In this document: in pieces, positions 1 through 32,000 of the stretch
How positions within the stretch are numbered: position 1 is the first letter of the stretch
How the letters are laid out: each line of letters opens with the position of its first letter
NCBI RefSeq assembly: GCF_000016745.1
Contig: NC_009483.1
Span: 3,840,001 to 3,872,000, forward strand
Length of the DNA: 32,000 bases
Direction: 5' to 3'
Source: Geotalea uraniireducens Rf4
GTDB taxonomy: Bacteria > Desulfobacterota > Desulfuromonadia > Geobacterales > Geobacteraceae
Notes under the pieces: generated by a model
Seen by the model: only the letters and a program-made list of their open reading frames with translations
Told to the model about the DNA's origin: nothing
The model's database searches: none
Translations under genes and position numbers: made by a program

Positions 1-1093
1 TGTCGGCAAGGAGTGGCGCGACCTCCTCCGCAGCGGGAAAGCGCCCCTTTGCCTCGCCCCAGGCGGCAAGGGTGGCCGCGGCGGTAATAGTGTCGAGCCC
101 CAGCTCGTTGCAGAGGGTATTGGCCTTGACTATGGCATGCAGGTCTGCGATGCCGTTCAAGGCGCCGAAGTGGGAAACGGTTTCGTATTCGGGAAGCGGC
201 TCCCCCTGGGGGGTGCTCTTCTTGCACTGGATGGGGCAGCCAAAACAGCCGTCTTTTTTCGCTTCGCACGCTTTGCGGATTGCCGGGCCGGAATAGTTGC
301 CGGAATCGGGAAACACCGTCTTTCTGAAGTTTTCGGTCGGGGCCATGCGCCGCTGGCGCATCAGGTCCACCAGTGCCGGCGTACCGTATTCGGCTATCCC
401 CAATTCGCCAAAAATGACCGGCGAGGCGCGGAACAGCCGCATCACATCCTGGCGGGCATGGTCAAAGCGGCTCTGGTCGGCAACAGCGGTGGCCCGGTCG
501 CCGTCAACGATCACTGCCTTGAGCTTTTTCCTTCCCATCACAGCGCCGAGACCGCCACGGCCGACGGAGTTCCCCTCCCCCATCATGATATTGGCGTAGA
601 GGACACCGTTCTCCCCGGCAGGGCCGATACAGGCGACGCTCCCCCCTCCGGACAGGGCGGAGACGGTATCAGGGACAGCTTTGCCCCACAGCTCCCCGGC
701 CGGCAAAAGTTCCGCATCATCACCGTTGATGGCGAGCACCACGGGCTTCGCGCTCTGTCCGGTTAAGAACAGGGCATCCACCCCGGCTGCCTTGAGGCGC
801 CAGGCAAACCGCCCCCCGGCGGAACAGTCGTAAATGGTGCCGGTCAGTGGCGAGCGGGAAACCACCGTCAGCCGGGCAGCAGTGGGGGCAACGGTGCCGC
901 ACAAAGGGCCGACGGCAAAGATCAGCGGCATCTCCGGGGCGAACGGGTCAAGCATGAAATAATCCCGCATCAGCCGCACCCCCAGCCCACGCCCACCGAG
1001 ATAGGCATGGAGCAGTTCGAAAGGTACATCCTCCCGCCATGCCTTGCCGCTCGCCAAGTCAACCTTCAGTATTTTTCCGGTCCAACCGTGCAT
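1..1093 (-). CDS. aor: Aldehyde:ferredoxin oxidoreductase (tungstopterin AOR family), N-terminal ~364 codons; the C-terminal part lies beyond the window edge
   Basis: It is absent from the ORF track because it has no stop inside the window. Hand translation of the minus strand from ATG 1093..1091 is stop-free to position 2. It reads MHGWTGKILKVDLASGKAWREDVPFELLHAYLGGRGLGVRLM...GPAGENGVLYANIMM...GRKKLKAVIVDG...KDGCFGCPIQCKK, a typical AOR N-terminal domain plus Cys-cluster region. The listed + strand ORFs 137..766 and 297..599 are antisense shadows. Confidence 0.85.
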   Translation of the reverse strand, partial: MHGWTGKILKVDLASGKAWREDVPFELLHAYLGGRGLGVRLMRDYFMLDPFAPEMPLIFAVGPLCGTVAPTAARLTVVSRSPLTGTIYDCSAGGRFAWRLKAAGVDALFLTGQSAKPVVLAINGDDAELLPAGELWGKAVPDTVSALSGGGSVACIGPAGENGVLYANIMMGEGNSVGRGGLGAVMGRKKLKAVIVDGDRATAVADQSRFDHARQDVMRLFRASPVIFGELGIAEYGTPALVDLMRQRRMAPTENFRKTVFPDSGNYSGPAIRKACEAKKDGCFGCPIQCKKSTPQGEPLPEYETVSHFGALNGIADLHAIVKANTLCNELGLDTITAAATLAAWGEAKGRFPAAEEVAPLLAD

Positions 1094-1103
1094 ATACAAT
1101 CCA

Positions 1104-1179
1104 GTTCGAGGTTCTATGTTCGAAGTTCGAAGTTCGAGGTTTCACCATCAACCGCCGACCGCCGACCATCGACCGCCTT
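1104..1179. repeat. Two adjacent arrays of tandem heptanucleotide repeats filling the manC-aor intergenic gap
   Basis: Read directly from the sequence. 1104..1145 is GTTCGAG GTTCTAT GTTCGAA GTTCGAA GTTCGAG GTTTCAC. ~1145..1179 is CCATCAA CCGCCGA CCGCCGA CCATCGA CCGCCTT, and its last heptamer touches the manC stop codon (1179..1181). The CCGCCGA-type array recurs at 12774..12849. Confidence 0.8.
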
Positions 1180-2255
1180 TACAAGTACTCCGTCATCCCC
1201 CGCCGCTCCAGTTCCTCCACCACTTTCTTCACATCCTGGGCGCGATCTTTCGCACAGACGAGCATCGCATCGGCGGTATTGACGACGATCAGGTCGTTGA
1301 CCCCGACCAGCGCCACGAGCCGGTTATCACCGTAGACCAGGCAATCGGCTGCATCGACGGAAACGACCTCCTTGGCGTTGATCACCACGTGACCTGTCGC
1401 ATCGGCATCGACAACTTCAGGGATGGCGCTCCAGCTCCCCACATCGCTCCAGCCGAAATCGGCCGGGATAACCTGGACGTTATCCGCCTTCTCCATGACG
1501 CCGAAATCGATGGACTCTCCGCCGATCTCTCCGTAGATCGACTCTATCTGCGGTTTGAGATCGCTCAATTCCCAGATGTTGTCGGAAAAGACGAGCTTTG
1601 CCAGGGAAGCGGCAAGCTGCGGCATGCATTCGTTGATCTTGTCGAGAATGGCGCAGGCCTGCCAGACGAACATGCCGCTGTTCCAGTAAAAATTGCCGGC
1701 GGCGAGAAATTCGAGGGCCTTCTCCCTGTTCGGTTTTTCCACAAAGCGTTTCACAGGGTAAGGTCCGCCCCCCCGCAGCTCGCTCTCCGCCTCGATGTAG
1801 CCGTAACCGGTTTCCGGCCTGGTCGGCGTGATCCCCAGTGTAACCAGGTAACCGTTCAGCGCAGCCTCTTTCCCCTGCGTCAGAACCTGGGCGAAACCCT
1901 CCTCGTTGACGATGTAATGATCGGCGGGGAGCACCGCCATGACCCCATCGGGGTCGTGGTAGGCGATGATCGACGCGGCCAGGCCGATGGCAGGGGCGGT
2001 ATTTCGCCCTACCGGCTCGGCGATGATGTCGATGGGAACGTCATGCAGATATTCCAGCTGCCTCCCGGTCTCCTCGGCCTGGAGGGCGTTGGTGACAACC
2101 AGAATCCTTTTTGGCCGGAGCGGCAATACCCGCTCAACGGTCCGCTGCAGCATTGATTTGCCGCCGAATACCGACATCAGTTGCTTGGGGCTCTTTTTTC
2201 GTGACAACGGCCAGAAACGGGTGCCGGAACCACCGGCAAGGATAACGATATACAT
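1179..2255 (-). CDS. manC: Mannose-1-phosphate guanylyltransferase (GDP-mannose pyrophosphorylase, NTP-transferase domain only)
   Basis: The ORF is 358 aa and begins MYIVILAGGSGTRFWPLSRKKSPKQLMSVFG, which carries the GxGTR nucleotidyl-transferase signature of ManC/CpsB N-terminal domains. The ATG is preceded by GGAGA. The 370-aa + ORF 1044..2156 is its antisense shadow. Confidence 0.9.
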   Translation of the reverse strand: MYIVILAGGSGTRFWPLSRKKSPKQLMSVFGGKSMLQRTVERVLPLRPKRILVVTNALQAEETGRQLEYLHDVPIDIIAEPVGRNTAPAIGLAASIIAYHDPDGVMAVLPADHYIVNEEGFAQVLTQGKEAALNGYLVTLGITPTRPETGYGYIEAESELRGGGPYPVKRFVEKPNREKALEFLAAGNFYWNSGMFVWQACAILDKINECMPQLAASLAKLVFSDNIWELSDLKPQIESIYGEIGGESIDFGVMEKADNVQVIPADFGWSDVGSWSAIPEVVDADATGHVVINAKEVVSVDAADCLVYGDNRLVALVGVNDLIVVNTADAMLVCAKDRAQDVKKVVEELERRGMTEYL

Positions 2256-2340
2256 GGCAGGTCTCCATGGTAAATGATGCAGGCACGATCAGGCCTGTGA
2301 GATCGCTTTGACACATAAAAGAAGCGGCGAAAATTATTAT

Positions 2341-2706
2341 TTAAGGAAGCGTCTCTTCCTCATTGCCGGCACGATTGTAGTCGTCCTGAAAGCGGACGAT
2401 ATCGTCCTCTCCGAGATATTCACCGCTCTGCACCTCGATGATGGTCAGGGGAATGACGCCGGGATTTTCCAGGCGGTGATTTGTACCGATGGGGATGAAG
2501 GTGGACTCGTTGATGTTTATAATCCGCTCCCGGTCGCCGCAGGTGACCCTGGCTGTACCGGAAACGACAATCCAGTGCTCGCTGCGATGATGGTGCATCT
2601 GCAGCGAGAGCCGCTGCCCGGGATTCACCTCGATCCGCTTGATCTTGTAATTCTTGTTTTCCTCAAGGACCGTGTACGTTCCCCATGGTCTCTCACCGCG
2701 TTCCAT
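2341..2706 (-). CDS. Cupin-fold protein equivalent to the C-terminal mannose-6-phosphate isomerase domain of type II PMI/GMP (ManC)
   Basis: The sequence RPWGTYTVLEENKNYKIKRIEVNPGQRLSLQMHHHRSEHWIVVSGTARV...NHRLENPG...IEVQSGEYLGEDDIVRFQDDY is the classic ManC C-terminal cupin. The ORF track starts at 2751. I prefer ATG 2706..2704 (MERGERPWG) because it overlaps the rfbD TGA by one base (TGATG) and follows GAGGAGG. Confidence 0.8.
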   Translation of the reverse strand: MERGERPWGTYTVLEENKNYKIKRIEVNPGQRLSLQMHHHRSEHWIVVSGTARVTCGDRERIININESTFIPIGTNHRLENPGVIPLTIIEVQSGEYLGEDDIVRFQDDYNRAGNEEETLP

Positions 2707-3536
2707 CACTGCCTCCTCAGATTTAAGTAGTTTTTCAGGGCCTCCTGCCACGGCTGTGGCTGAAAGCCCGCGTCACGGTTCAACTTGCCGCAGTCGAGGG
2801 TCGAGTAGAGCGGCCGCGGCGCGGGACGACCCAGTTCGGCGGTGGACATGGGATTGACCGTGATCCCCATCCCCGCCTCGGCAAAAATAACCCGGGCAAA
2901 CTCGTTCCAGGAACAGAACCCGCCGTTGGCCGCATGGTACGTGCCGCAGCACCCCTTGTCGATCAGCGCCTTGATGGCCAGGCTGAGGTCCACGGTCCAG
3001 GTGGGGGAACCGATCTGGTCGTCCACCACGGAAAGCTCCTTTTTCTCCGCGGCCAGGCGGAGCATGGTCTCGACGAAGTTTTTGCCGTGCAGGCCGTAAA
3101 GCCACTGGGTCCGCACAATGAGGTGGTCGGGGTTGAAACAGGCGTTCATCTCGCCGGCCAGCTTGGACTCGCCGTAAACACTGAGTGGACGTGGGGGATC
3201 GTCCTCCAGGTAGGGGCTCCCCTTGCCGCCGTCAAAGACGTAATCGGTGCTTATCTGCACCAGTTTGGCGCCGATTTCCTTGCTTATCAGTGCCAGGTGG
3301 GCGACACCTTCGCCATTAACCTGCATGGCCAGTTCCTGGTTGCTCTCGCAGCCATCCACGTCGGTATAGGCGGCGGCATTGATCACCACCCGGGGTTTGA
3401 GGGTGACGAGCACCTTCTGCACCGATTCCATCGATGTTATGTCGATATCTTCGATATCCACCCCACGCGCCTCAGTGCCCAGAAGCGTCATCAGGTCCTG
3501 CCCCAGCATCCCTTTTGCTCCGACAACGAGTATCAT
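2706..3536 (-). CDS. rfbD: dTDP-4-dehydrorhamnose reductase
   Basis: These are the last 276 aa of the 645-aa track ORF 2706..4643: MILVVGAKGMLGQDLM...AAAYTDVDGCE...STDYVFDG...PLSVYGESKLAGE. This shows the RmlD Rossmann fold and YxxxK motif. ATG 3536..3534 overlaps the rfbB TAA by 1 nt (TAATG). The upstream 369 aa of the track ORF are out-of-frame read-through of rfbB. Confidence 0.93.
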   Translation of the reverse strand: MILVVGAKGMLGQDLMTLLGTEARGVDIEDIDITSMESVQKVLVTLKPRVVINAAAYTDVDGCESNQELAMQVNGEGVAHLALISKEIGAKLVQISTDYVFDGGKGSPYLEDDPPRPLSVYGESKLAGEMNACFNPDHLIVRTQWLYGLHGKNFVETMLRLAAEKKELSVVDDQIGSPTWTVDLSLAIKALIDKGCCGTYHAANGGFCSWNEFARVIFAEAGMGITVNPMSTAELGRPAPRPLYSTLDCGKLNRDAGFQPQPWQEALKNYLNLRRQ

Positions 3537-4609
3537 TACCTTCCTCCGTACATTGTTTCGTAATAGTCGCGATATGCGCCGGACGTCACCGTTCCCACCC
3601 ACTCCTGGTTGGCCAGGTACCAGTCGATGGTTTCGGCGATGCCGCGCTCGAAGGTGTAGGACGGCTCCCAGGAAAGCTCCCGGCGCATCCTGGAGGCGTC
3701 GATGGCATAGCGGCGATCGTGCCCCGGCCGGTCCTTGACAAAGGTGATGAGCTGCCGGTTTTCTCCCGACGACCGCCCCAGCTTGGCGTCGAGCAGGTCG
3801 CAAACCAGGTTGACGATGTCGATGTTCCGCCATTCGTTGTTGCCGCCGATGTTGTACACCTGTCCGAGCCCACCCGTCTTGAGGACGGTTTCGATGGCAA
3901 TGGAATGGTCCTTCACATGGAGCCAGTCGCGGACGTTGAGCCCGTCGCCGTAGACCGGCAGCGGCTTTTTGTTCATGATGTTGTGGATCATGAGCGGGAT
4001 CAGTTTTTCCGGAAAGTGATAAGGGCCGTAATTGTTGGAGCAGCGGGTATTGAGGGTGGGGAAGCCGTAGGTCTCGTGATAGGCCCGCACCAGCAGGTCG
4101 GCCCCCGCCTTGCTCGCGGAATAGGGAGAATTGGGGGCGAGCGGCGTCTCTTCGGTAAAAAAACCGGTATCGCCGAGGGAACCGTAGACCTCGTCGGTGG
4201 AAACCTGGAGGAAGCGGAATTCCGGCACCACACGGGCCTGCCAGTGCTTGCGGCTCTCTTCCAGGAGGACCTGGGAGCCGAGCACATTGGTGCGGACAAA
4301 GATCTCCGGCCCGGTAATGGAGCGGTCCACGTGGGACTCTGCTGCAAAGTGGACCACTGCGTCGATCCGCTCCTCGGCCAGGAGCCGCGCCACCAGCGCA
4401 CTGTCGCAGATGTCCCCCTTGACGAAGCGGTAAGAGGGGTTGTTCTCCACCCCTTTCAGGTTTTCCAGGTTGCCTGCGTAGGTGAGCACGTCCAGGTTGA
4501 CCAGGCGGCAGCCGGGATTGCCGGCCATGAAGCTGTTGATGAAGTTCGAGCCGATGAATCCTGCGCCACCGGTGACGAGGATGGCGCGCGGGGTAAAGTG
4601 CTCCGACAT
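3536..4609 (-). CDS. rfbB: dTDP-glucose 4,6-dehydratase
   Basis: The ORF is 357 aa: MSEHFTPRAILVTGGAGFIGSNFI...NLDVLTYAGNLENL...STDEVYG...SPYSASKAGADLLVRAY. These are RmlB hallmarks. An AGGAGG RBS sits 5 nt upstream of the ATG. Confidence 0.95.
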   Translation of the reverse strand: MSEHFTPRAILVTGGAGFIGSNFINSFMAGNPGCRLVNLDVLTYAGNLENLKGVENNPSYRFVKGDICDSALVARLLAEERIDAVVHFAAESHVDRSITGPEIFVRTNVLGSQVLLEESRKHWQARVVPEFRFLQVSTDEVYGSLGDTGFFTEETPLAPNSPYSASKAGADLLVRAYHETYGFPTLNTRCSNNYGPYHFPEKLIPLMIHNIMNKKPLPVYGDGLNVRDWLHVKDHSIAIETVLKTGGLGQVYNIGGNNEWRNIDIVNLVCDLLDAKLGRSSGENRQLITFVKDRPGHDRRYAIDASRMRRELSWEPSYTFERGIAETIDWYLANQEWVGTVTSGAYRDYYETMYGGR

Positions 4610-4647
4610 CTGTTCCTCCTGAATTTATTGATATAATCGACAACTCG

Positions 4648-6186
4648 TCAAGACATCATGATATATCCCTGTTTCGACAACCACTCTATATCATCGAGGA
4701 ATCTTGTCGTATTACCGATTGCCGGTTTCAATGACGGTGCATATTGGGCAACCAGATTGGGAATATCTTTAAGTTTAAGACCATAGAATGGTCCAAATCC
4801 CGGAACGAGAACATATCCACTGGATTTTTGCGTTGAGACGGTTTTGCCATTAACTGCGACCGTATCCAGGATCAGATAGCGGCGAGACATTTCCATCCTT
4901 GTCTCAGAGAGGCTGAACTTGTGTTTTTCCGTTTTAAGTATATTCCCGTCATCGACTGCAGATGTGAAAACTCTTTCGATTTCAGAAATAGTGTAACCGT
5001 ACTCTGCCAGCGCCTTTACAGCTTGGGTCTTATCGCCATCGAACTTCAACAAAGCGTGTTCAAGTTCCAGATCTGTCAGAAAGCCTATCCGTTGAAGTTC
5101 ACGGCGCAACCTGATCGGCGCGCTTTTGATCTGGAAAAACGAATGGGTATTTTTCATTTGGAGGAGGGTTTTCAGATCGCCGTTAAGAGAAGCAAAATAA
5201 CCGGCGCCGTCAACATATTCAACAAACAAATGATTTACCGTAAAACGCCTTGCAGATGAGGTCTGATCTACGTTTTTATGACTGACACTGCCGGAATCTC
5301 CTGCATAAAACTGACATTGAACGAACAGTTTAGGCTGCCATCCGACAGTGTTGTAGGGAAGGATAAAATCGTATTTCCTAACTTTGGTCCGATCTGAGCT
5401 GTCGGCTTTTTTTCTTGCGGCAGCAGTATTAATCACTACATCATCATTATTGAAATCTACTCCTTGCTTCATACCCCAATCAGTCATCATTGTTCGCAAC
5501 AGCTGTTCGGGATTATGCCCCCCTGAAGCGGTAACCGATCCCCTAATCTTGAAAATAACCAGGGGCGATAATAGGGATTTCTCTTTGTTGTAAGGTTTTA
5601 GAGAATAGTAACAGTTACCGATGGCCCATAGTTGAGACAAGTAAGCGTCATCTGAAAGAGTAAATTCGAAAAACTCTCGTAACAGTTCAGTCTGTATGTC
5701 CGTGTACTTTTCTAAATTAGCGACAATTGTCATAAATTGTTCTGCTTTTATGACCCTGGGCCAATCCAGATAATTCAAGCATCCTTTACTCACAACAGGC
5801 ATACTGTTAAGTATATTTTTTTGTCGGATGTAAATCGGCAACTGGCACTTGCAGTTATTGTCGGATTTTCCGCTAACAAGATAGATAAGGTCTGATATCG
5901 ACGTGAGAAATTTCTTTGCCGATTTCTTATCGGAGTTAGCTATTTCCACCTCTACTGCTTCGGCTATTTTGCTTATGTCAGGCCGTTTTTTCAGCGAAAA
6001 TTTGTCGGTCGTCCTTCCCAAAACCTCAAAAATTCGCACAGCGCTCTCCATCTCCTTATTAAAGCGCTCCGTATCGCGAATTTCACCCAGCGTCGGCGTC
6101 AACCATATATCGAACTCCAACAAGGCATCTGTGCTGCTAATCGGTGTTAACGGCAATTTCATGATTTGCATCTCCACGGTTAGCAT
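4648..6186 (-). CDS. Uncharacterised 504-512 aa protein, probable nuclease/effector partner of the overlapping DNA methyltransferase
   Basis: This is a long clean ORF in the AT-rich island, on the same strand as the MTase, and its 5' end overlaps the MTase 3' end. Candidate starts are ATG 6186, 6171 and 6162. The last is 9 nt after GGAG, so it is preferred and gives 504 aa. The central segment KYDFILPYNTVGWQPKLFVQCQFYAGDSGSVSHKNVDQ resembles, from memory, the D..(E)x(N/K)FYSGSGSK core of DpnII/MboI-type PD-(D/E)xK endonucleases. I did not recognise any other family. Confidence 0.7.
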   Translation of the reverse strand: MLTVEMQIMKLPLTPISSTDALLEFDIWLTPTLGEIRDTERFNKEMESAVRIFEVLGRTTDKFSLKKRPDISKIAEAVEVEIANSDKKSAKKFLTSISDLIYLVSGKSDNNCKCQLPIYIRQKNILNSMPVVSKGCLNYLDWPRVIKAEQFMTIVANLEKYTDIQTELLREFFEFTLSDDAYLSQLWAIGNCYYSLKPYNKEKSLLSPLVIFKIRGSVTASGGHNPEQLLRTMMTDWGMKQGVDFNNDDVVINTAAARKKADSSDRTKVRKYDFILPYNTVGWQPKLFVQCQFYAGDSGSVSHKNVDQTSSARRFTVNHLFVEYVDGAGYFASLNGDLKTLLQMKNTHSFFQIKSAPIRLRRELQRIGFLTDLELEHALLKFDGDKTQAVKALAEYGYTISEIERVFTSAVDDGNILKTEKHKFSLSETRMEMSRRYLILDTVAVNGKTVSTQKSSGYVLVPGFGPFYGLKLKDIPNLVAQYAPSLKPAIGNTTRFLDDIEWLSKQGYIMMS

Positions 6187-7927
6187 GAATCCAGAATTTT
6201 TCGTCTATCTGTTTGGAAATTTTGTGCAGGCATTTGAATTGCGACGATTGAGCCAATACGTCATTAACCGTATGCAGGGTCAGTTCACCGTCTGTTTTGC
6301 CGTTTTCCACACTGTATTGAAAGGTAAACCACTCTACGGTTAATGCGTCAAGAATATCGCTGCTATGGGCAAAACCTTTCTTGTACACGATTTCATGCGT
6401 CAACCGCAAAGTTTCGTCAAAGACATTAAATAGCCCCTTGCTGAAAACATGCCTCTTAATGGAACCATCGGGTTTTCTGAAGTGGATAAGGACATCGCTT
6501 TTAGGGGCTTTGGTCATAACGCTTTCCGTTAGCGACGGTGCGCTCCTCCGTATCGGAGCAACCACAACCAACTCAAAGCCGCTGTCCTTACAGGCTGAAA
6601 TTAATGAGTTCCAAACTTTGATATCCTTGTTATTGAACGTCACGCTCATCCAGCGCCCCGGCTTTAGAAGACGATAAGCTTCGGCAAATACTTTTTTCAA
6701 CCCTGCTGCATAGTCGACTTCAGACTTGTTCCGGTAGGGATTAAAGGCAACTTCCGCATCGAGGTCTTCATGGAATCCCAGCCAGAGATTCCACAGCATA
6801 GACAGTTCGCCGTACTGAATCCCCTCGCCGCCGTAAGGTGGATCGGTAAGGATGTAATCCACGGAATTATCCTGAAGTGAGGCAAATTTCTTCCGCGAAT
6901 CATGGATCAGCACTTTACCCCAATTTGCGGCATTATCAGGCAGGACTTCTTTTAATTCATTTACCGCAGCTTTTGTCCGCACCAATCTATTTTTAAAATA
7001 ATGAAGCACATTAAGTTCCTGCCAATCGGCCGGTAGCCAGTAACAGTTAATTTTCCAGCTCGGGCCGCCTGCGTTTTCCTTATAATCCGCGATCATCCTC
7101 GACGATTGAGCGAGATTCGCTGTAAAGGTAAGCTTTAGAAACCTCTGACAAACTTCATCTTCCACCTGAGAAATCAATGACCAGAGCCGAGACAATACCA
7201 GCAGGTTACGGGGAGTAAACAGGTCGGAAAACTTTTCGATTTTCCGTCTTTTCAGCTTTTGCATCTCCCAGCCGTAATACATTTCCATATCCGGACAGGA
7301 AACTTCATACTGAGCTGATGCTTTCCGCAAATCCTCATCCGTAGGCAGATGTTCCAGTTTCTTTTTACATTTAGTGCAGTTATAACGCACTGAGACAAGT
7401 TCTTCTTTATGCCATCCAAACGATCTTGGTATAACTTCTGCTCCACACAAGATACAGCGGCTTCCGTAAATATCATATAAGTGAGGCAGTAACTCAGCCA
7501 TTATTGTAGCCGCAGCATGGTCAATCTCTTCACATTTATTGCCGGCTATCAATGTTTCGGTTAAATAAACGGCAAAAGGGTTAAGATCAAAACCGACAGC
7601 TTTTCTTTTTTCAATAATAGCTTCAACAACAGTAATACCACTGCCACAAAAGGGATCTAAGACCAATTCCCCTTCTTTTGAAAAAAATGAAATACACTTG
7701 CTAAATACATTTGCCGGTTTTTTCCCCCAGTATTTATGTAAATTATGCCTAGCTGGGAAGGTATCTGGAATAAGGATTCCAAGATGGGTATTGATGATGT
7801 CCGCATCGATGCTGGAGATATCAAGTTCCCCACTCTGTTGAGCATTCACATAAGACGACAAACTGCCCATGAGCGGTAACTCTTGCTGATCGTACCTGCT
7901 GTATTTCCTGCGGCTTGCTGTGGGCAT
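6137..7927 (-). CDS. DNA methyltransferase (DPPY catalytic motif, N6-adenine/N4-cytosine type) with an internal CxxC..CxxC zinc ribbon
   Basis: The ORF is 596 aa. The AdoMet motif I, LVLDPFCGSGITVVEA, is preceded by HKYWGKKP. Then comes CILC-x22-CTKC, and motif IV, DYILTDPPYGGEGIQYGELSMLWNLWL, lies about 260 aa downstream. So the order is motif I, then insert, then motif IV. This resembles a shortened COG1743/DUF1156-type Zn-ribbon methylase. No clear SD precedes ATG 7927. Confidence 0.85.
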   Translation of the reverse strand: MPTASRRKYSRYDQQELPLMGSLSSYVNAQQSGELDISSIDADIINTHLGILIPDTFPARHNLHKYWGKKPANVFSKCISFFSKEGELVLDPFCGSGITVVEAIIEKRKAVGFDLNPFAVYLTETLIAGNKCEEIDHAAATIMAELLPHLYDIYGSRCILCGAEVIPRSFGWHKEELVSVRYNCTKCKKKLEHLPTDEDLRKASAQYEVSCPDMEMYYGWEMQKLKRRKIEKFSDLFTPRNLLVLSRLWSLISQVEDEVCQRFLKLTFTANLAQSSRMIADYKENAGGPSWKINCYWLPADWQELNVLHYFKNRLVRTKAAVNELKEVLPDNAANWGKVLIHDSRKKFASLQDNSVDYILTDPPYGGEGIQYGELSMLWNLWLGFHEDLDAEVAFNPYRNKSEVDYAAGLKKVFAEAYRLLKPGRWMSVTFNNKDIKVWNSLISACKDSGFELVVVAPIRRSAPSLTESVMTKAPKSDVLIHFRKPDGSIKRHVFSKGLFNVFDETLRLTHEIVYKKGFAHSSDILDALTVEWFTFQYSVENGKTDGELTLHTVNDVLAQSSQFKCLHKISKQIDEKFWIHANRGDANHEIAVNTD

Positions 7928-7960
7928 ATATATTCCATGTTTACATAAAAGGTTTAAGAC

Positions 7961-10027
7961 CTAAAACGCCTTGATCGGTCCGATGGCGCCGATACCGGCG
8001 AGATTGAAGGTCACCATGTATTCCCGGTTGTCCGGGCGGTCACGGTAGGAAAAGGTCACGCTCCAGCACTGGTGTTTATATTCAAGGGCGTAGTAGGACT
8101 CGATAAAGCCCCCCTTATCAAAGGAATACCGGTTAGTGTAATTGAAAACGAACGGTTTGACAAGGGCCACGCCAATCCGCCCCTCCAGGTACTCCACTTC
8201 GCCGCGGGAAAAGCGGTAGCCGAGGCCGGCACGGTTGTCGCTGCCGTCGCTGTAATCGGCGGAAAGGTTTGCGGTGGAAAAGCGCCCCTGATAGGTGTTG
8301 AAGCGGCTGTCCAGATTGAGGGATATCTCAGGAGTCGGCGTAAAGCGCGATTCCAGACGGAGGTCCGTCAAGGTGCGCCCCTCGTCCACCAGGGTGAGAA
8401 GGTCGCGCCGTGAACCGCTTGCCTGGTATCCCTGGCTGATCCGCAGATAGAGAAGGTCACGGTAAACCGGGGAACCATCGGCCTGAATGACCTTGCCGGT
8501 CAGGTAATTCGTCAGGGAAAGGGTAAGGAGGTTCTGGCCCACAACCCGGTCGTCAAAGTCGAAGAATGGGAGCTGATCCTGGCTTCTCTCCTGGACAAAG
8601 GAATAACTCACTTCCGGCACCAGCAGATGTCGCACTTTGCGCACCGCCCCCCACGCAGTATCATAAACCCGGGCAAACCTGGTCGATGCCGAAACACCGG
8701 CGTCCGCAAGACCCTCTCCGTGGGAACCCCGGCCCGGATCGGCGCCGTAGGCGTTGTAAAGGCGCTGGCCGTAACCGGCAAAAGCGGAAACATCCAGGGC
8801 TGAAACCGGCTGGAAATACGTGGTGACGGTCGGGTGCAGGGTGAAACGCTGCCCGTTCACCCCCTCTTCGCGATAAAAGTTGACGAGGCTTGAGTCAAGG
8901 GAGAAAAAAAGCGGCGTCGCGCCGATTTTGCGCCGGATGCCGGTGAGCGACACCGCCGGGAGCTTCTGCAAGGTTGCGCTGTTGTTCGGAGCGTAGAGAT
9001 CCTCCACGTACCTTAGTTCCGCGGTCAGCGCATAATCCTGCCACTTTTTGGTCAGCGATACCGTGGATTCGAGGTCCTGCCGGTTATATTCACCGGCAAC
9101 CTCGGCAAAGTCGGTGTAAAAATCCCGGTCAGTGGCCATGTTGATATCGGATCTGATGTTCAGGCTGTCGGAAACCGCTTCCAGGTGCTTCTCAACAACC
9201 GCACCCCGGAACCGTGATTGGGACGTGTCGAATATGCCGTAGCCGCGAAATATCCCTTCGCTGCCGCGTTGTCGCATGTAGCGATAATCAAGGCCGGTGC
9301 CGACCCCTCTTTTGCTCTGGATATCCAGATCAAAGGTGGCATCCTGGCTGGGACTTATGGCCCAGTAAAAGGGAAGGTCGAAGTTGAACCCTTTTTTGGA
9401 AGAATTGCGTATCAGGGGAATGAGAAATCCGGACTGCCGCTCCCGCTTGACGGGAAAGATGATGTAGGGGGTGTAGAGGAGCGGAAGATCTTTCACGTAG
9501 AACACGACATCTTTACCGGTGGCGTACTCTTCCAGGGTCACATCCAGGTCGCGGGCGGTGAAACGCCAACTGGGAGAGTCGCCGTCGCATGTGGTGAAGG
9601 AACCGCGTTCCATGCGGTAATCCTCCGTCCCCACCTTGGTCATCTTGCTGCTGCGGATATGAAAATTCGGTTTCTTGATGAACAGGTCGCCATTGGAGAC
9701 CTCTCCCAGTTCCGTCGTCGTGTTCAGGGTGAGGCTGTCACCATGCAGCACGTCACCATCCCTCTCCATGACTACGCCGCCGCTGGCAAATGCCTCACTC
9801 TGCTCCTCCCTGAAGATTACGCTGTCTGCCAGGAGAGTGACGCCGTCGTAGCGCATGCGCACATTCCCCTTGGCCTGGTAGGTTGCACTCCTGCTTTCGT
9901 AGGAAAGGGTATCGGCCGTGATCTTAACGCCACCGGCAGGGGAGTTTTCTTCGGCGAAAGCGACCTGGAAAAGAAGGAACAGCACGAAGATATTTGAGAA
10001 AAGCGCTAACACAATCGGATGTTTCAT
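7961..10027 (-). CDS. lptD: LPS-assembly outer-membrane protein LptD (OstA family)
   Basis: The track ORF is 7961..10168. I prefer ATG 10027 (residue M48 of the track ORF), which gives the signal peptide MKHPIVLALFSNIFVLFLLFQVAFA. It has an OstA N-domain (ITADTLSYE...YQAKGNVRM) and a large barrel, and it ends in ...GAIGPIKAF (aromatic terminus). Confidence 0.88.
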   Translation of the reverse strand: MKHPIVLALFSNIFVLFLLFQVAFAEENSPAGGVKITADTLSYESRSATYQAKGNVRMRYDGVTLLADSVIFREEQSEAFASGGVVMERDGDVLHGDSLTLNTTTELGEVSNGDLFIKKPNFHIRSSKMTKVGTEDYRMERGSFTTCDGDSPSWRFTARDLDVTLEEYATGKDVVFYVKDLPLLYTPYIIFPVKRERQSGFLIPLIRNSSKKGFNFDLPFYWAISPSQDATFDLDIQSKRGVGTGLDYRYMRQRGSEGIFRGYGIFDTSQSRFRGAVVEKHLEAVSDSLNIRSDINMATDRDFYTDFAEVAGEYNRQDLESTVSLTKKWQDYALTAELRYVEDLYAPNNSATLQKLPAVSLTGIRRKIGATPLFFSLDSSLVNFYREEGVNGQRFTLHPTVTTYFQPVSALDVSAFAGYGQRLYNAYGADPGRGSHGEGLADAGVSASTRFARVYDTAWGAVRKVRHLLVPEVSYSFVQERSQDQLPFFDFDDRVVGQNLLTLSLTNYLTGKVIQADGSPVYRDLLYLRISQGYQASGSRRDLLTLVDEGRTLTDLRLESRFTPTPEISLNLDSRFNTYQGRFSTANLSADYSDGSDNRAGLGYRFSRGEVEYLEGRIGVALVKPFVFNYTNRYSFDKGGFIESYYALEYKHQCWSVTFSYRDRPDNREYMVTFNLAGIGAIGPIKAF

Positions 10028-10092
10028 TATTCTCTCGTGATAATCGGCAAGAAAAGGGGGTAGCGTACCATACAGATGAAACGGAAGTCGCA

Positions 10093-11367
10093 TCAGCCGC
10101 GAAAAGGTTCGAAATTCTTTGAAAGGAGAACTGCCCGTGCCTCGCCAACCGTGAAGAGGGAGCCGCAAACCAGTATCAGGTCGTCCGGTCCGGCAATATC
10201 CCGGGCAGACGAAAGTCCTGCGGCAACAGTACCCGCATCATGGGCCGTTACCCCTCTGGAACGGCAGAATTCGGCAAGCTTCTCCGACGGCAGAGCACGC
10301 GCAAGGGATGGTGCGACGGCCAACATTTCGTCAGCAAGGGGCAGGAGCGGCCCAAGGATACCGTCGACATCCTTGTCACCCATCATGCCGGCAACAATCA
10401 GGAGGCGATCGCGCGGAATGTCTTCAAGCGCCTCAGCCAGGGCCTTACTGCCGGCAGGATTGTGCGCGCCGTCCAGCAGTATCCGGGGGGATGTACCGAG
10501 TATCTCCATCCTCCCTGGCCAGTGCGCTTTTTCGATCCCACTGCGCAAGGTACCCGCATCCAGGGGAAATCCCATGCCGTCAAGAAGCTCTGCCGCCGCT
10601 AAAGCAGAGGCCGCATTCGCCTGTTGATAGCGCCCGGCAAGTCCGGGGCGCAAACCGTCCATTTCCAGGCCGATCCCCCGGTATGACAGCCCGGTATCCG
10701 ACCAGAAAGCGGTAAATGCCTCACCATAGCCATAGAAGGGGCTTTTCATCTCCAGACAGCGATTCCTGATAACCGACAGTGCATCCTGTTCCTGGGGGGA
10801 AACCACGACGGACCGCCCCACCTTTATGACCCCTGCTTTTTCCCCGGCAATCGCGGCCAGGGAAGCGCCCAGATAATCGCAATGGTCGTAGGCGACGGGA
10901 GTGATGAGCGAAAGGATGCCGGAAAGGGCGTTGGTGGCGTCGAGCCGCCCTCCCATCCCCACTTCCATGATCGCCAGCTGGACCTTTTGTTCTGCAAAGT
11001 AAAGGGTGGCCATGGCAGTAACCAGCTCGAAAAATGTGGTTTCAGGTGGAGCTGCGGCGATGACCTGCTCAGCCAGGTGAACCACTTCCTCTTCGGCTAT
11101 CTCACGGCCGTTGATGCGAATGCGTTCGGTGAAATTTATCAGGTGCGGAGAAGTAAAGAGCCCGACCCGGTGCCCCCCTTCGGCAAGCATGGAAGCGAGG
11201 AAGCTGGAGGTGGAACCCTTGCCGTTGGTGCCGGCAACGTGGACGGTCTTGAAGGCATCCTGCGGGTTATGGAGCGCCTGCAGAGTAGCGGTGATCCTCT
11301 CCAGCCCCGGTTTCATACCGAAACGGCCAAGGCCGTAGATATATGAGAGGGTCTCCTGATAGGTCAT
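10093..11367 (-). CDS. folC: Bifunctional folylpolyglutamate synthase / dihydrofolate synthase
   Basis: The ORF is 424 aa: MTYQETLSYIYGLGRFGMKPGLERITATLQAL...VHVAGTNGKGSTSSFLASML. It has the Mur-ligase P-loop and a FolC-type N-terminus. Confidence 0.93.
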   Translation of the reverse strand: MTYQETLSYIYGLGRFGMKPGLERITATLQALHNPQDAFKTVHVAGTNGKGSTSSFLASMLAEGGHRVGLFTSPHLINFTERIRINGREIAEEEVVHLAEQVIAAAPPETTFFELVTAMATLYFAEQKVQLAIMEVGMGGRLDATNALSGILSLITPVAYDHCDYLGASLAAIAGEKAGVIKVGRSVVVSPQEQDALSVIRNRCLEMKSPFYGYGEAFTAFWSDTGLSYRGIGLEMDGLRPGLAGRYQQANAASALAAAELLDGMGFPLDAGTLRSGIEKAHWPGRMEILGTSPRILLDGAHNPAGSKALAEALEDIPRDRLLIVAGMMGDKDVDGILGPLLPLADEMLAVAPSLARALPSEKLAEFCRSRGVTAHDAGTVAAGLSSARDIAGPDDLILVCGSLFTVGEARAVLLSKNFEPFRG

Positions 11368-11378
11368 GACAGGCGGGA

Positions 11379-11407
11379 ATTATAGGGAAAGAGGCAGGGA
11401 AAGTCCA
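11379..11407 (-). promoter_or_regulatory. Candidate sigma70-type promoter TGGACT-17-TATAAT ending 11 nt upstream of the folC ATG
   Basis: The minus strand reads TGGACTttccctgcctctttcccTATAATtcccgcctgtcATG. The -10 box is perfect, the -35 box is 4/6, and there is no SD before the ATG. Confidence 0.3.
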
Positions 11408-11434
11408 TACTTTTAGCGGGGAGGGCTGCTGCCG

Positions 11435-11659
11435 TCACAGCAGCATGATCTTCTCGATGAACTGCCGGCAGGGCTTAACGGGGTGGTTCAGGAATGAGTT
11501 GTACTCGGACAGGAACTCCATGACCCGGTCGCAGTCCACTTTGCCGTCCACAATGAACGGGTCGCGGCTGGCGGCGCGAAGCAGTTCGGAATCCGCACGC
11601 ATCGACTGGGATGCGGCGAGGCTGCGCAGTTCTGCTTTTTCCTCGTCAGTCAACATCAT
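11435..11659 (-). CDS. Small acidic hypothetical protein (74 aa)
   Basis: The ORF MMLTDEEKAELRSLAASQSMRADSELLRAAS... has an ATG preceded by AAAGGGGAA. It lies between the accD terminator and folC on the same strand. I did not recognise a family. Confidence 0.5.
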   Translation of the reverse strand: MMLTDEEKAELRSLAASQSMRADSELLRAASRDPFIVDGKVDCDRVMEFLSEYNSFLNHPVKPCRQFIEKIMLL

Positions 11660-11736
11660 GGAATTTCCCCTTTAAGCGTGCGAATAGGTCCTGCTGATCA
11701 AAAACATCGAAATACTCCTCTGCGTGCGTTAATAGT

Positions 11737-11774
11737 AAAAAAGCCGCCCCGTCTGCGGTGACGATGGCGGCTTT
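11737..11774 (-). terminator. Rho-independent terminator downstream of accD
   Basis: The minus strand reads AAAGCCGCC-17 nt-GGCGGCTTT followed by TTTAC. This is a perfect 9-bp stem running into a 6-U tract, 56 nt after the accD stop. Confidence 0.65.
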
Positions 11775-11829
11775 AACAATCGTGGACATATCGAACTGCG
11801 AGGAAACCCGCCGCGGCAAGAACCAGCGC

Positions 11830-12678
11830 CTACTGCCGGTACAACATCTTCAGTATCTGCGACAACCGTTGCCGCATATCCTTCCGCTCGACGATGATAT
11901 CGACCATGCCGTGATCGAGAAGGTATTCGGCACGCTGGAAGCCGACGGGCAGCTTCTGGCGGATGGTCTGCTCGATGACCCGTGGGCCGGCAAAACCTAT
12001 CAGGGCCTTTGGTTCGGACATGTTGATGTCGCCCAGCATGGCAAAACTTGCCGTAACGCCGCCGGTGGTGGGATCTGTAAGTATGGAGATGAACGGCAGT
12101 CCCTGTTCCTTCAGTTTTGCCAGGGCCGCCGAGGTCTTGGCCATTTGCATCAGAGACAGAATGCTTTCCTGCATGCGCGCCCCGCCGGAAGCAGAGATGA
12201 TGATCACCGGCGTACGCTTCTCAATCCCCCGCTCAATGGCCCGCGTGATCTTCTCACCGACCACGCTCCCCATGCTGCCGCCCATGAAGGAAAAGTCAAA
12301 TACCGCCATCTGCACCGGGGTCCCTTCTATCTGCCCTTCGCCACAGATAATGGCGTCTTTTGAGCCCCCTTTGGCTACGGCAGCATTAATCCGCTCCTGG
12401 TAACTCTTGGAATCCTTGAAATTAAGAAAATCAACCGACACCATATTCGCATCAAACTCGACGAAGCTTCCCTGGTCGAGAAGGATTTCCAGTCTTTTGC
12501 GGGCAGTAATGCGGAAATGAAAATTGCATTTTGGGCAAACATTGAGGTTATTCACGATCTCTTTGGAGATAATCACCTCACCGCAGTTCTGGCATTTTGT
12601 CCAGAGCCCCTCAGGTACCCGGACCCGTTTCTTTTCAACCTGCTCCGGCGCAACATTGCTTTTTTTGAATAAGCCCAT
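11830..12678 (-). CDS. accD: Acetyl-CoA carboxylase carboxyltransferase beta subunit
   Basis: The sequence MGLFKKS...[38 protein letters not shown] has the AccD Zn ribbon, followed by the carboxyltransferase domain. The track ORF starts at 12711. I prefer ATG 12678 (M12), which is preceded by AAGAGG. Confidence 0.93.
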
Positions 12679-12773
12679 ATTCAACCTCTTATGGCAGCAT
12701 TTGCCAGCCAATTTTTATTTTAAATAAAACCGTCTATTAACAGAAAGGGGGGTGGATGTCAATGTTTAAACGG

Positions 12774-12849
12774 TCGGCGGTCGGCAGTCGGCGGTCGATG
12801 GTTAAATTGGTCAACCACCGACCACCGCCCATCAACCACCGACCGCCTT
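12774..12849. repeat. Inverted pair of tandem heptamer arrays (CCGCCGA family) between trpA and accD, overlapping the trpA stop
   Basis: The left arm is TCGGCGG TCGGCAG TCGGCGG TCGATGG (12774..12801). The spacer is ttaaattggtcaa. The right arm is CCACCGA CCACCGC CCATCAA CCACCGA CCGCCTT (12815..12849). The arms are imperfectly complementary (for example GGTCGATGGTT with AACCACCGACC), so they could form a long hairpin. The trpA stop TGA (12832..12834) and its last 5 codons lie inside the right arm. Confidence 0.8.
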
Positions 12850-13635
12850 CACCCCTGCCTTCAATGCTGCGACAAATCCGCCTAGCCGCTCTCGGAGTTC
12901 ATCCCCCCGGAATTCTTCGAAAAGCTTTACCAGCGCACTTCCTACAACCACGCCATCGGCAACGGCTGCCACCCGGCCGGCCTGCACCGGGTCGGAAATG
13001 CCGAAACCGACCACAAGCGGCAAGGTTACATGCTCCCGGATCTTTTTCACATCGGGAAAAACCGTATCCGCAACACTCGTCCGCGCACCGGTAACGCCGG
13101 TAACCGAAACATAGTAGATAAAACCACTGCCAAGATTTGCCACTTTCCTGATCCTGGCTTCATCGGATGTGGGGGTCAGCAGGAATATCACGTCTAACCC
13201 TTCCCGATCCGCTGCCGCCTTGAATTCTTCGGCTTCTTCAGGAGGCAGGTCGACCAGCAGCACGCCATCAACCCCCGCCGACACGGCATCGGCTACAAAC
13301 CGCTCTATGCCATAAAGAAAGACCGGGTTGTAATACCCCATCAGAATAAGGGGAATCTCCGTCTGTTGCCGAACAGATTTTACCAAGGTTAAAATTTTAG
13401 GCAGTGTCGTACCGGCGCAGAGGGCGCGCTCCGAAGAAAGCTGGATAGTCGGTCCGTCAGCCATCGGATCGGAAAAAGGTACACCCAGTTCGATCAGATC
13501 GGCGCCGGACTTTTCCAGTTCCAGGATCAGTTTCTCCGTTGTTTCCAGATCAGGATCGCCAGCGGTAATAAACGTGACAAGCGCCTTCTCATTCTGCTTC
13601 GCCAGGTTGGCAAATGTTGTTGCAATTCTGCTCAT
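12832..13635 (-). CDS. trpA: Tryptophan synthase alpha chain
   Basis: The sequence is [65 protein letters not shown]. The track ORF starts at 13671. I prefer ATG 13635 (M13), which is preceded by GGGGAG, 25 nt after the MCP stop. Confidence 0.93.
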
Positions 13636-13660
13636 CAATATAACTCCCCGATCATCCGAC

Positions 13661-15871
13661 TCACCCTTCAATCTTGAACATGCCCATCTCGTTGCGAAGA
13701 ATCTCTATCTGACGGAACAAGCCGGAAACAGCTTCATCCATCGCCCCTGTCGCTTCAAGGTTGATATGGGTTGATTGCTGAATATCCTCAACAGCGACCA
13801 CAATCTGCTCGCTTCCGCGATTTTGCTCGTCACAGGCTCGCTTGATCTGTTGGATCATATCTGTAATATTTTCTGTGGACTGGGCGATAAAATTACCGAC
13901 ATTGCTCTGTTCACGGGTCGAAGACCTCACCTGGGTCGTGAGGGTCTTCATTTTCTCCACCGCGGTCATAATGAGCTCGCTCCCCTGTCCCTGCTCACGG
14001 GTAGCCTTGGCGATCTGACCGACCATTTCGGAGACCTGCTCCATGGCATCACGGATCATCTGACTTCCCCTCGCCTGCTCGACGGTAGCGCGGGCTATTT
14101 CTTCCACCTGCTCCGTTGCCTTCTTCACACCCGATACGATCTTGTTCAACGCCTCGCCCGATTTCTGCGACAACAGTTCACCGTCTGCAATGCTTTTTTC
14201 CGCCTGGTCAATGGCATTAACCGCCCGGTGAGTTTCGTCCTGTACCGCCTTTATAACCATCGCAATCTCGCGGGTGGAGCTGCTGGTGCGCTCGGCAAGC
14301 TCCTTTATCTCATCTGCGACAACGGCAAAACCCTTGCCGTGCTCACCGGCCTGGGCAGCAATAATAGCCGCATTCAGCGCCAGGAGGTTGGTCTGCTCGG
14401 CAACCTCGTCGATTACCGAAAGGATTGTCCCGATATCATTGGCCCTGCCGGAGAGGGTGTCAATAACTTCATAGGTGATGCGCGACGAACGTTTAATTTC
14501 ATTGATGCCGGCGATGGTAGCCTCCACCGCTTCTTTGCCGGTCTCGGCATCCTTGCGGACCGCATCGGATATGGCGGCGGTCTCCATGGCATTTTTCTCC
14601 ACCTGCTTGATGCTGCTGTCCATCTCCATGACCGATGATGCGGTGGTGGTCGAAGCATCCAGGAGGCTGACGACGCCGTTACCCACCTGCTTGATGGAAG
14701 CAGCCATCTGGAGGATGGATGAGCTCACCTCATCGACAGAGTGCGACAGGGTTTCAACATTCTGGGCCACCTCTTCAACGCTGGCTGCCATCTCCAGAAT
14801 CGATGAGGAACTTTCCGAAGCGGATAGGGAAAGACTGTCAACACCCTGGGAAACCCCTTTGACTGATGCGTTGATCTGGCTCACCGCCGCCGAGGTATTG
14901 TTGACGCTCTCTGCCTGCAATTTGGCCGTATTCACGACTTTTTGCGAAGATTCGGTAATAGTGCCGGATAAATGGGTCAATTCAGCCGCGGACTTGTTGA
15001 CATTGCCGACCATTCCGGACAATTTCTCCACCATTACATTGAAATCGCTCCCCAACTTGCCAAGCTCGTCCCCTGAGTCGATTTCAAGCTTGGCGGTAAG
15101 GTCCCCCTCCGCGCCGTTATCCAGGGCTCTGGCCATTCTATTGATGCGGTTGACGATGTTCTTCGTGGTCTTGAGCCCCAATAAAAGCCCAAGCAGGACG
15201 GCGGCGATGATTACCACAACAAAGGCAATTCCCGCAGAACTCTGAATTTCGCGGACCTGCTTGTCCGCCTTGGTCATCTGGATACCCACCTCAACAAGCA
15301 GGTCGTCGGCATCGGCTTTGGCTTTTTCTATGGCAGGATTTATGTCGTCTTCCGTGAGACGATGCAATTTTTCATCGGCAAGGGCAGCCATGGCCGCCTG
15401 ATCGACGACGCCGGCTTTGAGCCCTTTCAGCAACGCTTCCTTGCGGGCGAGAAGCTCGTCGGCAATCTTCTCGACCTCTTCCCAACTGGCAAGGGCCGCC
15501 TGGGTCCGTTTTTCGATAACGCTCCCATGCTGCGCAGGCTTGATCCCCAGCTTCGCATTGCCTTTCAACATGATGTTGCACTGGCTTCTGAAGAGATCCC
15601 GCTTCATCCGGTAATCTTCGGCATACTCTTCAAATTTTTCCATTTCGGCACGCACCAGCGCCGCCTGCATGAGACTGACATGACAATATTTCTGCGTTAC
15701 CCCCATGAGCAGAACCAGTTTCTGCTGGCTGGCCAGATTCTGCATGATGTTCTGAATCTGGTCGCCGACCCGCCTCATGCTCCAGGAGCCGAAAGCGCCG
15801 GTTATGGCGACAATCAGGGCCATTATCATAAAAGAACCGACAAGACGATGACTAAGTTTCAAGTTTTTCAC
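13661..15871 (-). CDS. Methyl-accepting chemotaxis protein with an expanded cytoplasmic signalling domain
   Basis: The ORF is 736 aa with a GTG start after AGAGGA. It has two TM segments flanking a ~190-aa periplasmic helical sensor, then HAMP, then a ~445-aa signalling domain with the conserved hairpin tip [41 protein letters not shown]. An internal triplicated segment ([14 protein letters not shown] / [14 protein letters not shown] / [13 protein letters not shown]) is consistent with the 40+24H class described for Geobacter MCPs (from memory). Confidence 0.92.
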
Positions 15872-15947
15872 AACAAGTCCTCTGTTGGTTTATCGGCAGT
15901 TGTTGCCGCCATCTCTACAGGGTGAATTTCTTAACCCATTGGTCGAA

Positions 15948-16307
15948 TCAATGTTCAGCCTCGTTCAGGAGATAGTTCATAAGATCGACGGTCGCCTTGA
16001 CCTCCGGCTTGCTCATGTTCGAATCCGGTTTACGCAACATCTTGATGCCGTACGCTTTGGTGGCGCTCCGGTCAAAGAGCTGGCCGGAGATGGGCGCAAT
16101 CCCCGTCTGGATTGCTACTATGGTTCTTTCCAGGGTGTGGCATTTGACGCACTTGACCCTCATTATCTCGTAATTGGCTTTCATGGCAGGAGGGAATGCG
16201 GACGGATCCAGGCGCATGTTGTCGCCCTTGCCGATAACCTTGATACCGGCATGGGCAGCAGTACTGAACAAACAGAGCAGAACAAGAAGAATAACGGTTT
16301 TTTCCAT
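15948..16307 (-). CDS. Small secreted monohaem c-type cytochrome (119 aa precursor)
   Basis: It has the signal peptide MEKTVILLVLLCLFSTAAHA and a single CVKCH. The GGAGGA RBS is 8 nt upstream of the ATG. The gene starts 34 nt after the stop of the cytochrome-porin gene. Confidence 0.8.
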   Translation of the reverse strand: MEKTVILLVLLCLFSTAAHAGIKVIGKGDNMRLDPSAFPPAMKANYEIMRVKCVKCHTLERTIVAIQTGIAPISGQLFDRSATKAYGIKMLRKPDSNMSKPEVKATVDLMNYLLNEAEH

Positions 16308-16341
16308 TGCAAAAATCCTCCACTGTGTTGTTTGTTTACGA

Positions 16342-17694
16342 TCAGAAACTATACGTCACACCAAGCAGGGTAATTCTCGAAATCACTGCCGGGGCATCTT
16401 CATACCGGTATTCAAGGGTGACCTTCACATTCTGCAAAGGGGTATACGCAATGGCGGGGATATAACGACGCACGATGCCGACACCGTCATCCTGGTGCTC
16501 ATAGCGAAACAGACCGACGGCATTAACAGGCGAACCGAGGTAGTATTCCGCCTCGGAAGCCAGCACGACGGAATCCCTTTCAAGGGGAACCGTGGCGAAA
16601 TCCGGGTTGTCGTCCCGCCCTTTTACGCCGCTCAATTTGACTCTCAAACGTTTATACTGGAGGTCCATGTCGCCACCGGCGCGATAAAATCTGTTTTTGG
16701 TGAAGGTATCGGTGTCGTTGATGGTATTGCGACCGAAATAACCATATGTGCCGAACGTCACCGACAGATAGTCCCACACGCTGTCGCTGTCGAGGTCGAC
16801 CGCCGGTTCATTGCCCAGTAAATCGGAACCGCCTACCTTCACCGAAACATGACCATAACCTTCTTTTGCGTTTTGCCCCTTCCGGTCCACAATTCCGCCG
16901 GCGACAAACAGCCTTTTCCAGAGGACGACGTTGGCTTCAAGCGCATCCTGGCTTGATTCCAGGGTGAACGGCGAGCTCCCGACCCGGTACGACAGGGTAG
17001 CCAGGGAGGAGGCGGTCGTAACCTTGTTGTTTTTCTTCCAGAGGCTGAGCTTCGGTTCAAACCTGCCGAATTTCAGGTTTATGGGTGTATCCAGGATGTG
17101 GCGCCACTGCAGAAACAGTTCATGCAGGTTATTGGTGTCGGTGGTGCTGTCCGCATGCGTCGTCAACAGGTATGAGGCAAAAAATCCGAACTTGTCACGG
17201 AAGGCGCCGCCGGCTTGAAAAGCGAAAGTCCGGGTTGAAAAATCGAATTTGTCGCCATCAGCCGCATGCTCGTCATAGACGATGTTTTGCGTTGCCCGGA
17301 AGGAGAGGGGGAGCTGTTCTGGTATGCCGGCAAGCCAGAGTCCCTCGTTTCCTTTATTCTTCGGTTCCTGTGCCTGGTCGTTCTCAACCTTGGAAGTGGC
17401 TGCCTGGGCCTTTAATTTATCGAGCAATTCCGGGTCGCCTTCACCGGCAATGGCAGCGGCAGCAGCTGGAGATGCCGGAGCTTTCGCTTCGGAAGGCTTG
17501 ACCAGCGGAACATAGCTGTTTTTTTGGAAAGCATCCCCGTACTCGTTAAGTTCCGGATAAATTGTATGGCAGGTAGAGCATTCGGTTTTATGCTGACGAC
17601 TAAAAGCAGGAATTGCGTGCGCCTTACCGGCGCTCGTAAGCGTGAAAGCGCCGATCAGAAGCAAAACAAGCTTGATCGTGAATCGGCTTTGCAT
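16342..17694 (-). CDS. Fused monohaem cytochrome c / beta-barrel outer-membrane protein (Cyc2-like architecture)
   Basis: The track ORF starts at GTG 17712. I prefer ATG 17694, 6 nt after AGGAGG. The signal peptide is MQSRFTIKLVLLLIGAFTLTSAGKAHA. CSTCH (nt 17566..17580) begins at mature residue 12. It is followed by an Ala/Pro/Lys-rich linker and then ~340 aa with about 16 amphipathic beta-strand-like segments by eye. The C-terminus ...ITLLGVTYSF fits the BAM beta-signal. Confidence 0.85.
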   Translation of the reverse strand: MQSRFTIKLVLLLIGAFTLTSAGKAHAIPAFSRQHKTECSTCHTIYPELNEYGDAFQKNSYVPLVKPSEAKAPASPAAAAAIAGEGDPELLDKLKAQAATSKVENDQAQEPKNKGNEGLWLAGIPEQLPLSFRATQNIVYDEHAADGDKFDFSTRTFAFQAGGAFRDKFGFFASYLLTTHADSTTDTNNLHELFLQWRHILDTPINLKFGRFEPKLSLWKKNNKVTTASSLATLSYRVGSSPFTLESSQDALEANVVLWKRLFVAGGIVDRKGQNAKEGYGHVSVKVGGSDLLGNEPAVDLDSDSVWDYLSVTFGTYGYFGRNTINDTDTFTKNRFYRAGGDMDLQYKRLRVKLSGVKGRDDNPDFATVPLERDSVVLASEAEYYLGSPVNAVGLFRYEHQDDGVGIVRRYIPAIAYTPLQNVKVTLEYRYEDAPAVISRITLLGVTYSF

Positions 17695-17968
17695 GGATCC
17701 CCTCCTCTGCACATTTCTCAGTTATTCATCAAATTTGCATCGAATACGACGCTAAACGATCATCAATACATTTATGAAAATAATTACATATATTTAGTGC
17801 TTAACACGGTAAAATACTGGCTAGTATTACAATATTGAGCATATGAAGTCAACTTAACATAAATAAGTGCAAGATAATATTAGTAAGCCGATGAGCTTTC
17901 AGATATTTTTTTATACATTTTTGACGACATAAATGGTATAAGGCTCCTAATTAAAGGAGGGTGAGGGG
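17695..17968. promoter_or_regulatory. AT-rich divergent control region between the cytochrome-porin operon and the decahaem cytochrome gene
   Basis: This is 274 nt that looks AT-rich by eye (no count was made). There is an extended -10-like TGGTATAAG at 17934..17942, about 12 nt before the AGGAGG RBS (17955..17960) of the + strand gene. There is a palindrome AATACT-ggct-AGTATT at 17813..17828. On the minus strand there is TTGACT-17-TAATAC at about 17824..17852. None of these is individually decisive. Confidence 0.4.
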
Positions 17969-19750
17969 ATGAAAAATGGATTTTTCACATCATTAATTTT
18001 ACTTTCTCTGCTGATTGCAGTCATGACAGGTTGCGGCAGTGACAATTCAGGAAGCCAGACTGCACTTTCAACCTTTGCTGCCTCAGAAGCATGCATACGC
18101 TGTCATACGACAACTAATAATATTTCTCCGGTTACCGGCATGAACATTGTCGAGGAATGGAAGCTTTCCACCCACAATACCAGCAACGGAGCGAGTTGCA
18201 TTGACTGCCATGGGGAAGGAAACGGTCACCCGAACAGCTGCGGGGTCTGCCATGGCGGCTCTTCACCCGTATCAGCCGGATTCCATAACCCGGAACAGGC
18301 CGGTCTCTGTAACAATTGCCACGGCCCGAATCACCCGGACGACGTTATGATCCTCAATTCGCCGCAGCATTTCGGCAACATGACCGCTAGTTTGCCCAAC
18401 ATCAAGTATCGTGCATCCTTTGTCAGCTCACAATATGTGAGCAATTGCCGCAAATGCCATAATCCCCACAATCCCAGCAGCGCCATCGAGATCGCCCGTC
18501 AGTGGGCTGACAGCGGGCACGGCAACACTCTTGCCGGGGCAAGGACAGCTTACGACTTCAAGACACGCGGCACCTATGAACCAGTAAACCTGTCATTCCA
18601 AAATAATTGTGTTCGTTGTCACACCACGACCGGCTTCATCAACTTTGTCGCTTCAGGCTACAGTGACCAGAGACCGTTCGCAGGTCCACAGTACCCCGTA
18701 GTCCTGTATCCGTCAGTCTCAACCGACAAGACCAAAGAAGTTACCGGATGCAATGCCTGCCACGACGACGGCAAAGGGAACGCCTATAGCTATAAACTTA
18801 GGGCGCTTCCCCAGGTGCGGATCTATTACAACTACTCTTCGGCGAACACCTCACCAACGGTTAAGCTAAACAATATGCCGGTATATTTTCCCGACGCAGG
18901 CCCGTCCAACATATGCATCAGCTGTCATGCAGGGCGCGGCATCGGGCGAATGATCACTGTTGCAGCTGCCAACTTTTTCAACTTTAGTACAAGCACAAGC
19001 ATAAGCGCCCATGATTTCGCCGGCGCCGGAAATCTGTTCCAGCAGAGCGGCTATGAATATAGCGGACGGAGCTATACCTCATCCGCCTTCCTCCATGACG
19101 AGATCGGCTTCAACAACACCAACAGCACCGGCAGCCGCGGTCCCTGCATCACCTGCCACATGAAGAGTGACGAGTCGCACTCTTTTCTACCCGTGACATT
19201 CGATAATCAGCAGGCATCCGATCCGTCTGCCGTAGCAATCGCCGGCATCATCAGCCGTACCTGCTCCAAGTGCCACAACGGCGCCATCCAACCGGCATGG
19301 ACTGCGCAAACCCTTCAGGCGAGGCGAGCGGGATTTCAAGCTGCGCTAGCGATACTTAATGGAGTTCTAGCTCAAAAAAGAGGCAGCACGAAGACCTGGG
19401 AGAAACTTGACGGAGTTATCATAAAAGGAACAGGCCCCAACACCATGGGTGCCAACTTTAATTATGGATTGCTTAAAAATGATTGGGGCGCTTACGCCCA
19501 CAACGACCTCTATGCCAAGCGACTGATCTATGACTCACTTGACTGGCTTTACGACCGCGACTTGGTCTCGAAGACCAACACCGGTGGGTACGCGACTGAC
19601 GTGGAGGCAGCGATCAACGGTGTCACCACGGCAAAAAATCCGTGGAACAGTGCAGTAATATATTCGAGTCCACAGCTGGATGGACCGACCGGCCTGAAAG
19701 CTTTGGCTATCAACTACTTGCTCGGCGGGCCGGGAGGTAACCGTCCCTAG
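17969..19750 (+). CDS. Decahaem c-type cytochrome lipoprotein
   Basis: The ORF is 593 aa. Its lipoprotein signal is MKNGFFTSLILLSLLIAVMTGC. It has ten CxxCH motifs: CIRCH, CIDCH, CGVCH, CNNCH, CRKCH, CVRCH, CNACH, CISCH, CITCH and CSKCH. The last ~150 aa are haem-free. The RBS is strong. Confidence 0.9.
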   Translation: MKNGFFTSLILLSLLIAVMTGCGSDNSGSQTALSTFAASEACIRCHTTTNNISPVTGMNIVEEWKLSTHNTSNGASCIDCHGEGNGHPNSCGVCHGGSSPVSAGFHNPEQAGLCNNCHGPNHPDDVMILNSPQHFGNMTASLPNIKYRASFVSSQYVSNCRKCHNPHNPSSAIEIARQWADSGHGNTLAGARTAYDFKTRGTYEPVNLSFQNNCVRCHTTTGFINFVASGYSDQRPFAGPQYPVVLYPSVSTDKTKEVTGCNACHDDGKGNAYSYKLRALPQVRIYYNYSSANTSPTVKLNNMPVYFPDAGPSNICISCHAGRGIGRMITVAAANFFNFSTSTSISAHDFAGAGNLFQQSGYEYSGRSYTSSAFLHDEIGFNNTNSTGSRGPCITCHMKSDESHSFLPVTFDNQQASDPSAVAIAGIISRTCSKCHNGAIQPAWTAQTLQARRAGFQAALAILNGVLAQKRGSTKTWEKLDGVIIKGTGPNTMGANFNYGLLKNDWGAYAHNDLYAKRLIYDSLDWLYDRDLVSKTNTGGYATDVEAAINGVTTAKNPWNSAVIYSSPQLDGPTGLKALAINYLLGGPGGNRP

Positions 19751-19771
19751 CATCTCCTTCGTTTCAAGCAG

Positions 19772-19808
19772 AAAAGCCCATCCTTAAAAGGGGTGGGCTT
19801 TTTCTTTC
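19772..19808. terminator. Bidirectional rho-independent terminator shared by the convergent cytochrome gene and uup
   Basis: AAGCCCATCC (19774..19783) pairs with GGGTGGGCTT (19791..19800), giving a 10-bp stem with one G-U pair and a 7-nt loop. It is followed by TTTCTTTCC on the + strand and preceded by AAAA, which gives a U-tract on the minus strand. Confidence 0.75.
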
Positions 19809-19833
19809 CGGCAATATCTCAACAAGTTGAAGT

Positions 19834-21744
19834 TTACGCTTCTTTCTTCAGCTCCAGCTCCTCCCATCGTATATAACGTGCCGCCAGCTCCTGCTCTACC
19901 CTGGTATATTCGGCGGAGAGCCCTGCAATGCCACCATCAGCCTTCTCGTATTCGCGAGGATCTGCGAGCATTGCCTCAATAGACGTTTTCTGCTGTTCAA
20001 GCTCCTCGATCACCTTCTCCAGCTGCTCCAGTTCGAGCCGCTCGGCATAGGTGAGCCCTTTTTTCGGCTTCATCACATCGGAAGATGACTGGTTTTTTGC
20101 ACCCCGTCGCCCATCCTTCTGTGCCTCTGCCTTTTCTTCGCTCCGCACCTGCTCTCGGAGTTCCCGGTAGAAACTGTAATTCCCCTCGTAAAAAGTCGCC
20201 CGACCAGCCCCTTCGAAGGCGAGGATGCCGGTGGCCACCTTGTCGAGGAAAAAACGGTCGTGGGTCACCATCAGTACGCAGCCGGGAAAGTTTGCCAGTG
20301 ACTCGTCCAATAGCTGCAAGGTGGGAATATCCAGGTCGTTGGTCGGCTCATCCAGTATCAGCAGGTTGGCATCGAGAAGCATCAGCCTTGCCAGGATCAG
20401 GCGGCTTTTTTCCCCGCCGGAAAGGGTCTTGATCTTCCGCATCCGGTCCGAAGCAGAAAAAAGGAAATCCTCCAGGTAGCCGATCTTGTGGCGTTTCTCC
20501 TGGCCTGACTGGACGTAGTCCCCTTCACCGAGAAAATCGTAGATGGTTTCTTCCGGGTTGAGCACCTGCCGGGACTGGTCGAAATATGCAGTCCGGGTCT
20601 TTTTACCGACCACGACCGCCCCCGTATCAGGGCTCTCCTCACCCATGATCATCTTCAACAGGGTGGTTTTGCCGCAGCCATTGGGACCGATGATCCCGAC
20701 CCGGTCACCCCGCTTCATGCGAAAGGTAACATCGCTGAGGAGCTGCTTCGGTCCATAGGCTTTAGACAGGCCGGCAAATTCAAGGATGGTCCCACCCAGG
20801 GTTTCGTCGGTGGTGAAACCGATCCTGGTATCTTTAACGGACTGCACGACGTTTTTTCCCTGGAGGGTGTGATAACGGTCGATGCGCGCCTTCTGCTTTG
20901 TCGTCCGCGCCTTGGCGCCTCGGCGTATCCAGGCGGTTTCGACGCGCAGCAGGTTGAGGAGGCGCGAGCGGGAATGCTCTTCCTGAAGGAGCTGTTCCTC
21001 CTTCTGCTCAAGGTAGCGGCTATACCCGCCGCCATAGGAAAACATCTTCCCCTCGTCCAGCTCCAGCATCCGTGTTGCCACCTGATCAAGGAAGTAACGG
21101 TCATGGGTGATGAGCAGCACTGCGCCTGGATAGTTCTTCAAGTATTCCTGCAGCCACTGGGTGGTGTCCGCATCGAGATGGTTGGTCGGCTCGTCCAGAA
21201 GCAGCAGATCCGGCGCCTCCAGGAGCAGCCTGGCCAGGGCCACGCGCCGCTTCGTCCCGCCGGACAGTTCAGAAATCCGCTGGTTTCGGTCGGGCAACTG
21301 GAGATGGGTCATTATTTCGGAAACCCGGTAATCGGTATTCCAGCCGCCATGATGTTCTATCCAGCCGGAAAGCTCACCCTGTCTCGACAGGAGTCTCTCC
21401 ATGTCAGATGGATTGTCGGCCATCCTTGCGGAAAGCTCGTTGAATTCTTCCATGACCCGGCGGATTTCCTTCAACCCTCGTTCAATCTCTTCCGCCACAG
21501 TCAATTCGGGATCAAGCAGCGGTTCCTGGGAAAGATATCCGGTCGTGGCGCCGCGTTTCATGGCGACAGTGCCCCCTTCGCGGTCTTCCAGTCCGCCCAG
21601 GATCATCAGCATGGTCGATTTGCCCGCGCCATTCCTGCCGATCAGTCCGATCTTTTCATCTTCACCGACGGCAAAGGTGACGCAATCAAGGACTTTTCTT
21701 GCGCCAAAACTTTTTTCCAGTCCGACAACGTCTATAACATTCAT
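19834..21744 (-). CDS. uup: ABC-F family ATPase (Uup-like, two ABC domains plus a C-terminal coiled coil)
   Basis: The ORF is 636 aa. It has two Walker A sites (GRNGAGKST, GPNGCGKTT), two LSGG signatures and a Lys/Glu-rich coiled-coil tail. Its length and layout match E. coli Uup. Confidence 0.88.
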   Translation of the reverse strand: MNVIDVVGLEKSFGARKVLDCVTFAVGEDEKIGLIGRNGAGKSTMLMILGGLEDREGGTVAMKRGATTGYLSQEPLLDPELTVAEEIERGLKEIRRVMEEFNELSARMADNPSDMERLLSRQGELSGWIEHHGGWNTDYRVSEIMTHLQLPDRNQRISELSGGTKRRVALARLLLEAPDLLLLDEPTNHLDADTTQWLQEYLKNYPGAVLLITHDRYFLDQVATRMLELDEGKMFSYGGGYSRYLEQKEEQLLQEEHSRSRLLNLLRVETAWIRRGAKARTTKQKARIDRYHTLQGKNVVQSVKDTRIGFTTDETLGGTILEFAGLSKAYGPKQLLSDVTFRMKRGDRVGIIGPNGCGKTTLLKMIMGEESPDTGAVVVGKKTRTAYFDQSRQVLNPEETIYDFLGEGDYVQSGQEKRHKIGYLEDFLFSASDRMRKIKTLSGGEKSRLILARLMLLDANLLILDEPTNDLDIPTLQLLDESLANFPGCVLMVTHDRFFLDKVATGILAFEGAGRATFYEGNYSFYRELREQVRSEEKAEAQKDGRRGAKNQSSSDVMKPKKGLTYAERLELEQLEKVIEELEQQKTSIEAMLADPREYEKADGGIAGLSAEYTRVEQELAARYIRWEELELKKEA

Positions 21745-22238
21745 TTTTTCAATTCGCCCAGTAAATCACTGATTTGTTTGAGGTAAAAGGAGGGGCGGTA
21801 ACTCTCGGGAATCGCGTAGGTACCACTCTTGTCAAAGGGAACGGCAAGTGCTCCCACCGGTGTATCCAGGTCAAAACCAGCTTTGAGCTGATAGGGGATG
21901 TGGTTCGGGTCCGGCCGGCGTTTGAGTATCTCCACCATGTCATGGTAGGCGATTCTTACCGGCAGCCTCACGTCGGTGGTAGATTTACCCGGAAAATCCA
22001 CCAGCTCACGGGCGCCCCCCTTCGACAGCGGGACGGCCATGATCTTGAGATCATAGCTGTAGCCCAGCAGCTTCAGGTCGTAACTATTGGGATTTGTAAC
22101 CGAAAGATAAAATTCTATTGCGACTCCGCCTTCATCCAGGCCGGTTACGTTCACATCTTTTATCACTACTTCAGGATTTGCAACAAACAAGGAGCAGCCG
22201 GTCAGGAACATCAGACAGCAGAACAGCAGTTTTTTCAC
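21741..22238 (-). CDS. Lipoprotein with a LEA_2 / WHy (LEA14-like) domain
   Basis: The ORF is 165 aa with a GTG start after GGGAGAG. The lipobox is LMFLTGC. The sequence VVIKDVNVTGLDEGGVAIEFYLSVTNPNSYDLKLLGYSYDLKI is typical of the LEA_2 fold. Its stop overlaps the uup start (ATGA, 21741..21744). Confidence 0.75.
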   Translation of the reverse strand: MKKLLFCCLMFLTGCSLFVANPEVVIKDVNVTGLDEGGVAIEFYLSVTNPNSYDLKLLGYSYDLKIMAVPLSKGGARELVDFPGKSTTDVRLPVRIAYHDMVEILKRRPDPNHIPYQLKAGFDLDTPVGALAVPFDKSGTYAIPESYRPSFYLKQISDLLGELKK

Positions 22239-22262
22239 AAAATCTCTCCCGGAAACAAATGT

Positions 22263-22286
22263 GGCGGATCCCTCGTGGGACCCGCC
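22263..22286 (-). terminator. GC-rich hairpin between the transglycosylase and the LEA-lipoprotein gene (possible partial terminator or attenuator)
   Basis: GGCGGATCCC-tcgt-GGGACCCGCC has 9 of 10 positions paired. On the minus strand it is followed by ACATTTGTTTCC, only ~24 nt before the next gene's GTG. Confidence 0.35.
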
Positions 22287-22351
22287 TACAATAACACAAC
22301 CGTTTAACCGGCGACAATATATTCTATTTTCCGGATGGAAACCATATCCGG

Positions 22352-22999
22352 TTACGACGGACTTTCAGTCTTGTACCTTTTTATTTCCGCAGCCTGCGAT
22401 CCGGCTTTAGTCAATTCATCAAGGATTTCCCTCCTGAACTGGCGCCGTTTCACCTCATAGGCATTTGCTTCCGGTCCCACGCCGCAATAAAGTTTTTTTG
22501 CCCTCACAATGTTTCCGTTCGCCATTTCCAGCTTGCTCAGTAGTTCACGGACCGCGGCAGCCGCACATTTTTCATCGTCTTCCATGTCGTCAGGCGCATA
22601 ACCGTGGCTTTTCGCCCTGCTGGGCATCAACTGCCAGACCCCCAGCGCACCTTTATGCGACACGGCCCGGGCCGATAAGCCATGAGCGCCGGTTTCAGCA
22701 AGGGCAATCTCTGCAAGGTCCATCGGCATAAATGTGGTTCCCAATGTCTTAAGATAACAAAGAGCGGCAAGCCAACGGGCCCGCTGCGGCTCGGTCCTTC
22801 GGGCAAAGGCCGTAGCTATGGCCGGAACCTGGCGTTTTCTTTCCTCCAGATTTATCCCCTTTTCCATCACCCTGCGAATCTCGCGATCAAGCTCCGAATC
22901 CCCCACCTTCGCAGGTGCTTGGACCTGCTGGATATGAGCCTTGTCGCAGGATGCCCCCAGTAGCAGCATTACTGCCAAAATCAAAATAGTTTTTTTCAT
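22352..22999 (-). CDS. Lytic transglycosylase (SLT domain) lipoprotein
   Basis: The ORF is 215 aa with the lipobox LLLGASC. The SLT catalytic block is IALAETGAHGLSARAVSHKGALGVWQLMPSRA. No SD lies upstream of ATG 22999. Confidence 0.85.
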   Translation of the reverse strand: MKKTILILAVMLLLGASCDKAHIQQVQAPAKVGDSELDREIRRVMEKGINLEERKRQVPAIATAFARRTEPQRARWLAALCYLKTLGTTFMPMDLAEIALAETGAHGLSARAVSHKGALGVWQLMPSRAKSHGYAPDDMEDDEKCAAAAVRELLSKLEMANGNIVRAKKLYCGVGPEANAYEVKRRQFRREILDELTKAGSQAAEIKRYKTESPS

Positions 23000-23146
23000 A
23001 ATTAATTTTGTCGGTTTTATCAGGCTTTGCCGGCTGGTCCTTTTCGACCCTAAGAATTTCCAGTATCGTTTCCGGCTAAAATCTCCTTTCTATGAATTTG
23101 AAGCGCGCGTTCTTACCCTTTCGGGATGCCGCCCCATAGTTAGCAT

Positions 23147-23174
23147 ATTATAATTGAAAACTTTTTACTTGCAA
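23147..23174 (-). promoter_or_regulatory. Near-consensus sigma70 promoter TTGCAA-16-TATAAT for the transglycosylase gene
   Basis: The minus strand reads tgttggTTGCAAgtaaaaagttttcaatTATAATatgcta. The -10 box is perfect. It lies downstream of the trpB terminator and ~140 nt upstream of ATG 22999. Confidence 0.45.
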
Positions 23175-23206
23175 CCAACAATTTTTTACAAATGTCTGAA
23201 AACGCC

Positions 23207-23231
23207 AAAAGGACCCGATCGGGTCCTTTTT
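23207..23231. terminator. Perfect palindromic rho-independent terminator (trpB 3' end), bidirectional in form
   Basis: AAAAGGACCCGATCGGGTCCTTTT (23207..23230) is a perfect 24-nt palindrome. It has an 8-bp GC-rich stem (AGGACCCG) flanked by A and T tracts, ~150 nt after the trpB stop. Confidence 0.75.
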
Positions 23232-23378
23232 CCAACCTGCCATAAATTTGCAGGGTGACACCTTTATACATCAAAACAGCGTACAAGTCAAAGCATAAAC
23301 TTTGCTTCACCTTTAAATTCAACAAGTTACACAGGCACTACTTTAATTAAAGCAAAAAACACGGCAATTGCCGGCAGA

Positions 23379-24572
23379 CTATTCCAGCTTTACCCCCATT
23401 GCCTCGGCAACCGTATGAATATCCTTGTCCCCCCGGCCGGAGAGACAGACAATGATTGTCTTGTCCTTAGAGAGAGTCGGCGCCATTTTCAGCACATGGG
23501 CAATGGCATGGGATGACTCCAGTGCCGGCAGTATCCCCTCTTCCCGGGTCAATACCCTGAACCCTTCCAGCGCCTCCTCATCGGTTACCGATACATAATC
23601 GGCACGGCCTGATTCCTTCAGCCATGCATGTTCAGGACCGACGCCGGGATAGTCGAGACCGGCGGAAATGGAATGGGCGTGGGCAATCTGGCCGAACTCA
23701 TCCTGAAGCAGATAGGTCTTGTTGCCGTGAAGCACTCCGACGCTCCCGGCACAGAGAGGCGCTGCGTGCTTACCGGAGGAGATTCCATAACCGGCCGCCT
23801 CGACCCCGACCATTTTCACGTCCTTATCATTCATGAATGGGTGGAAGAGACCGAGGGCGTTGCTCCCGCCGCCTACGGCAGCCACCAGATAATCAGGAAG
23901 CCGCCCCTCGATTTTTTTGTGCTGCGCCTTTGCCTCCCGGCCGATAATCGACTGGAAATCGCGAACCATCAGGGGATAAGGATGTGGACCGGCGACGGTG
24001 CCGATGACATAGAACGTGTTGCCGACATGGGTTACCCAGTTGCGCAGCGCCTCGTTCATGGCGTCCTTGAGGGTGGCGGTGCCCGCTGTCACGGGAGTAA
24101 CCTTGGCACCGAGGAGTTTCATTCGAAAAACGTTCAGCGACTGCCGGTGGATATCCTCCTCGCCCATGAACACCTCGCACTCCATGTCGAAAAGAGCGGC
24201 AATGGTGGCTGTGGCAACACCGTGCTGACCGGCGCCGGTTTCGGCTATCACCCGTTTTTTACCCATCCGCTTGGCCAGGAGTCCCTGGCCGATGGTGTTG
24301 TTCACCTTGTGGGCACCGGTATGATTCAGGTCTTCACGTTTCAGGTAAATCTTTGCCCCGCCGAGCTTTTTGCTGAGTTTTTCCGCAAAGTAGAGGGGAT
24401 TGGGTCGCCCCACATACTGGCGCATATAATAGGCAAATTCTTCCTTGAACTCTTTATCGTTTTTGTAATGGTTGTAAGCCTTCTCCAGCTCGAACAGCGC
24501 CGGCATCAATGTTTCCGATACGTATCTGCCGCCGAACTGGCCGAAATGCCCTTGCTTATCGGGTAATTTCAC
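23379..24572 (-). CDS. trpB: Tryptophan synthase beta chain
   Basis: The ORF is 397 aa with a GTG start 5 nt after GGAGG. The sequence is [26 protein letters not shown]...[16 protein letters not shown] (PLP lysine motif). Confidence 0.95.
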
Positions 24573-24602
24573 TGAAACCTCCAGGTTCTGTAATGAAACT
24601 GC

Positions 24603-24631
24603 ATAATATCCCCGGAGTAAATAAATTGCAA
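24603..24631 (-). promoter_or_regulatory. Candidate sigma70 promoter TTGCAA-17-TATTAT for trpB
   Basis: The minus strand reads cTTGCAAtttatttactccggggaTATTATgcag, ~30 nt upstream of the trpB GTG. Confidence 0.4.
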
Positions 24632-24675
24632 GACCGGCGCGTTATTGTTTCGGTTGTTAAACATATCAATGGTAG

Positions 24676-24695
24676 GGGCGAGGCTTGCCTCGCCC
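24676..24695 (-). other. GC-rich palindromic hairpin (REP-like) downstream of the RND permease gene
   Basis: GGGCGAGGC-TT-GCCTCGCCC is a perfect 9+9 palindrome, 79 nt after the RND stop. It has no U-tract. The flanking AGGGGC (24674..24679) can alternatively pair with GCCCCT (24709..24714). Confidence 0.4.
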
Positions 24696-24773
24696 AATCG
24701 GGCAGGCCGCCCCTGTCATACCTCAGTGTTTTACATGTTTAGCATCTGGAGCAATAAAACAGCGTCCAACCAC

Positions 24774-27700
24774 CTAAACATCATCAGCAGCGGGTGCCAC
24801 CAGGAGCTTTTTCCGTGAGCGCACCTTTGCCAGCAGCACATCCATGTAGTAGTAGACAACCGGCGTGATGTAGAGGGTCAGCAACTGCGAGGTGAGCAAC
24901 CCGCCGACAACGGCCAGACCCAGTGGCTGACGCGACTCTCCTCCGGCACCTAAACCCATGGCGATTGGCAGCGTTCCCATCAGGGCAGCCATGGTCGTCA
25001 TCATAATCGGCCGAAAACGTACCAGAGCCCCTTCATAAATGGCATCAAGCGGCCGTTTCCCGTCCTTCCTCTCGGCTTCCAGGGCAAAGTCGATCATCAT
25101 GATGGCGTTCTTTTTGACAATGCCGAGCAGCATGATTATCCCGACAAATCCATAGATATTAAGATCGCAGTGAAAGATCATCAGGGTGATCAGTGCCCCG
25201 AAACCGGCGGCCGGCAGTCCGGACAGGATGGTGATCGGGTGAATATAGCTCTCATAGAGAACGCCGAGCACAATGTAGATGACGAAGACGGCCATCACCA
25301 GCAAGATCAGCAGGCCGTTGAATGAGGATTGGAATGCCTGCGCGGTCCCCTGAAAACTGGTACTCACGGTTTGAGGGAGAGCTGTGCGGGCAAGCTCGTC
25401 AACGAGAGTCATTGCATCGCCAAGGGCTAGCCCGGGGCGGAGATTGAACGAGATCGTCACCGCCGGGAGTTGTCCCAGGTGGTTGACCGTCAGCGGGCCG
25501 ATGGTTTTGGTGATGGCAGCTATGGTATCGAGCGGTACAAGCTGTCCGGATTTGCTATGGATGTAAAGCATGCCCAGAGCCGCCGGGTCTCCCTGGTAGA
25601 GCGGATCAAGTTCGAGAATAACCTGATACTGGTTGGTCGTGGCAAATATGGAGGAAACCTGGCGTGAACCGTAGGCATAGGAAAGGGCGTCTTCCACCTG
25701 CATCACGGAGAGCCCCAGGCTGGCCACCTTATCCCGGTTGATTTCCACATGCACCTGCGGATTACTGATCTGCAGGTCGCTCGTTACATCCAGCAACTCG
25801 GGAAGCTCACGCAGCTTTGCCTCAAAGTCACTGGAGGCACGGTACAGTTCATCCGTGTTCTGACCTTGCAGGGTAAACTGGTACTGGCTTTTGGAGGAGC
25901 TGCCCCCTATCTGGATCGAGGGGATATTTTTCAGGAATGTTCGGATACCCGGGACTTTGGCGAGCTTTGGGCGAAGTTCCTGAATGATCTCATCTGCGGA
26001 GAGTTTTCGCTCACTGCGCGGCTTGAGACGGATAAAAAAGCGGCCGGTGTTGCTCGCCCCGCTGCTGCCCATGGATGACATGAATCCGTCGATATTCGGA
26101 TCTTTGGCGATGATGGCAGCGAGTGCTTCCTGGTGAAGCTTCATCTCCGCGAAGGATGTCCCTTGGGCCGCCTCGGTGTCGGCGTTTAGACGTCCGGTGT
26201 CTTCAGTCGGCAGGAATCCCATGGGAATTCTGGTAAACAACCAGCCGGTGACCAGCGTGACAAGTATCGTCAAGACCATGGTTGTCCGACGAAAGCGCAG
26301 GACCTGTTGCAGTGAGCGCTCGTAAAGATTGAGCAAACGGTCGAAGAAGCGTTCCATGAAGAGGTACAGGCGTCCGTGTCGCTCTGCTGCCGGCGGCTTC
26401 AGAAATCGACTGCAAAGCATCGGGGTCAGGGTCAGGGAGACGAAACAGGAGACCAGAATTGCCACGCTGATCGTTATGGCGAATTCGTGCAGGAGACGGC
26501 CAAGTATCCCCCCCATGAACAGTACCGGAATAAAAACCGCCACCAGCGATATGGTCATCGAAATGATGGTAAAGCCGATCTCCTTAGAGCCCTTGAAAGC
26601 AGCCTCCATCGCACTCTCACCCTTTTCCATGTGACGGACGATGTTTTCCAGCATGACTATGGCATCATCCACGACGAAGCCGACCGCCAGGGTCAGGGCC
26701 ATCATGGATATGTTATTGATGGAGAATCCCAGCATATGCATGGCGGAGAACGTACCGACAATTGACATCGGCACTGCCAATGAGGGGATGATGGTGGCGG
26801 ACAAGTTGCGCAGAAAGAGGAAAATCACCATGATGACCAGGCCGATCGTCAAACAGAGGGTGAACTTGACGTCGTGCATCGATTCACGGATCATGTTGGA
26901 CCGGTCAAAAAGAACACTCAGTTCGACTGAGGCCGGCATCTGCGAGCGGAAAGTCGGCAGAAGCTTCTTCACGCTGTCCACCACCTCGATGGTGTTGGTT
27001 CCCGGCTGGCGTTGGACGGCCAGGACTATGGCGCGCGTGTTGTTGTACCAGCTTGCCGTCTTGGTGTTCTCTACGCTGTCAAGGACCTGCCCGACTTCCT
27101 CAAGGCGGATCGGCGAGCCGTCCCGGTAGGCCACCACCATCGAGCGGAAGGATGCCGCATTGAACATCTGTCCATTGGCTTCGATGGTGAACGCTTGCTT
27201 TTTCCCGTCCAGCATCCCGGTCGGCATGTTGACGTTCGCATCGCCGATCGCCGTCGCCACTTCGTCGATGCCGATCTGCCGGGAGGCCAGGGCTTTGGGA
27301 TCGAGTTGGGCACGCACGGCATACTTCTGCGAACCGTAAACCGACACCTGGGCCACGCCGCTGATCGTAGAGATACGTTGCGAGATGAGGGTCTGCGCAT
27401 ACTCGTCAACCGCGGAAAGAGGCAATGTGGGAGAGCTGAGCGCCAGGTAAAGGATCGGCTGATCGGCAGGATTCACCTTCCGGAAAGACGGCGGCGACGT
27501 CATGTTCGCCGGTAACTGGCGAATAGCAAGTGAGATCGCCGCCTGCACGTCCTGAGCGGCCGCATCAATATCGCGGTCAAGGTTGAACTGGATCGTGATC
27601 CTGGTCGAGCCGATGCCATTCGTTGAAGTCATCGAGTCGACGCCGGCAATGGTCGAGAACTGCTTCTCCAGCGGTGTGGCGACCGCCGATGCCATGGTGT

Positions 27701-27872
27701 CTGGATTGGCGCCAGGGAGGTTGGCGCTGACCTGGATGGTCGGGTAGTCAACTTTCGGCAGGTCGTTCACCGGAAGCAAGCGGTACGATGCCACACCGAA
27801 GATGAAGATGGCGATCATGATCAACGAGGTCATGATCGGCCGGCGAACGAAAATCTCGGCGATATTGATCAC
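24774..27872 (-). CDS. RND efflux permease (HAE1 family, MdtB/MdtC-like)
   Basis: The ORF is 1032 aa. Its GTG start overlaps the adaptor gene stop (GTGA). The sequence MINIAEIFVRRPIMTSLIMIAIFIFGVASYRLLPVNDLPKVDYPTIQVSANLPGANPDTMASAVATPLEKQF is the canonical AcrB/MdtC N-terminus. Confidence 0.95.
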   Translation of the reverse strand: MINIAEIFVRRPIMTSLIMIAIFIFGVASYRLLPVNDLPKVDYPTIQVSANLPGANPDTMASAVATPLEKQFSTIAGVDSMTSTNGIGSTRITIQFNLDRDIDAAAQDVQAAISLAIRQLPANMTSPPSFRKVNPADQPILYLALSSPTLPLSAVDEYAQTLISQRISTISGVAQVSVYGSQKYAVRAQLDPKALASRQIGIDEVATAIGDANVNMPTGMLDGKKQAFTIEANGQMFNAASFRSMVVAYRDGSPIRLEEVGQVLDSVENTKTASWYNNTRAIVLAVQRQPGTNTIEVVDSVKKLLPTFRSQMPASVELSVLFDRSNMIRESMHDVKFTLCLTIGLVIMVIFLFLRNLSATIIPSLAVPMSIVGTFSAMHMLGFSINNISMMALTLAVGFVVDDAIVMLENIVRHMEKGESAMEAAFKGSKEIGFTIISMTISLVAVFIPVLFMGGILGRLLHEFAITISVAILVSCFVSLTLTPMLCSRFLKPPAAERHGRLYLFMERFFDRLLNLYERSLQQVLRFRRTTMVLTILVTLVTGWLFTRIPMGFLPTEDTGRLNADTEAAQGTSFAEMKLHQEALAAIIAKDPNIDGFMSSMGSSGASNTGRFFIRLKPRSERKLSADEIIQELRPKLAKVPGIRTFLKNIPSIQIGGSSSKSQYQFTLQGQNTDELYRASSDFEAKLRELPELLDVTSDLQISNPQVHVEINRDKVASLGLSVMQVEDALSYAYGSRQVSSIFATTNQYQVILELDPLYQGDPAALGMLYIHSKSGQLVPLDTIAAITKTIGPLTVNHLGQLPAVTISFNLRPGLALGDAMTLVDELARTALPQTVSTSFQGTAQAFQSSFNGLLILLVMAVFVIYIVLGVLYESYIHPITILSGLPAAGFGALITLMIFHCDLNIYGFVGIIMLLGIVKKNAIMMIDFALEAERKDGKRPLDAIYEGALVRFRPIMMTTMAALMGTLPIAMGLGAGGESRQPLGLAVVGGLLTSQLLTLYITPVVYYYMDVLLAKVRSRKKLLVAPAADDV

Positions 27873-29004
27873 TTTCTCCCCTCCGCCGCCGGGTTGATTT
27901 TCGCCTCCACCTTGGCGCCTGGAACCAGGCGCAGTTGGCCGTTGACAACCACGGTCTCTCCGGGCGCAACACCTTTCTCGATAACGCTTGCCCCCCCCGA
28001 TGCCGCGCCGACAGTTACCGGCCGCATCTCCACCGTCTTGTCAGGCTTCACTACATATATGAACTGCCCCTGTTGGCTGATCTGGATTGCCTGGGTCGGG
28101 ACGACGACGGCATTCTGCAGGGAGGAGAGTGTCATCACCACATCGACAAACTGTCCCGGCCAGAGTTTTCTGGATCTGTTGGCAAAAATCCCGTTCAGCT
28201 TGATGGTGCCGGTAGCGGCATTCACCATATTGTCCAGAAAACTTATCGTCCCGATTTCTTTACTGCCGGGTTCGTCAGGGATAACTGCCTCTATCTGCAA
28301 CTCGCCGCCAGCCATGGCCCTCTTTACCTCAGCGAGTTTTTTTCCGGGATTGAAAAGGTTACGTAGATCGGGTTTATCTGATTGATCATCACCAGCGGTA
28401 CATCGTTGGCCTTCGTAAGATTGCCCGGTTGCAGCAATAGTTTCCCGGTCCGACCGGAGATCGGAGAACGGATGTAGCAATAGCCAAGCTGGATTTTAGC
28501 GTTTTTGACTGCTGCACGGTCAGCGACAACAGTCGCAGCAAATGATTCAGCGTTGGCCTGCAATTGATCAAACTGATCCTGAGTAACGATGCCATCCTTG
28601 AGCATCAACTCGTAGCGGCGAGCCTGATCATGAGCGAACTTCGACTGCGCCAGATCCTTGGTTAGAGCGGCCTCGCATTGACTAAGCGTCGCTTCGAACG
28701 ATTCCGGGGCAAGGGTGATGAGCAATGAGCCCTTCTGCACGTCACTACCCTCCTTGAAATGAACGAGGGCAATCTGTCCGCTTACCTGCGATTTGATTGC
28801 GACGCTGGTATATGGCTCAATGTTGCCGATAGCTTTAACTTGCACCGGCACGTCTTTCCGGATCGCTATTGCCACCGTTACCGGCACCGGAGGCTTCGTT
28901 TTGGGCTTCTCTTTTTTGGCGGCGCAAGCGCCGCAGACAAATAATGATGCCGCCAGATATCCACTAATGAGCAGTTTTACTACGGTTATTATTTTACGTT
29001 TCAT
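27869..29004 (-). pseudogene. RND membrane-fusion (periplasmic adaptor) lipoprotein, reading frame broken at an A7 run
   Basis: The N-terminal part is in track ORF 28324..29058. I prefer ATG 29004 after GAGGGTGGA, giving MKRKIITVVKLLISGYLAASLFVCGAC..., with the lipoyl and hairpin domains up to ...INPIYVTFSIPEKNSLR*. The rest is in frame -1 (track ORF 27869..28480, real from ...KKLAEVKRAMAGGELQIEAVIPDEP... to ...AAEGRK*). The switch point is the A run at 28337..28343. The total of 1136 nt is one base short of 379 codons. Confidence 0.85.
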
Positions 29005-29252
29005 TTCCACCCTCATTTTTGTGTTATTGATGACGGGTATATCCTTATAAGAATGCAAGCGGATGGATGCCTTGCAGTGTCGAAAAACCCGCTCTTTCCC
29101 TTCAACAGCTATAATCTAGCAAAAAAAATATGGATAAAATATGAAATAAATGAGGAAATGCGGATAACGGAGATATTTACAGGTAACGTTTATGCTATAA
29201 GGGAAGCAACTTGATGCGGGGCATCAATTATCTATTTCTTGAGAGGAATGCG

Positions 29253-30679
29253 GTGAAGATCAAGATTAAATATCGGCTCTTTCTGGCGATGCTGGCCGCC
29301 ACCGCAGCTGCGGTCGTCTGTATGTTTATCATCATGCAGTGGAGTATCGACCGGGGCTTTCTCCGGTACGTCAATACGCTCGATCAGGAACGGCTCGTAC
29401 GGCTGGCCGGTGCATTGGAACAGAGCTTTGCCGAAAAAGGGAACTGGGATACGCTGCGCACTGATCCGCTCAAGCGCTCCCTGCTCATTGAATCTACCCA
29501 CCCCAATTACCGCCTTGAGCCGCAGGGAAAACTCCCCGCGGATGGTAGCACCAAGCCATCTCAAGACGCCCCACGGATCATCCATCAGTTTGAAATGCGC
29601 ATCATCCTGCAGGATGCGGGGCATCACCTTGTATTTGGCCCAATGCACACCGGAGAACGAGTGGAGTTCAAACCGATCATTCATAGGCAAAAGATCGTGG
29701 GCTACCTGGGGCTGCTGCCGAGAAGCAGCCTCACCGATGCCATCCAGCTGCACTTCGTGCAACAGCAAAAACTGACCTTGGCCATGATTGCAGTGGCCAT
29801 CCTCCTCGTCTCAACCGGCCTATCCCTCCCACTGGCAAGCCGACTGGTCCATCCTATCAAGAACCTGGCAGCCGCTACTCATCGCCTTGCCTCAGGGGAG
29901 TTCGATACGCGCGTTTCCGTCAGCTCTTCAGATGAGCTCGGTCATCTTGCCAGGGATTTCAACTCGCTGGCCCTCTCTCTGGAGAAGAGCGAGCAGTCAC
30001 GCCGTGACTGGGTTGCTGATATCTCCCACGAACTACGGACACCGCTGACGATCCTGCGCGGCGAGATTGAAGCGATCCAGGACGGAATCCGTCAGAGCAC
30101 CCCAGAAGCCATCGACTCCCTCCACTGCGAAGTTATGCGGCTGAACCGGATGGTGGACGACCTCTACCAGCTCTCCCTTTCAGATGTCGGCGCCCTGACG
30201 TACCGCAAAGAGGAACTGGATCTTGATGCCATCCTCAACCGGGCGCTCGACTCATTCCAGGCCGAATTCACTCAAAAACAAATCTCTCTGCGGACCGAGA
30301 TCCAACCCGGCGCGGAGTTCCCGCTCTTTGCAGATCCCGAACGGCTGCAGCAACTTTTCGACAACCTGCTGGAAAACGCTCTGAACTACACCGATCCGGG
30401 GGGAGAACTCTTCGTCCGTCTGGCTCGCCGTGACACTTTGGCGACGGTACATTTTCAGGACAGCCCCCCGGTGTGACCAAGGAGGATCTGGCACGCCTCT
30501 TCGACCGGCTCTATCGAGTCGAGGGATCGCGAAACCGCACTTCAAGCGGTGCCGGGCTGGGACTGGCAATCTGCAAAAACATCGCTAAAGCACACGAAGG
30601 AACCATTGAAGCGCTACCGTCGCCATTGGGAGGGGTATGGATCAAGGTAGAACTCCCGTTAATGGAGAGAGGAGTATGA
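29253..30679 (+). pseudogene. Sensor histidine kinase (BaeS-like), reading frame broken at a C6 run
   Basis: I prefer GTG 29253 after GAGAGGA (VKIKIKYRLFLAML...). It has a TM segment, a periplasmic loop with RGFLRYVNTLDQERL (BaeS-like), HAMP, and the H-box ADISHELRTPLT. The frame ends at ...HFQDSPPV* (30474..30476). The G1/G2 part (TKEDLARLFDRLYRVEGSRNR...GAGLGLAICKNIAKAHEG...) continues in the +1 frame as track ORF 30473..30679. The C run is at 30464..30469. One extra C would restore DSPPGVTKEDL. Confidence 0.82.
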
Positions 30680-31353
30680 GTGGAACAATACTGATAGTGG
30701 AGGACGAAGAGAAACTCGCTGCGCTGCTGGCGGATTACCTGAAGCAGTCGGGGTTCGATTCCGAGTGGCTGGCGGATGGACAAGCTGTGGTACCGTGGGT
30801 CAAGAGGCACGGGCCGGATCTCATCCTGCTCGATTTAATGCTTCCCGGGCGCCGTGGCCTCGATATCTGCAAGGAGATCCGTTCCTTCTCTGATGTTCCG
30901 ATTATCATGATCACTGCCCGTATTGAGGAAATAGACCGTTTGCTCGGCTTGGAACTGGGCGCAGATGACTACATCTGCAAACCGTTCAGCCCGCGGGAGG
31001 TTGTCGCCAGAGTCAAATCGTTGCTGCGTCGCACCGGCGGCCGACTAACCGCCTCAGTTCAGGGTTTGATCCTTGACACGTCACGATATCAGGCTACATT
31101 GCACGGTCACGTCCTGGACCTGACCGTCGTCGAATTCAAACTCCTGCACTTTCTCTTCTCAAATCCAGGGCAGATCTATTCACGCTCCCAGCTTATGCAT
31201 AGAATTTACCCTGACGAACGGATCGTAAGCGACCGGACCATCGACAGCCATGTAAAAAAACTGCGCAAAAAAATATCCTTGGCGGCACCTGATCAGGAAC
31301 TCATTCATTCGGTGTACGGGATCGGGTATAAATTTGAAGCATCACAGGAGTAA
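30676..31353 (+). CDS. OmpR-family response regulator (BaeR-like)
   Basis: The sequence is MSGTILIVEDEEKLAALLADYLKQSGF...DLILLDLMLPGRRGLDICKEIR...winged helix ...HSVYGIGYKFE. ATG 30676 overlaps the kinase TGA (ATGA) and follows GGAGAGAGGAG. The track ORF starts upstream at 30637. Confidence 0.93.
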   Translation: MSGTILIVEDEEKLAALLADYLKQSGFDSEWLADGQAVVPWVKRHGPDLILLDLMLPGRRGLDICKEIRSFSDVPIIMITARIEEIDRLLGLELGADDYICKPFSPREVVARVKSLLRRTGGRLTASVQGLILDTSRYQATLHGHVLDLTVVEFKLLHFLFSNPGQIYSRSQLMHRIYPDERIVSDRTIDSHVKKLRKKISLAAPDQELIHSVYGIGYKFEASQE

Positions 31354-31410
31354 ATTTATTGCAAGACCGACAGGCGAATTTCATGCTATACCATTGTGGG
31401 GAGAAACAGC

Positions 31411-31893
31411 ATGGAAACCATAAAACCATTCCATATCGTCCTGGTGGAGCCGGAGATTCCGCCCAATACCGGCAATATTGCCCGACTCTGCGGGGCAACC
31501 AGCACCGTTTTGCACCTGGTGGGGAAACTGGGATTTTCCACCGATGACCGAGCCTTGAAGAGGGCGGGGCTCGATTACTGGAGCGAGGTGGATATTCATT
31601 ACTGGGAGGACCTGGACGCGCTGAAAAGCGCCTATCCAGGCGGACGGTTCATCTATACCAGCAAGAAAGTGCCGCGGAGTTACGTTGAAATGGAGTTCAC
31701 GGCGGGAGATTTCATCGTCTTCGGCAAGGAGACCAAGGGGTTGCCCGACGAACTGATCGAGGCAAACCCGGACACGGCCGTGCGCATACCCATTTTCGGC
31801 CGGGTGCGAAGCCTCAATCTCTCCACTGCGGCAGGCATCGTTCTCTATGAGGCGTTGCGACAGACCGGCCGTTTGATAAACAGTGAATCGTGA
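31411..31893 (+). CDS. trmL: tRNA (cytidine/uridine-2'-O)-methyltransferase TrmL (SpoU/TrmH family)
   Basis: The sequence METIKPFHIVLVEPEIPPNTGNIARLCGATSTVLHLVGKLGF...RIPIFGRVRSLNLSTAAGIVLYEALRQ is a YibK/TrmL signature. ATG 31411 follows GGGGAG. Confidence 0.88.
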   Translation: METIKPFHIVLVEPEIPPNTGNIARLCGATSTVLHLVGKLGFSTDDRALKRAGLDYWSEVDIHYWEDLDALKSAYPGGRFIYTSKKVPRSYVEMEFTAGDFIVFGKETKGLPDELIEANPDTAVRIPIFGRVRSLNLSTAAGIVLYEALRQTGRLINSES

Positions 31894-31930
31894 ATGGCGA
31901 GGAGTCGGTTTAACTTATTGAGGTAAATGC

Positions 31931-32000
31931 ATGCTGTTGAAAGCCGTTATGTTCATGAATCTGGCCCTCATCTTTTATAGCTATGCCGTCTTCAGCGGCA
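31931..32000 (+). CDS. 5' end of a hydrophobic (membrane) protein, open to the window edge
   Basis: ATG 31931 lies 8 nt after GAGG. The frame MLLKAVMFMNLALIFYSYAVFSG is stop-free to the end of the window. Only 23 codons are visible. Confidence 0.3.
   Translation, partial: MLLKAVMFMNLALIFYSYAVFSG

Follow-up and report, generated by a model that had tools for sequence, protein, structure and literature searches.

A low-GC gene pair between lptD and rfbB of Geotalea uraniireducens, probably a horizontally transferred Type II restriction-modification system

Two genes of unusual composition lie between lptD and rfbB in the chromosome of Geotalea uraniireducens Rf4, and the question they raise is what kind of module they form and how it came to occupy this place. 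The stretch of DNA that was analysed, referred to here as the window, comprises 32,000 nucleotides (contig NC_009483.1, positions 3,840,001 to 3,872,000), and the coordinates given below are positions within it. The reading that we consider likely is that the island is an orthodox two-gene Type II restriction-modification (R-M) system acquired by horizontal transfer; the following sections describe the evidence for this proposal, together with the alternatives that have to be weighed against it.

Composition, geometry and origin of the island

The whole inserted island (4610..7960, minus strand), as delimited by GC content, by empty sites in relatives and by a jump in sequence identity, consists of two genes and their junction spacers of 33 and 38 nt. 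Its neighbours are host genes: upstream lptD (7961..10027, minus strand), which matches the Pfam families LptD and LptD_2 and whose homologues are named LPS-assembly protein LptD, and downstream a gene for an rfbB/rmlB-like dehydratase (3536..4609, minus strand), whose homologue, with Epimerase and GDP_Man_Dehyd Pfam matches, directly follows lptD in two relatives. All four genes are on the minus strand, so that both island genes share the strand of the host operon, as the first-pass annotation had noted. The stop codon of lptD (7961-7963) and the ATG of the methyltransferase (MTase) gene (7927) leave a spacer of 33 nt, and the stop of the second gene, ORF2 (4648-4650), and the ATG of rfbB (4609) leave one of 38 nt. 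ORF2 overlaps the 3' end of the MTase gene by 50 nt if it starts at ATG 6186 and by 26 nt if it starts at ATG 6162, which has a GGAG 9 nt upstream; the form that starts at 6162, of 504 residues, is one of those on record for the source genome. The spacers and overlaps reported earlier are exact by these coordinates.

The two genes (4648-7927) have a GC content of 43.6%, compared with 54.3 ± 2.1% (mean and sd; minimum 50.3) for all other 3.28-kb segments of the window, a distance of about 5 sd. In steps of 300 nt, the GC fraction stays between 0.37 and 0.48 across approximately 4650-7950 and is 0.56-0.63 on either side, and at third codon positions it is 0.46 in each island gene versus 0.82 in rfbB, 0.71 in lptD and 0.65 in folC. 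The 30-38% GC first counted by hand in lines of 60 nt represents local minima and overstates the case for the mean, but the contrast with the flanks survives the windowed calculation.

When relatives were compared for the adjacency of lptD and rfbB where the island is missing, lptD was found to adjoin rfbB directly in two of them (L085 and L086, with LptD 73% and 66% identical to the one here), where the site is empty and the island stands in place of a spacer of approximately 40 nt. A second Geobacter genome (L005) has the island in this position too, and there the DNA is 96-98% identical inside the island and 82-91% identical in the flanks, with sharp boundaries; the dehydratase is 94% identical to its copy in that genome. 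The island is of foreign origin, because its composition contrasts sharply with the surroundings, two relatives have empty sites, and its identity to the second Geobacter copy exceeds that of the flanks. These three observations also uphold the horizontal acquisition proposed earlier.

A contrary view would be that the low GC does not reflect foreign origin, and that the Geobacteraceae possessed the genes here ancestrally, some lineages having since lost them. In favour of this view, a distant relative with an LptD of only 60% identity has a 70% identical version of the island at exactly this lptD-rfbB site. Nevertheless, we regard the view as very improbable: the closer relatives are the ones with empty sites, the identity jump at the boundaries sets the island apart from the housekeeping DNA around it, the same gene pair is located between uvrC and miaA elsewhere, and its GC content is still 43-46% where that of the host is 55-61%.

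As regards the route of foreign acquisition, no tRNA was found in the 32-kb window, no direct repeat was found to bracket the island, and the island, which holds two genes only, contains no integrase or transposase, in agreement with the absences listed in the first-pass annotation. An integrase-mobilised genomic island does not fit, given that there is no tRNA target, no bracketing repeat and no extra genes. Spread among the Geobacteraceae would most likely have occurred by homologous recombination in the conserved genes on either side. The locus offers a clean example of a presumed R-M cassette that moves between related genomes into a fixed site in an essential-gene operon (lptD-rfbB), apparently without a recombinase. 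Once there, the cassette is probably expressed by read-through from lptD, since it is co-oriented with the lptD-rfbB transcription unit in which it is embedded, with no terminator-like site between the genes; the spacer is too short for a promoter.

The methyltransferase and the family of its partner

Judged by its sequence, the first gene (6137..7927, minus strand) encodes an N6/N4 DNA methyltransferase of 596 residues (Pfam N6_N4_Mtase, 5.9e-22), which would mark a specific sequence in the host chromosome. Motif I, DPFCGSG (residues 91-97; 7637..7657, minus strand), the SAM-binding element, aligns to the last part of the Pfam profile; it is followed by a CxxC-x22-CxxC element resembling a zinc ribbon, read directly from the sequence (residues 158-187; 7367..7456, minus strand), with the target-recognition region, and then by the catalytic motif IV, DPPY (residues 362-365; 6833..6844, minus strand). 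Motifs I and IV are intact. Among PDB sequences, N4-cytosine and N6-adenine MTases match in the SAM-binding region only.

In PADLOC the best model for this protein is PglXI (1.1e-56), with further matches to mad2 (1.3e-15) and several MTase_II models, and in NCBIfam it reaches the DUF1156 antiphage model at 8e-10, far under the cut-off (37 vs 1000 bits). Such matches could suggest that what is present here is a minimal or remnant version of some larger defence system based on methylation, of the BREX, MADS or DUF1156 type. We find this scarcely credible, given that PglZ, BrxC, BrxL and other genes of those systems are absent from the island, which has no ATPase, helicase, specificity subunit or other defence gene between lptD and rfbB, that the two-gene unit recurs alone at two different chromosomal sites, and that the family of the effector pairs equally well with plain C5 MTases.

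The second gene (4648..6162, minus strand; 504 residues from ATG 6162, or 512 from ATG 6186) encodes a putative Type II restriction endonuclease, an assignment that draws on its linkage to MTases; its family carries no annotation. No meaningful match to the protein was found in Pfam, NCBIfam, PADLOC or PHROGs, nor among PDB sequences with either the single sequence or a profile. The DpnII/MboI family (PF04556) was tried and rejected as noise, with 1 of 43 members at E 0.011 and none of five consensus sequences. A literature search on the accession numbers and conserved peptide motifs of the family found no paper, and a survey of PD-(D/E)XK proteins that mentions G. uraniireducens concerns DUF524, a different protein.

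Far from being an orphan, the effector belongs to a large conserved family: over 857 homologues, every one of them named "hypothetical", form approximately 295 clusters at 50% identity and occur in Geobacteraceae, Planctomycetota, Cyanobacteria, Bacillota, Bacteroidota, Pseudomonas and Xenorhabdus, among other groups. Its members are seldom carried by phages, because IMG/VR yielded only three matches of weak context; a tblastn search of plasmid and phage collections with the 504-residue protein gave none.

The linkage of this family to DNA methyltransferases is obligate. Among loci from 80 GTDB species genomes, an MTase is adjacent in 72, and in two the homologue is fused to a C5 MTase in a single ORF of 993 residues. 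The four loci that have no MTase all end 120 nt or less upstream of the homologue gene, and in the remaining two, where the contig breaks off within the homologue and no ORF is called for it, a C5 MTase still lies upstream; wherever a locus could be evaluated, an MTase is thus adjacent or fused. The earlier reading of an R-M-type module with an effector that could not be placed is borne out by this linkage, by the MTase of the island and by the lack of a database match for the second gene.

The partner MTases are of four architectures: C5 enzymes of approximately 445 residues, sometimes accompanied by Vsr; zinc-ribbon N6/N4 enzymes of 580-596 residues; N6/N4 enzymes of approximately 250 residues; and N6/N4 enzymes of 420-460 residues on the divergent strand. 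Three gene orders are seen, and some loci lie in integrase-flanked defence-island contexts. Such an exchange of MTase classes beside a constant partner is classically seen with Type II nucleases.

These partners were also used in the search for a recognition site. Their PDB and NCBIfam matches (M.HaeIII, M.HhaI, dcm, CcrM-like) cover the conserved catalytic parts only, their plasmid homologues are less than 32% identical and bear generic names, and palindrome avoidance, evaluated in host loci grouped by MTase type, revealed only generic depletion (GGTACC, GAGCTC, GGATCC, CTAG), none of it specific to the family.

Predicted structure of the 504-residue protein

An alignment of 26 sequences of 35-70% identity contains 57 invariant residues, including acidic residues, lysine and histidine in the core, and the AF2 model divides the protein into three parts. 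The N-terminal domain (residues 1-230; 5473..6162, minus strand) is predicted to be mostly helical, with pLDDT mostly 80-94; it contains the invariant residues E16, D18, W20, D101, N102, N103, K105, H216, E219 and R223, and Foldseek found no structural match for it. The central α/β core (residues 231-360; 5083..5472, minus strand) is the candidate nuclease domain, according to Foldseek with a domain model, and contains invariant K260, R262, D265, Q282, Q284, D289, H295, K296, D299 and E315 as well as the near-invariant D318. Within it, the near-invariant block QxQFYAGDSGSVSHK(N/V)(V/I)DQT (residues 282-301; 5260..5319, minus strand), which stands out in the alignment and has an AF2 pLDDT below 50, probably supplies the strand and loop of the active site. 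The C-terminal region (residues 361-504; 4651..5082, minus strand), modelled at pLDDT 90-97 and locally matched by Foldseek to winged-helix-like units, is the probable DNA-binding part.

With the whole model, Foldseek against the PDB returned only local winged-helix matches of the MntR, MarR and DtxR type (E 0.3-1) and no nuclease, and against the viral library it returned no match. Because of this outcome, residues 192-362 were modelled separately (pLDDT 65) for a search at the level of the domain. The matches were then weak, the top one being BstEII (9ibq; E 3e-3, probability 0.99, TM 0.47, 157 aligned columns), and the further ones were entries that contain PD-(D/E)XK nucleases: MspJI, DdmDE, VC1899, Can2, PspGI and MUS81. 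The predicted order of strands and helices in residues 231-360 would fit an α-β-β-β-α-β core, in a domain model of pLDDT 65 and with Foldseek E values of at least 3e-3. Taken together, these predictions suggest that the protein probably has a restriction-endonuclease-like core.

The canonical D…(D/E)xK triad is absent from this core: D265 is invariant, the next strand carries Q282-x-Q284, and Lys296 lies in the loop that follows. A variant catalytic site is possible. Gln-variant triads exist in bona fide nucleases, such as the QxK of HinP1I and the ExQ of BglII.

The same residues invite the proposal that the module is indeed an R-M system whose effector damages unmethylated DNA by a chemistry other than that of PD-(D/E)XK enzymes, for example by base excision, as in the restriction glycosylase PabI, or through the invariant His-Lys/GDSGS loop. 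The invariant QxQ at the place of (D/E)xK fits such a proposal, as do the unusual Gly/Ser-rich loop containing H295-K296, which is conserved more strongly than any other element and which AF2 does not place, the marginal matches to nuclease folds, and an N-terminal domain of 230 residues in which further E/D/N/K residues are invariant and for which no structural counterpart was found. It is nonetheless decidedly unlikely in our estimation, for restriction nucleases are still what the core most resembles in structure, and the glutamine variants mentioned above belong to genuine nucleases.

It could also be argued that the protein is not toxic at all, and that it serves as a DNA-binding partner of the MTase (a regulator or targeting factor) in an island that only modifies DNA, considering that its C-terminus is like the winged-helix transcription regulators MntR, MarR and DtxR and that its sequence shows no detectable nuclease signature. 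This seems highly improbable. The family is found with MTases of four unrelated architectures, which as a rule work alone, and it occurs in three different gene orders as well as fused to a C5 MTase; its 504 residues with 57 invariant positions go far beyond what a regulator needs; and the Vsr and integrase-flanked defence-island contexts suit R-M.

Under the preferred reading, that of a Type II R-M system, the 504-residue protein would be the cognate restriction endonuclease and would cut the same sequence when unmethylated. The models suggest that it probably binds DNA via its C-terminal winged helices and probably cuts with the central PD-(D/E)XK-type core, in which D265, the QxQ strand and the invariant GDSGSVSHK loop are the putative catalytic elements. 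Since the MTase gene comes first and the nuclease gene overlaps it, modification could precede restriction or arise together with it. Based on Pfam, NCBIfam, PADLOC, PHROGs and the PDB, the protein most likely represents an uncharacterised endonuclease family, of which REBASE may hold a characterised member. A bolder version, in which it stands for a restriction-effector family with a non-canonical site (D265, the QxQ strand and the GDSGSVSHK loop), an N-terminal domain of new fold, and a mechanism or specificity unlike those of characterised restriction enzymes, strikes us as unlikely.

Comparison with known systems

Orthodox Type II R-M is the category that suits the module best, in preference to an exotic defence system, and the understanding of R-M systems is left unchanged by it. 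The effector family is an annotation gap, "hypothetical" everywhere and missed by defence-system finders, and a profile would allow the automatic recognition of these R-M systems; from the protein itself, a new restriction specificity or an active site of variant type might be obtained.

The island MTase has the same layout of SAM motif, zinc ribbon and DPPY as the zinc-ribbon N6/N4 MTases of the PglX/PglXI and DUF1156 types in BREX-like systems, but it is much shorter than the PglXI model (596 residues vs 919 positions) and has no BREX partner genes.

The closest structural neighbours of the central core are BstEII (9ibq), PspGI (3bm3) and MspJI (4f0p), at E values of 3e-3 or worse. The effector differs from them in that sequence identity is only 12-16%, in being approximately twice as long, with the additional helical N-terminal domain of 230 residues and C-terminal winged helices, and in having QxQ in place of (D/E)xK.

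FokI, SdaI and NaeI are modular enzymes in which winged-helix recognition domains are combined with a separate PD-(D/E)XK cleavage domain. The predicted winged-helix units and separate α/β nuclease-like core of the 504-residue protein recall this arrangement, a likeness to be taken as a lead only, whereas the domain order and the N-terminal domain are different and no homology was detected.

The comparison with orthodox Type II R-M systems is the closest. A difference is that the putative nuclease of the island has no sequence match to annotated restriction-enzyme families (Pfam, NCBIfam, PADLOC). The points in common are these: the island likewise comprises two tightly coupled genes with the MTase first and no ATPase or specificity subunit, it is likewise of foreign composition and mobile, and the putative nuclease family likewise pairs with m5C or N6/N4 MTases across hosts, sometimes together with Vsr.

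Layout and composition of the cassette

Between lptD (7961–10027, or to 10168) and rfbB (3536–4609) lie two genes which, like every gene in this part of the window, are encoded on the minus strand: an ORF of 596 aa (6137–7927) and a second one, ORF2, of 512 or 504 aa (4648–6186 or 4648–6162). The spacers on the lptD and rfbB sides measure exactly 33 and 38 nt, as the first-pass annotation had counted, and the gene overlap that it described amounts to 50 nt if ORF2 starts at the ATG at 6186, or 26 nt if it starts at the ATG at 6162. The latter start has a GGAG 9 nt upstream, and the resulting 504-aa form is among those in the genome record.

GC content, calculated by sliding window, is 0.37–0.48 in the island and 0.56–0.63 on either side; for the whole island it is 43.6%, against a mean of 54.3 ± 2.1% for the remaining 3.28-kb windows of the 32 kb, and GC3 stands at 0.46 in each of the two island genes and at 0.65–0.82 in folC, lptD and rfbB. 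The contrast first noticed by hand counting thus persists on a windowed calculation, but the 30–38% then given corresponds to local minima and not to the mean. The described lack of mobility marks was borne out as well, given that the tRNA search of the window found none, the direct-repeat search found none bracketing the island, and the island has space for two genes only.

Two further GC dips occur in the window, at 12300–12750 (0.44–0.47), in or near an accD-like ORF (11830–12711), and at 17001–18000 (0.46), covering the start of the minus-strand ORF 16342–17712 and the divergent gap before ORF 17969–19750. Long ORFs at 2706–4643 (minus, 645 aa) and 3434–4636 (plus, 400 aa) share sequence with rfbB and rfbD, in different frames or on the opposite strand, and were rejected as genes, being frame artefacts of high-GC coding DNA.

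Origin, transfer and expression

The foreign origin of the island is supported by three independent lines of evidence: empty sites, a discontinuity in identity, and the presence of the cassette in other locations and copies. In two relatives that lack the island, a metagenomic Geobacteraceae contig (LptD 73% identical) and Geotalea toluenoxydans (LptD 66% identical), lptD and rfbB are adjacent; rfbB starts 40–50 nt past lptD and is followed by rfbD, and the upstream synteny (MCP, trpA, accD, folC) is that of the window. Alignment of the junctions shows that the island takes the place of the short lptD–rfbB spacer as far as the ribosome-binding site of rfbB (CAGGAGGAACAGATG).

The island also occupies the lptD–rfbB site in a Geobacter MAG (DAIEGL010000018). 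There, nucleotide identity to the window is 96–98% in each 300-nt bin between 4500 and 7800, compared with 82–94% on the rfbB side and 71–90% on the lptD/folC side, with an abrupt change at both borders; the proteins follow the same pattern (methyltransferase 98.7% and ORF2 96.9%, against LptD 83.5%, FolC 81.6% and RfbD 76%). The horizontal acquisition proposed earlier is supported by composition, empty sites and identity jump alike. A far more distant relative, L087 (LptD 60% identical), has the cassette at the same lptD–rfbB site, with proteins 70–74% identical, and in locus L001 a cassette at this same level of identity is found between uvrC and miaA. The GC content of the cassette is 43–46% in each host, against 55–61% for its surroundings. 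Since no recombinase or repeat is present and the cassette is flanked by conserved housekeeping genes, the most economical inference is transfer by homologous recombination through those flanks. The locus offers clean evidence of cassette exchange at one fixed site inside the lptD–rfbB operon.

With regard to expression, lptD and rfbB are presumably co-transcribed in the empty-site relatives, because they are only about 40 nt apart. In the window, no terminator-like site was found on the minus strand in the lptD–methyltransferase or ORF2–rfbB gaps, the 33-nt spacer is too short for a promoter, and promoter-like sites in the region occur at chance level. The cassette would be read through from lptD, or else rfbB would use a promoter-like site at the end of ORF2 (TTGACG-18-TAAATT, 4651–4622, minus), which spans the ORF2 stop codon just upstream of rfbB and could have restored its expression after insertion. 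The leader upstream of the cassette is 126 nt long and AT-rich in L087 (10065–10190), against 33 nt in the window (7928–7960), and in L001 the gap upstream of the methyltransferase is of approximately 400 nt; only these longer leaders could have room for a promoter of the cassette's own.

The methyltransferase and the genomic context of its partner

The motifs and profile matches of the 596-aa protein identify it as a DNA methyltransferase: it matches Pfam N6_N4_Mtase (5.9e-22), PADLOC PglXI (1e-56) together with many MTase_II models, and DNA methyltransferase families in PHROGs. Its SAM-binding motif (DPFCGSG, 91–97) precedes the catalytic one (DPPY, 362–365), and the region between them bears a zinc ribbon (CxxC-x22-CxxC, 158–187). 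Sequence matches in the PDB cover the SAM-binding region only and include both N4-cytosine and N6-adenine enzymes, so the modified base is not assignable to either type.

The 504-aa partner was described as an effector that could not be placed in a known family, and indeed single-sequence and profile searches gave no match in Pfam, PADLOC, NCBIfam, PHROGs or the PDB. It is not an orphan: a word-indexed search returned more than 857 homologues, unnamed or "hypothetical protein" and with no precomputed Pfam domain, and when 1.84 billion representatives were searched exhaustively with a profile, 295 clusters passed E ≤ 1e-3 and 142 passed E ≤ 1e-30. RefSeq and UniProt list the members from Hahella, Pseudomonas, Oceanisphaera, Xenorhabdus and Anaeromassilibacillus without exception as "hypothetical" or "uncharacterized", and a literature search by member accessions and conserved peptide motifs found no paper mentioning either. 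Kinship with DpnII was considered on one weak Pfam match in one member, and was discarded when consensus sequences did not repeat it.

Genomic context is the decisive evidence on the role of this protein. One genome per GTDB species yielded 93 relatives, and the best 80 of these 93 loci (from Geobacteraceae, Planctomycetota, Cyanobacteria, Chloroflexota, Acidobacteriota, Bacteroidota, Bacillota, Verrucomicrobiota, Campylobacterota and Gammaproteobacteria) were analysed by calling ORFs and searching them with seed methyltransferases; ten neighbours that the seeds left unassigned matched Pfam N6_N4_Mtase (1e-14 to 4e-39). The partner is a C5 methyltransferase (PF00145, approximately 445 aa) in 32 of the 80 loci, nearly always directly upstream and overlapping, with Vsr too in five of them; an N6/N4 enzyme of approximately 250 aa, downstream or upstream, in 28; one of 420–460 aa, mostly on the divergent strand, in eight (Gammaproteobacteria and Sulfuricurvum); and the long zinc-ribbon type in four (Geobacter clade). 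Two cyanobacterial loci encode a C5 methyltransferase fused to the homologue, a fusion also present in the 990-aa cluster representative P0121. In two other loci of the 80 the homologue runs off the contig end with no ORF called, and a C5 methyltransferase lies upstream; in the four with no methyltransferase, the sequence stops no more than 120 nt upstream of the homologue gene. Among these best 80, every evaluable locus is thus methyltransferase-linked, and the class of methyltransferase varies with the clade of the family, the pattern by which Type II restriction endonucleases are classically recognised. This bears out the earlier reading of a restriction–modification (R-M) type module.

Some loci show particular arrangements. 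The natural fusions are single ORFs of 993 aa in Microcoleus and Leptolyngbya MAGs (L018 and L021, both 4627–7608), which one source names "DNA (cytosine-5)-methyltransferase 1". The approximately 250-aa N6/N4 partners from Bacillota, Bacteroidota and Fibrobacter (L046 7515–8264, L064 7511–8284, L070 7084–7836) contain LDPWYNKG, in which DPWY stands in place of the expected catalytic DPPY. In L002 (1006–13819) the R-M pair and Vsr lie between two phage-integrase genes, with an AAA ATPase and a DNA-ligase fragment, so that in other hosts, unlike in the window, the cassette rides an integrative element. Directly downstream of the pair in L004 (10045–12074) is a cluster of ThiF, Prok-E2_E and Multi_ubiq genes, which make up a ubiquitin-like conjugation module such as defence islands contain. 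Both the integrase-flanked Vsr islands and this neighbour fit such islands.

Predicted structure of the partner and likeness to known systems

The AlphaFold2 model of the 504-aa protein, built from a 43-sequence alignment, is confident (mean pLDDT 84.3, pTM 0.67) and comprises a mostly helical N-terminal domain (residues 1–230), an α/β core (about 231–360) and, at the C-terminal end, helices and short hairpins (361–504). Foldseek with the whole model found no match in a viral library and nothing better than E 0.3 in the PDB, where the sole matches were local, to the winged-helix regulators MntR, MarR and DtxR. A separate model of residues 192–362, of lower confidence (pLDDT 65), retrieved as top matches entries with restriction-type nuclease domains, each weak alone: the BstEII–DNA complex 9ibq (E 3.2e-3, prob 0.99, TM 0.47) was the best, followed by MspJI, the DdmDE complex, VC1899, Can2, PspGI, MUS81-EME1 and FAAP24. 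The signal in these model-based matches is their enrichment for PD-(D/E)XK-type nucleases, and the core is likely, though not proven, to belong to that superfamily.

Across 26 sequences at 35–70% identity, 57 positions are invariant, among them E16, D18, W20, T22, D101, N102, N103, K105, H216, E219 and R223 in the N-terminal domain and K260, R262, D265, Q282, Q284, Y286, D289, H295, K296, D299, Q300, R305 and E315 in the core, where D318 and D329 are invariant or close to it. Almost no change is seen across the family in the block QxQFYAGDSGSVSHK(N/V)(V/I)DQT, which the model nonetheless places with a pLDDT below 50. If the core is of the PD-(D/E)XK type, D265 would take the "PD" position; the strand that follows it carries QxQ instead of the canonical (D/E)xK. 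Single Gln substitutions exist in genuine enzymes (QxK in HinP1I, ExQ in BglII), and a double Gln with a loop-supplied Lys would be a candidate variant active site. The interest of the family is heightened by this unusual and conserved site, consisting of QxQ and the GDSGSVSHK loop.

Taken as a whole, the island is a foreign two-gene cassette with an intact DNA methyltransferase and a partner from an obligately methyltransferase-linked family, and there is good reason to regard that partner as the putative restriction endonuclease of a Type II system. More tentatively, the central core would cut DNA, the C-terminal winged helices would read its sequence, and the methyltransferase-first order and gene overlap would coordinate expression. 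As for the recognition site, palindrome observed/expected ratios, with loci grouped by methyltransferase type, gave generic depletion only, and the partner methyltransferases matched characterised enzymes in their catalytic parts only.

The module differs from BREX, MADS and DUF1156 systems in that their partner genes are absent beside the methyltransferase, which scores 37 bits against NCBIfam DUF1156 (cut-off 1000). The great diversity of restriction endonucleases is well known, and specialists are not surprised to meet further sequence families among them. The most fitting description of the module is that of an orthodox Type II R-M system, with an endonuclease from a family that is widespread and conserved and that the databases searched leave unannotated.

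Follow-up and report, generated by a model that had tools for sequence, protein, structure and literature searches.

Cyc2 and Cyt572 of the Fe(II) oxidisers Acidithiobacillus ferrooxidans, Leptospirillum and Mariprofundus PV-1 join one N-terminal CxxCH to a barrel for which OprO and OprP were reported as templates, and Cyc2 proteins follow the consensus AXPXFAR[Q/K][T/Y]...CXXCH...PXL (Keffer et al. 2021, PMC8406198). It has been argued that a single haem in a 16-strand barrel is not enough to cross the membrane, and that Cyc2 can act only on dissolved Fe2+ that enters the pore (PMC8406198). In the Cyc2 pathway of A. ferrooxidans the periplasmic partner is Cyc1, a dihaem cytochrome c4. Homologues of Cyc2 have already been reported bioinformatically in Geobacter: FeGenie lists a 'cluster 3 cyc2' in G. 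sulfurreducens, G. bemidjiensis and G. metallireducens, and McAllister et al. used a sequence from Geobacter sp. FRC-32 as a Cyc2 query. The conduits described in this bacterial family (OmaB-OmbB-OmcB, ExtABCD, ExtEFG and ExtHIJKL) are of another design, with adjacent genes for a periplasmic cytochrome of about eight haems, an outer-membrane barrel and a multihaem lipoprotein. In Shewanella MtrCAB, decahaem lipoproteins (MtrC/OmcA/MtrF) are likewise linked genetically to an outer-membrane barrel, the 26-strand MtrB.

Here, we examined a locus from the same family as the Geobacter conduits, in a window (the whole stretch of DNA that was analysed, 32,000 nucleotides) from Geotalea (Geobacter) uraniireducens. 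The three haem-protein reading frames singled out in a preliminary description of this DNA were all found (Table 1), and protein A is 100% identical to a G. uraniireducens database protein. Each of A, B and C has hundreds of homologues in which all haem motifs are conserved, indicating that the pattern is not due to chance. Gene A is preceded by the ribosome-binding site GGAGGGG, and gene B starts 34 nt past its stop codon, as had been described. The AT-rich stretch between the divergent genes A and C, proposed as a control region, was also found; it shows conserved blocks among four Geotalea loci and no family match in Rfam. Within the candidate promoter facing gene A, the block GTTGACTT...CAATATTGTAATA is invariant across the four Geotalea intergenic regions.

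Table 1 Features of the locus, with positions in the window.
Feature	Position	Strand	Description
Gene A	16342..17694	minus	Cyc2-like fused monohaem cytochrome-porin, 450 aa from ATG; ABQ27442/WP_011940105
A signal peptide, residues 1-26	17617..17694	minus	Cleavage AHA/IP, read from sequence
A haem domain, residues 27-62	17509..17616	minus	AIPAFSRQH-KTE-CSTCH-TIY-PEL
A linker, residues 63-127	17314..17508	minus	Acidic, rich in Ala/Pro/Glu/Lys; low pLDDT; pI 4.7
A beta-barrel, residues 128-450	16345..17313	minus	DSSP strands of AlphaFold2 model; C-terminal signal ...GVTYSF
Gene B	15948..16307	minus	Predicted periplasmic monohaem cytochrome, 119 aa precursor, 99 aa mature; ABQ27441
Gene C	17969..19750	plus	Decahaem lipoprotein cytochrome, 593 aa; ABQ27443
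C lipobox Cys22 codon (VMTG/C)	18032..18034	plus	Cys22 invariant, G21/G23 nearly invariant in 28 homologues
C C-terminal helical region without CxxCH, residues 437-593 (157 aa)	19277..19747	plus	Highest-pLDDT part of model
A/C divergent intergenic region	17695..17968		AT-rich, 274 nt, 33% G+C vs ~54% in flanks
Promoter-like site facing gene A	17823..17852	minus	TTGACT, spacer, TG-extended -10 (TGTAATACT); consensus scan
MCP gene	13661..15871	minus	76 nt downstream of B; Pfam MCPsignal and HAMP domains

Its architecture, the register of its motif, a barrel resembling OprO/OprP and profile homology to Cyc2-type proteins with the canonical motif mark protein A as a probable divergent Cyc2-type fused cytochrome-porin with a barrel of about 16 strands. 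In common with Cyc2/Cyt572, it has a signal peptide, one N-terminal CxxCH and a length of about 450 aa. Residues 2-20 form a helix in the AlphaFold2 model, and the cleavage region is conserved in the family alignment. The haem-domain motif lines up with the Cyc2 consensus (PMC8406198): the upstream AxPxF.R.. lies in register with the single CSTCH (residues 39-43) and PxL follows four residues past the haem His. Conservation across the A family is highest in this domain. In the model, residues ~130-450 form a beta-barrel in which DSSP assigns 17 strand elements. Foldseek ranks two 16-strand porins highest, OprP 2o4v (E 1.2e-11) and OprO 4rjw, with TM-scores of 0.51-0.56; confidence in the models of A and C is modest (mean pLDDT 60 and 64), and the haem domain of A is unmodelled. 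Pfam gave a weak Porin_O_P match to A (E 0.004, under the gathering cut-off), and the C-terminus reads LLGVTYSF. The signal peptide, single haem motif, barrel of about 16 strands and GVTYSF end attributed to A in the preliminary description are thus all borne out.

Several features set A apart from Cyc2/Cyt572, which belong to Fe(II) oxidisers, whereas A is known from the sequences of Fe(III) reducers. Its motif PAFSRQH fails the strict PXFAR[Q/K][T/Y] filter, and an acidic linker of ~65 residues, variable in length and sequence among homologues, is longer than the matching segment in the distant relatives at L084 and L085. A profile search with the A family retrieved 2840 representative proteins; among the best 150 matches, 108 of the 109 full-length relatives carry a single haem, and 59 of the 109 have the canonical PXFAR[QK][TY] motif.

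The idea that A and B form a Cyc2/Cyc1-like pair holds for A as a Cyc2-like protein. B, too, appears to be a small soluble periplasmic c-type cytochrome and, like Cyc1, is encoded right after the haem porin gene, but it carries a single haem where Cyc1 has two, and its sequence shows no detectable similarity to that of Cyc1; the likeness is one of role only. Its signal peptide ends in AHA/G and its single CVKCH and mature length agree with the earlier account (~100 aa). C53, C56, H57, M90 and M98 are invariant among homologues, pointing to probable His/Met haem ligation. The B family is an orphan confined to Desulfuromonadales-type loci; B has no Pfam match, and PDB searches showed no resemblance to cytochrome c4 or Cyc1.

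For C, the lipobox VMTGC, the ten CxxCH motifs and the tail lacking CxxCH were found as described. The tail had been called haem-free, whereas it bears invariant H511, N512 and Y515 in the 28-homologue alignment, and the invariant His511 suggests that it is probably part of a haem-domain fold. Exactly ten CxxCH are conserved, the last at residues 432-436, alongside further conserved His residues, and we propose that ligation is mostly bis-His. Pfam matched Mtrc-MtrF_II-IV_dom (66 bits vs a cut-off of 30). PDB sequence and profile searches with C did not find MtrC, MtrF, OmcA or UndA, and Foldseek returned no significant match for its model; the predicted fold, mainly helical with one small sheet, is not the four-domain plan of MtrC. 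Lipoproteins face the periplasm by default. The residue at position +2 after the lipobox Cys of C is Gly, not Asp, and surface exposure of C would be only an analogy with OmcB and MtrC. Some automated annotations label C homologues 'OmcB'.

With middling confidence, we consider that A, B and C act together as an outer-membrane electron-exchange module of three components that is specific to Geobacteraceae/Desulfuromonadales and is best read as a cross between the Cyc2 design and the porin-cytochrome design. Between them, the three would supply the parts of a porin-cytochrome conduit, namely periplasmic cytochrome, porin and lipoprotein cytochrome, with the usual periplasmic multihaem protein replaced by a porin-fused haem and a monohaem shuttle. 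Unlike the barrels of the Geobacter conduits, that of the trio bears its own haem and is small (~16 strands), and its periplasmic partner has one haem; compared with MtrCAB, the barrel is far smaller than MtrB and an MtrA-like decahaem protein is lacking. None of A, B and C matched a named ext/pcc family in Pfam or NCBIfam, a comparison at the level of family profiles, in line with the preliminary view that the trio is not a characterised cluster.

In the proposed arrangement, the haem domain of A, on its long acidic linker, would be placed at, or within, the barrel's periplasmic mouth. B, small and basic (pI 9.4 vs 6.0 for the haem domain of A and less still for the linker), may dock on this acidic domain and connect it with the electron pool of the periplasm and inner membrane. 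C, presumably anchored in the outer membrane, could serve as a multihaem wire or as a contact surface for extracellular or bulky redox partners. Considering that a one-haem, 16-strand barrel cannot bridge the membrane, a through-barrel relay from B via A to C would need C to reach into the barrel. A His/Met monohaem B hints at a fairly high potential, which makes an inward flow, with Fe(II) or a cathode being oxidised, no less plausible than outward reduction of metals.

The synteny on which such a module depends was examined in 80 Geobacteraceae/Desulfuromonadales loci from different species or MAGs. The trio occurs in about 75 of them, in two gene orders. In 75 of the 80, B comes next after A on its strand (4 of the 5 misses are contig ends), and C is adjacent to A in 75, being divergent in 33 loci, with ABC-F upstream and MCP-trpA downstream, and co-directional in 42, where C-A-B comes after maeB and the genes for a DUF4388 protein and a membrane protein. 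Longest-ORF gaps in the co-directional loci have medians of 26 nt (C to A) and 55 nt (A to B). The partners follow lineage: distant Cyc2-like genes in one gammaproteobacterial and one Planctomycetota MAG have neither B nor C, and a Desulfobulbia locus has A-B but not C, suggesting that A-B is the core and C a Desulfuromonadales addition. All three protein families divide along the two layouts (nearest-neighbour agreement 98-100%). For A and B the correlation of pairwise distances is r = 0.80, and C co-varies weakly with A (r = 0.44).

These figures bear on a tentative alternative, possible though on balance doubtful, in which only A and B form a unit: a Cyc2-type oxidoreductase for dissolved Fe2+/Fe3+ or other small redox species entering the pore, with B exchanging electrons with the periplasmic pool and C a separate outer-membrane or extracellular cytochrome, co-located and perhaps co-regulated through shared iron redox metabolism. 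The linkage and co-variation of A with B are much stronger than those of A with C, C is transcribed separately from A-B in the window, and the published model of Cyc2 as a dissolved-Fe2+ oxidase does not need a surface cytochrome (PMC8406198). A-B occurs without C at L070 and in the Desulfobulbia locus L081. However, C stays beside A in nearly all loci despite a change of context and an inversion, is immediately upstream in the operon-like array of the 42 co-directional loci, and in G. daltonii is duplicated in place, not elsewhere, all of which count against this alternative.

It is improbable that the adjacency has no functional meaning and reflects only an ancestral gene order shared within one bacterial family. 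The 80 loci belong to a single order, with one Desulfobulbia MAG in addition, the flanking housekeeping genes trpA, ABC-F and maeB are conserved too, and the two layouts lie mostly in different genera, so that the synteny is partly vertical inheritance rather than independent retention. Yet the three genes have passed together between two unrelated contexts, leaving their flanks behind, and the operon-like spacing, the A-B co-variation and the fit of the three predicted locations to the three roles of known conduits also argue against this explanation.

Even less probable, by a little, is a sensory module, in which A-B would report extracellular Fe(II) or redox state to the MCP and guide taxis toward iron minerals. 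The MCP gene closely follows B with no terminator-like site between them in a scan of the window, making co-transcription with B possible, and it is present in 29 of the 33 divergent loci. In some loci a PBP-like gene is inserted between B and the MCP gene. Its membership of the module is nevertheless doubtful: it occurs in 1 of the 42 co-directional loci and thus falls outside the conserved core, and the equal conservation of trpA beside the divergent loci points to inherited gene order. Moreover, the MCP has no CxxCH, and its N-terminus matches only weakly, under Pfam cut-offs, the four-helix-bundle sensors 4HB_MCP_1 and TarH. Least credible of all is that A is mainly an anion/phosphate-type diffusion porin of the OprO/OprP class with a regulatory or protective haem domain (e.g., for Fe2+ detoxification, a role proposed for Cyc2 in PMC8446621) rather than a respiratory one, which would suit its closest folds, the weak Porin_O_P match and the PstS-like PBP genes near a few loci, but PBP genes occur in a minority of loci, no part of A is better conserved than the haem domain, and a dedicated cytochrome partner and a decahaem neighbour are conserved beside it.

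The combination had been put forward as an undescribed conduit type. We found no description of the A-B-C trio in the literature, nor any occurrence of the A, B and C accessions in the searchable literature; given the earlier reports of Geobacter Cyc2 homologues, what is new is the conserved trio only. As far as the sequences tell, the trio in G. uraniireducens and about 75 related iron reducers probably represents an undescribed route for electrons across the outer membrane.

All three ORFs of the trio, encoding a Cyc2-like fused cytochrome-porin (A), a small periplasmic monohaem cytochrome (B) and a decahaem lipoprotein cytochrome (C), were found exactly where the preliminary description had placed them. 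The spacer between A and C is 274 nt long with a G+C content of 33%. Neighbours of the trio are housekeeping or otherwise unrelated genes: a methyl-accepting chemotaxis protein (MCP) gene and trpA lie 3' of B, an ABC-F ATPase gene lies past C, and accD, folC and lptD are located farther away. Three antisense ORFs overlying A, B and the MCP gene were rejected as shadows of the real genes. Across the homologous loci described below, naive longest-ORF calling took a 162-aa antisense ORF in place of B about ten times.

Coordinates of the trio and of other features of the window.
Feature	Position	Strand	Description
A	16342-17694	minus	450 aa; ATG start preceded by GGAGGGG; 100% identity to G. uraniireducens ABQ27442/WP_011940105
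B	15948-16307	minus	119 aa; start 34 nt past the stop codon of A; ABQ27441
C	17969-19750	plus	593 aa; divergent from A; ABQ27443
Antisense ORF	15885-16373	plus	rejected
Antisense ORF	16174-16821	plus	rejected
Antisense ORF	13775-15245	plus	rejected
Low-G+C segment	4648-7927		DNA methylase (N6_N4_Mtase, 596 aa) and a 512-aa protein without Pfam family
trpA	12832-13671		
PALP-domain gene	23379-24572		may encode a tryptophan synthase beta-like enzyme
RND efflux pump gene	24774-27872		AcrB-type, 1032 aa; membrane-fusion-like ORF 3' of it
Sensor kinase gene	29211-30476		HAMP/HisKA

Elsewhere in the window, a segment between an rmlD-type gene and lptD has a G+C content of 40-47%, against ~57% in its flanks. 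Since an epimerase gene directly follows lptD at the syntenic locus of Geotalea daltonii FRC-32 (L082), this segment looks like an inserted restriction-modification-like islet. The trpA gene, whose ORF overlaps the end of the MCP ORF by 11 nt in longest-ORF calls, is situated ~10 kb from the PALP-domain gene, with the trio, the MCP and ABC-F genes, a LEA_2 lipoprotein gene and an SLT transglycosylase gene in between. The RND pump and sensor kinase genes appear unrelated to the trio.

An alignment of the A family searched against one genome per species returned 80 loci, all from Geobacteraceae/Desulfuromonadales except one in a Desulfobulbia metagenome-assembled genome (MAG). At 75 of the 80, B came directly 3' of A in the same orientation, the exceptions being four contig ends and one locally rearranged locus, and a C homologue adjoined A at 75/80 loci. 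The conservation of gene order on which the preliminary description depended thus holds in about 75 of the 80 loci.

Two layouts were distinguished. In the divergent layout seen in the window (33 loci), C and A-B face apart; an MCP gene lies 3' in 29 of these, usually followed by trpA, and an ABC-F gene is present past C in some. The co-directional layout (42 loci) has the tight, operon-like order C, A, B, with median longest-ORF gaps of 26 nt (C to A) and 55 nt (A to B), and is preceded by two genes 3' of maeB, one for a DUF4388 protein and one for a highly conserved membrane protein. Because the MCP gene is missing from the co-directional layout, we do not count it in the module; no terminator-like site was found in the gap between B and the MCP gene. 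Toward A, a promoter-like site (TTGACT and a TG-extended -10) falls within a block shared without change by the intergenic regions of four Geotalea loci, and an Rfam scan of the whole window and the intergenic region returned no family and no c-di-GMP or other riboswitch.

At the co-directional locus L053 (2020-3762) and about 30 others (e.g., L027, L032 and L068), C-A-B invariably comes after the same pair of genes, at gaps of 26-36 nt. One codes for a 321-aa DUF4388 (PATAN-like) protein. The product of the other is a multi-pass membrane protein of 249 aa that has no Pfam family, is very highly conserved and keeps His71 and His84 invariant; it may belong to the system as an inner-membrane component or be just a conserved neighbour. 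Six other homologous loci (L005, L006, L014, L024, L026 and L074) carry a gene for a PstS-like periplasmic binding protein (PBP; PBP_like_2, ~252 aa) between B and the MCP gene, and in L014 a further B-like cytochrome gene and a further PBP gene lie across C from the first pair.

The sequences of A, of B and of C each group according to layout (98-100% nearest-neighbour agreement), and the layouts occur mostly in different genera. We considered the two layouts as paralogues and set this aside: isolate genomes contributed a single locus apiece, and both layouts were found together in just two MAGs, suggesting that they may be lineage-specific rearrangements. Whether through rearrangement or paralogy, the trio has relocated as a unit, with different genes now flanking it.

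Pairwise distances are strongly correlated between A and B (r = 0.80) and weakly between A and C (r = 0.44). A-B occurs without C at the Desulfobulbia locus and on one Geobacteraceae contig, and in two MAGs, one gammaproteobacterial and one from Planctomycetota, the Cyc2-like genes stand without B or C. From this distribution, A-B looks like the core and C like a Desulfuromonadales addition. The same distribution counts in favour of a reading in which A and B form the unit and C acts independently. Against it stand the regular adjacency of C to A and the joint movement of all three genes, and we consider this reading less likely than not, albeit the foremost rival.

We then turn to whether A belongs to the Cyc2 family, which Keffer et al. 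(PMC8406198) defined by a signal peptide, a single CXXCH, the upstream motif AXPXFAR[Q/K][T/Y], PXL four residues past CXXCH, a length of at least 365 aa and a 16-strand porin. Their sequence screen used PXFAR[Q/K][T/Y], and they noted that the upstream motif varies between Cyc2 clusters. A has a predicted signal peptide, hydrophobic up to a boundary between AHA and IP, a pattern kept in 22 homologues. Its single CxxCH (CSTCH, residues 39-43; C39, C42 and H43 invariant) lies in a region reading AIPAFSRQH-KTE-CSTCH-TIY-PEL. The upstream motif AIPAFSRQH matches at seven of nine positions and departs from the strict pattern at A to S and [T/Y] to H, so that A would drop out of the strict filter behind the published Cyc2 tree. 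The PXL feature is present as H43-TIY-P47-E-L49, with L49 invariant and P47 nearly so.

The haem domain is short and forms the most conserved block of the A family. It is followed by an acidic linker of ~65 residues with abundant Ala, Pro, Glu and Lys, and by a C-terminal barrel ending in LLGVTYSF. The barrel that the preliminary description had claimed is predicted by AlphaFold2 (22-sequence alignment) at residues ~130-450 with 17 strand elements; mean pLDDT is 60, with higher values of 70-84 over the C-terminal half, and the model does not include the haem domain. Foldseek searches with this model, whose confidence is moderate, ranked OprP (2o4v, E = 1.2e-11) and OprO (4rjw) first to third, above general 16-strand porins, and the same two proteins were the templates reported for Cyc2 in PMC8406198. 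In sequence and profile searches of the PDB, A gave weak OprO matches and no solved Cyc2 relative, and neither A nor B matched a family in NCBIfam. Overall, A fits every defining sequence and barrel feature of Cyc2 save the two positions of the upstream motif.

A profile of the A family searched against 1.84 billion representative proteins recovered 2840 relatives at E <= 1e-3. Among the best 150 of these 2840, 109 were full length, and 108 of the 109 carried a single haem. AxPxFxRxx followed by three residues before the Cys was found in 102 of the 109, with the same spacing in all 102, and the canonical PXFAR[QK][TY] in 59, PAFARKY being the commonest form. A cluster look-up of distant relatives returned mostly metagenome proteins. 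Taken together, the register of the motif, the profile relatives and the fold match place A as a divergent member of the Cyc2 superfamily. We therefore name it Cyc2-like and claim neither strict membership nor an Fe(II) oxidase function.

That Geobacter has Cyc2 homologues is already known from bioinformatic reports by FeGenie and McAllister et al. The literature assigns these homologues to FeGenie cluster 3, with G. sulfurreducens, G. bemidjiensis and G. metallireducens reported as 'cluster 3 cyc2', and McAllister et al. included a sequence from Geobacter sp. FRC-32 among their Cyc2 queries. The FRC-32 locus is orthologous to that of the window, and the McAllister query may be the A gene of this locus. 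Searching the literature on Cyc2 in Geobacter taxa and on six accessions returned no description of the trio and no citation of the accessions.

Among the three proteins, conservation is highest in B, with 75-97% identity among the 120 homologues listed, which are mostly from metagenome contigs, plus Geotalea, Geomonas and Citrifermentans. Its mature form has 99 residues and is basic (pI 9.4). Residues C53, C56, H57, M90 and M98 are invariant, both Met lying within YGIKMLRKPxSxM, which suggests a class-I-type cytochrome with His/Met ligation. No Pfam or NCBIfam entry matched B, and sequence and profile searches of the PDB gave only E values of ~0.1-0.8, to single-domain class I cytochromes c, with no Cyc1 relative among them. 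Hence, while the genes, haem motifs and synteny of the originally proposed trio were borne out, its designation of B as Cyc1-like was not: Cyc1 is a dihaem class I cytochrome c4, B has one CxxCH and no homology to Cyc1/cytochrome c4 was found, so B resembles Cyc1 in role only. The haem domain (pI 6.0) and linker (pI 4.7) of A are opposite in charge to B, a complementarity that is only suggestive. At the Desulfobulbia locus (L081, 1418-3133), where no C lies nearby, A and B are 34% and 54% identical to the window proteins, and by this comparison B evolves far more slowly than its porin partner.

In C, the lipobox Cys22 is invariant and has Gly at +2, and all of the ten CxxCH motifs are conserved. 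Besides these, eight more His residues are invariant and could serve as distal ligands. The tail, previously described as haem-free, indeed lacks CxxCH, yet it holds one of these residues, H511, and is a helical segment that forms the best-predicted part of the model. Pfam PF22113 (MtrC/MtrF domain II/IV) matched C at E = 3.6e-18 with a score of 66 bits, the cut-off being 30, and aligned best over residues 89-269. Thus, C shares with MtrC, OmcA and MtrF the ten CxxCH motifs, the lipoprotein signal and the pentahaem domain II/IV match. In contrast, its low-confidence model contains one small sheet only and lacks the four-domain MtrC plan with beta-barrel domains I and III, and phmmer and family-profile searches of the PDB recovered no MtrC, MtrF, OmcA or UndA chain, giving weak NrfA-like matches. 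Foldseek with the haem-less, low-confidence model returned nothing significant (top hit OcwA, E = 1.3), so no fold was assigned; NCBIfam gave sub-threshold NrfH and HmcA matches only. C lacks the hematite-binding motif [ST][hydrophobic][ST]P[ST], and just 4 of 65 homologues have it. The Pfam match, together with the lack of solved-chain matches and of the four-domain plan, argues for an MtrC-module decahaem lipoprotein of its own family.

Automated annotation labels two C homologues 'OmcB', the one hint of a relationship to the OmaB/OmbB/OmcB or Ext proteins. A survey of Desulfuromonadia cytochromes reported a 57-member 'MtrC/OmcA-like' cluster; if C is among its members, the association went unnoticed on account of the porin's single haem. 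At the G. daltonii locus L082 (2281-6368), the single decahaem lipoprotein gene of the window has two tandem counterparts (688 and 578 aa, both with ten CxxCH), divergent from A-B, indicating that C was duplicated in place.

The Pcc/Ext conduits of Geobacter and the Mtr conduit of Shewanella comprise three roles, one in the periplasm, one as an outer-membrane barrel and one lipid-anchored at the outer membrane. In the trio, too, the genes for these three kinds of protein are neighbours: B is the periplasmic cytochrome, A the outer-membrane barrel and C the multihaem lipoprotein. Pcc/Ext, however, combines a haem-free porin with a periplasmic multihaem cytochrome, whereas the trio has a haem-bearing porin and a monohaem partner. 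Because the three predicted locations match the three roles, a hybrid module is the best-supported reading, in which the porin-fused haem and a monohaem shuttle would replace the periplasmic multihaem cytochrome. We give about an even chance to A, B and C forming such a three-component module; sensory, porin-only and chance readings share the little that is left beside it and the A-B unit with an independent C. On strong comparative evidence, the trio would be a variant on both Cyc2 and the porin-cytochrome conduits.

The main physical objection to the hybrid module concerns the single haem of the porin, which within a 16-strand barrel cannot bridge the membrane (PMC8406198). A path through the barrel needs C to reach in from outside; if it does not, C would act beside A rather than through it. 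Electrons may flow in either direction: the probable His/Met ligation of B suggests a fairly positive potential, no less fitting for electron uptake or Fe(II) oxidation than for reduction. It is conceivable, though we think it improbable, that the trio represents a new class of trans-outer-membrane conduit, in which the porin-embedded haem of A would be the gate between B, a docked periplasmic His/Met monohaem, and C, a surface decahaem dipping into the outer vestibule of the barrel. Such a minimal B-A-C haem relay would possibly run inward, with Fe(II) minerals or cathodes being oxidised by environmental Geobacteraceae. If the relay is true, a Cyc2-type protein could exchange electrons with solids or electrodes, contrary to the current Cyc2 model.

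Geotalea, Geomonas, Citrifermentans and Oryzomonas are the dominant Geobacteraceae of aquifers and paddy soils, and what is assumed about their electron-transfer machinery comes mostly from G. sulfurreducens. The latter is absent from the 80 loci and from the top homologues among the matches listed. With three genes and twelve haems, the module is small, which makes for easy deletion and expression in another host. It bears on the onward electron path from monohaem Cyc2, on whether Cyc2 is limited to dissolved Fe2+ and on why Fe(III) reducers carry a marker gene of Fe(II) oxidation. Metagenomic surveys take cyc2 as iron-oxidation potential; if the cyc2 copies of these organisms serve a reversible or reductive conduit, such surveys would need reinterpretation.

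What the first reader, a model, noticed from the sequence alone, without database searches (positions are those of the whole stretch)
16342..17694. Haem-bearing beta-barrel (Cyc2-like cytochrome-porin fusion) in what looks like an iron-reducer genome
Seen: a cleavable signal (AHA|IPAF). CSTCH begins at mature residue 12, within IPAFSRQHKTECSTCHTIYPELNEYGDAFQKNSY. A ~55-aa Ala/Pro/Lys/Glu linker follows. After that come alternating-hydrophobicity strands such as FDFSTRTFAFQAGGAF, LHELFLQWRHIL, YLSVTFGTYGYFG and VKVTLEYRYED, and a terminal YSF. Established: signal + one CxxCH + a 16-strand porin in ~440-480 aa defines the Cyc2 family of Fe(II) oxidisers (Acidithiobacillus ferrooxidans Cyc2, Mariprofundus Cyc2). 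Inference: this is a Cyc2-type protein in a Geobacter-like background. That would imply direct haem-in-porin electron exchange with soluble Fe or another small redox species. The similarity is architectural and judged from memory. It is not an alignment.
Basis: partly seen in the sequence, partly recalled or inferred. Interest (0 to 1): 0.8.

Follow-up and report, generated by a model that had tools for sequence, protein, structure and literature searches.

The report
Cyc2-type haem porin in Geobacter
This gene of the iron-reducing bacterium Geotalea uraniireducens encodes an outer-membrane pore with one haem group fused to it. It is a real relative of the Cyc2 iron oxidases, a link already flagged in Geobacter by the FeGenie tool, and it always sits beside a ten-haem surface cytochrome and a small periplasmic cytochrome, which hints at a three-part electron conduit.

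Summary
Window 16342..17694 (-) encodes a 450-aa protein, 100% identical to G. uraniireducens Rf4 ABQ27442/A5G6M4. It has a signal peptide, its only two cysteines in one CSTCH motif, an A/P/K/E-rich stretch and a predicted 16-strand barrel whose best structural matches are OprP and OprO.

The Cyc2 interpretation holds:
- The Cyc2 signature is present (AIPAFSRQH-3 aa-CSTCH-3 aa-PEL), with two substitutions against the published consensus.
- CxxCH is invariant in 43 homologues and in 113 superfamily representatives.
- Profile comparisons link it to FeGenie-scored Cyc2 of Sideroxydans (cluster 1), to cluster 2, and most strongly to cluster 3.

It is not new as an idea. FeGenie (2020) scored the G. 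bemidjiensis orthologue (45% identity) as Cyc2 cluster 3 and discussed cyc2 in Geobacter.

What I found no description of is the context. In 81 of 85 related loci, all with Geobacterales-type or unclassified titles, a ~120-aa monohaem cytochrome gene follows directly. A decahaem lipoprotein cytochrome gene lies immediately upstream. It is divergent here and co-directional, operon-like, in the more distant lineages.

Best reading: a Cyc2-type outer-membrane electron gate working with these two partners. Direction, substrate and haem incorporation are untested.

The parts
16342..17694 (-). cyc2-like gene: 450-aa fused monohaem cytochrome-porin (ABQ27442.1 / WP_011940105.1 / A5G6M4); coordinates include the stop codon
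   Evidence: The ORF is listed. It is 100% identical to the G. uraniireducens protein.
17701..17707 (-). Shine-Dalgarno GAGGAGG, 6 nt upstream of the ATG at 17694; supports the 450-aa start over the GTG at 17712
   Evidence: Read directly from the sequence.
17614..17694 (-). Signal peptide, residues 1-27 (MQSRFTIKLVLLLIGAFTLTSAGKAHA|IPAF)
   Evidence: Judged by inspection: a basic n-region, a hydrophobic core and an AHA cleavage motif. The model places a helix at residues 2-21. No dedicated signal-peptide predictor was available.
17548..17616 (-). Cyc2-type haem signature, residues 27-49: AIPAFSRQH-KTE-CSTCH-TIY-PEL; the CxxCH itself is at 17566-17580
   Evidence: The motif definition is from Keffer et al.. 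F31, R33, C39, C42 and H43 are invariant in 43 homologues. R33, C39, C42 and H43 are at 100%, and A27, P29 and F31 at 95-97%, in 113 superfamily representatives.
17323..17508 (-). Spacer between the haem domain and the barrel, residues 63-124; A/P/K/E-rich, holds a ~28-aa clade-variable insert with a predicted helix at residues 88-104
   Evidence: Composition and spacing statistics are. The region has low pLDDT, and the helix is predicted at 88-104.
16345..17322 (-). 16-strand beta-barrel porin domain, residues 125-450, ending in YSF
   Evidence: AlphaFold2 predicts 16 strands over residues 130-449. Foldseek's top matches are OprP and OprO. Sequence hits are weak: Pfam Porin_O_P below threshold and OprO by profile at E 0.006.
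15948..16307 (-). Co-directional downstream gene, 34 nt after the cyc2-like stop: 119-aa secreted monohaem cytochrome (CVKCH; ABQ27441.1 / A5G6M3); proposed periplasmic partner
   Evidence: CVKCH, M90 and M98 are invariant in 5 orthologues. A homologue follows the cyc2-like gene in 80 of the 81 related loci that have room downstream; in L030 it lies upstream and inverted. It has no Pfam, NCBIfam or PDB family.
17969..19750 (+). Divergent upstream gene: 593-aa decahaem lipoprotein cytochrome (ABQ27443.1 / A5G6M5); proposed outer-surface partner
   Evidence: It has 10 CxxCH motifs; nine are fully invariant and one (C91/C94/H95) is at least 90% conserved in 41 homologues, as is the lipobox Cys22. 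Pfam Mtrc-MtrF_II-IV_dom matches at E 3.6e-18. A homologue is adjacent in 81/85 loci and co-directional in the more distant lineages. The AlphaFold2 model has pTM 0.80, and its best PDB match is OcwA 6i5b, which is weak.
17695..17968 (.). AT-rich divergent intergenic region between the cyc2-like and decahaem genes, with promoter-like hexamer pairs on both strands
   Evidence: The region was read. The consensus scan gave 7 sites against 3.4 expected, four of which fall between 17823 and 17902. Consensus matches are not evidence of function.
13661..15871 (-). Downstream methyl-accepting chemotaxis protein (context only; probably not part of the module)
   Evidence: It carries HAMP and MCPsignal domains. 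It is kept in only 33/85 loci, together with trpA and accD.

Best explanation
The gene encodes an outer-membrane monohaem c-type cytochrome fused to a 16-strand OprO/P-like porin. It belongs to the Cyc2 superfamily, in a clade found here only in contigs with Geobacterales-type or unclassified titles, and is closest to FeGenie 'cluster 3'.

Proposed mechanism, all inferred:
- After Sec export and haem attachment at C39/C42, the barrel inserts in the outer membrane.
- The small N-terminal haem domain sits at or inside its periplasmic mouth.
- This single haem relays electrons across the outer membrane. The periplasmic partner is the 119-aa monohaem cytochrome encoded directly downstream.
- The outside partner is the decahaem lipoprotein cytochrome encoded next door and/or a small soluble species such as Fe2+ or chelated Fe3+ entering the pore, as proposed for Cyc2.
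- In this Fe(III)/U(VI) reducer the likely net direction is outward, but the module could run either way.

Shown: the architecture, the homology and the conserved three-gene linkage. Not shown: haem incorporation, localisation, physical contacts, substrate and direction.
For: Architecture:
- The two cysteines form the single CxxCH.
- The model has 16 strands, and OprP and OprO are the top structural matches. These are the same templates Keffer et al. report for Cyc2 PV-1.

Signature: AxPxF-R with Arg five residues before CxxCH, and PxL four residues after it, both as defined. The conserved positions are invariant in 43 homologues and at 84-100% in 113 superfamily representatives.

Homology:
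- The profile search finds 2965 representatives at E<=1e-3. The distant full-length ones carry AIPAFARKYxTSCxTCH..PKLNxFG.
- The A1 profile scores FeGenie-labelled Cyc2 sequences as follows:
  - G. bemidjiensis: 550 bits
  - cluster 3: 45-123 bits
  - clusters 1 and 2: 30-34 bits
- hhalign against Sideroxydans-type cluster 1 gives 97.7% probability over 116 columns, reaching into the first barrel strands. Against cluster 2 it gives 98% over 51 columns.
- FeGenie's own HMM scored the G. bemidjiensis orthologue at 66.2 bits against a 27.3 cut-off.

Partners:
- A small-cytochrome homologue is detected in 81/85 related loci, directly downstream of the cyc2-like gene in 80 of them. In L030 it lies upstream and inverted. 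The four loci without one are contigs that end within 150 nt of the cyc2-like gene.
- The decahaem cytochrome is adjacent in 81/85 loci.
- In co-directional loci the three genes are packed with gaps of about 4 to about 80 nt.
- The haem motifs and the lipobox Cys are conserved.
- Distant superfamily members also sit next to respiratory electron-transfer genes.
Against: - There is no experimental datum for this protein or any Geobacterales orthologue. Literature searches by name and by accession found none.
- The cytochrome domain and spacer are modelled with low confidence (pLDDT <50 for residues 21-83 and 100-117), so the haem position is unknown.
- One haem cannot bridge a ~4-nm membrane unless partners approach closely from both sides.
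- Gram-negative lipoproteins face the periplasm by default. Surface exposure of the decahaem protein is assumed by analogy.
- In the window the decahaem gene is divergent, not co-transcribed.
- The decahaem model does not match MtrC structurally; its best match is OcwA at E 0.013.
- No conserved second axial ligand (His or Met) was found across the superfamily.
- Synteny alone does not prove a physical complex.
Confidence: 0.6

Rival explanations
1. It is a canonical Cyc2: a stand-alone outer-membrane Fe(II) oxidase. It takes electrons from dissolved Fe2+ entering the pore and passes them inward to the small periplasmic cytochrome, for nitrate-dependent or microaerobic Fe(II) oxidation or for Fe(II) detoxification. 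The decahaem neighbour is functionally unrelated.
For: All biochemically tested family members are Fe(II) oxidases: A. ferrooxidans Cyc2, Leptospirillum Cyt572 and Mariprofundus Cyc2 PV-1. Keffer et al. predict that monohaem Cyc2 acts on dissolved Fe2+. A periplasmic cytochrome gene next to cyc2 is also seen in Rhodoferax and Dechloromonas, where it is cyc1. FeGenie notes that G. metallireducens performs nitrate-dependent Fe(II) oxidation and has a cyc2 gene. Detoxification has also been suggested for Cyc2.
Against: The decahaem gene is adjacent in 81/85 loci and sits in one tight co-directional block in many lineages. That is hard to explain if it is unrelated. The hosts are known as Fe(III) reducers. 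[quoted passage not shown]
Confidence: 0.25
2. It is a redox or Fe(II) sensing front end for chemotaxis. The haem porin and small cytochrome report extracellular redox state to the methyl-accepting chemotaxis protein encoded downstream.
For: The MCP gene follows the small cytochrome gene in the window and in 33/85 related loci. That Geobacter is chemotactic towards Fe(II) is my own background knowledge and was not checked here.
Against: The MCP is absent from the module in more than half of the loci. Where it is present, it travels with the housekeeping genes trpA and accD, which suggests inherited gene order. Its periplasmic domain has no CxxCH.
Confidence: 0.07
3. It is an ordinary anion or phosphate porin of the OprO/OprP type. 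The N-terminal CxxCH is incidental and binds no haem.
For: The only Pfam and PDB sequence similarities are to Porin_O_P and OprO. Some sources name homologues 'phosphate-selective porin'.
Against: The Pfam score is below the gathering threshold (16.8 against 20.9). CxxCH and the flanking Cyc2 signature are invariant across 43 close and 113 distant relatives. The protein's only cysteines are the haem-binding pair. Two cytochrome genes are conserved neighbours.
Confidence: 0.03

Closest known systems
Cyc2 fused cytochrome-porins of Fe(II) oxidisers (A. ferrooxidans Cyc2, cluster 2; Mariprofundus Cyc2 PV-1 and Sideroxydans ES-1 Cyc2, cluster 1)
   Same: - A signal peptide and one N-terminal CxxCH.
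- The AxPxF-R(5 aa)CxxCH(3 aa)PxL signature.
- A 16-strand OprO/P-like barrel in a protein of ~400-500 aa.
- Profile-profile homology across the cytochrome domain and, for cluster 1, into the first strands.
- A periplasmic cytochrome gene nearby.
   Different: - Only 30-34 bits with my profile, confined to the N-terminal ~60 residues.
- The signature reads FSRQH instead of FAR[Q/K][T/Y].
- There is a ~28-aa insert before the barrel.
- The host is an Fe(III) reducer.
- The neighbours are a decahaem lipoprotein and a monohaem cytochrome rather than cyc1 (dihaem), as in Rhodoferax and Dechloromonas.
- The function is untested.
FeGenie 'Cyc2 cluster 3' (includes Leptospirillum Cyt572 and many homologues in taxa not known to oxidise iron)
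   Same: This is the closest group by sequence. FeGenie-labelled cluster 3 proteins score 45-123 bits with my profile, and one aligns at full length at 24% identity, E 4e-27. The G. bemidjiensis orthologue is assigned to this cluster by FeGenie.
   Different: Most of the distant relatives recovered by the profile search, which include the group closest to FeGenie cluster 3, carry FARKY..TSCxTCH and the fixed 57-residue spacing. The clade found here has its own signature and its own partner genes. I could not obtain the Cyt572 sequence, so that comparison was not made.
Porin-cytochrome conduits (MtrCAB of Shewanella; OmaB-OmbB-OmcB and Ext clusters of Geobacter)
   Same: A gene cluster that combines an outer-membrane beta-barrel, a lipoprotein multihaem cytochrome and a periplasmic cytochrome. 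The decahaem protein matches Pfam MtrC/MtrF domains II/IV.
   Different: The barrel has 16 strands, against the 26 quoted for Mtr. The membrane-spanning haem carrier is one haem fused to the barrel rather than a separate inserted multihaem protein. The periplasmic partner has one haem. The decahaem model resembles OcwA weakly rather than MtrC.
OprO/OprP phosphate- and diphosphate-selective porins of Pseudomonas
   Same: These are the best structural matches to the barrel (E ~1e-11, TM 0.53-0.58). There is weak sequence similarity around the NLKFGRFEP segment.
   Different: They share 12% identity, and the Pfam score is below threshold. OprO and OprP have no haem domain. The pore-lining residues were not compared.

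Membership tests
Cyc2 fused cytochrome-porin family (Keffer et al. 2021; FeGenie) | N-terminal signal peptide for export | tested here: met
   Judged by inspection: MQSRFTIKLVLLLIGAFTLTSAGKAHA|IPAF, and the model has a helix at residues 2-21. No SignalP-type tool was available.
Cyc2 fused cytochrome-porin family (Keffer et al. 2021; FeGenie) | Exactly one CXXCH, near the N-terminus | tested here: met
   The single motif is at residues 39-43 and holds the only two cysteines. It is invariant in 43 homologues and 113 representatives.
Cyc2 fused cytochrome-porin family (Keffer et al. 2021; FeGenie) | AXPXFAR[Q/K][T/Y] motif with Arg five residues before CXXCH | tested here: inconclusive
   The target reads AIPAFSRQH. 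Seven of nine positions match and the spacing is correct, but Ser replaces Ala and His replaces Thr/Tyr. The strict PXFAR[Q/K][T/Y] filter used for the Keffer tree would reject it. Close homologues vary at these positions (FAR/FTR/FSR; H/Y/N). The G. bemidjiensis orthologue, which has the identical motif, passed FeGenie's HMM.
Cyc2 fused cytochrome-porin family (Keffer et al. 2021; FeGenie) | PXL motif four residues after CXXCH | tested here: met
   The target reads CSTCH-TIY-PEL. P47 is nearly invariant and L49 invariant in the 43 homologues.
Cyc2 fused cytochrome-porin family (Keffer et al. 2021; FeGenie) | Length of at least 365 aa with a 16-strand porin structurally like OprO/OprP | tested here: met
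   The protein is 450 aa. The model has 16 strands, and Foldseek's top matches are 2o4v and 4rjw.
Cyc2 fused cytochrome-porin family (Keffer et al. 2021; FeGenie) | Score above cut-off with a FeGenie Cyc2 cluster HMM | not testable with these tools
   The HMMs are not available here. As a proxy, FeGenie's published output gives the G. bemidjiensis orthologue 66.2 bits against 27.3 for Cyc2_repCluster3. That orthologue is 45% identical to the target, scores 550 bits with the A1 profile, and a homologue of the decahaem neighbour is encoded in the same genome (P0320).
Cyc2 fused cytochrome-porin family (Keffer et al. 2021; FeGenie) | Detectable sequence homology to accepted Cyc2 proteins | tested here: met
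   The A1 profile scores FeGenie cluster 3 at 45-123 bits and clusters 1 and 2 at 30-34 bits. hhalign gives 97.7% probability (E 1.6e-12) against cluster 1 and 98% (E 1.5e-13) against cluster 2. For clusters 1 and 2 the homology covers mainly the cytochrome domain.
Cyc2 fused cytochrome-porin family (Keffer et al. 2021; FeGenie) | Covalently bound haem and Fe(II)-oxidising activity | not testable with these tools
   This needs biochemistry. No report was found for any Geobacterales member.
OprO/OprP phosphate-selective porins (Pfam PF07396) | Pfam Porin_O_P score at or above the gathering threshold | tested here: not met
   The score is 16.8 bits against a cut-off of 20.9, covering residues 145-221 only. 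Only the fold is shared.
Porin-cytochrome (Mtr/Pcc) conduits | A large (20-26 strand) porin sheathing a separate periplasmic multihaem cytochrome | tested here: not met
   The barrel has 16 strands and carries a fused single haem. The neighbouring periplasmic candidate has one haem.
Porin-cytochrome (Mtr/Pcc) conduits | Gene cluster that includes an outer-membrane lipoprotein multihaem cytochrome | tested here: met
   A decahaem lipoprotein gene is adjacent in 81/85 loci. The lipobox Cys and ten CxxCH motifs are conserved (nine invariant, one at >=90%). Surface exposure was not tested.

The most novel reading that the evidence does not exclude
In Geobacterales, a Cyc2-type haem porin is the membrane-spanning core of a previously undescribed, minimal three-protein extracellular electron conduit. 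The chain runs from a periplasmic monohaem cytochrome, through the haem fused to a 16-strand barrel, to a surface decahaem lipoprotein. If so, a Cyc2 scaffold thought to handle only dissolved Fe2+ can be wired to a multihaem cytochrome and so to solid or macromolecular electron acceptors or donors.
Probability: 0.35. Interest if true: 0.75.

Novelty: new member of a known kind. Interest (0 to 1): 0.5.

Why it matters
Cyc2 is the most widely used genetic marker for microbial iron oxidation. Its presence in dedicated Fe(III)/U(VI) reducers means the marker cannot be read as 'iron oxidiser' without context. FeGenie's authors acknowledge this for cluster 3.

If the conserved trio really forms a conduit, three things follow:
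- It would add a much smaller alternative to the Mtr and Pcc complexes.
- It would extend the Cyc2 scaffold beyond dissolved Fe2+.
- It would give a genetically tractable test in cultured Geobacterales species that carry the module, such as G. uraniireducens and G. bemidjiensis, of which direction cluster-3 Cyc2 proteins run.

It may also explain part of the extracellular electron transfer capacity of the subsurface and paddy-soil Geobacterales. The model species G. sulfurreducens had only a barrel-less hit in FeGenie's output, so it may not share this module.

Tried and rejected
- **Family libraries.** Pfam and NCBIfam gave no family for the target, only a sub-threshold Porin_O_P hit.
- **Solved structures.** PDB searches with the single sequence and with the profile found no solved Cyc2, only OprO weakly.
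- **Names of distant relatives.** Looking up ten distant profile hits to find FeOB names returned only unnamed metagenomic proteins. I obtained accepted Cyc2 sequences from the FeGenie supplement instead. They are cut at ~400 aa there, so C-terminal strands were not compared.
- **Is the decahaem neighbour an MtrC-type protein?** Pfam says its domains II/IV are related. The fold search gave only a weak OcwA match and NrfA-type noise, so I do not call it MtrC-like.
- **His35 as distal haem ligand.** I considered that His35 (Tyr in 90% of the superfamily) makes a low-potential bis-His haem. I rejected this because the position varies (H/Y/N) among close homologues.
- **A conserved second His or Met.** No such residue appears across the superfamily. 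H282 is invariant only within the close clade.
- **The MCP as a haem sensor.** It has no CxxCH.
- **Literature.** Searches by accession (A5G6M4, ABQ27442, WP_011940105 and those of the neighbours) found nothing. I could not derive the Gura_ locus tag, so published transcriptome and proteome tables were not checked.
- **G. sulfurreducens and G. metallireducens.** Whether they have the trio could not be settled. The single genome-contig scan kept only the best 80 of 102 loci, and neither species was among them.
Full report
**What is there.** The finding corresponds to an ORF at 16342..17712 (-). A GAGGAGG box lies 6 nt upstream, and the 450-aa product is 100% identical to a Geotalea (Geobacter) uraniireducens protein on a 5.14-Mb contig. 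Its accessions are ABQ27442.1, WP_011940105.1 and UniProt A5G6M4, and it is annotated only as 'hypothetical protein' or 'cytochrome c domain-containing protein'. The window is therefore from the Fe(III)/U(VI) reducer G. uraniireducens Rf4 or a near-identical strain.

**Check of the observation.** The protein has only two cysteines, both in CSTCH.
- In an alignment of 43 homologues at 51-87% identity, C39, C42, H43, F31 and R33 are invariant.
- AlphaFold2 on that alignment gave pLDDT 69.6 and pTM 0.68, with 16 beta-strands over residues 130-449. The haem domain and spacer are low-confidence.
- Foldseek against the PDB ranks OprP (2o4v, E 1.3e-11) and OprO (4rjw) first. These are the templates Keffer et al. 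report for Cyc2 PV-1.
- The 'linker' needs a correction. The His-to-barrel spacing is almost fixed at 57 residues in 84 distant relatives and is 85 here. Only about 28 residues are therefore an insert, A/P/K/E-rich and including a predicted helix at residues 88-104 (DPELLDKLKAQAATSKV).

**Is it a Cyc2?** General libraries are silent. Pfam gives only Porin_O_P below threshold, NCBIfam gives nothing, and no Cyc2 structure exists in the PDB.

Keffer et al. define the family by a signal peptide, one CXXCH, an AXPXFAR[Q/K][T/Y] motif with Arg five residues upstream, PXL four residues downstream, and a 16-strand OprO/P-like porin of at least 365 aa. The target reads AIPAFSRQH-KTE-CSTCH-TIY-PEL. Spacing and seven of nine motif positions match. 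Ser replaces Ala and His replaces Thr/Tyr.

A profile search of 1.84 billion representatives found 2965 relatives at E<=1e-3. The distant, full-length ones read AIPAFARKYxTSCxTCH..PKLNxFGEA, have one CxxCH, are ~400-500 aa long and mostly end in Phe. Across 113 of them the conserved core is A27, P29, F31, R33, C39, T41, C42, H43, P47, G53 and F56, plus scattered barrel Gly, Tyr and Glu.

To tie this to accepted Cyc2 proteins I took sequences from the FeGenie supplementary output. My profile scored them as follows.

| FeGenie-labelled sequence(s) | Score with A1 profile | Region matched |
|---|---|---|
| G. bemidjiensis (cluster 3) | 550 bits | full length |
| Other cluster 3 (four sequences) | 45-123 bits | N-terminal domain; barrel also in one |
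| Cluster 1 (Sideroxydans ES-1) | 32-34 bits | N-terminal domain only |
| Cluster 2 (Rhodoferax, Dechloromonas) | 30-34 bits | N-terminal domain only |

Profile-profile comparison gave 97.7% probability (E 1.6e-12, 116 columns, reaching the first strands) against cluster 1, and 98% (E 1.5e-13) against cluster 2.

FeGenie's own Cyc2_repCluster3 HMM scored the G. bemidjiensis protein at 66.2 bits against a cut-off of 27.3. That protein is 45% identical to the target and has the same AIPAFSRQHKTECSTCH. I could not run the HMM on the target itself.

**Is it new?** Not as an idea.
- FeGenie (PMC7005843) states that G. sulfurreducens, G. bemidjiensis and R. ferrireducens encode cluster 3 cyc2, and that G. 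metallireducens has a cyc2 gene. [quoted passage not shown]
- Cyc2 homologues in Fe(III)-reducing taxa were also noted in humic-lake metagenome-assembled genomes.
- Keffer et al. call cluster 3 function 'most uncertain'.
- I found no experiment on any Geobacterales member, and no paper naming this protein.

**Context, the part I found no description of.** Directly downstream, 34 nt away on the same strand, is a 119-aa secreted protein with one CVKCH (15948..16307). CVKCH, M90 and M98 are invariant in five orthologues. It has no Pfam, NCBIfam or PDB family.

Divergently upstream is a 593-aa lipoprotein with ten CxxCH motifs (17969..19750). Nine motifs are invariant and one is at least 90% conserved in 41 homologues, and the lipobox Cys is invariant. 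It has a significant Pfam MtrC/MtrF domain II/IV match.

Five loci fetched through homologues show the same arrangement. A scan of GTDB species genomes gave 102 relatives. The best 80 all carry Geobacteraceae, Geomonas, Citrifermentans, Oryzomonas, Desulfuromonadales-type or unclassified deltaproteobacterial titles. A tblastn survey of all 85 loci showed:
- A small-cytochrome homologue is detected in 81 loci. It follows the cyc2-like gene directly in 80 of them; in L030 it lies upstream and inverted.
- The four loci without one are contigs that end within 150 nt of the cyc2-like gene.
- A decahaem homologue lies immediately upstream in 81. It is divergent in the closer group and co-directional in the 40-48% identity group.
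- In eight co-directional loci the three genes are packed with gaps of about 4 to about 80 nt, which looks like an operon.
- The MCP, trpA and accD that follow in the window are kept in only 33 loci, so they are probably inherited gene order.

More distant superfamily members sit next to other respiratory genes: a Rieske/cytochrome b cluster in one case and a class I cytochrome in another.

[quoted passage not shown] I could not verify that it is this decahaem family. If it is, the haem porin next door was overlooked. The decahaem model (pTM 0.80) matches OcwA only weakly and not MtrC.

**Mechanism.**
- *Shown:* the architecture, the family relationship and the conserved three-gene linkage.
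- *Inferred:* the barrel sits in the outer membrane with the haem domain at or in its periplasmic mouth. The small cytochrome is the periplasmic partner. On the outside, electrons are exchanged with the decahaem lipoprotein and/or with soluble iron in the pore.
- *Open:* direction, substrate, haem ligation (no conserved second His or Met) and surface exposure of the lipoprotein.
- *Main rival:* a canonical stand-alone Fe(II) oxidase. A sensing role via the MCP and a haem-less porin are unlikely.

**Verdict.** The protein is a new member of a known kind whose orthologue was already flagged in the literature. The conserved trio raises a testable and moderately novel hypothesis.

Noticed in passing
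window 4000-8000 (ORFs 4648..6186 - and 6137..7927 -): A low-GC island (0.44-0.48 against 0.52-0.61 elsewhere) lies between an rmlD-like gene and lptD. It encodes a 596-aa DNA methylase (N6_N4_Mtase) and a 512-aa protein with no Pfam match. It looks like an inserted restriction-modification-type module.
   Followed up: partly
window 13661..15871 (-): A methyl-accepting chemotaxis protein (HAMP and MCPsignal domains, weak 4HB/TarH sensor, no CxxCH) lies directly downstream of the small cytochrome. It is kept in 33/85 related loci together with trpA and accD. This is probably inherited gene order, but a link to Fe(II)/redox taxis is not excluded.
   Followed up: partly
FeGenie Data Sheet S4, G. 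sulfurreducens PCA ORF NC_002939.5_1044 (not in the window): This ~241-aa protein carries the Cyc2 N-terminal haem signature (MSAFARKYGMQCDGCH..PKLNEFG), then a Pro/Ala-rich tail and no barrel. FeGenie called it Cyc2 cluster 3 although it is shorter than 365 aa, and my profile hits it at 49.5 bits. It is a stand-alone Cyc2-type cytochrome domain of unknown role.
   Followed up: no
L003:4634-4915 (+) (Geoanaerobacter/Geobacter pelophilus): A 93-aa PpcA/cytochrome c7-like gene is inserted between the decahaem gene and the cyc2-like gene, co-directional with the latter.
   Followed up: no
L030 (uncultured Geoanaerobacter MAG): This locus is an exception to the synteny. The small cytochrome gene and an MCP fragment lie upstream and inverted (1428-1081, 227-6) instead of downstream of the cyc2-like gene.
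   Followed up: no
L037, L081, L067, L074, L078, L013: the two ORFs upstream of the decahaem gene: In co-directional loci, a 321-aa DUF4388 protein and a 249-aa protein with no Pfam match repeatedly precede the trio on the same strand. Whether they belong to the module is unknown.
   Followed up: partly
L086 and L087 (distant Cyc2-superfamily members P0217 and P0191): P0217 sits divergently from a Rieske / cytochrome b / c-type cytochrome cluster. P0191 is followed by two unannotated ORFs and a Cytochrom_C protein, and is flanked by sigma-54 two-component regulators. Partners of Cyc2-like proteins therefore differ by lineage.
   Followed up: no
window 24774..29058 (-) and 29211..31353 (+): An AcrB-type RND pump (1032 aa) with a membrane-fusion-like gene lies next to a HAMP histidine kinase and an OmpR-type response regulator. 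This is an ordinary efflux and two-component cluster.
   Followed up: no
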